The notes under the pieces: model-generated
Database searches by the model: none
Told to the model about the DNA's origin: nothing
What the model saw: the letters and a program-made list of their open reading frames with translations, nothing else
Program-made: the position numbers and the translations under genes
Origin: a virus
Virus record (IMG/VR): IMGVR_UViG_3300045988_166883
Coordinates: 1-35,325 of that record
Length of the DNA: 35,325 nt
Reading direction: 5' to 3' (one strand)
Shown here: in pieces, positions 1 through 35,325 of the stretch
How the letters are laid out: each line of letters begins with the position of its first letter
Numbering within the stretch: position 1 is the first letter of the stretch

Positions 1-2132
1 CATTCATCAAGCCATATCTGAATCTCATCGGATTCTTCCTTGTATTCGTTTGTCAAATCGAGTGAACACTGAGGAATATCCGCAAGACCTTTCTTGAAAT
101 ACATCTTTGCCCCATCGATAAGCCACGCAAGGATCTGTGGATATTCATCGGCTAGTTTCTCGCCGAGATGCCTGTCCACCTCGGATTCCTTGAGACCTAA
201 GTCGAAGGGAAGCACGATGATTCTTCGCCATATGCCCTTGTCGACTCCTGTTATCCTAGGCTCGTAATTTGTGGTGATAATAACCTTGCTAGTGAACTTG
301 TAGCTGAACTCGTTAGCGTAGAGGTATCGGGCAGTTATTTCGCCCGTTCCGCTGGTGATGTTCTTCACAAGACCTTCGTTCAATTTGTCCCTTGCACCTA
401 CCTCATCAATCCATACTAATCTTTTAGCCTTGATTCTGGCAAGTGAATTGTCGTTGTTGTTAGAGCTATATCCATCCATAACCAAGTCTTTCTTCGCCGA
501 GGTTGCATAATCGCCCAATACCTTGCTGACAGTATCCAGGAGAACGGATTTTCCATCGTTTCCATCTCCGTAGAGAAAGAATATCTTCTGCTCCCTTGTC
601 TCATCGGTTATCGAATATCCAAGCATCCTATGCACATAGTCATATGTCTCGGGGTGGTTCTTAAGAACATTCTTCAAGAACTTTATGAATTGCGTAGGCT
701 TGCTCTCGAAGTCTGGTGCATATGGAACGCACTTTGTGAAATAGTCAAGCCTGTCGTTCTCCTTGACCTCTCCAGTCCTCAAATCGTATGTGCCTTTCTT
801 CGTGCATAGCAGGTCGGGATTCTGGTCGAACATAGCATTGACCACTGGAGTCTCGCCTACTGTCTGGGATTCGGAAAGACAGTTGTCCTTGCCTTTCTTG
901 GAACGGAGATACGAGATGTTCTTCATCATCGACTTGTATTTCCTCACGGATGCTTCGGAGGGGGGATTCTCCTCAGTCCTTCCATTTATTTCCTTGTCTG
1001 CGAAGTCATTCGCCTCTATCTGCATCTTTGCGACCATCTTGTCCACGAGAGTCCTTACTCTTCCAACCATATCGGACTGCCAGTAATCTCCGTTCCATAT
1101 CATCCAAATCTTGTTCTCGACATTCCAACGCAGGTCGCAACCGAACGAATCGATGAACCTGTGTGCATTTCCTACATCATCATATGTGTAGTATGCCGAA
1201 AAATCATCCTGTATCTCATCAGCGTTCTTGCTGTTGTAATGCACAAGAGAGCAGGCTTTTCGTATTGTGGTGACTCGGTAGTCCTTCCTGTCAATCCACT
1301 TCCTTATATGCCTGTCGTTCTTGCTTTGAAACCAGGGGGATAGTCTGAAAAGCCTGTCTATCTCACTCTCGTTCTTGCCTGTCCAGAACGCAAGCTTGCA
1401 ACACAAGGACATATCGTATTGTGAATCACCTATCATCTCATCGTGATCTGTGTTGTTGTAAAGCTCCGCCAGTTTCTTGTCACGCTTGAGGAATTCATCT
1501 ATACCACCCTTGAACTGAGGAATCCTCTCATCAGCATGCACGGGTGTGGGTGCTAGTTTCTTCATATATTTATCAAGCAACCACTGGATGTCGGCTTCCT
1601 TCAAGTCATAGCTCGTGTCTGGCAAAGGGGATTCGCTCATTCTTATGACCTTGTGAGTCATTCCAGAGTTGTATATCTCCAATCCCACTGGAGTGTTGTC
1701 GCATTCGATTACAACGCCATCGGAATCGACTATCTGTCTCTTGTTGGTGTAATACGAGTCTTTGTCCCAAGTTGTCTTTGAATAGAAGACAATGTGGATT
1801 CCAGTCCTGCTAGGACTGTATTCCGCATATGAGGCTATCTTGTCAACTATCTCCATAGCGTTCGGATTCACTTTTCCATTGCTGTCTATGCAATGGTCGA
1901 TGTCGATAGCACACAAATTGAGTCCGCTTTTGGCTGTGAACAAGCCCAATGAGATTCCATCGTATCCGTTTGCCACGAATTGCTTTGCGGTCTTGTAGGA
2001 AGTGAAATCGGCTATCACATCTGGTCTTGCAAGCTCGCCATTCACCCTGTACGGAACTTTGTTCTTGTTGAGGCAGAACATTCCATACTGCTTAAGAATC
2101 TCGGGTATGCCATCGCTCCAAAGTTTTCTCAT
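1..2132 (-). CDS. DNA primase/helicase (PrimPol-like N-terminal domain + D5_N-like region + P4/D5-type SF3 helicase), 5' portion; continues across the circular junction into 34923..35184
   Basis: Open minus-strand frame from ATG 2132..2130 (SD AAAGGAG about 10 nt upstream) to base 1 with no stop inside the window, so it is absent from the ORF track. Hand translation MRKLWSDGIPEILKQYGMFCLNKNKVPYRVNGELARPDV... PrimPol-type motifs LCAIDIDHC and SRTGIHIVF; Walker A FFLYGDGNDGKSVLLDT; Walker B KRLVWIDEVG. The frame runs directly into ...LAWLIDGAKMYFKKGLADIPQ, which is the 34923..35288 ORF. Confidence 0.85.
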   Translation of the reverse strand, partial: MRKLWSDGIPEILKQYGMFCLNKNKVPYRVNGELARPDVIADFTSYKTAKQFVANGYDGISLGLFTAKSGLNLCAIDIDHCIDSNGKVNPNAMEIVDKIASYAEYSPSRTGIHIVFYSKTTWDKDSYYTNKRQIVDSDGVVIECDNTPVGLEIYNSGMTHKVIRMSESPLPDTSYDLKEADIQWLLDKYMKKLAPTPVHADERIPQFKGGIDEFLKRDKKLAELYNNTDHDEMIGDSQYDMSLCCKLAFWTGKNESEIDRLFRLSPWFQSKNDRHIRKWIDRKDYRVTTIRKACSLVHYNSKNADEIQDDFSAYYTYDDVGNAHRFIDSFGCDLRWNVENKIWMIWNGDYWQSDMVGRVRTLVDKMVAKMQIEANDFADKEINGRTEENPPSEASVRKYKSMMKNISYLRSKKGKDNCLSESQTVGETPVVNAMFDQNPDLLCTKKGTYDLRTGEVKENDRLDYFTKCVPYAPDFESKPTQFIKFLKNVLKNHPETYDYVHRMLGYSITDETREQKIFFLYGDGNDGKSVLLDTVSKVLGDYATSAKKDLVMDGYSSNNNDNSLARIKAKRLVWIDEVGARDKLNEGLVKNITSGTGEITARYLYANEFSYKFTSKVIITTNYEPRITGVDKGIWRRIIVLPFDLGLKESEVDRHLGEKLADEYPQILAWLIDGAKMYFKKGLADIPQCSLDLTNEYKEESDEIQIWLDE

Positions 2133-2202
2133 ATGCCATTGTCTCCTTTTCAAAAACAGCTTTTCAGCTGTTTCATTTACCTAATTTATTTCGTATCTAC
2201 TT

Positions 2203-2811
2203 CTAGAAAGGCAAGTCGTCATCATCCTCGATTGCTGATGCTGTCTTCTTCTGCTCGGGTGCAGGCTCGGCTGGTCTCTCTTTCTTCTGGTCTTCGAGAG
2301 TGATAAGCTTGTGAGCTTGCTTTTCCATATCGGCACGACATTTCTCATCTTGCCAAGCCTCAGTGCTTCTCATAGACTCGAGTCTAACTGCCTTTGCCAC
2401 AAGTCCTTCCTTGTTGACATATTCGTGTTCCTGGAATACGCCTATGAAGAACTTGCCTATGAGTGTCTTCTCATCAAAGTTTGATTTTGCGAAGGAATAG
2501 CCCTTGTTGGATTTCTCGATTGCTATGATTCTCGACTTGAACAAGCTCATAGCCTTGACCGAGTAGTACAGTCTCGTAGTTCCTTGAAAGTTCCATTTTT
2601 CCTTGGTGCTGGTCTTTGAGAAATATTTCAAGTATTCGGCGTTCTCGCTTCTCACGATGTCGAAATGCAACTCAAGATATTCCTTTCCAGACTCTTCTGG
2701 ATGGTCTATCGCATCTACAATCTTCAACGCATATATGCCGCAAGGAAGGGGGGCTATTCTTTCGCCCTCCTCGCTGTTTCCAAATGTGTCCCAGTTATCA
2801 ATTCTTTTCAT
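2203..2811 (-). CDS. SSB-like ssDNA-binding protein (acidic C-terminal tail EDDDDLPF)
   Basis: 202 aa; ATG with SD GAGGAA upstream; C-terminus ...ASAIEDDDDLPF resembles the SSB DDDIPF partner-interaction tail; sits in a Sak4/exonuclease recombination module. No N-terminal OB-fold motifs recognised by eye. Confidence 0.5.
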   Translation of the reverse strand: MKRIDNWDTFGNSEEGERIAPLPCGIYALKIVDAIDHPEESGKEYLELHFDIVRSENAEYLKYFSKTSTKEKWNFQGTTRLYYSVKAMSLFKSRIIAIEKSNKGYSFAKSNFDEKTLIGKFFIGVFQEHEYVNKEGLVAKAVRLESMRSTEAWQDEKCRADMEKQAHKLITLEDQKKERPAEPAPEQKKTASAIEDDDDLPF

Positions 2812-3475
2812 TTGTCATTTCCTCTTTCTTTTCATCGTTGGTTGTCAGCTTAATATCGTAATAGTCTCTAATCGTGTTTTCAACCATTTTCAAATCGTTG
2901 TCTATGTATTGCTCATCGAACATTCCTATAGGTGTCTTAGCTGTAGTCAATCCATCGGGATCTGATGTCTCGAACACATACTGCTTTTGATTCTTGCAGG
3001 CATATAGGATGATTGTGAACAATCCATCTATGGTCAACTGATTGTCCAACATTTTACCCAAAGTCTTCAAGTGCATGAATCCATCATCATCCTTGGAGAC
3101 ATGATGCAGGAAGAAGACAATCACATTCTCTGGCAATTCATCCTTTACGAATCTTAGCAATTTTTGGAAGTTGAATGCCATCGTTGTGAACTTCTCGTAT
3201 CCGACCTGCTTTGCCTTGTCGAAACTCTCGAATGCCATTAGATACTGGCTGTCATCAATTATGAAAGTCTTGCACTTGGAACTCATGGACTTCATAGTGC
3301 TTTCGATTTTCCCATAGTCGTAAGTCTCCATAATGTACTTCTTCATTCCTGTTGCCTTGAAAGGCAATGATTTTCCCGCCACCTCGTATATGAATATTTC
3401 ACCTGGCTTGTACTTCCTAAGGGAGCTTGTCTTGCCAGAACCGCTAGCCCCCATTACAGCAACTACCATTCCCAT
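2798..3475 (-). CDS. Sak4-like RecA-fold ATPase (phage ssDNA-annealing/recombination ATPase)
   Basis: 225 aa; Walker A GASGSGKTS at the N-terminus, Walker B-like FIIDD; position between the Cas4-like nuclease and SSB is typical for Sak4. Confidence 0.7.
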   Translation of the reverse strand: MGMVVAVMGASGSGKTSSLRKYKPGEIFIYEVAGKSLPFKATGMKKYIMETYDYGKIESTMKSMSSKCKTFIIDDSQYLMAFESFDKAKQVGYEKFTTMAFNFQKLLRFVKDELPENVIVFFLHHVSKDDDGFMHLKTLGKMLDNQLTIDGLFTIILYACKNQKQYVFETSDPDGLTTAKTPIGMFDEQYIDNDLKMVENTIRDYYDIKLTTNDEKKEEMTNEKN

Positions 3476-3478
3476 AGT

Positions 3479-4366
3479 TTAATTTTGTGTCCTTTCCTTC
3501 CAGTTGCAGAACTGTGCAACTGAACAATAGTCCTCGCATCTTCTCGACACGCCTGGTCTCACCTCGAGATAGAGATGCTCGGCATCCGTATCTATCAAGG
3601 CTTGTGCCTCCTCGGCTGTCGAACATATCTTGACCGCCGATTTCCTTCCTTGCTTCATCACAGCATACAAGGTAGGCGATGCCCATCTCTCCTCTTCGGA
3701 GCAGATAGGGATATCGTTATCCGCCATAGTCTCATATCGTTTTATTGTGGCGACTCTATCCCTAATCCACTGGTCTATCTCCTCCATATCCGAGTCCGTT
3801 ATCGTGTATTCCCACACATGTATCGCACTCTTTGGATATGGTCTTCCTTGGATTGTCGCAAGTCGCTTCTGACCTTTGCTCCAATCCTTTAGGAACATAG
3901 TGAACTTGAGTCTGGATACTGTCTTCCCATAGGCTTTGAGTATCCACGCATACTCGAGTCCTTGTCGGCGATATTCGGAATAGTCGCCTTTCAGAACCTT
4001 GGTGACAGTGGCTGTCTTCCAGTCCACGACTGTCTTCCATCGGGGGTCGTACAAATCCATCCTTCCCACGATTTTTGTTCCGTACTCGTCGCCTATCTCA
4101 CGCTCGATGTACTTCTCAGCCTGCATGAAGTGAGACATGTTCCCATACTGGAGAACCTCGTGTACCGCTTTTCCGAACACTAGCCACACACAGTCGGATG
4201 CATCGATTTCTATATCGTTCCAATGCCTCCTCTCAAGTACAGAAGCCTTGCAAGGCTTAATCAATTCGGTGACATGATATACATTGTCCATAGGATTGTG
4301 TCCATCATCCTCCATACAAGCATTTATGATTTGTTTGGGGAGGAAATCCTTGTTCGTGTATTTCAT
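3479..4366 (-). CDS. Cas4-like PD-(D/E)XK exonuclease (RecB-family nuclease with Cys cluster)
   Basis: 295 aa; ATG with SD AAAGGGGAA; PD-(D/E)XK-like core GRMDLYD...VVDWKT; N-terminal Cys plus C-terminal RRCEDYCSVAQFC (CX3CX5C) as in Fe-S Cas4/DUF83 nucleases; usual partner of Sak4. Confidence 0.65.
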   Translation of the reverse strand: MKYTNKDFLPKQIINACMEDDGHNPMDNVYHVTELIKPCKASVLERRHWNDIEIDASDCVWLVFGKAVHEVLQYGNMSHFMQAEKYIEREIGDEYGTKIVGRMDLYDPRWKTVVDWKTATVTKVLKGDYSEYRRQGLEYAWILKAYGKTVSRLKFTMFLKDWSKGQKRLATIQGRPYPKSAIHVWEYTITDSDMEEIDQWIRDRVATIKRYETMADNDIPICSEEERWASPTLYAVMKQGRKSAVKICSTAEEAQALIDTDAEHLYLEVRPGVSRRCEDYCSVAQFCNWKERTQN

Positions 4367-4368
4367 AT

Positions 4369-4611
4369 CTATTCCCCTTTGATTTCGGCTATGAGCTTCT
4401 CTATCGAAGCTTTCTTGAATCTAGCCTCGATTGCCTTTCTCTTGGATGAAGGGATGCGGTCTTCTCTAAACCAGTTGGTAAGAGTCTGAGGCGTGCAGTC
4501 GAGAACATTGACAGCGTACTGAATCAAGGTCAAATCCTTTTCCTTCATATCATCGGAAATCTTGATAAGCAACTTGTCGGTGATGTTTCTTTTCTTTGCT
4601 TTTCTACCCAT
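4369..4611 (-). CDS. small helix-turn-helix DNA-binding regulator
   Basis: ORF-track 4369..4692 trimmed to internal ATG 4611 (MGRKAKKRN...), which has a perfect SD AGGAGG 8 nt upstream; 80 aa; HTH-like segment LTLIQYAVNVLDCTPQTLTNWF; the promoter lies immediately upstream. Confidence 0.6.
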   Translation of the reverse strand: MGRKAKKRNITDKLLIKISDDMKEKDLTLIQYAVNVLDCTPQTLTNWFREDRIPSSKRKAIEARFKKASIEKLIAEIKGE

Positions 4612-4636
4612 TCTTTTAATCCTCCTAACGCTTGCT

Positions 4637-4664
4637 ATTATAAGCAATTTATAAAATAATGCAA
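4637..4664 (-). promoter_or_regulatory. sigma70-type promoter for the HTH/recombination operon (TTGCAT - 16 - TATAAT)
   Basis: Minus strand: TTGCAT TATTTTATAAATTGCT TATAAT, then AGGAGG and ATG 4611. The spacer carries the ATTTTATAAA motif shared with other promoters in this genome. Confidence 0.5.
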
Positions 4665-4876
4665 TAGTTTTTGATAAAAAATAAAAAAGCACCTACAAGA
4701 TGCTCTTTGTTAAGTCTATTTTTCATCCTGTCCTTTGCATCCATTCCGCATTTTTGGAAGATGATTTCTTCCAACGCCTCTTCGTTGATTTGGTCATTGC
4801 CCATTGGCATCACGACATACCAATCATCGCCAAGAAGAATGTGCCTTGCCCATTCGCAAAACTCCGCATCTGTCAT
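4649..4876 (-). CDS. hypothetical small protein (75 aa)
   Basis: ORF-track 4649..4888 starts with TTG; first ATG at 4876 (MTDAEFCEWARHILLGDDWYVVMPMGND...); weak RBS; 3' end overlaps the downstream promoter. Coding status uncertain. Confidence 0.3.
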   Translation of the reverse strand: MTDAEFCEWARHILLGDDWYVVMPMGNDQINEEALEEIIFQKCGMDAKDRMKNRLNKEHLVGAFLFFIKNYCIIL

Positions 4877-4929
4877 TCCGACTGGCAAGATATTGTCCTT
4901 GTCCTCTCTTTTGGCGTATTTTCTTCATC

Positions 4930-4962
4930 TTTATTTTCTCTGTTTTCAATTTGTCTTATAAT
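4930..4962 (+). promoter_or_regulatory. putative promoter of the plus-strand cassette (-10 TATAAT at 4957-4962, weak -35 TTCTCT)
   Basis: tctgttttcaatttgtcTTATAATcatatagagg 20 nt before ATG 4983; divergent from the minus-strand promoter region. Confidence 0.35.
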
Positions 4963-4982
4963 CATATAGAGGTTTTTGAATT

Positions 4983-5291
4983 ATGAAAAACGATTGGGAT
5001 GCAATGAAGGACAGCTATTTCCTAAACAAGAACGCATCGTATCACAGATGGATTATATCCAAGGAAACAGCCGAGGAAATCAAGGATAGGGGGTATCTCC
5101 ATCTCGATGGAAAGTTGTTCGTGTACAAGGATGGAAAGTACTATATCGAGACCAAATCGAACAAGCTCTTTCCAGTCAAGGTGGAGGGAACTAAGGTCAA
5201 GCTCTCCGATGACTTGCAACACGAGATAAACAACCTTGCAAGATGCGTTAATCTTGCCAAGCGTAGAAAGGAAAAGAACGAAATCAAATGA
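4983..5291 (+). CDS. hypothetical protein (102 aa), first gene of the only plus-strand cassette
   Basis: ATG 4983, AGAGG upstream; its stop overlaps the start of the next gene (ATGA at 5288-5291), indicating translational coupling. Confidence 0.55.
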   Translation: MKNDWDAMKDSYFLNKNASYHRWIISKETAEEIKDRGYLHLDGKLFVYKDGKYYIETKSNKLFPVKVEGTKVKLSDDLQHEINNLARCVNLAKRRKEKNEIK

Positions 5292-5614
5292 CACCAGAGC
5301 ATAAGCTGATGAATCAAGTCCGCCTTGAATGCTCCAAGCGTGGATATGTCGTAATCCGTATGAATGTGTTCAAGGGTGTCCTCATAGACCCTAACGGAAA
5401 CGATAGATATATGGACAGCGGAATCCCCGAGGGATTTCCAGACCTTATGGTGCTGAGGAGTGATGGAAAGGCGTGTTTTGTGGAGACTAAAATACATCCA
5501 AGGAAACCCACAAAGATTCAACTTCAGAGGCAGGAACTTCTCAGATCGCTTGGCTATCGAGCTGGAACGGCGTACACTGTCGATGAGGCTATGGCGATAA
5601 TAGAAAAGGACTAG
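5288..5614 (+). CDS. VRR-NUC domain nuclease
   Basis: 108 aa; PD-(D/E)XK VRR-NUC signature GFPDLMVLRSDGKACFVETKIHPRKPTKIQLQ (G-x-PD...E-x-K...Q). Confidence 0.7.
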   Translation: MTPEHKLMNQVRLECSKRGYVVIRMNVFKGVLIDPNGNDRYMDSGIPEGFPDLMVLRSDGKACFVETKIHPRKPTKIQLQRQELLRSLGYRAGTAYTVDEAMAIIEKD

Positions 5615-5635
5615 CATTACGCTAGCCCTTTTTCT
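5604..5635. terminator. bidirectional intrinsic terminator
   Basis: aaaaGGACTAGCattacGCTAGCCCtttttct: 8-bp stem (one mismatch) flanked by an A-run on one side and a T-run on the other. Ends the plus cassette (overlaps the VRR-NUC stop) and the convergent lipoprotein gene. Confidence 0.55.
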
Positions 5636-5664
5636 ATATGTATGAAATATGAATTGGAATTTGT

Positions 5665-6018
5665 TTACTTGGTGTTGTAGTAGCTTCCTATGCTCCAAGG
5701 AGTGCGTGGGGAATAGTACCATATGTAATATTCCCCATGGTATTTCTTGCCTATGTTCTCCACAACATAGAAATACTCGACTGACGAGTCTCTTATATAA
5801 TAGGCTTTACTCATAGAGAACTTGTATATTTTACCATTGTTGTTTTGATATGTATCCGTTGAAATGCTTAGGAAGTCATAACCCGTGAGCGTGTATTCGT
5901 GGTTTTTCTCTAATGCATATGTGACTGGATAGGATGCCTCCTCCATCGTAGATTTGCAAGCGGTCAAGGGCAAAAGAATCATCCATGTGGCTAACAATGC
6001 CTTAATGCTTTTTCTCAT
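5665..6018 (-). CDS. predicted secreted lipoprotein (117 aa)
   Basis: ATG 6018 with SD AGGAGG; N-terminus MRKSIKALLATWMILLPLTAC is a signal peptide plus lipobox (L-T-A-C); mature part Y/N/S-rich. Confidence 0.6.
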   Translation of the reverse strand: MRKSIKALLATWMILLPLTACKSTMEEASYPVTYALEKNHEYTLTGYDFLSISTDTYQNNNGKIYKFSMSKAYYIRDSSVEYFYVVENIGKKYHGEYYIWYYSPRTPWSIGSYYNTK

Positions 6019-6020
6019 AT

Positions 6021-6413
6021 TTAAATCCTCCTCTGTTTAGTTTTTCCAGGCTTCGTCTCGATTGGCTTTCTTCCTGGTTTGTCGCACAACTCGATTGTGT
6101 CTATCTTGTCATCAACTGTACTCAATATCACGACACAGCGAACATTGTCGGATATCATCTCCGCCATCTTGTCCGCCCTAAGTTTTTTCAACAAATCACC
6201 CTCTCGACTATTCACATGATACTCGTTTATCACGCCATTTTGTTTCTTTGCTATCTCTTTGAAATTGCCGATAATCTGTACATAGATATCGTCGGCTTTC
6301 TCCAAGCTGTTCAAATCATAGATGTATTGGAATCTTCTTGTCATTTTGAACAGCACCTTGTCCGTTGTCTCGAATCGCTTGTAGATAGTCTCCACAACTT
6401 CATAATGCCTCAT
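6021..6413 (-). CDS. hypothetical protein (130 aa)
   Basis: ATG with SD GGAGGA; tightly packed in the minus-strand early operon. Confidence 0.55.
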   Translation of the reverse strand: MRHYEVVETIYKRFETTDKVLFKMTRRFQYIYDLNSLEKADDIYVQIIGNFKEIAKKQNGVINEYHVNSREGDLLKKLRADKMAEMISDNVRCVVILSTVDDKIDTIELCDKPGRKPIETKPGKTKQRRI

Positions 6414-6727
6414 TTTGTCTTGTCCTCCTTTCTTATTGTAATCTCGTATTGCTTCTTGTTTATCGAATCCAACAATTTGTATCTGAACAGCACTGCTCCA
6501 TAGTCGCTTGTCTTGTAGATGTATGACAATGAATTAAGTGTCGCTCTAGGCTCAGCATATCGCCTCTTCGTGATACGCTCCACAAGCTCCTTCTTGTATC
6601 TGTAGAATGTGTTGAGGCTGTTGTTAAGCCCAAGATACACGGAAGACCTATGAGTCTCGACTATGCTGAATTCCTCCGTGTTGTCGTGTATGTCGCTTTC
6701 CACATAATCGACATAGCACATCCTCAT
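6410..6727 (-). CDS. hypothetical protein (105 aa)
   Basis: ATG 6727 with SD GGAGGG; 4-nt overlap with the downstream gene. Confidence 0.55.
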   Translation of the reverse strand: MRMCYVDYVESDIHDNTEEFSIVETHRSSVYLGLNNSLNTFYRYKKELVERITKRRYAEPRATLNSLSYIYKTSDYGAVLFRYKLLDSINKKQYEITIRKEDKTK

Positions 6728-7059
6728 ATGCGGTCATCCCTCCAAGTCCATAGCACAAGGCAGGTCTTCCCATCGATTTCGACTACCCAAGCCCAGTTCT
6801 TCTTTTCGATAATCTCGACTGCCTTCCCTGTCTCATTCTCGTATTTCTCGAGTTGCATACTTACCCAGTACAGCTCATCCTCATAATCCAAATCGGCTGT
6901 GTCTCCTGCGTTCTCGGAATGCTCCCAAATCACCTTGGATTTGTCGTTGTCGAGCTTTTCCCTAATCTCTATGTAATTCTCGTAATCTTCCAAATCCTTG
7001 TCCGAGACAGTCCATAGTCTTCTCTTTATCTCATCGCTTATCTCTCCAAACTTGCTCAT
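6724..7059 (-). CDS. hypothetical strongly acidic protein (111 aa, about 29 D/E vs 16 K/R)
   Basis: ATG 7059, SD GGAGAT; composition counted by hand from the ORF-track translation; 4-nt overlaps at both ends. Confidence 0.55.
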   Translation of the reverse strand: MSKFGEISDEIKRRLWTVSDKDLEDYENYIEIREKLDNDKSKVIWEHSENAGDTADLDYEDELYWVSMQLEKYENETGKAVEIIEKKNWAWVVEIDGKTCLVLWTWRDDRI

Positions 7060-7379
7060 TTGATTATCTCCATTTCCCCTTTCCTTTGGTCATATCGCAC
7101 AAGAAGGCTGTTGTGATTCACCTTGCTGAATCCCATTGCCATACTCAAATCCATTTGAGACAAATCCTTTTCCAAGCCACCGAGATGAACCACTCTCTCG
7201 AGTGTGGATCTGTACTCGTTCAGCGTGAGTGTAAGATTGTTGAATCTGTGGTATTTCACAAAGTGTTTCATATAATCTATCGCCTTCTTCGCACTGTCGA
7301 AATATATGTGGTCTTTGTATACCTTCTCGAACTCATCTCCGTAAATCTTGACCTCGTATTGTTTCAAATATACTTTCAT
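7056..7379 (-). CDS. hypothetical protein (107 aa)
   Basis: ATG 7379 overlapping the stop of the upstream micro-ORF (ATGA). Confidence 0.55.
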   Translation of the reverse strand: MKVYLKQYEVKIYGDEFEKVYKDHIYFDSAKKAIDYMKHFVKYHRFNNLTLTLNEYRSTLERVVHLGGLEKDLSQMDLSMAMGFSKVNHNSLLVRYDQRKGEMEIIK

Positions 7380-7471
7380 CGCTTTCTGTTGTTTATGAAA
7401 TACACTACAAGCACGAGCAGTCCGAACACTGCCACAAGGTAGAATACGAACATCATTCTCGTGTTATCCAT
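7376..7471 (-). CDS. putative 31-aa single-pass membrane peptide (MDNTRMMFVFYLVAVFGLLVLVVYFINNRKR)
   Basis: Not in the ORF track (<60 aa). ATG 7471 preceded by GGGGAGGAGGG 10 nt upstream; hydrophobic core then basic C-terminus; stop overlaps the next start. Confidence 0.4.
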   Translation of the reverse strand: MDNTRMMFVFYLVAVFGLLVLVVYFINNRKR

Positions 7472-7495
7472 AGTGTATTTCCCTCCTCCCCTTTC

Positions 7496-7681
7496 CTAGT
7501 ATTCCTTGGTGGACTTGAATGTCTTCTCAAGCACTATCTCGGCATTTCCGTATATGCGTTTCATCGCATCTTCATATTGCTCAGCTTGCTTCTTATACAA
7601 GAACGGAACTGTATGCACGAATCCTTCGTTGTCCGTGTACTTGACAATGTAGCAATCAGCCAATTGATATTGCAATCCCAT
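7496..7681 (-). CDS. small protein, tandem paralogue 1 (61 aa, MGLQYQLADCYIV...)
   Basis: ORF-track 7496..7720 begins with TTG; the ATG at 7681 gives an N-terminus aligning with the neighbour; about 54% identity to 7683..7871 (shared Q-Y-Q-L-A, Y-I-V, HTVP, KKQA, IYGNA). Confidence 0.55.
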   Translation of the reverse strand: MGLQYQLADCYIVKYTDNEGFVHTVPFLYKKQAEQYEDAMKRIYGNAEIVLEKTFKSTKEY

Positions 7682-7682
7682 A

Positions 7683-7871
7683 TTAAATCTTAATCCTGGT
7701 TGACATGAAAGCCTCCACAATTATTACCTTGGCATTTCCATATATGCATTTCATCTCATCTCTATAGTGTCTGGCTTGCTTCTTGTCCAAGCATGGAACT
7801 GTATGTGTCAACCCATCCTTATCCTTATACTCCACTATATATTGATTCGCCAATTGATATTGATATCCCAT
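7683..7871 (-). CDS. small protein, tandem paralogue 2 (62 aa, MGYQYQLANQYIV...)
   Basis: ATG 7871, SD AGGAAGG; paralogue of the 7496..7681 product, 1-nt intergenic gap. Confidence 0.55.
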   Translation of the reverse strand: MGYQYQLANQYIVEYKDKDGLTHTVPCLDKKQARHYRDEMKCIYGNAKVIIVEAFMSTRIKI

Positions 7872-7884
7872 GTCTGATACCTTC

Positions 7885-8253
7885 CTAGACTAGCATGTTG
7901 AATATGTCTTGCAAATTGCTCAAGTCGGCTTTGAATCCATGCAACACCAAACGGATTTTGATTTTCAATATAGAATTCTTGAAATCAAGAATATTATAAA
8001 GGGAGTTGCTATACACTTGCATATGATATTCTGCCATATAGAAGTTGCTGAACTTCAGTATGGTCAATGTGTTAGCTATATCATTGTTGAACTCATCCAA
8101 GCTCTCATATGTTATCTCTTGGAACTTCTCATAGTCATCTCCATTTTCATAAGCTCTAAATCCAGCCATAATCACGCAATTTTCAGGCATTGTCCCATTA
8201 GCAAGGACATTTTTGCTAAAATCCAATTTTATCAAATCTGTACGCTTTGCCAT
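7885..8253 (-). CDS. hypothetical protein (122 aa)
   Basis: ATG 8253, SD AAGGA. Confidence 0.55.
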   Translation of the reverse strand: MAKRTDLIKLDFSKNVLANGTMPENCVIMAGFRAYENGDDYEKFQEITYESLDEFNNDIANTLTILKFSNFYMAEYHMQVYSNSLYNILDFKNSILKIKIRLVLHGFKADLSNLQDIFNMLV

Positions 8254-8285
8254 TTTCCTTAATCCTTAGTTTTTATCATTTCTTT

Positions 8286-8504
8286 TCAGTCCTTTCTTTT
8301 TAGATTTACATAGTACACGCAGTTCGTAGGAAACATATTCTTCTTCACGGATTTAACTATCCAGTCATAGTAGGGCTTTATCTTGCTGTTTGACAATTGG
8401 AACGCATTCCCATCGAACATAGCGTTTCCCTCGCAAAGCAAGCTTATGAATCCCTTGCTTTCGAATGTGGGAATAACCTCATCAAGCCTGCTGTTTCTTC
8501 TCAT
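8286..8504 (-). CDS. hypothetical protein (72 aa)
   Basis: ORF-track 8286..8570 trimmed to ATG 8504 (MRRNSRLDEV...), which has GGAGGT 8 nt upstream and shortens the overlap with the upstream gene. Confidence 0.45.
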   Translation of the reverse strand: MRRNSRLDEVIPTFESKGFISLLCEGNAMFDGNAFQLSNSKIKPYYDWIVKSVKKNMFPTNCVYYVNLKRKD

Positions 8505-8901
8505 CTTCGATAACCTCCGATATCGTATCGTTCTCACTGGCACTCTGGTGTGCATATGTGTCCTTCGCAAAATCGCCCAAGATGCCAGTGTATATGATTT
8601 TCACAAGTCTCGGATAGCCTGTCTCATCGTAGGACACATTCACATTTTGGACTCCGAACCCCTTGTATCCCAATGCCTCGACAGTAGTCATAGCGTTCTC
8701 CAACGCTATCTCCACAAGCTCGTATTCCTTCAGATCGCTTCTCGTGTATATGCATACATCGATGTTTCCCCCATAGCCTTGGAACATTTTGGAAGCGACA
8801 CAAGCTGTCCTTATTGTCTTGCCTTGCTTGTTCCTATTCGCGAATCTGAATATAGGATTTCCAAAATAGTCCTTCTTTCTACTTGTCAATGTCTGCTCCA
8901 T
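8482..8901 (-). CDS. hypothetical protein (139 aa)
   Basis: ORF-track 8482..8946 trimmed to ATG 8901 (MEQTLTSRKK...) with AAGGA immediately upstream. Confidence 0.5.
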   Translation of the reverse strand: MEQTLTSRKKDYFGNPIFRFANRNKQGKTIRTACVASKMFQGYGGNIDVCIYTRSDLKEYELVEIALENAMTTVEALGYKGFGVQNVNVSYDETGYPRLVKIIYTGILGDFAKDTYAHQSASENDTISEVIEDEKKQQA

Positions 8902-9220
8902 TTTCCTTGTCCTTTCTAAATGTGATTGATGCATATTCAAACTCATGCTCTTCTATTCTACTGAACACTATGGATTCAATCTCGCTTTCATCATACCCGA
9001 GTATCAAGAATGCCTTTCCTATGACTTTTCCAATGTTTCTAACGAAAACACATCTTTGCTTTTTCAAATCATAATATTTGTATGCTGTTGTGTAATATAT
9101 CCTTATATCCACTGCACTACAGCGTACCTGTGTATGTAGACACGCAACATTATTGCTGTTGATAAGGTCTATCTCCATATATCCTTTGTCTTTATTAAGA
9201 CTTACTACTCTTGCTTTCAT
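8879..9220 (-). CDS. hypothetical protein (113 aa)
   Basis: ORF-track start 9226 is TTG; the ATG at 9220 (MKARVVSLNK...) has GAGGG 9 nt upstream. Confidence 0.5.
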   Translation of the reverse strand: MKARVVSLNKDKGYMEIDLINSNNVACLHTQVRCSAVDIRIYYTTAYKYYDLKKQRCVFVRNIGKVIGKAFLILGYDESEIESIVFSRIEEHEFEYASITFRKDKENGADIDK

Positions 9221-9275
9221 TGCCAATCCCTCGCATTAATGATTTCATAATATTCTTCTGGATAATAATTGCTGT

Positions 9276-9467
9276 TTATATTATCAATAACTTTTCCGAT
9301 GTAGGCATTAATATTGGCGAAATTGTAGCCGAATACATTTCTGTATGACATTCGGTACTGTAGAAATCCTTGGGATGATTGTTAAGGAAATCTATGTGTC
9401 TCTCCACGATCCCTTTTCTCCTCTTCAGCTCATCAATAACTTTCTTTCTCTTCTCATCGTTTTCCAT
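9276..9467 (-). CDS. hypothetical small protein (63 aa), first ORF downstream of the 9.5-kb promoter
   Basis: ATG 9467 about 30 nt downstream of a perfect -10; odd C-terminal composition. Confidence 0.35.
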   Translation of the reverse strand: MENDEKRKKVIDELKRRKGIVERHIDFLNNHPKDFYSTECHTEMYSATISPILMPTSEKLLII

Positions 9468-9496
9468 TTTTCTCTTGTGTCCTTTCCACGATTTAA

Positions 9497-9524
9497 ATTA
9501 TACATTTTTTATAAAATAAGTCAA
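9497..9524 (-). promoter_or_regulatory. sigma70-type promoter (TTGACT - 16 - TATAAT) for the small-gene operon
   Basis: Minus strand: TTGACT TATTTTATAAAAAATG TATAAT; the conserved ATTTTATAAA spacer motif occurs twice in this region. Confidence 0.55.
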
Positions 9525-9542
9525 CACGATTTTATAAAAATT

Positions 9543-9568
9543 AAAAAAATCCGCATTTTCAGCGGATT
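9543..9568 (-). terminator. intrinsic terminator ending the tail-fibre operon
   Basis: Minus strand: AATCCGC tgaaaat GCGGATT followed by TTTTTTT. Confidence 0.6.
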
Positions 9569-9707
9569 AGATGCAATACTGTCTGGGTAGCTGGCAACAA
9601 GTACTTGCTAGCCCAGTTCCAACCATACCAGCAAGCTAAGATGATAGCCAGTATCACAACAATTGATACTATTGCCGATATGATTGATATGCATATCTTT
9701 ATGAATT

Positions 9708-10160
9708 TCAACATAAGGAATACCCTAATTCTTTCTCAAGCTCGTTTATCTCGTTCCTACATTGCTTACGCTTGTCCAAGACATCTTGATACCTTGCCTT
9801 CTCGGTCTCGTAGCTTGAGTCATCCTCGAGCCTCAATTCGTTCAGTTTGGCTATCACATAGTCCGTGTCGGAGAGATATTTCTTGTCCTCGGATATTTTG
9901 TTCTTTCTGACATAGGACTTGTATTCATCGGTGGCTTGAAGTTCCAGATCGTCCTCGTATGTTATCTCGTGTGTCTTGATATCGTATCTCCACATCTTCC
10001 CATATTCACAAACGGAACACTTCATCCACTCATCGTATGTGAGAATGGCTATGTTGTATTTCGATTTTTCCTTGGATGGCTTCTCAACAAAATCATCGTA
10101 GAACGGAGTTATCTCGAGCTTGCCCGTGTCCTTCTTGAAATAAAAGTTTTTTGTTTCCAT
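9708..10160 (-). CDS. hypothetical protein (150 aa; coiled-coil C-terminus), likely tail-fibre associated
   Basis: ATG 10160; located directly downstream of the tail-fibre gene. Confidence 0.5.
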   Translation of the reverse strand: METKNFYFKKDTGKLEITPFYDDFVEKPSKEKSKYNIAILTYDEWMKCSVCEYGKMWRYDIKTHEITYEDDLELQATDEYKSYVRKNKISEDKKYLSDTDYVIAKLNELRLEDDSSYETEKARYQDVLDKRKQCRNEINELEKELGYSLC

Positions 10161-10173
10161 AATTTTAGAAGCT

Positions 10174-11391
10174 TTATGCCTTTCCTATTGCTATCCACAA
10201 TATGTTGCTTATCTCGCCTGCCGAATTGTAGTATGAGAAACTGCTCCCAGTCAGATCTGTGAGTACCTGTCCGTTTCTGTACTCGATTGCAATGCTTTTG
10301 TTCGTATTCTGCATAACCACAGTAGGATGACAGTCGAACGATTTGGGGAACGATACTGTTGTGGTCGTGTCGTTTCCCACCGATGCAGGATGACATACAC
10401 CCCAGCATATGAGAATATTTCCTATCTGGACATAGGAACTCATAGTTAATTTTGTAATCGGAGTCATATCGTATCCTGCCCCCTGCATTATCTTGAGATG
10501 GTGCAACAAGGCGGTCGGGCTGAATGCAGCAGGTATGTACATCGTACCCGTTTTGCTGTTTTGGAAAGAAAGCTCAGAACCCATATTGATTTTGTTGGGG
10601 CTTGCACTTATCTTGCACCAACCCCAAGTGATGTTTCCCGTAGCTCCGTTGGATACGCTCCATTTGTTAAGCCAGGCATTCTCGTTTCCAAAGAACGAAC
10701 GGATATATAAATAGTTTTGGCTGTCGGGGAAATATATCTGGACAAAGCTTTTGTTGTCTCCACCGCTTGTGGCTGTGACTGTACTATCATTGTAATATTG
10801 GACAATAGTTCCCCATTGGTATGCATCCGAAGGAAGTCCGAATTTGGCAACCGCACCATCGATTATATAATATCCAGACCTTCTGTTCTCAGCATCCGTA
10901 GGCTTGGATTGGATGAAATTAAATTTCTTAAAATCACCACTATCACCACCACTATCACCACTGGACTGAAAAAGCGAGAATATAGCCTTGGCTGTAGCAA
11001 GTTGCTTGTCAGTAGAGCTTGAATCTATGGAATTGACTATATTGTCCACGGGATAATCAGTGTCATCAAGTCTGCCTCTTCCTATATGCACTCCATCATC
11101 ATCGACTTGGAACATATTGAAGTCTTCTCTGGTGTCCACTGTGAATCCACAATCGCCCAATTGAACGGAATATATGCTGTCTGGTGCAAGCAACTCCCAA
11201 GCCCTTCCGTGATTGGTGTAATTGCTGATACTCCACGATAGTTTATCGCCTATATATAAGTAAGCCGCCTTTATCGTATTGAATGTCTTAGTTCCTGTGA
11301 TGCTCTGTGCCGATGAGAAATTGACATACTTGTCATCGAATTCACCTTCCGTAGGTATCTTGTATACATTGTATTTGGCTGAGTTTGCCAT
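10174..11391 (-). CDS. tail fibre / receptor-binding protein
   Basis: ORF-track 10174..11409 begins with TTG; ATG 11391 (MANSAKYNVYKIP...) has GGGAGGA upstream; N-terminal FSSAQSITGTKTF matches the conserved Q-x-I-x-G-x-K-T-F tail-fibre motif; (GDS)n repeat; Ser/Thr/Asn/Gly-rich. Confidence 0.65.
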   Translation of the reverse strand: MANSAKYNVYKIPTEGEFDDKYVNFSSAQSITGTKTFNTIKAAYLYIGDKLSWSISNYTNHGRAWELLAPDSIYSVQLGDCGFTVDTREDFNMFQVDDDGVHIGRGRLDDTDYPVDNIVNSIDSSSTDKQLATAKAIFSLFQSSGDSGGDSGDFKKFNFIQSKPTDAENRRSGYYIIDGAVAKFGLPSDAYQWGTIVQYYNDSTVTATSGGDNKSFVQIYFPDSQNYLYIRSFFGNENAWLNKWSVSNGATGNITWGWCKISASPNKINMGSELSFQNSKTGTMYIPAAFSPTALLHHLKIMQGAGYDMTPITKLTMSSYVQIGNILICWGVCHPASVGNDTTTTVSFPKSFDCHPTVVMQNTNKSIAIEYRNGQVLTDLTGSSFSYYNSAGEISNILWIAIGKA

Positions 11392-11474
11392 CTTCCTATG
11401 TCCTCCCAATATTCCCTATTATAAACCAAAAAAGAGGGATTTTAGCCCTCCTTTCCCCAATCACGCAACCTTGC

Positions 11475-11906
11475 TTATTTCAAGGATGCATTTTTAGGAT
11501 CTGCATCGTTAGCTGTCTCAAGCTTGACCTCAACAGCCCTTGCAACACTTTTGGAGTTGCTGGCATAGCCAGTGTTTACCTCCTTGGTAATCGCAACCGC
11601 AGTATCGATATCGCTCGAGATTTGCTCAGCTGTAGGTTTGTAGTTCTTAAGAGCGTTGACAGCGTTGGAAACAGCAAGAGTGGCAACTACCTTCTTCTGC
11701 TTTCCAGTGCCAGCACCAGGGAACATCTCCTCGGCGGAAGTGATTGCCTCGGTGATGGCTTTTCTATACTTGTCAGCCTCGGTAAGAGTCTCCGCAACCT
11801 TTTCCTTACCAAACTTGCTCTCGCAAATCTTGATAATCACGGAAGCGGTGACAGCCAAGATACAAATTACAGCATAAGCGACATAAGACCAGTCTCTGTA
11901 GCTCAT
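11475..11906 (-). CDS. holin-like membrane protein (single N-terminal TMD, 143 aa)
   Basis: N-terminal hydrophobic span WSYVAYAVICILAVTASVIIKI followed by a charged Ala/Lys/Glu-rich domain; sandwiched between tail-fibre genes. Confidence 0.4.
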   Translation of the reverse strand: MSYRDWSYVAYAVICILAVTASVIIKICESKFGKEKVAETLTEADKYRKAITEAITSAEEMFPGAGTGKQKKVVATLAVSNAVNALKNYKPTAEQISSDIDTAVAITKEVNTGYASNSKSVARAVEVKLETANDADPKNASLK

Positions 11907-11948
11907 AGTCGGTTATCTAACCTCCCATATATATTATAAGACTAAAAC

Positions 11949-13436
11949 TTAATCAGGCATTACATATAAGCTGGAATTGAGCTTCACATCGATTATATCG
12001 TATGCATCGTATTGATATGTGAATGACAGTCTTATCTTCAAATATGCCGATTTTGCATATAGCTTGGCATTGTCGACAGTATCGCCTGTCTCGTTTGCCA
12101 AGAAATCAGCTATGGCATTTATGCACAATTGCTCCGTGCTATATTCATTTTCCAATATGTCGAATAGATTAACTTCGGCTTGATAGGATACCTTTCCGCT
12201 TTTATTTTCATCAGCCTTAACATTGGCGGAACTCAACCTAAATACGATGCCATTGCCATTGCTGGTGGTTAATACAGTATCATTGTTTTTGTATATAATT
12301 TCCCAGCCTCCCCAATTTATAAATTGAGGGAAATGGAATCCAGCCCAATTCATTGTCTCCTCTGCTAAGAAGCCATTGGCATTTGCCCAATAATTTATCC
12401 AAACATTGAAGACATTTTTGACATTGGTAGCCAATATATCGGCATCGACTGTTGTTCCTTCTCCCGCATAGATAGTTAGTCTAGTGAATGTACCCAAAGT
12501 ATTTGTGATAAATCCTGTGAAATTCCCTGAGCCATCTAAGTCTTGGCAGTTCACGACAGCAATATCAGCCATTTCAGTCTTTACTGAACTAAGATATATC
12601 GAATCCTCATCATTAATATGTATTGCACTTCCATTGGTGTTCAATATATTTTGCTTATTTGTCTCATATGCATCGTACTTAGCAACCTTAGCACCAGTGA
12701 TGCCAGAATTAACCGCAGCCAATTGTGTTGCGGATAGATTGCCCTGCTTCTTGGCTAGCTCGGCATCGGTATATGTCTTGACCGCATGAGAAGTGGGAAC
12801 GCTGTCGGCATCGTTGGTCACGGAGCTTGCTATGGTCTTTCCGCTTGCTTTGACCTTCTTAATGCCATCGCCCAATATGATATGGTCTGCGGTAAGCGTG
12901 CCTGTGGTATTCACATAGTTGGACAAATCTATCTCGGAAGAACCCAAGTCTATCCAGGCACTGCCCTCCCATACATATTGTTCATAAGGTGCGGAAGTAC
13001 CTACCAAATATATGATTCCCTCCTCGCCAGTCGCAGGAAGTGTTGGAACAACTGTGATGGTTGCTTTCTTCAAGTTGCTCACAAGGCTGTCGACCTGTTC
13101 CTTCGTGTAGTATTCGCTCAAGCTGTTGGATACATCGGACTTCTTAGCCCAAGTGGCATTGTTTATCGATAGTATTCCACTCGTGGTTGTGAAATCCGTA
13201 GTATTCACGCTCGAGAATGGCTTGCCAGTCAAGGAACTCCAAGCCTGCACATTCGCTGTCAACACTCCAGTGCTTGAGTCTATGCTCAAGCCACTTCCTA
13301 CCTTGATACCACCTAGTGTTGTGTGGGTGGCTATGGGAAGCGTATATTTCTCGTAGTCTGATTTCTTCAAGTATCTCTTGTCGCCCAAATTCTCAGTGAG
13401 TATATTGAAGAGATAGTAGTTTGCATCATTTGCCAT
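11949..13436 (-). CDS. tail fibre protein (495 aa)
   Basis: N-terminal TLPIATHTTLGGIKVGSGLSID (fibre-type G-x-K/I-x-G repeat); Thr/Ser/Asn/Gly-rich beta-type composition; ATG 13436. Confidence 0.6.
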   Translation of the reverse strand: MANDANYYLFNILTENLGDKRYLKKSDYEKYTLPIATHTTLGGIKVGSGLSIDSSTGVLTANVQAWSSLTGKPFSSVNTTDFTTTSGILSINNATWAKKSDVSNSLSEYYTKEQVDSLVSNLKKATITVVPTLPATGEEGIIYLVGTSAPYEQYVWEGSAWIDLGSSEIDLSNYVNTTGTLTADHIILGDGIKKVKASGKTIASSVTNDADSVPTSHAVKTYTDAELAKKQGNLSATQLAAVNSGITGAKVAKYDAYETNKQNILNTNGSAIHINDEDSIYLSSVKTEMADIAVVNCQDLDGSGNFTGFITNTLGTFTRLTIYAGEGTTVDADILATNVKNVFNVWINYWANANGFLAEETMNWAGFHFPQFINWGGWEIIYKNNDTVLTTSNGNGIVFRLSSANVKADENKSGKVSYQAEVNLFDILENEYSTEQLCINAIADFLANETGDTVDNAKLYAKSAYLKIRLSFTYQYDAYDIIDVKLNSSLYVMPD

Positions 13437-13443
13437 TTTAGTT

Positions 13444-13953
13444 CTAGTTCCTTGCTGTTATCTCATCGCCATTGACCGAACTTACGACATACATCGAGTC
13501 GCCTACAAGCATAATATATCCGTTCTGCAACATTATGGTGGCATTCACGAATGTGGCGGTTGCTCCATTGAACACACGGAATCGTATGTTCCTTATATGT
13601 TCATCGCTGTCAAGCATGCTTGAAAGATTGCTTATGTCGGCTATCGCACCATCGAAATCCGCATCGAACTCCAATTCATACGGATACTTGTCTATAGCTC
13701 CTATATATCCGCACTCGCCACTGAGCTTGTGCTTGTATGCGACCTTGCCTACCGCCGACATAGCAGGCTTGCTCTTGAGTCCATCTATATCGGCTTGCAT
13801 CACAGCAATCTTATCCTTCTCGGCTTTCAGCTCGGCTATATCGTTCGTGTTCCTCTCGACATATCCTTCTATCGTATCGACTCTATCCTTGTTGGCTTTA
13901 GTCTTTATCAACTCATCTACTTTGCCCTTGGAATAAACATCTATGCTGTCCAT
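13444..13953 (-). CDS. tail-fibre-associated coiled-coil protein (169 aa)
   Basis: ORF-track 13444..13986 begins with TTG; ATG 13953 (MDSIDVYSKGKVDELIK...). Confidence 0.45.
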   Translation of the reverse strand: MDSIDVYSKGKVDELIKTKANKDRVDTIEGYVERNTNDIAELKAEKDKIAVMQADIDGLKSKPAMSAVGKVAYKHKLSGECGYIGAIDKYPYELEFDADFDGAIADISNLSSMLDSDEHIRNIRFRVFNGATATFVNATIMLQNGYIMLVGDSMYVVSSVNGDEITARN

Positions 13954-13955
13954 AC

Positions 13956-14213
13956 TCAGCCCCCATTCTTTATTCTCCAAACCCAATACTCGACTCGCCT
14001 TGACAACCAGTCCTTGTCCTTGTGCTTCTCAAGCCATCTCCTGTCTCGATTGTTCAAGCCCAAGTCTATGATTATCATGCAACGACTTTTAGCCTCTTCC
14101 GCATCGTGCGGTGTGCAGGTTGATCTGTGATAAACGCAATATGTCTGCTCTATCACTATCACGCTCTCGCATACCAGTCTGTCGATACGCTTCTGTCTGT
14201 TCCACAAACACAT
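13956..14213 (-). CDS. hypothetical small Trp/Cys/Arg-rich protein (85 aa)
   Basis: ORF-track start is TTG; ATG 14213 with GAGGA 10 nt upstream. Unusual composition, so coding status is uncertain. Confidence 0.3.
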   Translation of the reverse strand: MCLWNRQKRIDRLVCESVIVIEQTYCVYHRSTCTPHDAEEAKSRCMIIIDLGLNNRDRRWLEKHKDKDWLSRRVEYWVWRIKNGG

Positions 14214-14218
14214 ATCAA

Positions 14219-14764
14219 TCAAGTCCTCTTTATCGACACCACGCCATCTTCCTCGGTGATGTCCAATGCCTGCGCATCGTTGCTTGCAGTCTTGACCGCC
14301 TCGAGACTGTCAATCCTTGCCTCAAGCTCGGTAAGCTTGTCCATAAGGCTTTGATAGTCCGCAAAGCTCAAAGCCTTGTCCACTACCTCGTTCGTGTTGC
14401 TGTCAACGAAGAGATTGAACAACGCACCTGCCTTGTCATCGATGTTCGGTGTGAACTGCCATAGACCGCCCTTGTCCAAGCTCGAGACCTTTATATGCAA
14501 CATATTGTATGTCCTGTAGTACTTGAAGTTGGAAAGATTTCTCTCGGCGGAATAAGGGACTGTCACATCCTCCCAAGACAATGTGGTGATAAGTCCTGTC
14601 TCCTTGTCTGGTTTCCTACAAGTCACATTGTATTTGGTAGGTGAGACATCCACACCATCGAAATACATGAATATGTCATATGCCATACCCTGTCTTGCAG
14701 GATAGTCGGCTGTTATCAGCTCACGGATTATGCCAGACTTGTCATAATAAACATAACTAGCCAT
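14219..14764 (-). CDS. virion/tail structural protein (181 aa)
   Basis: ATG 14764 with SD TAGGAGGA; follows the large tail protein directly. Confidence 0.5.
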   Translation of the reverse strand: MASYVYYDKSGIIRELITADYPARQGMAYDIFMYFDGVDVSPTKYNVTCRKPDKETGLITTLSWEDVTVPYSAERNLSNFKYYRTYNMLHIKVSSLDKGGLWQFTPNIDDKAGALFNLFVDSNTNEVVDKALSFADYQSLMDKLTELEARIDSLEAVKTASNDAQALDITEEDGVVSIKRT

Positions 14765-14767
14765 ATT

Positions 14768-17700
14768 TTATCCTCCTATATGTATTATATTCACATTCTT
14801 ATTATACTTGCTTAGCCTTACATAGTAAGTGCCTTTCTTCATAGAAATCAGCGGAGCGTCTCCATAGTATATGGTGACATCCATTTTCACAGTTATCTTG
14901 TTGTCGGCAGCACTGAGTACCTCGCTATAGTTGCAAGGCGAGACCTCGAACTTATGCTGGACAGCATCCTCGTATGTGCCGGAGAACCTCGGTCTGTAGG
15001 TGTACAAGGGGTTCTCATCATCGTTGAATATCCTTGCAGTCTTGGATATGTCCTTGAACACAACGACATTGTTCGTGAGCGATCTGTATTCGACTTGCAT
15101 CGTGAAGCCCATAAGCTCGCTCTGGTCTTGGATTATGTCCGAGATGTCGAAACTCATATAGGCTATGTTTATAAGACTGCCTATACATATCTTGCTGTCG
15201 GTGATAGCTGGATATGTCTGTGCGTACTCCGCCGATGATTCGGTCTGCGAAGTCCATCCGTTGTCGCTAGGCACAGCCATAAGACCTATGTCCTGCTCGT
15301 TTGCATAATTGACCACGCTAGACTTGTCATCGTACATATACGGATGCTGTGGAAGTCCTGTGGCTCTCACAGTGGACTCTAGCATTATTCCAGGGCTGAC
15401 AGTATCCCAGTACTTGAAACTGACCACGAGTCCATAATCGTACAAATAGTGGCTAGTTGCTTGCTGAAACACGGAATAGCTGACTATCGCATCATTGTTC
15501 GAGTATGCGGTACTCTTGACTCGCCTGTAGCCCATATTCATACTTCTTACATTGTTGTTGTATAGGAACGGAGCAAATACCATTCCCGAGCATAGATAAT
15601 CGAGATTGCTGTCGCCCATCGTAGCCACACCGCCCCAATACTTCTCAGTATATCCTAGAACATCCTTTTCCTCGTAGTCCACATTCGTATATGCATCGCT
15701 TATCGTGAAATAGGAAATCCTGTTCTCGTTTCTGAAAGTCGAGCTTGAGTAGTCGACATATTGATATGCACGATACTTCGTTGTTATGGAGGTGCTGTAG
15801 TTCGCTATCACATAGTCCTTGCATAGATAGTAGGCTATGTCGATATAGTTGTTCTTGAACGAAATCATACGCTTGAACACCACCTCGCCAGTATCCACAT
15901 GGACAGCTCCCAAGTGTATGAGTTCGCTCTCTAGGTCTATCGTGTCATCTTTGGCAAAGTATCGCTTGGAAAGGATATGGACTCCGTTTCCGAGTCTGTC
16001 GAGCTTGTCCTGCTCCACCTTCTTGAAATTGCCAAAATCCACAAGTCCGTTGTCTTGGCTGTCGAGCTGTGCCAACGGATAGTCGAAACCGCCCTTCACT
16101 GTCGCAATGTTCAAATCGTTGAGTGGCTGATACGAGATGTCGAAACTGATTCTCGATGGATAGTTGTAGCTTCCGAACATATCATCAACCCATCCCCTGC
16201 TAAATATGCTCTTTTCCGCCACTGGATGCTCGTTGCCATTTCCATCCACATATTTATACGAGTAGAACCATTGAGGATATGGAAGTATGTCCTTCTCGTT
16301 GAAGATATTGTCAAAACGCTTTTGAAGGAATTCATTCTCGTAGAATGACTTGTTGACTATGTTCTCTATGGTGGTCTTGTCGACACCCCACCACCCTTGA
16401 GCTTCCGTGTACTTGTCGCTCCATCCGCTTATCTCGTTGCTTCCAAGCTTGTATTGCACAGTGGTGTAGTAATACTTCGAATACACAGCCATATTGCCTT
16501 GCCCGTTCTTGAATTCATCGGTGGTGTAGTCATACGAGAGGAGCTTTCTCTCCTGTGCGGTCTTCACGAGACTGGTTATGTCCACGCTGACCTTCCTGTA
16601 CACGATGGCTATGTCCATTTCCTTGTACATTCCATTTATTACTGTGCCATTCCCATTGTCCTCGACATATGTGTTCCACACGATATACCTGTCATCATCT
16701 GTCTTAGCGATGAAGAGATATGCGACTGTGCCATCGGGTCTGACCATTCCATTCTTGGAAATGCTGAATGTGTACATAGCTCCGCCAGCCCATTTGCTTT
16801 CGGCAGGTTGCGATATGCCTGTCTTCACGGATGATGTCTTGAATCCCTCACATCTGGAACCAGTTGTGGACGAATTGATTACTTCAAGAATCTTGAACTC
16901 CCAATTGCTGAACTTTATTCTTCGATAACTGCTACAGTAGACCTTTACAACATACTCTCTTGTACCATTGTCGTATATATGGACTGGATTAAAATCCCCC
17001 TCTGGATTCGAGTAAGGCAGTATGAAATAGTCCGCATCGGCTATGTTGTACACCTTCACGATGATGGTCGGATATGTGCTGAGATTCATATTTATCGTGA
17101 GGTTCTTCACCTTGTATATCGGATATGTGGTAAGCAACTTGAGATTCTCCTGTTGCTTAATCAAGCCTGTATCCCTGTCTCTGAATCCGACTCCACGCTC
17201 GACAACAAGGGACTTGTCATCGCCTAATACCTGGGATGCATCGGTCATAAGCGTGTTCACATAGCTGTCCGATGAATTCGAATAGGACTCGCTGTCCATA
17301 TTCTTTATCTGCTCTTCCGTGATATTCCCTTGCGATTTGTTGAAATCAATGAATCCCAACTGCTTGTTGTTTACCACTGGGATGCATCCGAACTGGCTCA
17401 TCACCGCAGTAAGTGCCTGCCTGAGCGTAGGTTTGCTCAAGGATATATCCTTCATACTCAAACTCGAGAATTTTCCCTTTACAGCCTCGGAAATGGTTAT
17501 CAAGGGTGTTTCCTCGTTGTCTCGTATCACCTTGGGGACATATGTCATCAAATCCTTTATGGTCTCGTACGCATTTCGCAGTTTGCCACCGAGTGCGTGC
17601 GTGAAGCTCCTATTGGGCAGTTGGATTTTCTCAAGCCATTTGGTCTCGCTCATAAGCTTGAGAGTGTATTCGTAGTATGTGTTGTTCCCATAGCGTTTTC

Positions 17701-17977
17701 TGAGCATGCTCACGCTGTCCACGAGCATCTCCTTCCACTTTATGTTGGTGTATGTAGGATGTTGGATAGTGCCACCTTTGACAACTTCAAGATAGATATA
17801 CACGACATCGAAGGGATTTATGTCAAGCTTGAAATCTATATGCTTTATAACCACGCTCATTGAGTCCAAAGTCTCGCTGTACTCATCGCTGTACGGGACA
17901 TTGAGGACACACTCATACTTAATAGATGAGAACTTCTCTAACGCTATCTTGATTACATTGTAGTCTATTGCACCCAT
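14768..17977 (-). CDS. large tail tip/baseplate protein (Tal-like, prophage-tail endopeptidase family), 1069 aa
   Basis: ATG 17977 with SD AGGAGGAGA; largest gene in the genome; Tyr/Asn/Ser/Asp-rich beta-type composition, not alpha-helical like a tape-measure protein; position is typical of Tal proteins. Confidence 0.55.
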   Translation of the reverse strand: MGAIDYNVIKIALEKFSSIKYECVLNVPYSDEYSETLDSMSVVIKHIDFKLDINPFDVVYIYLEVVKGGTIQHPTYTNIKWKEMLVDSVSMLRKRYGNNTYYEYTLKLMSETKWLEKIQLPNRSFTHALGGKLRNAYETIKDLMTYVPKVIRDNEETPLITISEAVKGKFSSLSMKDISLSKPTLRQALTAVMSQFGCIPVVNNKQLGFIDFNKSQGNITEEQIKNMDSESYSNSSDSYVNTLMTDASQVLGDDKSLVVERGVGFRDRDTGLIKQQENLKLLTTYPIYKVKNLTINMNLSTYPTIIVKVYNIADADYFILPYSNPEGDFNPVHIYDNGTREYVVKVYCSSYRRIKFSNWEFKILEVINSSTTGSRCEGFKTSSVKTGISQPAESKWAGGAMYTFSISKNGMVRPDGTVAYLFIAKTDDDRYIVWNTYVEDNGNGTVINGMYKEMDIAIVYRKVSVDITSLVKTAQERKLLSYDYTTDEFKNGQGNMAVYSKYYYTTVQYKLGSNEISGWSDKYTEAQGWWGVDKTTIENIVNKSFYENEFLQKRFDNIFNEKDILPYPQWFYSYKYVDGNGNEHPVAEKSIFSRGWVDDMFGSYNYPSRISFDISYQPLNDLNIATVKGGFDYPLAQLDSQDNGLVDFGNFKKVEQDKLDRLGNGVHILSKRYFAKDDTIDLESELIHLGAVHVDTGEVVFKRMISFKNNYIDIAYYLCKDYVIANYSTSITTKYRAYQYVDYSSSTFRNENRISYFTISDAYTNVDYEEKDVLGYTEKYWGGVATMGDSNLDYLCSGMVFAPFLYNNNVRSMNMGYRRVKSTAYSNNDAIVSYSVFQQATSHYLYDYGLVVSFKYWDTVSPGIMLESTVRATGLPQHPYMYDDKSSVVNYANEQDIGLMAVPSDNGWTSQTESSAEYAQTYPAITDSKICIGSLINIAYMSFDISDIIQDQSELMGFTMQVEYRSLTNNVVVFKDISKTARIFNDDENPLYTYRPRFSGTYEDAVQHKFEVSPCNYSEVLSAADNKITVKMDVTIYYGDAPLISMKKGTYYVRLSKYNKNVNIIHIGG

Positions 17978-18559
17978 TTACTTGTCTCCTCCTATAGAAC
18001 CGCTAGTGAGCGAGTATCCGCTTCTCACACGGGTCATATCCAACTCGGTGTTCTGGACATCTATCTTGAACTGCTCCTCGTTGTAGTTCTTGTATATGCT
18101 CAAGCCAGTGTCCACCACAGCCATCGCTGTCGCAATGATGCCACCGACAGAACCGCCAGTGGCAAATCCGTTGATGATTTTCATTCCAGTGGATTGTGTC
18201 CAAGAACCAAGGCTCTTGGCTATCGCTATCGTTCTCTGACCTTGGTAGTTGTCCGTAGCCTGTAATGTGCGGTTAAGCCAATAGTCGCACTCCTTCACAC
18301 CTTCATCTATTATGCCTTTGACTATGCTTGCGGAGTTGTTCCCAGAGCCATTGCTAGCCACGAGTCTCTGCAACGCCCCAAGAGGCGAACCATCGTTCCC
18401 CTCCATAGCCTCTATGCTCTCCACCTGCTCGGATGATTTGGCTTCTGGTTTCTCGGGCTGAATTATTTTGGTGCTTATGGAGGTGTACTTGAACGATTTT
18501 TCGACCTCCACGACCTTTCCAGTTATGGATACCCTTACTTCCTTACTGGACATCTTCAT
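17978..18559 (-). CDS. virion protein with glycine-zipper membrane-like segment (193 aa)
   Basis: ATG 18559, SD GGAGG; hydrophobic GFATGGSVGGIIATAMAVV segment; overlaps the upstream gene by 17 nt. Confidence 0.5.
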   Translation of the reverse strand: MKMSSKEVRVSITGKVVEVEKSFKYTSISTKIIQPEKPEAKSSEQVESIEAMEGNDGSPLGALQRLVASNGSGNNSASIVKGIIDEGVKECDYWLNRTLQATDNYQGQRTIAIAKSLGSWTQSTGMKIINGFATGGSVGGIIATAMAVVDTGLSIYKNYNEEQFKIDVQNTELDMTRVRSGYSLTSGSIGGDK

Positions 18560-19334
18560 CAGCCTCCAAGAACGACAATTCGACAGTGGAGACAGCTCCT
18601 ATCGAGGACTGCTGAACCAATTGGGAAAGCACCATCCTCTTCCTTGCTGTAATTCCGTTTCCATAGTCGATTGCCATATTGAACACGCCATCTTTTGCAG
18701 GATTGTTGCTTGACAAATTCCATATGGTGAAACATTTGCGTACGAATGTGGAGGTCATATCGGCATAGACTTTCATAGACAATGTTTTCGTGTAGTATGC
18801 GATTCTTGACTTGGATGTGCCTGTAGTACCCAAGACCACGGGATCGTTGCTTCCAGCCAAGCCTACCGAGCTTTGCAACACGAACAAATCCTCACCATCG
18901 GCACTTATGGAAGGATTGCTTATGCCAGGCGATATAACGAACGATGCCTCGGTGGAAATCTCGGTTCTGTATGAGTCCTCATGACTTACGAACTTCTCGG
19001 AAAGATAAGGAGTGCTGAACACGGAATATCCGCCTATGCTCAAAGGCTTGAGCATATGCTCGCTCACTACCATACGGATGATTTCCAATGCCTTGGTGAA
19101 GTCATCCTTCTCCGAAAGCAAGCTTATGGATGTCTCAAGCACTGTGGCTTTCGTATCCGTGTTGCTCGACTTGAAATGCACGGATAGGAATATCTTGTTG
19201 TCATCCTCATCGCTTGTAGCATCGGCGAACGCACGCTCATCGAATACCTCGACACTAAGCTCTGGATGCATCCTGTGTGCGACATCCTTCACCCAGGTGA
19301 ATATCAGCCCCATTGTCTCGTTCTCATATGCCAT
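18543..19334 (-). CDS. tail structural protein (possible distal-tail/Dit-like, 263 aa)
   Basis: ATG 19334 with SD AGGAGGA; size and position before the Tal-like gene suggest Dit, but no motif-level support. Confidence 0.4.
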   Translation of the reverse strand: MAYENETMGLIFTWVKDVAHRMHPELSVEVFDERAFADATSDEDDNKIFLSVHFKSSNTDTKATVLETSISLLSEKDDFTKALEIIRMVVSEHMLKPLSIGGYSVFSTPYLSEKFVSHEDSYRTEISTEASFVISPGISNPSISADGEDLFVLQSSVGLAGSNDPVVLGTTGTSKSRIAYYTKTLSMKVYADMTSTFVRKCFTIWNLSSNNPAKDGVFNMAIDYGNGITARKRMVLSQLVQQSSIGAVSTVELSFLEADEDVQ

Positions 19335-19347
19335 AATCCAAATCCTC

Positions 19348-19947
19348 CTATCTGGCTGTCAGATTCTCTATATGCAGACTGTGTTCCTCAGCCCACTTCA
19401 CAACACCATCGACTATGAAATTGTCCACATAGCCTTTCCAGTTGCCTACATATACCCTGCAGGCTATCTCCTCGCCATATCCAGTGTACTTGCCAGTGAC
19501 TTTGCTCTTACGCTGCCTCTGCCTCTTCACCGCTATCACACTGCCCCTCTCATCCAACTCGGATGCATAGGACTTCGAGCTGTCGAACTTCAGCTCATCG
19601 CCCTTGAGGAATCCAATCATATTGTACTTCGGTGCGGAGATCTGTATTGTCTGCCCCTTGGCGACTATCGATTTCGCTATGTATGAATTGTCGTGTGCCA
19701 TAGTGAAACCCTTCCTCATCGTATCGGCTATCTCGCTTGCAAGCTCGTTCAGCGGTGGAAATCCGAACTTCTCCCAAGCCTTGGAATAGTGTCTCTGTAC
19801 GAGTACTTCCTTGTCTACCTTGAACTTCCCAGAGGCGAACGAATCATTGCCATAGCTTATCGATACATCCTGATATCCGCCCTTGTACTTCTCGCCATAG
19901 CTTGTGCTGAAGTTTCCCTCGGTGTATGTCTTAGATTCCTTAGCCAT
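19348..19947 (-). CDS. virion structural protein (199 aa; possible major tail/tube protein)
   Basis: ATG 19947; in the structural operon downstream of the capsid gene. Confidence 0.4.
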   Translation of the reverse strand: MAKESKTYTEGNFSTSYGEKYKGGYQDVSISYGNDSFASGKFKVDKEVLVQRHYSKAWEKFGFPPLNELASEIADTMRKGFTMAHDNSYIAKSIVAKGQTIQISAPKYNMIGFLKGDELKFDSSKSYASELDERGSVIAVKRQRQRKSKVTGKYTGYGEEIACRVYVGNWKGYVDNFIVDGVVKWAEEHSLHIENLTAR

Positions 19948-19952
19948 AATGG

Positions 19953-20321
19953 TTAGCCTCTAAGCGTTATGTATGTGTCGCAAGTCCTAAACTTATCATA
20001 TCTTCCTTTGAACTTGCTCTTAGCCAAGTCTTGAGAAATCGACACAACGATGTATGTCATCCCAGTCGATGTCCGAATCATCTTGTCGTTTATCTCGACA
20101 TCGGTTCTGTCTGGTGTCTTTATCACAAGGGTATGAAGCACTGTCTGGAATGTGCCATCAACCATATCAGGCTCGCTCTCGACACTCCTGTATATCTTCG
20201 CCTTGATGTAGAAATCGACTTCCTTGTTCCATTTCAGCCTCGCACCCCTTACATTTTTCTTGTCCTGCTTGTGAACCTCGAAAAGCTCATTGTACGCATT
20301 GTAGTTTTGTCTCAAGTCCAT
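19953..20321 (-). CDS. head-tail joining/structural protein (122 aa)
   Basis: ATG 20321 with GGAGG 10 nt upstream. Confidence 0.45.
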   Translation of the reverse strand: MDLRQNYNAYNELFEVHKQDKKNVRGARLKWNKEVDFYIKAKIYRSVESEPDMVDGTFQTVLHTLVIKTPDRTDVEINDKMIRTSTGMTYIVVSISQDLAKSKFKGRYDKFRTCDTYITLRG

Positions 20322-20324
20322 AGG

Positions 20325-20897
20325 CTAGAACCTCCACCAGAAAGAATAGAACCCCATTCCAGAATTGAGACTTCTAGTCCACAGTCCTGCAAGCTCAAGC
20401 TCACGCTGGCACTCTATGCCTATTTCACGCTGTCTTATGTCGTTCTTGCTCAATATCGGGTATCCATCATCGTTCAAGCCCATGCTCTCGGTTATCGCAG
20501 TGTTGCTGAATATGTAGAGTACCTGTTCTATCACAGCAAGCTTGTAGTGGTATCTCTGGTTGTCCGAGGGCTTGGAATAGAACTTCCCTATGTTGCCCGA
20601 GAAATGCGTGTCTATGTAGTTGTTGAGTCTTCTCTGGATACGCTCTATGAACGCCTGTGCTGCTGCGTGAGAGTCTCCATCGACCATATTCCCCTCGACC
20701 AAACGGAACACGAGGTTTATGCCAGTGTACTGCTGAAACTCCTCGGGCGATACGAGAAGTCGGTTCAAGTCCATTCCGTTCGGAGTCCTCACATCGGTCT
20801 TCTTGATAAATGTGGCATCAGCTCCCTTGACTGTATATACTGTCCTGTCATCTATCTCGTTCTCAGCTCCGCCAAATGTCTTTATGTCTTCAACCAT
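20325..20897 (-). CDS. head-tail connector/structural protein (190 aa)
   Basis: ORF-track 20325..21044 is a TTG-initiated extension running through a terminator hairpin; ATG 20897 (MVEDIKTFGG...) has ACGGAGGA upstream. Confidence 0.5.
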   Translation of the reverse strand: MVEDIKTFGGAENEIDDRTVYTVKGADATFIKKTDVRTPNGMDLNRLLVSPEEFQQYTGINLVFRLVEGNMVDGDSHAAAQAFIERIQRRLNNYIDTHFSGNIGKFYSKPSDNQRYHYKLAVIEQVLYIFSNTAITESMGLNDDGYPILSKNDIRQREIGIECQRELELAGLWTRSLNSGMGFYSFWWRF

Positions 20898-20930
20898 CTT
20901 TCTAATCCTCCGTATGTATGAAATTATTAT

Positions 20931-20969
20931 AAAACAAAAAAGCTCCTTATTTCTCGTTATAAGGAGCTT
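20931..20969 (-). terminator. strong intrinsic terminator 43 nt upstream of the 20897 start codon
   Basis: Minus strand: AAGCTCCTTAT aacgagaa ATAAGGAGCTT (11-bp perfect stem) followed by TTTTTTGTTTT. Confidence 0.65.
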
Positions 20970-21151
20970 GACTAAGGATTTTTTACATGCATATGCCACT
21001 CGGAAGAAGACTCTATCGTTTACAAGTGGTGGCATATCACGCAAGAGGTATCAGAAAGGTATCCGAAAGGAGTAATGACTATTCAAGAACTTATCATTCA
21101 TTTTTATGAAAGAAAGGATGATACCTCACTGCTCTATATTACCACTAGCAA

Positions 21152-21218
21152 ATAAAAAAATCCATACTTCTCACCACAAAAAGTATGGACTTGCACATTT
21201 TGAGGTTTTATCCCCACG
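21152..21218 (-). ncRNA. candidate ~65-nt small RNA (promoter to first terminator in the capsid-to-connector leader)
   Basis: Begins just downstream of the TTGACT...TATATT promoter and ends at hairpin TCCATACTT-11 nt-AAGTATGGA plus a U-run (minus strand, 21161-21189 then T-tract); no ORF inside. Confidence 0.35.
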
Positions 21219-21224
21219 CACACT

Positions 21225-21251
21225 AATATACTACTTTTATAAAATTAGTCA
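21225..21251 (-). promoter_or_regulatory. sigma70-type promoter (TTGACT - 15/16 - TATATT)
   Basis: Minus strand: TTGACT AATTTATAAAAGTAG TATATT; ATTTTATAAA-type spacer. Confidence 0.5.
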
Positions 21252-21260
21252 AGTGCTTTT

Positions 21261-21300
21261 TATAAAATAAAAATGCCTTGTGCTTTTTGCACACAAGGCA
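21261..21300 (-). terminator. intrinsic terminator after the major capsid gene
   Basis: Minus strand: GTGCCTTGTGTGC aaaaa GCACAAGGCA followed by TTTTTATTTTAT. Confidence 0.55.
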
Positions 21301-21355
21301 CGAAAATTAGGTAAGTTGGACATTAGGACACTGAATATCCAACGCTCTAATTATA

Positions 21356-22618
21356 CTACTTCTTGTTGACAGCTACTGCACCATCGGTCTTGGCGATAAT
21401 CAATCCGTTGGAATCACATCCGAAGAATCTCAAGTTGCTTCCAGTCGCAGGGATATCATCGCCGATGGGCTTAATCTTGTCGCTAGAAAGTTTGACACCA
21501 TAGTTGTGGTCGACAGTATCGAATCCGATCTTGGTCACAAGCAAGTTTCCAGGCAAAGCCGAGAAGGACTCGACTGCGGTTGTTCCAGCTGCAGAACCAG
21601 CCTTGGTGGCAACGAACAATCTGCCAGCTGAGGATACCTTCAAAGTTTTACCCAATGATACGAAGAGTCCAGGTACTTTGTTGTCGGGTACATAGATTCC
21701 GTGATAGAGATGGTAGTCTACTGCCCATCCATCGAATCCGAGATGTACGCTGTCGGAATCATAGACATGCATTCTGCCCAAGATGTCGAAAATCAATGTG
21801 GTGTCGGCGGATACTATCATATAGTTGATGGACTTTGCTCCATCGGCAGGTGCATATCCGTTGTCGGTAAGTGTAATTTTGTTGAAGAATCTTCTTGCAG
21901 GGACTTTAATCAAAGGTCTTCCAAGGAATGTATCAATCTTGACTTTGAGTCCACCATAGTCGATTTCGGAGACTCCCAAATAACGAGTAATCTTGTTGGA
22001 ATTGACAAGCAAGTTGTGAATCTCGGGATTCACGAAGATGACTTGTTTCTCCTCGGGTACGCCCATATCGAAGAGCTTGGCAAGGGCATTACTGAGCAAT
22101 GTGAAGATGTCTTGGTCTCCACCATCGGCGGTAGGTGTCTCGGTGACCAAGTTTCCATAGGACAAGTTGGCACGGGATGCAAGATATGCGAAACGGAATG
22201 CATCGACCTCGGGTACGACTGATTCACGAGGGAACTGTGATACAACATAGGTCAAAAGCAAATCATCGATTTTCTTTCCTTCTACACGGTCGATTTGGAA
22301 CTCGACACCACGGTTGCATTGAAGATTGAATTCCTCGAACTCAAGCCTGGCATCATTTCTCTTGTATCCATCACCGCCAGTGGTTTGATAATGTACATAG
22401 TCGGCTGCAGGTGTGAATTGATTTACAGCCTTGTAGTTTGCAAGTCCGCCTGAAGAACCCTTAGGCAACTTGATGACTCCTGCTCTGTTGAAATCTGGCT
22501 CAATTGTTGCATATGCTTCAGGTGCATACTCTCTCAAGATATCGGTCTTGGACTCGTGTACGAACACTGTATCCAATGCTTTCTGATATAGCTTGATGGT
22601 CTCATTTGAAATGTTCAT
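21356..22618 (-). CDS. major capsid protein (HK97-fold type, 420 aa)
   Basis: Size, position immediately after the scaffold gene, own terminator; ATG 22618. Confidence 0.7.
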   Translation of the reverse strand: MNISNETIKLYQKALDTVFVHESKTDILREYAPEAYATIEPDFNRAGVIKLPKGSSGGLANYKAVNQFTPAADYVHYQTTGGDGYKRNDARLEFEEFNLQCNRGVEFQIDRVEGKKIDDLLLTYVVSQFPRESVVPEVDAFRFAYLASRANLSYGNLVTETPTADGGDQDIFTLLSNALAKLFDMGVPEEKQVIFVNPEIHNLLVNSNKITRYLGVSEIDYGGLKVKIDTFLGRPLIKVPARRFFNKITLTDNGYAPADGAKSINYMIVSADTTLIFDILGRMHVYDSDSVHLGFDGWAVDYHLYHGIYVPDNKVPGLFVSLGKTLKVSSAGRLFVATKAGSAAGTTAVESFSALPGNLLVTKIGFDTVDHNYGVKLSSDKIKPIGDDIPATGSNLRFFGCDSNGLIIAKTDGAVAVNKK

Positions 22619-22654
22619 AATCTATCTATATCCCCCTAAAGATGAACATACTGC

Positions 22655-23272
22655 TTAGCCTATCAGCTTGGTATATCCCAATGCCTCGGCTATTCTGCTC
22701 TCATTGTCTCTTCTCGAATCTGCCTCGGTAGTTCCTTTTATGCTGGAACCCACCTCGGGAACAACTACCTTGGAAACCCATTCGGGATGTGTCTTGACAG
22801 CCTCGGCTAATGCCGATGCACTGAACTCCGTGCCAGTTCCCTTGAACCATATGTCGACATCCTTCACACGATCTGGATTGATGTGGCTGTCCTTGAGGGC
22901 TGTGTCCTTCTCAATCTGCTTGAGCTTGGTCTCGGTCTCGGCTAGCTTGGAACTGGACTCGCTCAATTTCTGCTCGAACTCATCCGCATTCTTCGCACCA
23001 AGCTTTGCATACACCTTGCCCAATCGGCTTTGGATTATGCTGTCAAGCTCGGCTTGTGTGAATGTCTTCTCGGCTGTGGTCTTCTCGGCTTGTGTGGATT
23101 TCTCCTCGACTGCTGAAGTCTCGACTGCTGATTTCTCGGCGGTTTGCTCGGGCTTGGCATCCTGCTGTTCCACAGAACCGCCCTTGTCGGCATTCTCATC
23201 GGTCTTCGGTGTCTCGGTCTTCTCCTCGGCTGTCGGCTCTTCCTTCTTGATTTCTAAGTTTTTAATAAACAT
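22655..23272 (-). CDS. capsid scaffolding protein (205 aa)
   Basis: Glu/Lys/Ala/Thr-rich, low-complexity coiled-coil composition (…EKTETPKTDENADKGG…AEKTTAEKT…); lies between the gp7-like and capsid genes. Confidence 0.65.
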   Translation of the reverse strand: MFIKNLEIKKEEPTAEEKTETPKTDENADKGGSVEQQDAKPEQTAEKSAVETSAVEEKSTQAEKTTAEKTFTQAELDSIIQSRLGKVYAKLGAKNADEFEQKLSESSSKLAETETKLKQIEKDTALKDSHINPDRVKDVDIWFKGTGTEFSASALAEAVKTHPEWVSKVVVPEVGSSIKGTTEADSRRDNESRIAEALGYTKLIG

Positions 23273-23304
23273 TTGAACTGTATCCTCGTTTCTTAGTGAT
23301 TTTT

Positions 23305-23333
23305 ATTATACAACATTTTTTATAAAGCACCTT
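23305..23333 (-). promoter_or_regulatory. putative promoter upstream of scaffold/capsid genes (perfect -10 TATAAT, poor -35)
   Basis: Minus strand: TTTATAAAAAATGTTG TATAAT with the conserved spacer motif; -35 region AGGTGC is weak. Confidence 0.35.
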
Positions 23334-24207
23334 ATAGGCTATACGAAAGCAAAAGCTTGTCCTTCTCAATCAGTCCTGCAAGCTCAGCACTCGGTCGCAT
23401 CTTGAATGCACGCATATGGAAGTACAGCCTGTTCCTGTATGCCTCCTGCCTTATCTCCTTGGGTGTCCTAGGTGGCAATGTCTGGAACGAGCCTCGCCTT
23501 CCCTCATCGTATCGCATATGAAGCTCGCTCAATGCGGTGTTCGGGTCTGTCTTCATCACATAGTCCATCGGCAACGATGTCATATAGTGTCGGCAGTTCG
23601 GTCTCGTAATCATATACACTGGGCTGTCTATAACCCACTGATAGCTTTTGAGACCTTTGATTCTTGCATACTCGAGTACATCCCTCGGTGCGTTCTCATC
23701 GACATAATACTTTCCTTGGTAGTCCTTGTGTCCTACAGCTGGGTCTCCGTGCGTTGAACACAGCCATATGTATCGGTGGCTGTATCTCGCATCATCCAGC
23801 GTACGCTTCACCGCCTCCTGCCTCTTCTCGCCATCATAGTGCTGTGATGCATCCCACACCATAGCCATTCCGTTCTGATAGCATTCGGTGGCTATCCTAA
23901 GCCTTTCCCTGTCATTCAACGAGCTGAGATTCCTACCGCCTATGATTCTCTCGAAACGATGCGGAAGTGTAGACACGAGCTTAGGGATGAACAAGCCCAT
24001 CCCTATAGCCGAAATCCCAACGAATCCATAGCCCTTACGCTCGAATCCGTAATAGACATTCCTGTCTATCGGCTTGTCATCCACAAGGTCTATCTGCCAA
24101 GGCTCGCCACTGTAGAGTCCTCGGAACGCCTCATAGCGTATCCTCGAAATCAGATCGTCATTGCTTGTCCTTGTGGCGTATGTCATCGCCGACATCTCCG
24201 CCACCAT
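23332..24207 (-). CDS. minor head morphogenesis protein (SPP1 gp7 / Mu F-like), 291 aa
   Basis: ORF-track 23332..24276 trimmed to ATG 24207 (MVAEMSAMTYATR...); follows the portal gene as in SPP1-type head modules. Confidence 0.55.
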   Translation of the reverse strand: MVAEMSAMTYATRTSNDDLISRIRYEAFRGLYSGEPWQIDLVDDKPIDRNVYYGFERKGYGFVGISAIGMGLFIPKLVSTLPHRFERIIGGRNLSSLNDRERLRIATECYQNGMAMVWDASQHYDGEKRQEAVKRTLDDARYSHRYIWLCSTHGDPAVGHKDYQGKYYVDENAPRDVLEYARIKGLKSYQWVIDSPVYMITRPNCRHYMTSLPMDYVMKTDPNTALSELHMRYDEGRRGSFQTLPPRTPKEIRQEAYRNRLYFHMRAFKMRPSAELAGLIEKDKLLLSYSL

Positions 24208-25858
24208 CGTTCTTGCCCTTCTTAGAAACGCCCTCTTGCTTTCCGCTGTCCTTCGCAACGCTGTCGCTAATTCCATTCCTCAAGACCTCTTCTATGTTCT
24301 CGACATTGTTTCCCTCGTACACCGCAGGTGCAAGCAATGCCTCGTGTCTTGCCTGCTCGAGTCTCTCCTTCTCGGCTTGCTTCTCCTCATCGGTCAACCT
24401 GTCACGCCATAGGTTCTCCACATAAAGCTCGGTGGATATCTGACCTGAACTCCAAGCCGAACCAAGCACCTTGAGTTCGGTCTCCAGCGATGGATTTGCG
24501 AACTCTCCGAATCTTACCTCGACTCTTGTCCTGCCCTTCTCGGCTCTTAGGAAGAAATATCCGTTTCGCTTGTAGTCAGCCATATCCATCAAGTCCGTGA
24601 GGACATTCTCGAGTATGGTCTTCTCATTGGCTACTATGATGTTTCTGGTAAGCGTTGTTATCTTCTCACGCTCTCGGTTCTCCAGAGGCTCGTTCATCCC
24701 TGGATTCAATGTCACGCCCAATGTGGCTACCGACATTATGCCATTGAGGATTTCTATGATTGCACGCCTTCTTGTCTTGTCATACTGGTCTACATCCATA
24801 TGAGGCTGGTCTACCATTATCCCACCGCTCTGGAGTCTCCCATCCCCATTGGGAATCACATCATCGTTCGTGACAACGAAATCCCTGTCGAACTCATCAG
24901 GCTCTACACGCTCGATTTTTGTCTCGTGATTCCCGTATCCATCGGTCACTGGGACTTCGGTGGTTCTTAGCAAGCTCTCGGGTATGTATGTCTGAGGTGT
25001 CGACAATCTTACCGCACGCCCCTCTATGCTCCAAGCCTCATCCACCATATCGAGCAAGTCAAGCTTGCCTTCGCCGATGGAGCGACCATAGAGACCGCCT
25101 CGCTTGTCCATAAGTATCGTTGTGGGAACAGCGAACAGCTTGCCCAACCCCTTGGTCACAGTTGTGGGCTTCAAGCCCTTTGTCTCATCGAGAGTGTCCA
25201 AGCCGACCTCTGTATTTCCACTGTCCTGCCAGTTCACCCAACGATAGAGATGGAAGTCTATATGCAGGTCTCCGCCTCCGTTCTCTCCGCTCCTCGTGAG
25301 ATATCGTTTCTCCACAAGCATATACTTCAAGCCCTTGTCATCCTTGAGATAGTCGATGAAATCAATGCCAGTGATATGCTCGCCCCTTGCATGATATCGA
25401 ACCCTGTCAGCTGTGTAGTAGTCAAGGCTTGGAGTACTCTCGTATGGGCTGGATGAAATCTTGAAACAGCCTGTTCCCTGTGCGAGAGTCAAGGGTATCT
25501 GCTTCTGATTCACGATATGGAAAAGCCCTGTAGATTCCTCCAATTCCTCGGCAAGCTCCTTCTCCTTGCCAACAATGATGGGAGTGCCGACAACATTGGT
25601 AAGCACATCTATGATGTCAGCAAATAGATTGTCGTGCGTTCTTCTGAATGCCTTCTTGGCATTCACAGACCTTGCCCAGAAATACTGCATCCTGTTTCTG
25701 AGATATATCGGATTGCTTGGAAAATATGTATTCATTGACTCGGTGTAGAACTCGAGAAGCTCGCTCGAGTTCCCGTTGTACCAAGTGGTATATTCCATTA
25801 TCTCTCCAAGTCTGAGCATTTCCTCATTGCTCACATACATCCTGTTGTTAGGGTTCAT
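24158..25858 (-). CDS. portal protein (SPP1 gp6-like), ~566 aa
   Basis: ORF-track start 25867 is TTG; ATG 25858 (MNPNNRMYVSNEEM...) has GGAGG 10 nt upstream; size and acidic C-terminal region typical of portals; adjacent to the head module. Confidence 0.7.
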   Translation of the reverse strand: MNPNNRMYVSNEEMLRLGEIMEYTTWYNGNSSELLEFYTESMNTYFPSNPIYLRNRMQYFWARSVNAKKAFRRTHDNLFADIIDVLTNVVGTPIIVGKEKELAEELEESTGLFHIVNQKQIPLTLAQGTGCFKISSSPYESTPSLDYYTADRVRYHARGEHITGIDFIDYLKDDKGLKYMLVEKRYLTRSGENGGGDLHIDFHLYRWVNWQDSGNTEVGLDTLDETKGLKPTTVTKGLGKLFAVPTTILMDKRGGLYGRSIGEGKLDLLDMVDEAWSIEGRAVRLSTPQTYIPESLLRTTEVPVTDGYGNHETKIERVEPDEFDRDFVVTNDDVIPNGDGRLQSGGIMVDQPHMDVDQYDKTRRRAIIEILNGIMSVATLGVTLNPGMNEPLENREREKITTLTRNIIVANEKTILENVLTDLMDMADYKRNGYFFLRAEKGRTRVEVRFGEFANPSLETELKVLGSAWSSGQISTELYVENLWRDRLTDEEKQAEKERLEQARHEALLAPAVYEGNNVENIEEVLRNGISDSVAKDSGKQEGVSKKGKNDGGGDVGDDIRHKDKQ

Positions 25859-26026
25859 TTGTGTCAAACCTCCATATACAAAATATTATAAGGCAAATAA
25901 AAAGAGTTTGGATAAAAATCCAAACTCTAGAACAGCTTGACCTGCACATAATCCACCAGATCGCAATCCTGCTCCTTAGGCACATACAAGCCCTCTATCT
26001 TGTCATCGTAATGATTCGCACCCCTG

Positions 26027-26239
26027 TCACTCATATTTCTTCTTTATTGCCTCCCCTTCCAAATCCACTATCTCGCTAAGGAACACCCTTATGAAATCCT
26101 TGCTTATAAGACTTCGATTTATGCCCCTCTCATTTATTATCTTCTTGACTGGCTCACAGTTCAAGAACCAAAACTGAGTGGGTTTCTTGAAATAGTCTCC
26201 ATACTTGCTTCTATCCATAATTATGTAATCAGCTTTCAA
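26027..26239 (-). pseudogene. TTG-initiated 70-aa frame; with the upstream +1 frame and in-frame stops it looks like a disrupted gene
   Basis: The upstream frame (…MGYDGIDVDCVKTDHTDYVMDLLAEMDKWEKFDEIKQDDSLHKI*) joins this frame after a 1-nt shift; further in-frame TAG and TGA stops upstream. Confidence 0.3.
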
Positions 26240-26681
26240 ATCTTATGCAAGGAATCATCCTGCTTTATCTCATCGAATTTCTCCCATTTATCCATCTCGG
26301 CAAGCAAGTCCATCACATAGTCCGTATGATCTGTCTTCACACAATCGACATCTATTCCATCATAGCCCATCTCTTTCTCGACATCCTTTCTGCTCGAACA
26401 AATTCCATATTCTCATAATCCCTAGTGTCCTCCTATGTACCCAAAACACGCTAATAATTTTCTTATGGTCGCATCATTGAAATAAGTCGCAGTCATATAT
26501 TCGCCCTCAAGACAATCGGAAATATCGTATTTGAGCAACAGTCTCCAATATCTCATTATAGTGTTCCTTGATAGTCTCATCTTACGAGTGCAATAACCAC
26601 GCTTAGCACCTACAAAATCAGTTCGTATGACTATCCGGATTTCTCACAAACTCCTTTATTTCCTCATATCATTATCCCCTC

Positions 26682-27035
26682 TCAATATTCCATATAGTAC
26701 ATCTTCATCTTCAGCTGTCTTCCCCTCTTGTCCGTATTCACAGCATCGAAATCGAATATGAGCATTCCTGTCGCCTCGTGTACAACACCTCTAGACAGCT
26801 TCAACATACTCATTGCACCCAATATGAACGCCATATCCCTCTTGAAATCATCAGCACTGGTGCATTCTCTATCAAATACTTTGGCATCCACATCAATCAC
26901 CTTGGTGCTACTGCCATCCAAGTACCACTTCTTCACAACCACTATCTTCTTCACATTGTTCATCATATAGTCCAAATTGAAACATTTGCTGAAATCACGC
27001 ATCTTCCCTAGCCTCCCTATTGCTTTTACAAACAT
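26682..27035 (-). CDS. hypothetical protein (117 aa; 106 aa from the second Met), possibly a remnant
   Basis: Longest frame in the degenerate block; no recognisable motifs. Confidence 0.3.
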   Translation of the reverse strand: MFVKAIGRLGKMRDFSKCFNLDYMMNNVKKIVVVKKWYLDGSSTKVIDVDAKVFDRECTSADDFKRDMAFILGAMSMLKLSRGVVHEATGMLIFDFDAVNTDKRGRQLKMKMYYMEY

Positions 27036-27563
27036 TTCAGCCGTTTCTTTTTCATAATTTCCCTGATATATTCATCATTCATTTCTTCAAACTCCTTTGG
27101 AATCTCTTCATTTTGCCTCTTCCGCCTCCCACGCAAGCAAACTTCTCCTTGCCTATTTTGCTATAACCAGATCTCTTCATCATCTTCCTTCAAGGAAACG
27201 ACATCCCACTTTATAAACAAAGCCAAAATGTTCCAAACATATATGCCAATCAAAAAAAACTCTTGATATTAAAAGTATCTTTGTCGTCGATTATATAGTT
27301 CTGCTAATCTCCCTCAAAAACATCACATATCTCTCTAAATCTAAACGCTCTTCCAATAGACTCATTCTTTCTATGTTCCACAGTCACGCCGAACAAAGCA
27401 TTCATCCTCTCACAGATATATTCCACAGTCCTTGCCATTGCCACATATAATATGCAGTCTCTCATCATCCCTGTCATTCCAATCTTCCATTTCTGTGTCC
27501 TCCTATATCAAACTAATATTCCTTAACTTAATCTCATCCCTATATGTCCTCCTGACATCTACA

Positions 27564-27591
27564 ATTATACGCTTTTTGTAAAATTATGCAA
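27564..27591 (-). promoter_or_regulatory. sigma70-type promoter (TTGCAT - 16 - TATAAT)
   Basis: Minus strand: TTGCAT AATTTTACAAAAAGCG TATAAT, followed by AGGAGG. Confidence 0.5.
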
Positions 27592-27610
27592 CACATTTTT
27601 ATAAAATTAT

Positions 27611-27634
27611 AAAAAACACGGGTCTCCCCGTGTT
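27611..27634 (-). terminator. intrinsic terminator after terL
   Basis: Minus strand: AACACGGG gaga CCCGTGTT followed by TTTTTT. Confidence 0.65.
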
Positions 27635-27689
27635 ATTCCCAATATCGCCACCCACCCATATCCATTTATGGATACACACAAATTATAAC

Positions 27690-29192
27690 CTATCTCTGCT
27701 TGAACTGACCCCAAGCCATAAGATACGCCTTAAGCGGTGCCCACGCATATTCCCAGGCATTCAGTGCGTGGTCGTTCAGGTTCTCCCTTGTCTCGCCCTT
27801 GTCGCCTCTTCGGCTCTCGTCCATCTCTCTTATGAGGTTCTGGCACTTTCCGCATATCTGGCATTCCCCGTATCCGAGAAGCCATCTTATGAAATCCACT
27901 CGGGTCTGTATCCCCATCTTCGTGCTTCCAGTCGCCTGAGCCCTGTACAAAAGCTGTCTTCCGCATTCCTTTATGAACGCATCACGGAATCCGATATCCG
28001 CACAGTCGATGTACACGGGTATCATCCTTCCGTTGAACAAATCGGGATGTCCTTTCCACACCACATCCTGCCAGTGCTTTATAACATTAACGCACGCACG
28101 AACCTCCTCATCCTGAGTCATCGGCTTCAGCTCCCCATCGTTGCTGTGAAACCACTCGTCTATCGCAACTATCTTCTGGCAGTCCGAGGTCAAGCCCACC
28201 AACTGCACTGTCGTGGCACTCTTCACTCGACCATCCTTTCTTATATGCCCTTCCCCGTTGCTCAATCCCGTATCTATCCCGATCGAGAACGCCCTGAAAC
28301 GCATCCTCATGACATCCTCCACGCCTATTATGTTCCTGCTATGCACGAACTCGGGATACACACGCTCCGTGCTGTTTCCCCACATCCCGAGACCTTCGAC
28401 CTTGTATATCTCGAGCGCATGGTCTCGCATATACTCCATGCTCGCATCGTACTCGGGTGTCCTGAACTCGTTCACCCTGTATGTGCTTTGGTGCAGATAC
28501 AAGCCTCTTCCGAATCCAAGCTGGAAATCCCTGTCGTAGCAGTCCAGATACGCATTCTTCTCCAACTGCTCGAAACTAGGGTCTAGCCTGCCAGCGAACA
28601 TCTTCTCGTACACCCAGTGCTTCCTGCTCCAAGGGTTCATAGCCATCGTTATCTGGATCTGCACGCCTGGTGGCAATTCGCCACGCAACGAACCATCGAG
28701 CTTTCTGAACGCATCGTAGTCGCTCATCTCGTACATCTCCTCCATATACGCATCGCTCAACACCCCGTGCTCCACAGCCACCGAGGTTATGCCAGTCGGG
28801 TTGTTGAACCCCTTGAACATTATCTTCTGTCCTGTCTCCCTGTACACTATCTGCCTCGGATTTACCATCACCTTGAACAAGTCGCCTATCGCCAGCTCCT
28901 CGATTATGCCCTTCAGTCTCGCATATGTGCTTGTGAGGTTGTCGCTGTCGTTCTGTCTTATCATCACGATGTTCCTGAACTCGTTCGACATTATCTTGAA
29001 CAGCGGCTCGAGTCCGAGCATATCCGTGGACTTCTTCGTGTTTCTTCCGCCCACATTCGCCCTGTACCTGCACGGGTTGTGCAACCAGTATGCGTTCGTG
29101 AACAGCTCCGTGTCGTATCCGTATCCGCACAGCTGGGAGAGGTTCAGTATCCTCTCCTGCCCCTTCCTCGGCTTATCGTATCTCAATCCCAT
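27690..29192 (-). CDS. terL: terminase large subunit (500 aa)
   Basis: Size; position directly downstream of (and translationally coupled to) the terS-like gene and upstream of the head module; N-terminal P-loop-like NVGGRNTKKST. Family assignment (PBSX/Terminase_3-like) is a guess. Confidence 0.7.
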   Translation of the reverse strand: MGLRYDKPRKGQERILNLSQLCGYGYDTELFTNAYWLHNPCRYRANVGGRNTKKSTDMLGLEPLFKIMSNEFRNIVMIRQNDSDNLTSTYARLKGIIEELAIGDLFKVMVNPRQIVYRETGQKIMFKGFNNPTGITSVAVEHGVLSDAYMEEMYEMSDYDAFRKLDGSLRGELPPGVQIQITMAMNPWSRKHWVYEKMFAGRLDPSFEQLEKNAYLDCYDRDFQLGFGRGLYLHQSTYRVNEFRTPEYDASMEYMRDHALEIYKVEGLGMWGNSTERVYPEFVHSRNIIGVEDVMRMRFRAFSIGIDTGLSNGEGHIRKDGRVKSATTVQLVGLTSDCQKIVAIDEWFHSNDGELKPMTQDEEVRACVNVIKHWQDVVWKGHPDLFNGRMIPVYIDCADIGFRDAFIKECGRQLLYRAQATGSTKMGIQTRVDFIRWLLGYGECQICGKCQNLIREMDESRRGDKGETRENLNDHALNAWEYAWAPLKAYLMAWGQFKQR

Positions 29193-29194
29193 GA

Positions 29195-29821
29195 CTACTC
29201 ACCGCTCCCATCCGTGCGGGAATCATCACTGTCATCCTGCGGAGACTCGGACACCGTGTGTTCCTCGACACGGGCATCCACCACGCCCATCACCCTGCCA
29301 GGCTCGTGAGGCACGCTTCCGCCCTGTCCGCCCATAACCACACGCACCGATGCCTCCTTCTCGCCGACATCCGCCCTGCGTGCGAGTCCGTACTCCTCGG
29401 GGAAGCATCTCTCCATTATCCACGCCAACGCAGCCCAGTTCCTTCCGCCATCAGCCTCGCCAGCCTTCAATATACCGCTCATGCACCTCTCCGCAACCGC
29501 CGTCTCCGCCTTAGCCATGCCAACATACAGCCTCGAACACGGAGTGTCCTTCCCCTCGTCGATGTCCTCCTCGCCCTGACTCATCCACCTGTCCATCCTA
29601 GTCCTCGATATCCCGTATCTCCCACATATCATCCTCAAAGGTATACCCTCGCCACGCAACCTCAGTATCCCGTCGACCACCTCTCCCTCTGGCAACTTAC
29701 GCCCATACACCACCTGGATCTGTGTGTCCGTGCGGACATCCTCTCCGCCACGGGTATCACCGACAACACCACCACGGGTAATCTTCTTCTTACTACCCTT
29801 ACTAACCTTACGAACCGCCAT
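29195..29821 (-). CDS. terS: terminase small subunit (208 aa)
   Basis: ORF-track start 29860 is TTG; ATG 29821 (MAVRKVSKGSKKK...) has AAGGAGG upstream; basic N-terminus, HTH-like MICGRYGISRTRMDRWM, acidic C-terminal tail; 3-nt gap to terL. Confidence 0.6.
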   Translation of the reverse strand: MAVRKVSKGSKKKITRGGVVGDTRGGEDVRTDTQIQVVYGRKLPEGEVVDGILRLRGEGIPLRMICGRYGISRTRMDRWMSQGEEDIDEGKDTPCSRLYVGMAKAETAVAERCMSGILKAGEADGGRNWAALAWIMERCFPEEYGLARRADVGEKEASVRVVMGGQGGSVPHEPGRVMGVVDARVEEHTVSESPQDDSDDSRTDGSGE

Positions 29822-29845
29822 ATCGTGTGTCCTCCTTACCGCCTC

Positions 29846-29857
29846 TATTATACACGC
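29846..29857 (-). promoter_or_regulatory. extended -10 promoter (TGTATAAT) for terS/terL
   Basis: Minus strand: ttggcgTGTATAATagaggcggtAAGGAGGacacacgatATG; no good -35. Confidence 0.4.
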
Positions 29858-29887
29858 CAAAATAACCCCTAATACCCCTCATTCTCG

Positions 29888-30227
29888 GACATAGTGGACA
29901 CACTTGACACCCTTTTTTAAATCTTTCTCTATATATATCCCCTATATTCTTTACATATATGCTATATTGTTATACACTTTTTTTTTCTTGATAATAGTTT
30001 ATGGAAAAACTATGTCAACTATGTCTTAAATCCAAAAAATGCCGATGAATACTAGCTTTTTTTGTGACATAGTTGCTATCTCAAACTATGTCCTAACTAT
30101 GTCCTAACTATGTACTTTATCTCATACTGTGAGATATCTGTATTATCTGTACTATGTCCAACTATGTCCTAAAAACTATGCTTTTTCTTTACTAAATCGC
30201 TATTTTGTTATATGCCTAGGACATAGT
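29888..30227. repeat. iteron array: about 11 copies of ACTATGTC / GACATAGT in both orientations (candidate pac/cos-binding or origin repeats)
   Basis: Copies at ~29888, 30009, 30018, 30066, 30085, 30096, 30107 (variant), 30151, 30161, 30175 (variant), 30220; also the palindrome AGATATCT at ~30131. No ORF on either strand. Confidence 0.7.
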
Positions 30228-30291
30228 TTATTCGGGGGTAAAATCACACCCCTACACACCCATCCACTCAGTTTATTCGGGGGTAAAATCA
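30225..30291. repeat. two 22-bp direct repeats AGTTTATTCGGGGGTAAAATCA (30225-30246, 30270-30291) in a C-rich repeat block
   Basis: Exact duplication 45 bp apart; nearby CCCCTACACACCCA x2 (30249, 30337), TGTGATT x3, C9 tract 30472-30480. Confidence 0.7.
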
Positions 30292-30640
30292 GCCCTTAAT
30301 CGTCCCCACAATCAGCCCTGTGATTCCTCTTTCTAACCCCTACACACCCATAATCCCCACTGTGATTATTCCCCCCGTGATTATCAACAGCACCCCCCTT
30401 TTTTTATATCCCCTGTGTTTAAGGGAATAGCTTTTAGTCTTGGCTGTCCCTTCACCCGTACCATTATTTATCCCCCCCCTATTACTGACCTTTTCGATAT
30501 TCTTTTAACGGATAGTGGAGGGGCTATTTAAGGCGACGGCATTGGGGAATTTTTGGGACATTGCTATTTGAAAGTGGGGGAAAATCCTTAAAAAAAATAA
30601 TGAAAGCGGATTAAATCTAATTACTAATTTTTTGGTAGGC

Positions 30641-30695
30641 TAGTAGTAAATTAGTAGTAAATTAGTAGTAAATTAGTAGTAAATTAGTAGTAAAT
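30641..30695. repeat. 11-bp tandem repeat TAGTAGTAAAT x5
   Basis: Five perfect head-to-tail units immediately abutting the A-run of the island terminator. Confidence 0.85.
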
Positions 30696-30696
30696 T

Positions 30697-30725
30697 AAAA
30701 AAAACCGCCAGAACGTGAGGCGGTT
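30697..30725 (-). terminator. intrinsic terminator of the 157-aa island gene
   Basis: Minus strand: AACCGCC tcacgttct GGCGGTT followed by TTTTTTTT. Confidence 0.65.
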
Positions 30726-30743
30726 AGATGGTTGGGGTTACTG

Positions 30744-31217
30744 CTAGTTTAATCTAATTTGCTTACAATCGATGTCTTTAGTAATATAGCTTTTGTTAAA
30801 TTGATCTCTGTCTTTCAACATATCTTCGAGAGAATTATAAACAGTTGCGACACAAAAATCATATTTGTTATATTGGAAGTACTTTTTAACTGTTCTTTTC
30901 GATGTATCGTATCTTATCGCAATATAAACAGCTTCTTTGTTTTCATCTTCGAAAAAATAGGCGATTTGTAAAGTTGTGAAATTAAAAGTGTTGTAAGATG
31001 TAACAATATGTAAATATTTAACATTCTTCCCGCTTTTTTCCTTCAAAATGTTTCTTTCGGTGGAAAAATCGATTGCATCTTTAAGATTTGCTGTTAATTT
31101 TGCGTTGCTGCATTTTTTATAGCAATCGCTCAACTTAAATCTTAGTTTGCCAAAATCAACCTTTTTGTAAATCAAATCAACAGCGTAATTTAATAGACTT
31201 CTTGCTTTTTTTGTCAT
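30744..31217 (-). CDS. hypothetical island protein D (157 aa), own promoter/palindrome and terminator
   Basis: ATG 31217, SD GGAGGAAAA; Lys/Tyr/Phe/Asn-rich; no recognisable motif; about 33% GC. Confidence 0.55.
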   Translation of the reverse strand: MTKKARSLLNYAVDLIYKKVDFGKLRFKLSDCYKKCSNAKLTANLKDAIDFSTERNILKEKSGKNVKYLHIVTSYNTFNFTTLQIAYFFEDENKEAVYIAIRYDTSKRTVKKYFQYNKYDFCVATVYNSLEDMLKDRDQFNKSYITKDIDCKQIRLN

Positions 31218-31244
31218 AGTTTTCCTCCAACTGTCCGATTTGGA

Positions 31245-31301
31245 TAGTTAGTTAGTTCTTCTAACTAAGTAATATTATACTATTATTTTACAAATAATCA
31301 A
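31245..31301 (-). promoter_or_regulatory. promoter (TTGATT - 16 - TATAAT) with palindrome TTAGTTAG-ttctt-CTAACTAA at +1..+25; copy 1 of a duplicated ~85-bp cassette
   Basis: -35 31296-31301, -10 31274-31279, inverted repeat 31248-31268; about 88% identical to 31828-31903. Confidence 0.55.
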
Positions 31302-31441
31302 GCATTATTTATAAAATATTTTATGTTTCATATATTGCATTTTGTAGAATATGTAAGATTTTACAGATCGCCAAAAAGTCCCTATCGGATTTTAAAAAAC
31401 CTAATTTTAATGATATTTCAGTCTTGAAAACTGCGATTGAT

Positions 31442-31480
31442 AAAAAAATAGGAATATGCACAGATCATCGCATATTCCTA
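31442..31480 (-). terminator. intrinsic terminator of the 86-aa island gene
   Basis: Minus strand: TAGGAATATGC gatgatctgt GCATATTCCTA (11-bp perfect stem) followed by TTTTTTT; a C7 tract (31492-31498 on plus as G7) lies between stop and hairpin. Confidence 0.65.
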
Positions 31481-31515
31481 TATAAGAAAATGGGGGGGAT
31501 ATTTTTAAATAATTA

Positions 31516-31776
31516 TTAATAGTTAACAATCATTGTTACAATTTTATAATCAAATATTATTGTTGATTTTTCTGTTTTTTTTGTTGAATTCCAAGAAAAG
31601 CCAAGATTGATGTCATCGGCTTTTATTCCATATGCTTTTTTAACATAATTTCTTAAATGTTCAATTTTTGAAAACTTTGGGCAAGAACCATATATTAATG
31701 ATGTTCCTCCGATTGGGTTTCCTGTTTCGTCGTATTCGTGCCAGCCTTTTGCAATAGTAAATAATTTTTGTTTCAT
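31516..31776 (-). CDS. hypothetical island protein C (86 aa)
   Basis: ATG 31776; RBS region contains a small hairpin GGAGGaaaataaCCTCC; no recognisable motif. Confidence 0.5.
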   Translation of the reverse strand: MKQKLFTIAKGWHEYDETGNPIGGTSLIYGSCPKFSKIEHLRNYVKKAYGIKADDINLGFSWNSTKKTEKSTIIFDYKIVTMIVNY

Positions 31777-31827
31777 TTTGTGCCTTTCACGGAGGTTATT
31801 TTCCTCCAGATCTCTTTAATTCCGAGA

Positions 31828-31883
31828 CCTAGTTAGTTCTTTCTAACTAAGTATTATTATACTACTATTTATAAAATAGTCAA
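31828..31883 (-). promoter_or_regulatory. promoter (TTGACT - 17 - TATAAT) with palindrome TAGTTAG-ttcttt-CTAACTA; copy 2 of the duplicated cassette
   Basis: -35 31878-31883, -10 31855-31860, inverted repeat 31829-31848; similarity to copy 1 ends exactly at the helicase stop codon (31903). Confidence 0.55.
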
Positions 31884-31902
31884 GCATTATTTATAAAATA
31901 TT

Positions 31903-33276
31903 TTATGTTTGTTTTCGACTTTTTAAAACATAATAAGCCCACTGTGAGGGATGCTTGTAGCCTCTTTCCTCACCTAGTTTTTTCAGCTGTTGGAAAGTTC
32001 GACAGCGCCCACGCTGGCGCCGATTTTCGATTAGTTGATTCTTTCTAATTAAAGCTAGTTCTTTCTTGTTTTGTATCTGGATTTCTCGGACATTCAAAGG
32101 CACGGGGGTATTACAAAAAGGGCATAACCTACCCGTTAGCATCTGGGATGGCATGAACGAGCGGAGGCATTGGGGGCAAGTTTTTATAATTAGCGAATCA
32201 TGCGCGGTCTCGTGCTTATGCGTGTTTTTTAGCACGCTGGAGAGGCTCCACGACCTCGGGGCATCTGGAAAGCCGAAGCGGTAAATATTCCCCACAAAAT
32301 CGAAAATAGAGGCTCTTTTGTTTGGGTTTTGGGGGTCGCTTCTCAGGGCTCTTCCTGCCTGCTGGATGTATAAAGTTAATGATTGGGTCGCGCGGAGAAG
32401 GAATACACAGTCACAGCTTGGAACATTAAATCCTTCTCCGATTAAGTCGACATTGATTAATATTTTTATGCGGTTGTTTTTAAAATCATCTATTATTTTA
32501 TCCCTTTCGAGTTGGGGAGTCGTGCCATTGATTTCGGCAGATATTCTGGCGTTGAAATGCTCGTTAATTTGTGATTCTAGCTTTTTAGAATAATCGACAG
32601 TAGGAGAGTAAATAATCGTTTTTTTGCCAAGGTCGATATATTTCAATATGTCTCCATAGATTGCTTTTTTGTCCAGATGGTAGGCGTTGTCTGTGGTGTC
32701 GAAATCACCGCTTTTTAGCTTCCATTGTGAAAAATTGAAATTGAGGTCGGGGGAGAAATAATCATAATCAACTAAGTAGTTATTTTGGATTAGATAAGCA
32801 TAATCAACGCCGACAATTAATCGGTCGAAAATCTCACCTAGGGGTTTTCCATCCAGGCGGGCGGGGGTGGCTGTGAAACCAATAAGGGCAGTTTTAGAAT
32901 AAGCGGATAAGACCGTTTTAAAGCTGTTAGAGATTGCGTGATGGCATTCATCGATAATTATAAGAGAATAAGGTTTTATGCCCGTTTTAAGCGTTTTTTT
33001 AAAACTTTGAATCATCGCTATATTAATATGATCTGTGTTTATTTGGAAAGTCTGGAAAGCATCTATAGTTTGTTTTAAAAGCTCTTTGCGATGTAATAAA
33101 ATAAGTGCTCTATTATCTGGCTTTTTGATTGTGTTCAAATAGGCTAGATAGCAAAAAATAGCGGTCTTGCCTGCTCCACAAGGGAGTACGCAACAGAGTT
33201 TTTTATATCCGTTTTTAAAAGCATCTCGGCAATTATTAACTATAGTTTGTTGGTAGTTTCTTAATGTCAATTTCAT
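31903..33276 (-). CDS. SF2 helicase, DEAH/ResIII-type (type III restriction res-subunit-like) with C-terminal zinc ribbon, 457 aa
   Basis: Q motif RNYQ; motif I PCGAGKT; motif II IIIDECHH; motif III FTATP; motif VI QQAGRALR; C-terminal CPQC...CPFC; about 33% GC, AAA/TTT-rich codon use unlike the structural genes. Confidence 0.7.
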   Translation of the reverse strand: MKLTLRNYQQTIVNNCRDAFKNGYKKLCCVLPCGAGKTAIFCYLAYLNTIKKPDNRALILLHRKELLKQTIDAFQTFQINTDHINIAMIQSFKKTLKTGIKPYSLIIIDECHHAISNSFKTVLSAYSKTALIGFTATPARLDGKPLGEIFDRLIVGVDYAYLIQNNYLVDYDYFSPDLNFNFSQWKLKSGDFDTTDNAYHLDKKAIYGDILKYIDLGKKTIIYSPTVDYSKKLESQINEHFNARISAEINGTTPQLERDKIIDDFKNNRIKILINVDLIGEGFNVPSCDCVFLLRATQSLTLYIQQAGRALRSDPQNPNKRASIFDFVGNIYRFGFPDAPRSWSLSSVLKNTHKHETAHDSLIIKTCPQCLRSFMPSQMLTGRLCPFCNTPVPLNVREIQIQNKKELALIRKNQLIENRRQRGRCRTFQQLKKLGEERGYKHPSQWAYYVLKSRKQT

Positions 33277-33290
33277 ATTTTAGCCCCCTA

Positions 33291-33333
33291 TTTTTTTAAA
33301 AAAGCCGTGAAATATCACGGCTTAATTTTTTTT
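33291..33333. terminator. bidirectional hairpin terminator only ~15 nt upstream of the helicase start codon
   Basis: TTTTTTTAAAAAAGCCGTGaaatatCACGGCTTAATTTTTTTT: 8-bp stem with T/A runs on both sides; overlaps the stop of the 64-aa ORF. Confidence 0.5.
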
Positions 33334-33526
33334 ATAATATTTTAAACTCTATTTCATCCCCAGTTTTGCGGTTAAGCATCAGAAGCGTATCGGTCTCGGA
33401 CTGCCACAAATAACAATAATCGTTTTTTATTAAATTAACTATCATATCCTCATAATAGTTGGAATACATTCCCATTTTAGAAGTGATGCCATTCTTAGTA
33501 ATACTGATTATAAGTTCTTTGTTCAT
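33332..33526 (-). CDS. hypothetical island protein A (64 aa)
   Basis: ATG 33526; preceded by a 19-aa micro-ORF (MEKTTLKKIIGAVRELEIR) with AAAGAGG RBS. Confidence 0.4.
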   Translation of the reverse strand: MNKELIISITKNGITSKMGMYSNYYEDMIVNLIKNDYCYLWQSETDTLLMLNRKTGDEIEFKIL

Positions 33527-33658
33527 TGCGTTAATTCCTATCTAATTTCCAACTCTCTAACTGCTCCAATAATCTTTTTTAATGTGGTTTTTTCCATAAA
33601 TGTGCCTCTTTCTTTTCTGGGATGTGTTCCCTTTGTGCTTGTCTTTTCAAGCGTCCTT

Positions 33659-33687
33659 ATTCTCTCACTTTTTGTAAAATAAATCAA
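33659..33687 (-). promoter_or_regulatory. putative island promoter (TTGATT - 16/17 - GAGAAT, weak -10)
   Basis: Minus strand: TTGATT TATTTTACAAAAAGTG AGAGAAT; same spacer motif as the 27.58-kb promoter. Confidence 0.35.
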
Positions 33688-33968
33688 GCGTTTTTTACAA
33701 AATTATTTTATTTTTCATATATCCGATGAAGACAGTACATTGCAACAATAAAACAGCCATGTTTGGCGGTTGTTGACATCTGGGGGGTATGAAAAAGTGG
33801 GGTGCGGATTTTGGAATACCTGAAATTGTTGTCCGTGATTATCCTAAACAGCCCACAATCGTTGATTTTTGCCTTGTTTTAGCCACGAGATTAATCAAGA
33901 GGTATAAATATATGCCTAAATGGAATCATGTGCCTAGAATCGCTTGTTTTGAGGGGGGGGATATGTCG

Positions 33969-34016
33969 AAAACGAAAAACGGAGTTCCGTGGAAGGAACT
34001 CCGCCGAAAGGAGTTC
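33969..34016 (-). terminator. terminator with three-arm alternative pairing (GGAGTTCC / GGAACTCC / GGAGTTC) after the 267-aa gene
   Basis: Minus strand: GGAGTTCC ttccac GGAACTCC followed by GTTTTTCGTTTTCG. A third arm upstream of the hairpin on the minus strand allows a mutually exclusive hairpin. A G8 tract (33953-33960) lies just 3' of the terminator and a G7 tract (34123-34129) between the stop codon and the terminator. Confidence 0.5.
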
Positions 34017-34135
34017 ATCTAGGAATCTAGAAAATCCTGGATAGCTTTTTCAATGAAAAATCGTAATGACAGATGCCTGAAAGCATCATATGTATTTTAT
34101 AGAAACATCGTGCGGAAAGCAAGGGGGGGATTTTG

Positions 34136-34939
34136 TTATCCGATTATCTCGGATTCCACATCTATGGAAGCTTTGAGGTCTTCAAGCACCTTCTTCTTGT
34201 CGAGGCTCTTTGCTATCTTGCTTATTCGATAATTCGTGCAGTTCACATACATGTTGATTTCTCTTGTGAATGCCAGACCTTGCTTGTCGAAACTGAGATA
34301 GTTCATCAGCAAAGTTTTGGCTATATGTGTTTCCTTGACAAGCGACTCAAATGAGGAATAGGAAGATTCCTTTCCATTTATCACAGCGTGATAATCTCGC
34401 TGTCCTCCGCTCCAAACAGAAACCCCGTTCTCATCGAGATAGCAGTATTGATTGACTTGCCTTTTCAAATCATAGAATGCTTTGTTGGCATCTGCCGAGA
34501 TTGGATTGTATTCGACACCCAATGCGGATGCAAGCTCTATGAAGTTGTCAAAGCAGTCATCCACTCCATTGTTGACTATCAGCTCGTAGCTGTACCAAAT
34601 CTTTATACCTAGATTGTTGAGAAAATGTTTGAACCAGACAAGGTTGGTAGGATTCGGATACATGGTCATTCGTGCAAGCATTTTGAAAGAAATCATCCCG
34701 TTCAGATAATTGACTAGGTTGTTTCTGAAAGGGAAGGGGTAGTCCGTAAAACTCACAAGCGAGTTCGGATAGGTGTAGTCGCTACTTGCCAAGAACCTCT
34801 CATCCATAGCCCTGTATCGAGGCATCATGTAATCGACGCCTTTCATGTCGTACAGTTCCTTGTGTGGATAGTCGCTTGCCGACATCGCCACCTTGTTCAT
34901 TATCTCACTTGGTGCTGGTTTTTTAGATTTCGTTCTCAT
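34136..34939 (-). CDS. hypothetical protein (267 aa) downstream of the primase/helicase, possibly replication-associated
   Basis: ORF-track 34136..35005 trimmed to ATG 34939 (MRTKSKKPAPSEIMNKV...), which has GGAGGA 9 nt upstream; 17-nt overlap with the primase 3' end; no motif recognised. Confidence 0.5.
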   Translation of the reverse strand: MRTKSKKPAPSEIMNKVAMSASDYPHKELYDMKGVDYMMPRYRAMDERFLASSDYTYPNSLVSFTDYPFPFRNNLVNYLNGMISFKMLARMTMYPNPTNLVWFKHFLNNLGIKIWYSYELIVNNGVDDCFDNFIELASALGVEYNPISADANKAFYDLKRQVNQYCYLDENGVSVWSGGQRDYHAVINGKESSYSSFESLVKETHIAKTLLMNYLSFDKQGLAFTREINMYVNCTNYRISKIAKSLDKKKVLEDLKASIDVESEIIG

Positions 34940-35325
34940 CGTTTGTGTCCTCCGCCATTGCTCTAGCCATCTGTGCCTTGTTTTTGTCGATAGACTTGTT
35001 GGCAAGCCTAAGTCCGAAATAGACAGTCATATGGTTGACTCTTGCCTTCTTGAACTTCTTACGCATCGACTTTCCCCAGATAGTCTGGGATAGCTTGGGC
35101 TGATTCTCCTTCAATGCCCATGTGATGAAGCTGTTATACAGCTCGCTTGCTGTGTTGGGGAAATCCTCTGGAGCTGTGTCCGTGCATTCATCAAGCCATA
35201 TCTGAATCTCATCGGATTCTTCCTTGTATTCGTTTGTCAAATCGAGTGAACACTGAGGAATATCCGCAAGACCTTTCTTGAAATACATCTTTGCCCCATC
35301 GATAAGCCACGCAAGGATCTGTGGA
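34923..35325 (-). CDS. 3' end (C-terminal ~134 aa) of the same primase/helicase gene
   Basis: ORF-track frame 34923..35288 continues upstream to the window edge without a stop. Bases 35185-35325 are identical to 1-141, so this is the tail of the gene whose 5' part is 1..2132. Confidence 0.8.
   Translation of the reverse strand, partial: PQILAWLIDGAKMYFKKGLADIPQCSLDLTNEYKEESDEIQIWLDECTDTAPEDFPNTASELYNSFITWALKENQPKLSQTIWGKSMRKKFKKARVNHMTVYFGLRLANKSIDKNKAQMARAMAEDTNDENEI
35185..35325. repeat. 141-bp terminal duplication (identical to 1..141): circular contig overlap or terminal redundancy
   Basis: Direct comparison of the window ends: cattcatcaagccatatctg...gcaaggatctgtgga occurs at both. Confidence 0.9.

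Follow-up and report, generated by a model that had tools for sequence, protein, structure and literature searches.

Between the major capsid gene and the structural genes that follow it, this uncultured human-gut phage carries a compact unit of promoter, short RNA body and intrinsic terminator, which probably represents a real small RNA, since nothing else in the region is more strongly conserved. The reading preferred here, with a probability of roughly one half, is that of a stand-alone, moron-like sRNA gene, whose product of ∼64-69 nt would be kept by selection and would probably act in trans. The window, meaning the whole 35,325-nt stretch of DNA that was analysed, carries nearly all of its genes on the minus strand. 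All elements of the unit are on this strand too, at the positions first read for them. The features of the region are the following.

27690-29192, ORF for the large terminase
24158-25867, ORF for the portal protein
21356-22618, minus strand, major capsid protein gene (phrog_422 major head protein, E=2.8e-40)
21343-21315, minus strand, small hairpin, the 5'-most element of the gap behind the capsid gene
21262-21301, minus strand, T1, intrinsic terminator of the capsid transcript (hairpin 21301-21273 plus U-tract)
21225-21267, minus strand, promoter module (TTTTATAAAA at 21267-21258, -35 box TTGACT at 21252-21247, TTTTATAAAA within the spacer at 21244-21235, -10 box TATATT at 21230-21225)
21151-21219, minus strand, conserved RNA body, predicted transcript of ∼64-69 nt
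21201-21216, minus strand, hp1, 5-bp hairpin UGGGG/CCUCA with the A-rich loop AUAAAA, present in the MFE and centroid structures
21150-21192, minus strand, T2, intrinsic terminator (core stem 21189-21161, extended stem 21192-21158, U7-A-U3 tract)
20970-21149, minus strand, variable spacer (pi=0.20, large indels), which holds P2
21044-21030 and 20998-20983, minus strand, arms of the P2 hairpin, with a conserved stem and a hypervariable loop
20895-20969, minus strand, from terminator T3 to the next start (T3 20969-20940, TATAAT 20931-20926, GGAGG 20911-20907, ATG 20897)
20325-20897, minus strand, first gene of the downstream structural operon (190 aa; start ATG 20897 behind GGAGG)

The gap between the capsid gene and the next gene measures 458 nt and holds, in minus-strand order, the small hairpin, T1, the promoter, the RNA body with T2, a spacer of 180 nt, T3 and the TATAAT/GGAGG/ATG start of the next gene. 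Both neighbours had been recognised in the preliminary description: the gene beside the unit does encode the major head protein, and about 250 nt and a second terminator (20969-20940) do separate the unit from the gene downstream. Homologs of the capsid protein show 54-100% identity, and the synteny of the 190-aa gene is kept in all relatives; ORF 20325-21044 is the upstream-open frame of this gene, whose true start is ATG 20897. The name 'connector' for the downstream genes is a guess from position alone, since their proteins gave no significant PHROG, Pfam or PDB match (best XkdH, E=0.55). No close relatives of the phage were found among 50,697 deposited phages. Capsid and terminase have distant matches to Bacillota phages (22-28% identity), and the host is probably a member of the Bacillota, Gram-positive and not E. 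coli. One related contig comes from a human-gut metagenome, and the capsid cluster at 90% identity has 342 member sequences, so the clade is common. Neither an integrase nor a repressor was recognised when about 40 ORFs were scanned against Pfam and PHROG. Most ORFs of this phage are without any annotation.

From the predicted start at 21219-21217 to the U-tract the RNA measures 64-69 nt, in agreement with the terminator that had been placed ∼65 nt past the promoter. The 69-mer folds into hp1, an A/U-rich linker of 8-10 nt (CAAAAUGUGCAAG) and T2, with an MFE of about -22 kcal/mol (z=-4.66), and the part upstream of T2 folds on its own. The hairpin with a 9-bp stem and U-tract first noticed at 21161-21189 is present: the core of T2 is a perfect 9-bp stem (UCCAUACUU/AAGUAUGGA, 21189-21161) that reaches 15 pairs (21192-21158) when G-U pairs are counted. 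It is followed at 21160-21150 by UUUUUUUAUUU, whose seven U form the longest U run among the terminators of this phage. The energy of T2, from -12.7 kcal/mol (core) to -15.6 (extended), is within the range of the ten other terminators. No antiterminator fold that competes with T2 was found, the best structure lacking T2 reaching -9.2 vs -22.4 kcal/mol. Switching at T2 in the manner of a riboswitch or attenuator was rejected, because there is no such mutually exclusive fold and no Rfam match.

The promoter had been described as near-consensus, which holds (TTGACT-N16-TATATT, 10 of 12 consensus matches, 16-nt spacer), but its range of 21225-21251 was one base short and is corrected to 21252-21225. 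A generic sigma-70 match by itself is not above chance, because six such matches were found in the region against 6.1 expected. This one belongs to a family of seven near-identical minus-strand modules of the phage, with -35 boxes starting at ∼33687, 31883, 31301, 27590, 21252, 9524 and 4650. Their common plan is a UP-like TTTTATAAA(A), ∼5-7 nt, TTGAyT/TTGCAT, a conserved 16-nt spacer (wATTTTAyAAAA...) and TATAAT; TTTTATAAAA is the UP-like element of the seven modules. The motif TTTTATAAA occurs in 15 copies, vs 0.43 expected, nearly all of them within promoter modules. At the locus studied here, the module is intact in 11 of 12 related contigs. Several of the modules lie directly 3' of a terminator, and the genome is therefore punctuated into transcription units. 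The other six modules are located 25-95 nt 5' of ORFs with a Shine-Dalgarno sequence, and the module at 21252 is the only family member that runs into a terminator. The preliminary description took the promoter and terminator without an ORF as the signature of a stand-alone sRNA gene; the signature stands, whereas the term 'stand-alone' is called into question by the family's other promoters, which drive operons.

The same observation opens the main alternative reading, possible though on the doubtful side, in which P21252 is the promoter of the downstream structural (connector/tail) operon and the unit is its terminated leader, with T2 and T3 stopping most transcripts. Read-through would then determine how strongly or when the downstream genes are expressed, whether passively or through a phage antiterminator in the manner of lambda Q/PR'-tR' or N/nut, with hp1 as a boxB-like element, and the 68-nt RNA would be a by-product, possibly moonlighting like StxS. 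The genome is full of terminator-plus-promoter modules of which each other promoter starts an operon. Since these promoters give rise to mRNAs and the stretch from T2 to ATG 20897 shows no further sigma-70-type promoter, P21252 may be the promoter of the downstream operon. The form of hp1 (5-bp stem, A-rich loop) resembles boxB, and PR' offers the precedent of a promoter that is always active and terminated immediately downstream (PMC7547250). Against a leader of this kind, there is no antiterminator fold, two to three tandem strong terminators would allow little passive read-through, and Pfam and PHROG scans of about 40 ORFs recognised no protein like Q, N or LicT, although most of these ORFs are unannotated and a novel factor may be among them. 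Neither a boxA nor an arginine-rich N-like ORF was identified.

Conservation was assessed in an alignment of 12 independent related contigs with 91-97% capsid identity and the same arrangement. Their diversity (pi) along the region is as follows.

RNA block 21219-21151, 0.013
Capsid gene, 0.065
T1, 0.086
Promoter, 0.051
T3 plus RBS, 0.061
Two boundary stretches either side of the block, 0.18-0.20
Spacer, 0.20

The invariant block opens at GCGUGGGG, 6 nt past the -10 box, which is the expected start site, and closes with the U-tract. The 5 nt before it are hypervariable (AGTGT, AATAG or AATAA), as are the 7 nt after it (five haplotypes). Within the block, only 3 of 70 alignment columns vary (4%): an additional A in the hp1 loop (L022, L034, L035), which is its only indel, a U-to-C change in the loop or inner stem of T2, and a C-to-A change in the T2 stem that is not compensated (L023). 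Variable columns make up 31-39% of neighbouring four-fold sites (Fisher p=2e-7) and 25% of the remaining non-coding flanks (p=5e-5). Compared with flanks and synonymous sites, the block has evolved 5- to 15-fold more slowly, and it is the joint most conserved 70-nt window in 2.7 kb. There is no covariation in the RNA, because only four sequence variants exist in all. Such a pattern agrees with selection that acts on the sequence of one discrete transcript, and it agrees poorly with drift or with recombinational homogenisation having such sharp edges. As the unit has a narrow spread (at least 91% capsid identity), part of the low diversity could come from recent shared ancestry of the segment.

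The two terminators on either side of the unit behave differently. T1 has an 11-bp stem (-16.5 kcal/mol) and the tail UUUUAUUUUA, and its stem and loop vary among relatives with compensatory changes. Compensatory changes are also seen in the stem of T3, and the 38 nt from its U-tract to the RBS are invariant. In T1 and T3, structure is kept, sequence drifts and the loops are free, whereas the RNA block is also fixed in loop and linker, a constraint on sequence that exceeds the need of a mere terminator. These differences bear on the idea, which we regard as unlikely, that the unit is recombination debris: a promoter and a portable hairpin-terminator joined by rearrangement, for example after loss of a moron gene, the RNA being without function and T2 serving as an insulator. 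The locus is a rearrangement hot spot with an indel-rich spacer and, in one lineage, a swapped-in helicase cassette; junctions fall at promoter modules and G-runs, and the succession of small hairpin, linker and terminator recurs at T1 of this phage and, in relatives, at both T1 and T3. Debris or an insulator, however, would not fix loop, linker and 5' hairpin in sequence, nor would it explain a block so much less diverse than the adjacent non-coding DNA and synonymous sites, with sharp edges at start site and U-tract, when T1 and T3, as genuine terminators, are free to drift. The selection signal makes an origin as debris a disfavoured explanation.

Further downstream, the stem of P2 in the spacer is kept through four one-sided changes (GC/GU, UA/UG), and its G-U pairs are workable on the minus strand only. 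A conserved sense-strand hairpin 3' of T2 implies that the region past T2 is transcribed as well, a point in favour of a leader that extends to the downstream operon.

The unit is modular in its distribution. It is confined to the clade with at least 91% capsid identity and is absent at 72% or less, where other sequence occupies the same locus. Relatives with 64-72% capsid identity (L011-L019) retain T1, the promoter, an ORF-less leader of 150-230 nt, T3 and the RBS ahead of the same gene, the leader being unrelated in sequence to that of the window. In three of these (L014/L015/L017) the leader folds as one long hairpin, with five base pairs replaced on both sides. Both the shared layout and the compensated structure favour the reading of the unit as an operon leader. 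A covariance model of the unit also matches, weakly (25 bits, E about 0.002), the 62 nt at the 3' end of the L014/L015 leader, which consist of the hairpin UGUGG-AGACGA-CCGCA, GUGCAAG and a terminator. This would speak for a leader too, and as an indication of homology it is suggestive, short of proof. At 54-57% capsid identity, relatives have one terminator, TATAAT and RBS in an 85-nt gap, and every relative down to 54% has this orthologous arrangement. T3 with its TATAAT is accordingly taken to be ancestral, and everything upstream of it to be a clade-specific insertion.

One lineage, assembled from two independent datasets (L003/L020), has the unit split. Divergence starts right after GTAGTATA, within the -10 box, and the replacement of 2.1 kb is an inverted copy of window 31898-33430, which carries a ResIII/helicase gene, together with 31292-31418 and 33721-34036. 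Homology to the window is back at ∼21143, and from there on the spacer, T3 and structural genes are all preserved intact, but a search ahead of the structural operon found no forward sigma-70-like promoter. The RNA body with T2 persists, inverted and ∼10 kb off (L039 4849-4917, 85 bits), where it adjoins the 3' end of a homolog of window gene 35005-34136. It has no family promoter there, its 5' GCGUG has become a G-run, and it carries three substitutions. That the downstream operon stays intact in spite of a destroyed -10 box and 2.1 kb of inverted DNA counts against P21252 as its promoter. Judged by this arrangement, the intact unit appears to be accessory and not required in cis for the downstream operon, and any function that it has would be dispensable, as the lineage tolerates its loss. 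The relocated copy also lends something to the idea of debris: it lies right after the stop codon of another gene, with two substitutions that add T's on the other strand, and because of this position the T2 hairpin can act as a generic terminator.

The absence of an ORF between promoter and terminator, as first noted, is borne out: there are only frames of 16-17 codons without a usable Shine-Dalgarno sequence, and no minus-strand ORF of at least 30 aa lies inside 21151-21219. One of these frames, 17 codons from AUG 21198 (MCKSILFVVRSMDFFIC), might be translated into a tiny hydrophobic peptide or serve as a translation-coupled attenuator of the pyrBI type, which is very improbable. The frame is open, with 17-19 codons, in 12 of 12 contigs; the sole indel of the block lies upstream of its AUG, one of the two substitutions within it is synonymous, and its stop codon is located just beyond the U-tract. 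It has no proper Shine-Dalgarno sequence, however, the GGGG 12 nt 5' of the AUG being sequestered in hp1 and the genes of this phage using GGAGG. An RNA ended at T2 would lack the stop codon, the C-terminus varies between contigs, and two substitutions carry no statistical power. In Bacillota, tight coupling of transcription and translation is not expected, so coupled attenuation by this frame is disfavoured.

On the opposite strand, a small gene or antisense transcript could correspond to ORF 21106-21270 (54 aa) or to ORFs of 40 aa and 26 aa in 20987-21186. These ORFs and SD-like AAAGGAG motifs are present, yet a plus-strand gene is scarcely credible. Most relatives have these frames interrupted or altered; the 54-aa ORF occurs only in the window and L006, and a stop codon cuts it short in L023. 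No plus-strand promoter was found, and the G-U pairs of the conserved hairpins suit the minus strand only. Among the reverse-strand ORFs of unit and spacer no frame is conserved in the relatives, and a small reverse-strand gene in the spacer was rejected for this reason and for its lack of similarity to a 289-aa protein.

Searches beyond the clade gave little. There was no match at gathering score to Rfam 15 in the window or in 9 related loci, and below that score the region gave nothing better than noise (mir-1 E=0.27, PyrR E=4.8). A wider family for the hairpin, as envisaged in the preliminary description, did not emerge, the weak match to the L014/L015 leader being the only remote one. No tRNA or tmRNA was found, the unit has no match by megablast or blastn among the INPHARED phages, a 20-mer is absent from 185k species genomes, and the capsid protein was not found in a search of genome_contigs. 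A metagenome scan recovered close relatives only. Pairing targets in phage mRNAs, also proposed early on, were not supported: the best duplex, at -25.4 kcal/mol, is no stronger than the average for shuffled sequences (-26.0; p=0.6). At 5714-5702 there is an 11-nt complement, which was dismissed as a target, as it falls within the C-terminal part of a coding sequence, is not kept in L045 and has no counterpart in other relatives. An RNA relay, in which the sRNA 5' end would pair with a spacer box and an anti-RBS with the RBS, was likewise rejected, its duplexes being no better than shuffles (p=0.08, 0.38, 0.41).

For the preferred reading as an sRNA gene, the following course of events is proposed. 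Host RNA polymerase would start at ∼21219-21217 from the standard sigma-A-type promoter at 21252-21225, would transcribe the 5-bp hairpin with its A-rich loop and then the single-stranded linker, and would stop at T2 as a constitutive intrinsic terminator, releasing an RNA of ∼64-69 nt with a U tail; T3 would catch read-through past T2. This RNA would itself be the product, its primary sequence being under strong purifying selection in a phage clade prevalent in the human gut, and it would most likely act in trans by pairing with, or binding to, a host factor or host mRNA. We infer the firing of the promoter, efficient termination at T2 and the action in trans; the anatomy, the promoter family, the limits of conservation, the selection signal, the modular distribution and the lack of coding potential are shown by the sequences themselves.

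Similar units are known from other phages. The OOP RNA of lambda has 77 nt, its own promoter and a Rho-independent terminator, and no ORF; it is cis-antisense and overlaps cII. The unit resembles OOP in its size, dedicated promoter, Rho-independent terminator and lack of an ORF, but nothing is encoded opposite to it. In the nut sites of lambda (boxA/boxB with N) and the put sites of HK022, a promoter-proximal small hairpin with a purine- or A-rich loop lies upstream of terminators, and hp1 has a like position and an A-rich loop. The put RNAs, however, have two stem-loops and no U-tract, whereas the second hairpin of the unit is itself a terminator, and no boxA or N-like protein was identified. 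With the families of Rfam 15 (sRNAs, leaders, riboswitches, CRISPR repeats, ToxI) the unit has nothing in common.

Morons are autonomous promoter-gene-terminator cassettes between phage late genes (PMC3594210). Like these, the unit has its own promoter and terminator, lies between conserved structural genes and shows presence/absence and replacement polymorphism in close relatives. It differs in that morons carry a protein-coding gene and are defined largely by prophage expression, while the unit has no such gene and the phage no recognised integrase or repressor. Stand-alone and terminator-derived phage sRNAs are also known (bioRxiv 10.1101/2024.10.31.621285; PMC7547250), including StxS, a functional trans-acting sRNA of 74 nt (PMC7547250; bioRxiv 10.1101/2024.10.31.621285). 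With lambda 6S and StxS the unit shares a standard promoter, a terminator ∼70-200 nt on, a place in or ahead of the late genes and a short ORF-less RNA. Those units head a whole late operon, need Q antitermination, and have downstream genes that depend on the promoter. The unit of the window, by comparison, lies mid-way among structural genes, no Q homolog is recognised, and the intact unit is missing in one lineage; it has no sequence or Rfam similarity to 6S or StxS, and its host is probably Gram-positive. The dependence of downstream genes on the promoter, typical of PR'-tR', does not appear to apply, as L003/L020 keeps its operon, judging from genome structure.

Elements of this kind are already known, among phage sRNAs and among morons as independent transcription units, but the family is new and has a narrow distribution. 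To our knowledge, phage sRNAs are described almost only from E. coli, Vibrio and other models, with virtually none from uncultured gut phages. The unit is a compact candidate: its promoter and 68-nt body are well defined, four variants occur in nature, and natural controls are available in the lineage in which promoter and body are split and in the sister clades, where other RNAs occupy this locus. Conservation that runs from a predicted start to a U-tract amid hypervariable flanks offers a criterion for finding sRNA genes in metagenome phages without RNA data. If the unit is instead a leader, it would suggest that these phages control the dosage of their tail genes through terminators. Tentatively, and as the less probable outcome, it may represent a new trans-acting, sequence-constrained sRNA, an ORF-less 'RNA moron' built from standard promoters, that would reprogram host mRNA or protein during infection.

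In sister clades at 64% capsid identity, the locus of the window's candidate small RNA carries a different RNA that likewise runs from promoter to terminator and lacks an ORF. It is found in three related phage contigs:

L014 6345-6490: sister-clade RNA
L015 5226-5371: sister-clade RNA
L017 6342-6505: sister-clade RNA

This RNA consists of a long hairpin of about 90 nt plus a terminator, and a search of Rfam gave no match. Both sides of the hairpin have changed at 5 base pairs among the three sequences.

In one lineage the small-RNA body has traded places with the helicase cassette (window 31898-34036), both being inverted. This lineage is represented by:

L003 5392-7512: rearranged region
L039 (IMGVR_UViG_3300045988_173184) 4819-4925: rearranged region
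L020: the same lineage

Both junctions of the exchange are runs of 7-9 G, matched in the window by C-runs at about 34120-34130 and 33953-33962, and about 30 nt from the start of the spacer (the stretch that follows the small-RNA terminator, T2) have been duplicated. Two substitutions in the relocated small-RNA hairpin have introduced extra T's on the opposite strand, so the hairpin may now serve as a terminator for the neighbouring gene.

The spacer itself, between T2 and the next terminator (T3), holds a hairpin and an inverted repeat:

20983-21044, minus strand: 15-bp hairpin, UUGCGUGAUAUGCCA ... UGGCAUAUGCAUGUAA, with a hypervariable loop of 28-40 nt
21127-21119 and 21053-21045: 9-bp inverted repeat, GAGGTATCA and TGATACCTC, flanking an indel-rich stretch

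The stem of the 15-bp hairpin is preserved among relatives through four one-sided changes, and its G-U pairs function on the sense strand only. The hairpin could represent a second structured RNA element. In this phage group an additional small hairpin, followed by a short linker, often lies upstream of a terminator ('double-hairpin' 3' modules), as at window 21315-21343 (minus strand) and in the regions of the capsid-transcript terminator in L011 and L014. The small-RNA covariance model matches these modules weakly, at 15-18 bits.

Seven promoter modules lie on the minus strand of the window, with -35 elements at about 33687, 31883, 31301, 27590, 21252 (the small-RNA promoter), 9524 and 4650. 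Each carries 10-bp palindromes, TTTTATAAAA or near variants, 5' of the -35 and within the conserved 16-nt spacer. The 21252 module has two copies spaced 23 bp apart, and the 9524 module likewise has two. The motif occurs 15 times (0.43 expected). The modules resemble UP elements, or operators of a single regulator; a candidate for this regulator is the HTH_17 protein, encoded directly after the 4650 module (4369-4692). The predicted transcripts from the 31883 and 31301 promoters start with a near-identical 5' hairpin, CUUAGUUAG-AAAGAA-CUAACUAgG (window 31790-31855 and 31230-31273, minus strand), which could be mRNA-stabilising or regulatory.

Upstream of two structural genes the order is terminator hairpin, U-tract, TATAAT, about 15 nt, GGAGG and ATG:

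20898-20940, minus strand: arrangement before the post-capsid gene
25868-25902, minus strand: arrangement before the portal gene

All 38 nt of 20940-20903 are invariant in 12/12 contigs (relatives at 91-97% capsid identity), and the U-tract with GTTnTATAAT is retained in relatives as far as 54%. The arrangement could represent an unconventional promoter that overlaps a terminator.

The capsid protein (window 21356-22618, minus strand) has 420 aa, of which the PHROG major-head profile spans residues 8-324 only. The C-terminal ~100 aa form an extension outside this profile, also missing from distant tblastn matches, which span query residues about 6-336.

GC content swings strongly along the window, from 0.29-0.35 at 30-32 kb (30001-32000) to 0.52-0.54 at 28-30 kb (28001-30000), the high-GC stretch being the terminase genes; GC skew at 26-30 kb is very negative. 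These swings in base composition fit a mosaic origin of the phage modules.

Follow-up and report, generated by a model that had tools for sequence, protein, structure and literature searches.

The DNA analysed in the present study (hereafter the window, a stretch of 35,325 bases from an uncultured phage) carries an array of 11 short iterons in both orientations directly upstream of terS, the gene of the small terminase subunit. Selection has clearly maintained the array as a functional cis element, and a protein almost certainly binds to it. The interpretation placed first here, which has about an even chance of being correct, is that the array is a replication origin of the self-loading primase-helicase type, represented by the Rep and PriRep proteins of SaPIs and by the P4 alpha protein. 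This interpretation is favoured by the layout of the array, the type of the encoded helicase, the way in which the proteins are conserved and what is seen next to homologous helicases, while the position of the array and the promoter embedded in it favour a packaging or late-expression site. The preliminary description of the region preferred a pac region recognised by TerS. Such a function is possible in view of the adjacency of terS and the overlap with a promoter, but it is no longer the best supported one, and the origin, which had been mentioned as an alternative, has taken its place.

Structure and genomic context of the array

The octamer ACTATGTC is present in nine exact copies on both strands of the window, and all nine (9/9) lie inside 29888-30227. 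Dinucleotide-preserving shuffles contained a mean of 1.09 copies each, and none of the 100 shuffles reached nine. With up to two mismatches allowed, the 10-mer AACTATGTCC is found 11 times in 29887-30228, compared with 49 copies genome-wide. This bears out the earlier count of about 11 iterons just upstream of terS, as well as their grouping in tandem pairs and triplets. Seven copies are located on the + strand (at 30008, 30017, 30084, 30095, 30106, 30150 and 30160) and four on the - strand (at 29887, 29896, 30065 and 30219), and weaker copies with three mismatches to AACTATGTCC start at 30174 and 29990. The spacing inside the tandem runs is 9 bp (30008/30017), 10 bp (30150/30160) or 11 bp (the triplet 30084/30095/30106). 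When the genome was searched without bias for clusters of 7- to 9-mers, the array ranked first, and it is the only strong iteron cluster of the complete circular genome. No repeats were found in the other gaps of the replication module.

The copies at 29887 and 29896 form a tandem inverted pair, and those at 30065 and 30219 are single inverted copies. The arm at 29887-29905 and the iterons at 30008-30025 make up an 18-nt inverted repeat, I2, with 83% complementarity. The 102-bp spacer between them (about 20% GC) ranks fourth when the 100-bp segments of the genome are ordered from the least stable upwards, which places it in the top 0.3%. The array as a whole is asymmetric, with seven further copies to one side of the pairs flanking the spacer. 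The central palindrome pointed out in the preliminary description does exist (AGATATCT at 30132-30139), but is replaced by AGATACCT in the four closest relatives; it is therefore unlikely to matter and was given no weight. The description of the 340-bp stretch as ORF-free is accurate for ORFs of at least 60 aa, none of which lies within 29888-30227, the sole ORF being one of 56 aa with a GTG start on the + strand (30129-30299). The features of the array and its surroundings are listed in Table 1.

Table 1. Features of the iteron array and the neighbouring region (positions in the window)
Feature	Position	Strand	Remarks
Extended -10 TGTATAAT	29847..29854	-	Directly ahead of the terS ribosome-binding site
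terS, 209 aa	29195..29824	-	phrog_4102, E 1.8e-11
Two tandem iterons CACTATGTCC + AAGTGTGTCC, 1 and 2 mismatches	29887..29905	-	terS-proximal arm of the inverted pair; kept as GTGTC(A)AGTGTGTCC(ACTATGTCC)GAG in relatives with TerS identity of 46-64%
AT-rich spacer, 102 bp, with A-tracts and a conserved ATATATAGA(A/G)AA motif	29906..30007	.	Candidate DNA-unwinding region
Sigma-70-like promoter, TTGACA-16 nt-TATTAT (11/12 matches)	29991..30018	-	Aimed at terS; -35 within the iteron pair
Two tandem iterons AACTATGTCA + AACTATGTCT, 9 bp apart	30008..30026	+	Distal arm of the inverted pair; the junction, read on the - strand, creates TTGACA
Non-iteron element A6-TGCCGATGAATACTAGC-T7 (AAAAAAAGCTAGTATTCATCGGCATTTTTT on the - strand)	30034..30063	.	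Conserved: kept in L124, L127 and L130, doubled in L130, missing from L137
Single inverted iteron AACTATGTCA	30065..30074	-	
Iteron triplet, 11-bp spacing: AACTATGTCC twice, then AACTATGTAC	30084..30115	+	Repeat family D2; kept in every relative, as ATACATAGTT three times in the relative with 46% TerS identity
Iteron pair TACTATGTCC + AACTATGTCC, 10 bp apart, then a degenerate third copy AACTATGCTT	30150..30183	+	
Outermost inverted iteron AACTATGTCC	30219..30228	-	Upstream edge of the block invariant in close relatives
Intrinsic terminator: 7-bp stem, 9-nt loop, U8 tail	30702..30724	-	-11.2 kcal/mol, z-score -2.9; closes the upstream replication/accessory operon
Primase-helicase, C-terminal part including the winged helix	34923..35325, continuing across the circular junction into 1-2180	-	

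The non-coding gap around the array extends from 29825 to 30743 and is thus wider than the 340 bp first noted. All genes near the array are on the - strand. The gene bordering the gap probably starts with the ATG at 29824, so that some 63 nt separate it from the last iteron, and its earlier assignment as terS is upheld by the phrog_4102 match together with its position directly ahead of the gene for the Terminase_3 large subunit, with a portal gene following later. On the other side of the array is the replication module, in which an exonuclease, a Sak4-like annealing protein and SSB precede the primase-helicase gene. After the latter come genes for a 289-aa protein, an SF2 helicase and proteins of 86 and 157 aa, and then the array.

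The first 141 bases of the window are the same as the last 141, and the junction falls inside a gene that is unbroken in relatives. The window thus represents a complete genome, assembled as a circle of 35,184 bp. The cumulative GC skew has its minimum near 30,400, which was dropped as evidence of an origin, given that every gene is on one strand and that the composition differs between modules. The Rfam and tRNA scans revealed no RNA genes in the window, so an RNA gene is not indicated.

At the DNA level, the phage is unlike any in culture. No nucleotide matches to cultured phages were found for the array region or for the 23 kb around it, and the search with the TerS protein against cultured phages gave no match. 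TerL, which belongs to the Terminase_3/PBSX family, is less than 31% identical to that of any cultured phage. With a 90% identity threshold, the homologues of TerS fall into 110 clusters and come from many public assemblies; those with a stated origin are from human-gut samples. A pattern scan of 185,579 species genomes detected no prophage, no plasmid copy and no host. The pattern scans of metagenomes and genomes added only two further close relatives; most of their matches seem to be unrelated tandem repeats, as their proteins do not resemble those of the window.

Conservation of the array in related phages

The same array was found in four IMG/VR contigs from one metagenome. In the alignment of the whole gap of the five phages, a block of about 360 bp that contains the array and spans GAATAAACTATGTCC to CCACTATGTCCGAG is almost invariant. 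Its flanks diverge, and substitutions and indels abound both in the G-rich upstream DNA and in the leader of terS on the downstream side. Nearly all clusters of TerS homologues exceed 77% identity, and the four most divergent loci were inspected (L124, L127, L130 and L137; 64, 71, 54 and 46% TerS identity). The array is located ahead of terS in 4/4 of them, with its parts in the same order. An iteron triplet with 10-12 bp spacing comes first, followed by a degenerate inverted copy, then by an element composed of an A-tract, TAGTATTCATCGG and a T-tract, which is lost in the most distant relative. Next are a pair or triplet of iterons at 9-bp spacing, an AT-rich spacer of 75-110 bp and two or three inverted copies, and the series ends with a G-rich leader and TATAAT.

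In the most distant relative (46% TerS identity, the P0110 lineage), the motif itself has changed from GGACATAGTT to TACATAGTT. The pattern search with TACATAGTT had a single match, an unrelated simple repeat in L139, and no relatives of the P0110 TerS were found in IMG/VR. The contigs of this lineage are at most 3.5 kb long and contain no primase gene.

The linkage of the array to terS is preserved in all relatives, at a distance of about 65-200 nt. The gene upstream of the gap varies and may be the 157-aa gene, the helicase gene, the 289-aa gene or an ArdC-like gene. Two more distant relatives were obtained with a TerL profile. One of them, L310, has syntenic genes and no array ahead of terS and, being syntenic without the array, does not discriminate between the readings. 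The other, L311, was checked for k-mer clusters and protein homology only. A fixed genome end upstream of terS was also considered and rejected, as contig ends fall at many different positions there; this scatter indicates that they are assembly breaks.

The promoters associated with the array are conserved unevenly. The TTGACA-N16-TATTAT promoter is kept in the four close relatives, and its -10 is poor in the distant ones. The TATAAT of the extended -10 next to terS is found at this position in all relatives and has no good -35. In L124, L130 and L137, three tandem iterons directly precede the TATAAT that lacks a -35. Iterons abutting such a TATAAT, together with a -35 made by the iterons themselves, suggest a role in terS expression or packaging.

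Candidate iteron-binding proteins

Two proteins, TerS and the primase-helicase, are encoded in every relative whose contig is long enough to check. The genes of 157 and 86 aa were rejected as iteron binders, since they are absent from all relatives, and so was the SF2 helicase, which is absent from L004. The preliminary description had proposed the 267/289-aa gene next to the primase as an example of a possible initiator gene. This did not hold, because its product is only 34% identical in L136, which keeps the same motif, compared with 87% for the winged helix of the primase-helicase there. As the other genes are absent or poorly conserved in relatives, TerS and the primase-helicase remain as candidates, and if the array is an origin, it is the primase-helicase rather than the neighbouring protein that would be the initiator.

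The primase-helicase consists of 797 aa and includes the Pfam domains NrS-1 HBD, D5_N and DUF5906 (SF3 helicase). Its relatives in databases are labelled 'phage/plasmid primase, P4 family'. The model of the C-terminal 320 residues (pLDDT 92) ends in a helix-helix-beta-hairpin unit, and a Foldseek search with it retrieved SaPI5 PriRep (7OLA, E 4e-12), ASFV PrimPol and MPXV E5. In L136, where the motif is unchanged, residues 736-765, corresponding to the recognition helix and wing, are 87% identical compared with 63% for the protein overall, a level that equals that of the Walker A and B segments. The gene ends at about 34923-34926, so that it is separated from the array edge at 30228 by 4.7 kb. 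In L004, the array is situated about 1.5 kb past the gene following the helicase, with variable accessory genes between the helicase and the array.

In the AlphaFold model of TerS, the tails are disordered, and three helices are seen that are arranged as a helix-turn-helix at residues 46-89; the pLDDT is 85-93 over residues 41-110. No significant match to solved small terminases was found either by Foldseek or by a sequence search of the PDB. The five phages with the invariant block have exactly the same TerS core, helix-turn-helix included. The positions R73, T74, D77 and R78 of the predicted recognition helix vary among phages with identical iterons. In the P0110 lineage, two substitutions at otherwise invariant positions, S72G and R75T, coincide with the change of the motif, which is a single event in a 46%-identical protein.

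Helicases homologous to that of the window are also accompanied by iterons in other phages. The helicases of L303, L304 and L305 belong to the same family (33-39% identity), and next to their genes there are clusters of 9-bp iterons, which form tandem pairs as well as inverted copies and are separated by AT-richer DNA. In L303 and L304, GGGGAGGAT occurs nine times in both orientations, beginning 27 nt past the helicase stop codon. In L305, two copies of TGCAGGGTT, a 64-bp AT-rich spacer and one inverted copy begin 19 nt past the stop codon. Unlike the array of the window, these clusters immediately follow the helicase gene (19-27 nt after the stop), are far from terS and have unrelated motifs. 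In L302, with a helicase 37% identical and an unrelated TerS, three AACTATACA-like copies are inverted around an AT-rich gap just before terS, the same genomic position as that of the window array. The copy counts are small and not significant genome-wide, and these inverted copies lend weak support to an origin.

The octamer of the window array was encountered in two further settings, neither of them beside a terminase. In family 2 contigs, ACTATGTCGC is repeated 8-10 times immediately behind a PriCT_2/DUF5906 primase-helicase gene and forms inverted pairs on either side of a gap of some 85 bp. In L008, three copies of the identical 11-mer separate a promoter from a small ORF preceding an NrS-1-HBD prim-pol gene. 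No protein similarity was detected between the window and either family 2 or L008. With no detectable protein in common, the shared octamer is probably a coincidence or a result of convergence, and these arrays are cited as examples of layout only.

Origin, packaging site or operator

If the array is an origin, the C-terminal winged helix of the 797-aa primase-helicase would read the 9-10-bp iterons, and hexamers would form on the facing inverted pairs at 29887-29905 and 30008-26, on either side of the 102-bp AT-rich spacer. The spacer would then melt, and the prim-pol domain of the same protein would prime synthesis. The further iterons at 30065-30228 could serve as extra sites for loading or cooperativity. 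The promoter with the iteron-made -35 would read through the spacer into terS, and since it is embedded in the iterons and directed into terS, binding of the initiator and late transcription probably influence each other. The array with its conservation and layout, the domains and fold of the helicase, and the similar arrays beside homologous helicases are observed, whereas binding of the helicase to the iterons, melting of the spacer and origin activity are what we infer.

The closest parallel is provided by the SaPIs. Their origins comprise 6-12 short iterons and a central AT-rich region, with at least two oppositely pointing iterons on each side, and are read by the winged helix of Rep, the initiator being an SF3-type helicase that is fused to a primase in SaPI5 (PMC9371898). 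The 11 iterons of the window fall within this range and have an AT-rich region among them; at least two iterons per side in opposite orientation were found in the window and in L124, L127, L130 and L137. The phage encodes an SF3-type helicase with a C-terminal winged helix, as judged from Pfam, the model and Foldseek, and in both cases the element lies between replication genes and packaging genes. The differences are also appreciable. The iterons are of 9-10 bp here and of 5-6 bp in SaPIs, the array is asymmetric, abuts terS and contains a promoter, and the window helicase shares only 18-19% sequence identity with PriRep. In addition, the array is 2-5 kb from the helicase gene, whereas the SaPI origin directly follows it; an origin immediately downstream of the initiator gene, as in the SaPI type, is not what is seen here.

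A second parallel is found in P4 alpha and pRN1 ORF904, in which a primase, an SF3 helicase of the D5_N type and a C-terminal winged-helix origin-binding domain are united in one polypeptide (PMC2777425). The domain order of the window primase-helicase is the same, although its primase domain is of the prim-pol kind and that of P4 is DnaG-like. The iterons of P4 are 8 bp long, occur in both orientations and are present not only at ori but also at crr, a second site. In the window genome, unlike P4, the k-mer cluster scan found no second separate iteron site like crr.

Several circumstances speak against an origin. The array is always beside terS, and cis sites usually stay close to the gene for the protein that binds them. 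Besides, the distance to the helicase gene is unlike that in SaPIs and in L303-L305, where the origin directly follows the gene. The -35 supplied by an iteron pair to a promoter reading into terS, and the TerS substitutions S72G and R75T in the lineage with the changed motif, also count against it. The array could instead be the pac site of a headful phage, which we consider a possible but less probable explanation. The helix-turn-helix motifs of a TerS ring would contact the phased iterons, and the ring would bend the DNA or form a loop in it, hand it to TerL for the first cut, and control the embedded terS promoter. [quoted passage not shown] A repeat-bearing region at or just before terS that overlaps its promoter is likewise seen in the window and its relatives. 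A TerS site is further supported by the position of the array 63 nt upstream of terS and its persistence there in every relative despite the changing upstream gene, by the 9-11 bp spacing, which suits contacts on one face of the helix, by the invariance of the TerS core with its helix-turn-helix in the five phages, and by the coincidence of S72G and R75T with the P0110 motif change. The Terminase_3/PBSX affiliation of TerL and the circular assembly with its 141-bp overlap inside a gene are compatible with headful packaging but are not a proof of it.

The details of the array fit TerS less well. One ring of like-oriented helix-turn-helix motifs fails to explain inverted pairs around a spacer of 20% GC, and R73, T74, D77 and R78 of TerS vary freely where the iterons are identical. 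A near-perfect 10-bp word maintained across deep divergence is more typical of a sequence-specific reader, and the DNA-binding domain of the SPP1/SF6 TerS shows little sequence specificity (PMC4737164). SPP1 is a headful siphovirus of the Firmicutes type with few and moderately conserved repeats, in contrast to the 11-fold 10-bp word with inverted pairs around an AT-rich gap described here, and the TerS of the window has no detectable similarity to G1P. That no solved small terminase significantly resembles this TerS in fold or sequence, and that the distant and syntenic L310 has no array before terS, count on the same side. Several headful phages, for example P22, carry pac inside terS, which would free the array for another role.

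The promoters allow for a further explanation, according to which the array is an operator or enhancer of the late (terS) operon that is bound by a phage regulator and has no direct role in replication or packaging. The binder would be some further phage protein, or else TerS or the primase-helicase acting as a regulator only. The array does lie between the terminator of the upstream operon and terS, and it includes a promoter close to the consensus, with a -35 created where two iterons join; the conserved TATAAT by the terS ribosome-binding site lacks a -35 and is preceded by three tandem iterons in L124, L130 and L137, and the three identical 11-mers of L008 are placed between a promoter and a small ORF. 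Nevertheless, 11 sites over 340 bp plus an AT-rich gap with inverted pairs are far beyond the usual need of a late promoter, the -10 of the internal promoter is not kept in distant relatives, and no candidate regulator is conserved beside the array, the 157-aa and 86-aa genes being absent from all relatives. An operator or enhancer of this kind, whichever of these proteins binds it, therefore seems improbable. These explanations are compatible with one another. Slightly less improbable than an operator, though still unlikely, is a shared hub, in which the helicase loading site is at the same time a part of the terS promoter and packaging-recognition region. In that case, late transcription or packaging would depend on whether the initiator occupies the site, or the origin would be activated when the iteron-embedded promoter is transcribing.

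The preliminary description also considered a partition site, such as a plasmid-type centromere resembling R1 parC or the arrays of heptads bound by omega. Tandem short repeats in both orientations with 9-11 bp spacing around a promoter do recall such elements, and R1 parC has a similar layout. No integrase, plasmid-maintenance gene or gene of the ParA, ParM or ParB type was found among the scanned ORFs, which cover the window except for the head and tail genes at about 13.4-24.3 kb (about one third of it), and the Pfam and PHROG comparisons likewise revealed no gene of these kinds among the called genes of the related loci L136 and L299. A partition site is therefore unlikely, and with neither a prophage nor a plasmid copy in the 185,579 species genomes, the likelihood of a centromere can be regarded as very small.

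Either way, an origin and a pac site are known kinds of element, and the array gives a widespread uncultured lineage of 35-kb phages a concrete cis element that can be tested, and singles out the winged helix of its D5/PriRep-like primase-helicase as a candidate for reading it. The element is of use for annotation, for the building of vectors and for the interpretation of assembly breaks in this region. If the array is a pac site, it would be an unusually sequence-defined site for TerS, and if it is a shared hub, replication would be coupled directly to the start of packaging in this lineage. If it is an origin, the layout of inverted iterons and AT-rich DNA known from SaPIs would extend to true phages with D5_N/DUF5906 replicases, and such an origin could be situated several kilobases from the gene of its initiator, at the boundary of the packaging module.

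Genome ends and plus-strand reading frames

The first 141 bases of the window (1-141) are identical to the last 141 (35185-35325), and the junction of this overlap falls within the primase-helicase gene. On these grounds, the window is a circular assembly of the complete genome, 35,184 bp in length. The length of the overlap coincides with the largest default k-mer of MEGAHIT (141), which suggests that the identity of the ends is an assembly overlap and not a physical terminal repeat.

One of the three small ORFs in the plus-strand block (see the table) has matches to phrog_93 and phrog_5702 that suggest an endonuclease or Holliday-junction resolvase. The search for repeats in the gap between the 289-aa and 64-aa genes found none. 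In the related locus L299, about 650 bp at the equivalent place are likewise free of called genes.

Features of the phage genome and octamer arrays of unrelated viral contigs
Feature	Coordinates	Strand	Remarks
107-aa ORF	4369-4692	-	weak HTH_17 match
Three small ORFs	4700-5614	+	sole plus-strand gene block in the genome
terL-portal interval	25868-27689		1.8 kb, small ORFs only (44-117 aa)
terS	29195-29824	-	
Hypervariable stretch	30230-30600		G-rich on the coding strand
Second repeat	30622-30698		five tandem TAGTAAATTAG copies, 11-bp spacing, directly after the terminator
157-aa and 86-aa genes with spacers	30744-31900		just upstream of the non-coding gap
77-aa ORF	33789-34022	+	between the 289-aa and 64-aa genes, which lie 600 bp apart
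ACTATGTC-core array, L008	10860-10905		
ACTATGTC-core array, L055	5145-5545		one example
ACTATGTC-core arrays, L024, L026, L068, L092, L115, L116, L119			

Repeats upstream of terS and in unrelated viruses

The ACTATGTC core is also arrayed beside prim-pol/helicase genes in viral contigs unrelated to the phage studied. In one family of these contigs, inverted pairs of the core flank an AT-rich gap located directly 3' of the gene for an 838-aa primase-helicase. In contig L008, TGTGACAAA repeats form a further array of their own at 10300-10840.

In the close relatives, the site of the second repeat is occupied by other tandem motifs, such as AATATCTACC and AAAATCTGCC in L002, despite the near-identical primase and TerS cores. 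The hypervariable stretch includes two copies of the 22-nt direct repeat TGATTTTACCCCCGAATAAACT, two copies of ACCCCTACACACCCAT and recurring AATCACAG words. About 90 bp within it are kept in the four close relatives, and the end of this conserved part, ACACAGGGG(A/T)ATAAAAAAAGGGG, is found again in more distant ones. The conserved part may serve as an atypical promoter or as a further protein-binding site.

The GC content of terS is 57-62%, far above that of the rest of the genome. The basic N-terminal and acidic C-terminal tails of TerS differ by indels among otherwise near-identical phages, and the core of the protein is invariant among the phages whose tails vary.

Putative accessory-gene regions

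In the 157-aa gene, the 86-aa gene and their spacers, the GC content is 24-29%, compared with about 44% for the genome. Both genes are missing from all relatives examined, so foreign accessory genes appear to have been inserted here recently. The GC skew of the terL-portal interval, at -0.4 to -0.54, is extreme. In relatives, this slot is filled by 5-12 small genes in quite different sets, among them genes for an HTH_3 protein and a D12 DNA methyltransferase. Accessory or anti-defence genes appear to have a hotspot in this interval.

Follow-up and report, generated by a model that had tools for sequence, protein, structure and literature searches.

A helicase gene lying among small genes of no recognisable family, close to the terminase genes of a phage, raises the question of whether these genes together form an accessory module or whether the helicase belongs to the phage's own replication machinery. 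The question arose in a 35,325-nucleotide stretch of viral DNA (IMG/VR record IMGVR_UViG_3300045988_166883; hereafter, the window), in which a sequence-only reading had described a 457-aa helicase and three small ORFs as an AT-rich cargo block between the replication module and the repeats near terS. In this study, we consider it likely that the 457-aa protein is the ordinary replication/recombination helicase of the phage and not a defence gene. The locus is best seen as an ordinary core gene adjoining a real cargo hotspot, and its interest is modest.

Genome and gene content

The window is a whole circular phage genome of ~35.2 kb with a 141-bp overlap between its ends. Because the genome is circular, the primase gene, of which only the C-terminal end lies at the right-hand end of the window (Table 1), runs on at 2132..1. 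The four ORFs (157, 86, 457 and 64 aa, all on the minus strand) are located where the sequence-only reading had placed them, and we regard them as real genes because all four are under purifying selection in relatives (dN/dS 0.04–0.31). That reading had expected, if there were no module, a helicase in core synteny and small ORFs that are neither conserved nor coding; we found the core synteny and the variability of the small ORFs, but the latter show a clear coding signal in relatives. The two strong terminators said to bound the block were both recovered as stable hairpins followed by U-runs. The upstream one overlaps a doubtful 77-aa ORF called in the source contig, which has no family match and is intact only in relative L007, fragmented in L008 and L009 and partial in L022.

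Table 1. Features of the locus and of the replication module, in window coordinates.
Feature	Position	Strand	Remarks
DUF669-type SSB	2203-2811	-	C-terminus ...IEDDDDLPF, acidic tail; expected helicase partner
Sak4-like recombinase	2798-3475	-	expected helicase partner
Exonuclease	3479-4366	-	replication context; expected helicase partner
Terminator, p157 cassette and island end	30697..30725	-	7-bp stem, 9-nt loop, U8; -11.2 kcal/mol, z = -4.3
p157, orphan cargo gene (157 aa)	30744..31217	-	founds small uncharacterised family
Putative promoter unit copy 2, for p157	31259..31328	-	TTGATT, 16 nt, TATAAT; palindrome UUAGUUAG..CUAACUAA
Non-coding linker element, 130 bp	31292..31421	-	candidate recombination linker
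Terminator, p86 cassette	31448..31481	-	13-bp stem + T-run; -16.3 kcal/mol, z = -5.2
p86, orphan cargo gene (86 aa)	31516..31776	-	moron-type cassette
Structured 5′ leader of p86	31777..31850	-	four predicted hairpins; -21.9 kcal/mol, z = -3.9
Putative promoter unit copy 1, for p86	31841..31910	-	TTGACT, 16 nt, TATAAT, after palindrome ATAAAATATTTTAT; 11/12 consensus
RadD-like SF2 ATPase/helicase, C4 zinc ribbon (457 aa)	31903..33276	-	core replication/recombination gene (likely)
GC-rich hairpin, T-runs on both sides	33302..33323	.	between p64 and helicase RBS; -15 kcal/mol, z = -5.7
p64, orphan protein (64 aa)	33332..33526	-	directly upstream of helicase, same transcription unit
19-codon remnant of larger gene	33538..33597	-	translation MEKTTLKKIIGAVRELEIR*
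Candidate promoter, p64-helicase unit	33659..33687	-	TTGATT, 17 nt, GAGAAT; weak consensus match
77-aa ORF, doubtful gene	33789..34022	+	overlaps terminator on opposite strand
Terminator closing primase-p289 operon	33978-34005	-	11-bp stem + T-run; -18.1 kcal/mol
p289 (called as 267 aa), orphan gene	34136..35005	-	between primase and helicase
D5_N/DUF5906 primase-helicase (797 aa), C-terminal end	34923..35325	-	full gene in L004

Family and synteny of the helicase

The SF2 motif set and zinc ribbon listed earlier (PCGAGKT, DECHH, TATP, QQAGRALR and CPQC...CPFC) are all present and fall on invariant columns of the family, and the ribbon cysteines (C367, C370, C385 and C388) as well as the GY..WA motif of the conserved C-terminal helix are likewise family-invariant. 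The protein matches ResIII (1.8e-27) and Helicase_C (6.6e-21) in Pfam and, over residues 1–406, phrog_16 (5.6e-90), while RadD is its best match in both the PDB (6jde, 2.9e-28) and NCBIfam (3.4e-42). It aligns full-length (93–100% coverage, 32–38% identity) with the helicases of the Listeria phage PSA ('hel', NP_511031), the Lactobacillus phage A2 (ORF33, NP_680515), phiadh and phiEG37K, which share with it, as does PHROG 16, the same SF2 motifs, C4 ribbon and GY..WA. Among phage records, 2405 have a match, which spans 80% or more of the query in 1053; a limited literature search found no experiments on members of this phage helicase family.

The gene is present in all nine close relatives (dN/dS 0.08–0.12). 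To place it more widely, we took the best 80 genome loci carrying distant helicase homologues and counted neighbours within 6 kb: a primase was found in 61, a DUF669-type SSB in 60, Gam in 39 and Sak4 in 28 of the 80, and no homologue of p64, p86 or p157 in any. The small ORFs do not follow the helicase. In PSA, A2 and phiEG37K the helicase lies inside a Gam-Sak4-helicase-SSB-primase order. Hundreds of Clostridia contigs, like the PSA/A2-type phages, combine the PHROG 16 helicase with Sak4, a DUF669-type SSB and a D5-type primase. The window shares this gene company; its exonuclease/Sak4/SSB stretch (2203..4366) matches phrog_2139 (5e-42), phrog_2872 (1.3e-59) and phrog_378 (3.3e-06). The helicase is the sole SF2 helicase of the genome and completes an otherwise standard Sak4/SSB/primase set. 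Thus, the block does not lie between the replication module and terS, as had been proposed, since the helicase itself belongs to that module, and the fallback suggestion of a second, acquired replication/recombination helicase came close as to the role but not as to the number. With good confidence, we assign the 457-aa gene to the RadD-like SF2 helicases that are standard in the exonuclease/Sak4/DUF669-SSB/D5-primase module of many Firmicutes siphoviruses, and the small ORFs are not its partners.

The helicase is found here at the downstream end of the replication module, after the primase as in the nearest outgroup L029, whereas in PSA/A2-type phages it lies between Sak4 and SSB. In the window's clade, p289, a terminator and a variable slot also come between it and the primase. 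This displacement from the usual position of the family, together with the strong terminator between helicase and primase operon, is an observation against a core role. p289 itself shows 87–96% identity in every relative locus covering the interval (L008, L009, L021, L022 and L027), was found in none of the best 80 distant helicase loci, and appears to be conserved within the clade and absent elsewhere. Since rearrangements in L007/L021 and L025/L026 detach the helicase from the primase, it behaves as an autonomous transcription unit.

Composition and divergence

The AT-richness of region 30744-33700 was confirmed (33.9% GC, against 43.6% for the genome), but it is uneven, with 39.7% for the helicase and 26–31% only for the small ORFs and spacers, and the terL/terS genes chosen for comparison (52.6–58.7%) are the high-GC extreme of the genome. 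Still, both in AT content and in divergence the helicase clearly exceeds its neighbours, in which it differs from the PSA/A2 type: its GC3 is 0.41 in the window and 0.34–0.41 over all nine alleles, against 0.54–0.56 for the Sak4, SSB and exonuclease genes and 0.70–0.72 for terL, and its dS is 0.8–1.2 against 0.15–0.25 for the other replication genes. AT-richness and high dS would also fit a separately acquired gene. Identity to relatives is 91–97% in primase/p289, drops through the helicase to 70–78% at its 3′ end, stays at 53–85% over the cargo and the first part of the repeat block, and returns to 91–96% from about 30285. The valley is centred on the cargo slot with the helicase on its shoulder, and we attribute the AT-richness and deep synonymous divergence of the helicase to this position.

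The low GC3 of all nine alleles, the non-canonical position, the strong terminator before the helicase and the movement of the cassette as a unit in L007/L021 would also be expected if an ancestor had lost the helicase between Sak4 and SSB and gained that of a lower-GC phage, together with its promoter, downstream of the primase. We consider such a xenologous replacement unlikely. The diverged L029, in which helicase, exonuclease, Sak4, SSB and primase each share only about 29–42% identity with those of the window, already has exo-Sak4-SSB-primase-helicase as one contiguous block, and the order is therefore old and operon-like and not a recent insertion; moreover, linkage to a hypervariable slot accounts better than discrete import for the gradient of divergence along the gene. 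Xenologous or not, the gene stays the replication/recombination helicase of the phage.

The slot upstream of the helicase

In most relatives, p64 is found alongside the helicase. Its gap to the helicase (55 nt in the window; 50–60 nt in L006, L009, L022, L024 and L025/26), the hairpin between the two, near-invariant in seven aligned relatives with single-base stem changes in two, its strong constraint (dN/dS 0.04–0.11, with dS as deep as that of the helicase) and its 48 homologues, apparently confined to this phage group, would all suit a functional pair in which p64 is a co-transcribed modulator, loader or inhibitor of the helicase, with an attenuating hairpin in between. This pairing is nevertheless improbable: p64 is absent in L027, where the helicase follows p266 after 75 nt, and decayed in L008 and L021, with the helicase intact and constrained in all three; besides being missing from the distant loci, p64 was not found in PSA, A2 or L029; and linkage to the diversity valley accounts for the deep divergence that the two genes share. 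Rather than a partner of a core helicase, p64 appears to be a frequent but dispensable neighbour in a second variable slot. Next to it is the 19-codon remnant, whose peptide is contained at or near the start of larger ORFs in relatives (249 aa in L008, 141 aa in L009 and 246 aa in L022). The candidate promoter of the unit has a motif conserved in L022 but falls below the promoter-scan threshold, and would drive both genes. Of the promoter-gene-terminator organisation described earlier, p86 and p157 are clean examples, but the helicase lacks a separate promoter and sits behind p64 and the hairpin, which is probably a partial terminator or attenuator.

The cargo slot downstream of the helicase

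As the earlier reading had stated, p64, p86 and p157 are without recognisable domains, with no significant match in Pfam, PHROGs, PADLOC or NCBIfam. Its view of the slot as a cargo hotspot was also borne out, by the presence/absence of cargo among close relatives and the identity valley centred there. p86 has only four homologues (dN/dS 0.31); it follows the helicase in L027, L109 and L110, but with different neighbours, and is absent from the other relatives. L006–L009 have neither p86 nor p157 and carry unrelated orphans instead (131 aa in L006, 102 aa in L008), while the slot holds a 206-aa gene and a p86 homologue in L027, a p157 homologue and a 55-aa gene in L024, and p86 with a different 131-aa gene in L109/L110. 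p86 and p157 vary independently of the helicase and of each other. They are independent, interchangeable add-ons that differ between otherwise near-identical phages; in each, a putative promoter and a structured leader precede the gene and a terminator follows it. Their hypervariable slot, which extends from the helicase to the repeats ahead of terS, is a real hotspot of orphan proteins.

The two putative promoter units form a 70-nt direct repeat with 91% identity between copies; their 27-nt core occurs exactly twice against 0 expected, and the unit is conserved ahead of different cargo genes in L006, L025 and L027. At the predicted 5′ end of the p86 leader, the palindrome UUAGUUAG..CUAACUA forms the first predicted hairpin, and one compensatory change is seen in L027 (GGAGG/CCUCC to GGAAG/CUUCC). 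The 130-bp linker has matches of 82–86% at another position in L007, L008, L022, L025 and L026, upstream of a p64-type promoter, and the p157 terminator is 97% conserved in L006. The duplicated promoter/leader and the other conserved spacers probably serve as homology linkers for cassette swaps between co-infecting relatives.

Morons of lambdoid and HK97-type phages are promoter-gene-terminator insertions between conserved genes, and prophage expression is part of the classical idea. p86 and p157 resemble them in their near-consensus promoters, own terminators, 28–29% GC and presence/absence polymorphism in syntenic genomes. Unlike classical morons, they occur in a genome in which no integrase or repressor was identified, and are moron-like from sequence; their common, duplicated 70-nt promoter/leader and their combinatorial shuffling recall an array of cassettes more than a single insertion.

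In many Gram-positive phages, small activators of the RinA/ArpU/Ltr type are encoded just upstream of terS. p157, or the last gene before terS, could by its position be such a late-gene activator or DNA-binding regulator, acting on the 11-bp tandem repeat (5.2 copies) that begins right after its terminator, and one or more ACTACTAA units are present in each of the four genomes that carry p157. We regard this as very unlikely, as the 15 family members (motifs DCY..YS, SHN..FFT.LQ.AYF and RYDT) have no regulator-family match in Pfam, PHROGs or NCBIfam; p157 is missing from L006–L009 and L027, which an essential late activator should not be; ACTACTAA repeats occur in L009 and L021 despite the lack of p157; in its divergent part, the repeat block of the p157-bearing L022 is no closer than that of the p157-less L027 or L008; and the p157 model, itself of low confidence, shows no helix-turn-helix.

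That the small neighbours join the helicase in a novel accessory module for defence, counter-defence or superinfection exclusion, as first proposed from their AT-rich composition, hotspot location and orphan ORFs, and as the autonomy of the helicase in rearranged relatives and its resemblance to some defence helicases might suggest, is extremely unlikely and is largely refuted by synteny: the helicase is universal in the clade and p86 and p157 come and go independently of it and of each other, the small ORFs are absent from distant loci rich in SSB and primase and, as each has its own promoter and terminator (p86 and p157 being the clean units), are not in an operon with it, and the PADLOC matches (PbeA 9e-25, type IV REase 7e-22) are confined to parts of a generic SF2 motor, chiefly its C-terminal helicase domain, against 406 residues for phrog_16.

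Proposed role of the helicase

As a core helicase, the protein is most readily compared with E. coli RadD (YejH; PDB 6jde, 7r7j), since both have two RecA-like domains with the Q motif and motifs I–VI, then a zinc-binding element built from cysteines, and finally a C-terminal domain. RadD acts together with a RecA-family recombinase and with SSB (PMC8887467, PMC9049331), and the phage, too, has genes for a RecA-like protein, Sak4, and for an SSB whose acidic tail ends in DDDDLPF. The score against NCBIfam RadD is 144.5 bits with an equivalog cut-off of 720, and the alignment reaches no further than position 366 of the 573 in the profile; a single CxxC..CxxC ribbon stands in place of the two zinc fingers ZF1 and ZF2 of RadD (PMC9049331), and the phage protein, with 457 aa against 586 aa, has a far shorter C-terminal tail that is unrelated to that of RadD. 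Because the score is far below the cut-off and one ribbon stands against two, a RadD-like mechanism is an analogy only. By this analogy, the helicase would most likely use ATP to speed up or resolve strand-annealing and strand-exchange intermediates of Sak4 and SSB, and its action would support recombination-dependent replication and concatemer formation before packaging, while the D5/SF3 domain of the primase is the probable fork helicase.

Helicase family and comparison with RadD

The 457-aa SF2 protein with a zinc ribbon encoded in the AT-rich block (hereafter the helicase) matches PHROG 16, "DNA helicase", over residues 1-406 (5.6e-90). In a tblastn search it matched 2405 phage records, of which 1053 cover at least 80% of the query; the best hits share 32-38% identity, and the matched phages include Listeria PSA, LP-101 and B025, Lactobacillus A2 and phiadh, and Enterococcus phiEG37K. 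The SF2 motor motif residues are invariant in the family alignment, as are C367, C370, C385, C388, Y440, W446 and A447 when PSA, A2, phiEG37K and IMG/VR relatives are aligned. Because the cysteines and the GY..WA motif are invariant across phages, the zinc ribbon is a hallmark of the family and not an oddity of this phage. Full-length homology, the C4 zinc ribbon and the GY..WA motif are thus all shared with PHROG 16, and the window, like phages of this family, also encodes Sak4, a DUF669-type SSB and a D5-type primase.

Among solved structures, Escherichia coli RadD is the closest (6jde; 2.9e-28, residues 3-338), and the top NCBIfam model is RadD/YejH (NF053632; 3.4e-42, profile positions 2-366 of 573) with 144.5 bits, which does not reach the RadD equivalog cut-off of 720 bits. 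RadD itself has a pair of RecA-like domains, two zinc fingers and a C-terminal domain (PMC9049331). It speeds RecA-mediated strand exchange in an ATP-dependent manner and has no independent helicase activity (PMC8887467). The motor with two RecA-like domains and the domain order are common to both proteins, whereas RadD carries tandem fingers ZF1 and ZF2 and its own C-terminal domain, and the window helicase has one CxxC..CxxC and a short tail. The 121 C-terminal helicase residues give no match to RadD, including its zinc-finger region, even at E ≤ 10. The helicase is a RadD-like SF2 helicase of Sak4/SSB/primase replication-recombination modules, of a very common kind in a less common position. 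We suggest that PHROG 16-type helicases be annotated as RadD-like replication/recombination helicases. A limited literature search found no experimental paper on this phage family, and the analogy to RadD provides a testable hypothesis, namely that a very common and apparently little-studied phage family accelerates Sak4-mediated recombination.

Genome organization and synteny in distant relatives

The ends of the window share a 141-bp direct overlap, giving a complete circular genome of 35,184 bp. An identical helicase protein is found on a 35,168-bp ENA contig and a 17.1-kb Logan contig. Nearly all window genes are on the minus strand, along which the order is exonuclease, Sak4, SSB, primase, the orphan gene p289, a terminator, the island with the helicase and its small neighboring ORFs (p64, p86 and p157), the repeat block, terS and terL. 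The genome encodes a holin and a tail-fibre domain; no integrase was seen among the window ORFs scanned, and tRNA genes were likewise not found. Neither a prophage copy nor a host came up when 185,579 species genomes were scanned with TerL, and 30500-34100 had no nucleotide match among 50,697 phage records. A Clostridia host is suggested solely by the source genomes of more remote helicase homologues. At its C-terminus the DUF669-type SSB carries IEDDDDLPF, a classical acidic tip like those through which SSBs recruit partner proteins, and this is relevant to how the helicase and Sak4 might be recruited.

Features of the window discussed in the text, in order along the minus strand
Feature	Coordinates	Strand	GC (%)	GC3	dN/dS vs relatives	Match, folding energy or remark
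Exonuclease	3479-4366	-				phrog_2139, 5e-42
Sak4-like recombinase	2798-3475	-				phrog_2872, 1.3e-59
DUF669-type SSB	2203-2811	-				phrog_378, 3.3e-06; C-terminus ...IEDDDDLPF
797-aa D5_N/DUF5906 primase-helicase	spans window junction	-				phrog_1829, 4.9e-126
p289	34136-35005	-				after primase; followed by a strong terminator, then the helicase/small-ORF block
Hairpin + U-run	33978-34005					-18.1 kcal/mol; stable fold
p64	33332-33526	-	30.8		0.04-0.11	
Hairpin + U-run	33302-33323					-15.0 kcal/mol; stable fold; conserved; p64-helicase gap
Helicase	31903-33276	-	39.7	0.41	0.08-0.12	
Predicted p86 promoter	31883-31856	-				11/12 consensus match
p86	31516-31776	-	28.0		0.31	
Hairpin + U-run	31448-31481					-16.3 kcal/mol; stable fold; p86 terminator
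Predicted p157 promoter	31301-31274	-				10/12 consensus match
p157	30744-31217	-	28.9		0.17-0.21	
Hairpin + U-run	30697-30725					-11.2 kcal/mol; stable fold; p157 terminator
Repeat block	29861-30696					~840 bp, non-coding; after the helicase/small-ORF block; terS and terL next
terS and terL	27690-29860		58.7 (terS), 52.6 (terL)	0.71 (terL)		

In PSA, A2 and phiEG37K the homologue sits in the order Gam - Sak4 - helicase - SSB (DUF669) - primase, which differs from that of the window. A profile-guided scan using one genome per bacterial species identified 454 confirmed helicase relatives. The best 80 of these share 36-42% identity, are nearly all almost full-length and come mainly from gut and rumen Clostridia genomes and MAGs. 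Their neighborhoods were searched by tblastn within 6 kb of the helicase with window, PSA, A2 and phiEG37K proteins. Among these best 80 of 454 loci, a primase was found at 61 and a DUF669-type SSB at 60, with Gam at 39 and Sak4 at 28, and the commonest order was Gam-(Sak4)-helicase-SSB-primase. Homologues of p64, p86, p157 or p289 were near the helicase at none of the 80. The closest outgroup, L029 (helicase identity 42%), has exo-Sak4-SSB-primase-helicase in one contiguous block with a primase-helicase gap of 244 nt. As this gene order equals that of the window, the window arrangement represents a long-established form of the replication operon in which further genes were later inserted.

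The sequence-only reading had proposed that the helicase and the small ORFs form a system, possibly for defence or counter-defence. The small ORFs are not partners of the helicase: besides their absence from the 80 loci, their presence varies among nine close relatives. PADLOC models match parts of the helicase motor only (PbeA, residues 208-328; mREase_IV, 29-330 of a 945-position model), and there is no full-length match to the PADLOC helicase models (PbeA, type I/IV REases, DpdF, ZorD, HmaA, Nhi, Cas3). No partner gene of these systems lies next to the helicase, its window neighbors p64, p86, p157 and p289 having no PADLOC match. A ResIII-type zinc-ribbon helicase in an AT-rich phage patch is not in itself a defence candidate, and this false lead can be removed; helicases of this family routinely accompany Sak4, DUF669-type SSB and D5-type primase.

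Cargo slots in close relatives

Nine loci of the same phage group, from IMG/VR, ENA and Logan, made up the close-relative set. Their primase, Sak4, SSB and terL proteins are 96-100% identical, and the helicase is present in all nine with 84-90% amino-acid identity. Six loci retain an intact p64 (L025 and L026 are apparently one phage); the gene is decayed in L008 and L021 and absent from L027, where the helicase lies 75 nt after p266. It is a dispensable passenger in this group, p64 being lost without the helicase. Homologues of p157 occur in L022, L024 and L025/26 and are missing from five of the nine close relatives, while p86 homologues occur in L027, L109 and L110 and are missing from eight of the nine.

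Contents of the slot between the helicase gene and terS in the window and in loci of related phages
Locus	Slot contents
Window	p86 and p157
L022, L025	p157 homologue alone
L024	p157 homologue and 55 aa
L027	206 aa (opposite strand) and p86 homologue
L109, L110	p86 and an unrelated 131-aa gene
L006	131-aa gene, different from that of L109/L110
L008	102-aa gene

In a domain scan, the alternative cargo genes of the relatives were all orphans; Lar-like and zinc-ribbon matches of the 206-aa gene were weak and below significance. The promoter/leader unit is kept before different cargo genes in L006, L025 and L027, and a 130-bp spacer (31292-31421) is found elsewhere in L007, L008, L022 and L025. The slot upstream of the helicase is variable too: the window retains a 19-codon remnant (33538-33597) of a gene whose product in L008, L009 and L022 has 141-249 aa.

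The genes p86 and p157, interchangeable cassettes of the moron type, occupy a genuine cargo hotspot with sharp boundaries, located at about 30300-31900 plus 33530-33980 in an apparently abundant gut or rumen phage group. As in morons, each is a single gene with its own predicted promoter and terminator, present or absent among otherwise syntenic relatives and 28.0-28.9% GC in a genome of 43.6%. The helicase, with no such unit of its own, does not fit this description. Anti-defence or exclusion roles for the small ORFs would be plausible. The cargo consists of orphan proteins only, under purifying selection, and includes the small and new p157 family of about 20 members; these genes are reasonable candidates for anti-defence or exclusion gene screens.

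Composition and regulatory anatomy of the island

The four ORFs lie exactly where the sequence-only reading had placed them, and its AT-rich block is borne out by a GC content of 33.9% for 30744-33700 versus 43.6% for the genome. This composition is not uniform across the block, and terS and terL, used for comparison in that reading, are the high-GC extreme of the genome. Helicase GC3 is low (0.34-0.41) in every genome; the AT-richness is therefore clade-wide and old, and a recent import into the window genome is not its cause.

The proposed organization into promoter-gene-terminator units holds for p86 and p157, at the level of consensus matches. It does not extend to the helicase, which has no promoter of its own and lies downstream of p64 and the conserved hairpin between the two genes. 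The p86 and p157 promoters are both within a 70-nt direct repeat whose copies are 91% identical, and its 27-nt core occurs exactly twice in the genome (0 expected). Each promoter is followed by the palindrome UUAGUUAG..CUAACUA at the predicted mRNA 5′ end. The p86 leader (31777-31850, minus strand) has four predicted hairpins (z = -3.9), and in L027 two compensating substitutions affect one stem (GGAGG/CCUCC to GGAAG/CUUCC), too few sequences being available for a claim of conserved RNA. No credible Rfam match was found over 29500-35325, this leader included. The motif ATATCCCCCCC (minus strand) occurs three times, at 31492-31509, 33954-33971 and 34123-34140, each near a stop codon or terminator. 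A plus-strand ORF of 77 aa (33789-34022), on the strand opposite to that of the island genes and overlapping the p289 terminator, is either a decaying gene or no gene, because it is intact in L007 and fragmented in other relatives.

Selection and divergence

The helicase, p64, p157 and p86 are all under purifying selection. In comparisons with one common set of relatives, the helicase has a synonymous divergence of 0.8-1.2, and Sak4 and terL of 0.14-0.25; for p64 it is 1.2-1.3, plus one saturated estimate of 3.0. The nine helicase alleles share 75-83% nucleotide identity pairwise in a star-like pattern, and terL 95-97.5% in the same genomes. With dS of about 0.15, terL is among the most conserved genes of the clade.

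An identity profile against relatives in 200-bp windows places the primase and p289 at 91-97%. Identity then declines along the helicase, being about 76-88% in its 5′ portion and 70-78% at its 3′ end. It is 53-85% over the cargo and the start of the repeat block, with an abrupt rise to 91-96% at about 30285. Given this valley, the helicase lies on the flank of a diversity peak whose centre is the cargo slot, and its deep divergence probably reflects linkage to the cargo hotspot.

A more far-reaching reading, which we put forward tentatively and regard as rather doubtful in its entirety, is that the slot from the helicase to the repeat block, with the smaller upstream slot, forms a cassette array under balancing or diversifying selection. 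The shared promoter/leader and conserved spacers would act as recombination linkers for combinatorial swaps between related gut phages, exchanging the p157 family, p86, p64 and at least six other unrelated ORFs. Some of this cargo might encode new anti-defence or superinfection-exclusion proteins, and the deep, star-like divergence of helicase alleles would be the hitch-hiking footprint of selection on the slot.

Rearrangements in relatives

On contig IMGVR_UViG_3300045988_173184 (L007/L021), the entire cassette that corresponds to window 34036-31898 by homology is found in inverted orientation, with the major capsid gene before it and the next head gene behind it. It comprises the p64-helicase unit with its upstream promoter region and has exchanged positions with an intergenic stretch of 100 bp homologous to window 21116-21215. 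Observed in one metagenomic contig, the change is either a genuine transposition/inversion or a misassembly. In L025/L026, a segment of roughly 10.9 kb with the early genes and the primase module is inverted relative to the helicase cassette and structural genes, with breakpoints near window 9555 and 33812; the cassette remains on the terS side. This inversion is seen in ENA and Logan assemblies, perhaps of the same sample. Both rearrangements could be assembly artefacts; if they are real, the p64-helicase unit is capable of independent expression.

Small proteins and the repeat block

There are 11 close homologues of the p157 protein and roughly 10 more remote ones (135-156 aa), with the conserved motifs DCY..YS, SHN..FFT.LQ.AYF and RYDT. 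Family members have no match in Pfam, PHROGs or PDB, and a search of 1.8 billion representatives with a profile of the p157 alignment enlarged the family and brought no annotation. A weak match of p157 to T4_Cef (E = 0.044) was dismissed as chance. Only four homologues of p86 were found. Those of p157 and p86 come solely from a large protein database, scans of viral contigs having returned no relatives. The p64 model is a small beta-beta-alpha-beta-beta-beta domain (pLDDT 68) for which a fold search gave no match. None of p64, p86, p157, p289 and the 77-aa ORF matched NCBIfam, Pfam or PHROGs.

We also considered p157 or p86 as a late activator of the RinA/ArpU/Ltr type, a class encoded upstream of terS; p157, p86 and 15 p157-family members show no match to a known family, and neither gene is universally present among the close relatives. 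A role for p157 as a regulator acting on adjacent 11-bp tandem repeats, in the manner of iterons, likewise gained no support when repeat co-variation was examined: the repeats occur without p157, and p157 is itself missing from several relatives.

These 11-bp repeats directly follow the p157 terminator as a perfect array of 5.2 copies (TAATTTACTAC), and relatives have other short tandem repeats there, such as ATCTACCAAT in 7.9 copies in L008. The repeat block upstream of terS also contains GACATAGTT(A/G)G repeats and G-runs, the former present in every relative with a readable repeat listing (window, L006, L008, L009). Within the block, identity to relatives changes from about 70% to about 95% at ~30285. 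The block may serve as a pac site, as an origin or as a region with a late promoter.

Two further regions were noted. A 75-aa ORF (4649-4876, minus strand) matches Pfam PF25189, the type II Thoeris inhibitor Tad8 (1.9e-09, 37.6 bits, cut-off 27); because this match lies directly upstream of the exonuclease gene, the ORF is a candidate early-region anti-defence gene. A second variable region, 25868-27689, lies between terL and the portal gene, with about 40% GC and a strongly negative GC skew. In the window it holds small orphan ORFs only, and its counterpart in relatives contains 123-126-aa HTH_3 regulators, with a D12-class methyltransferase in L022.
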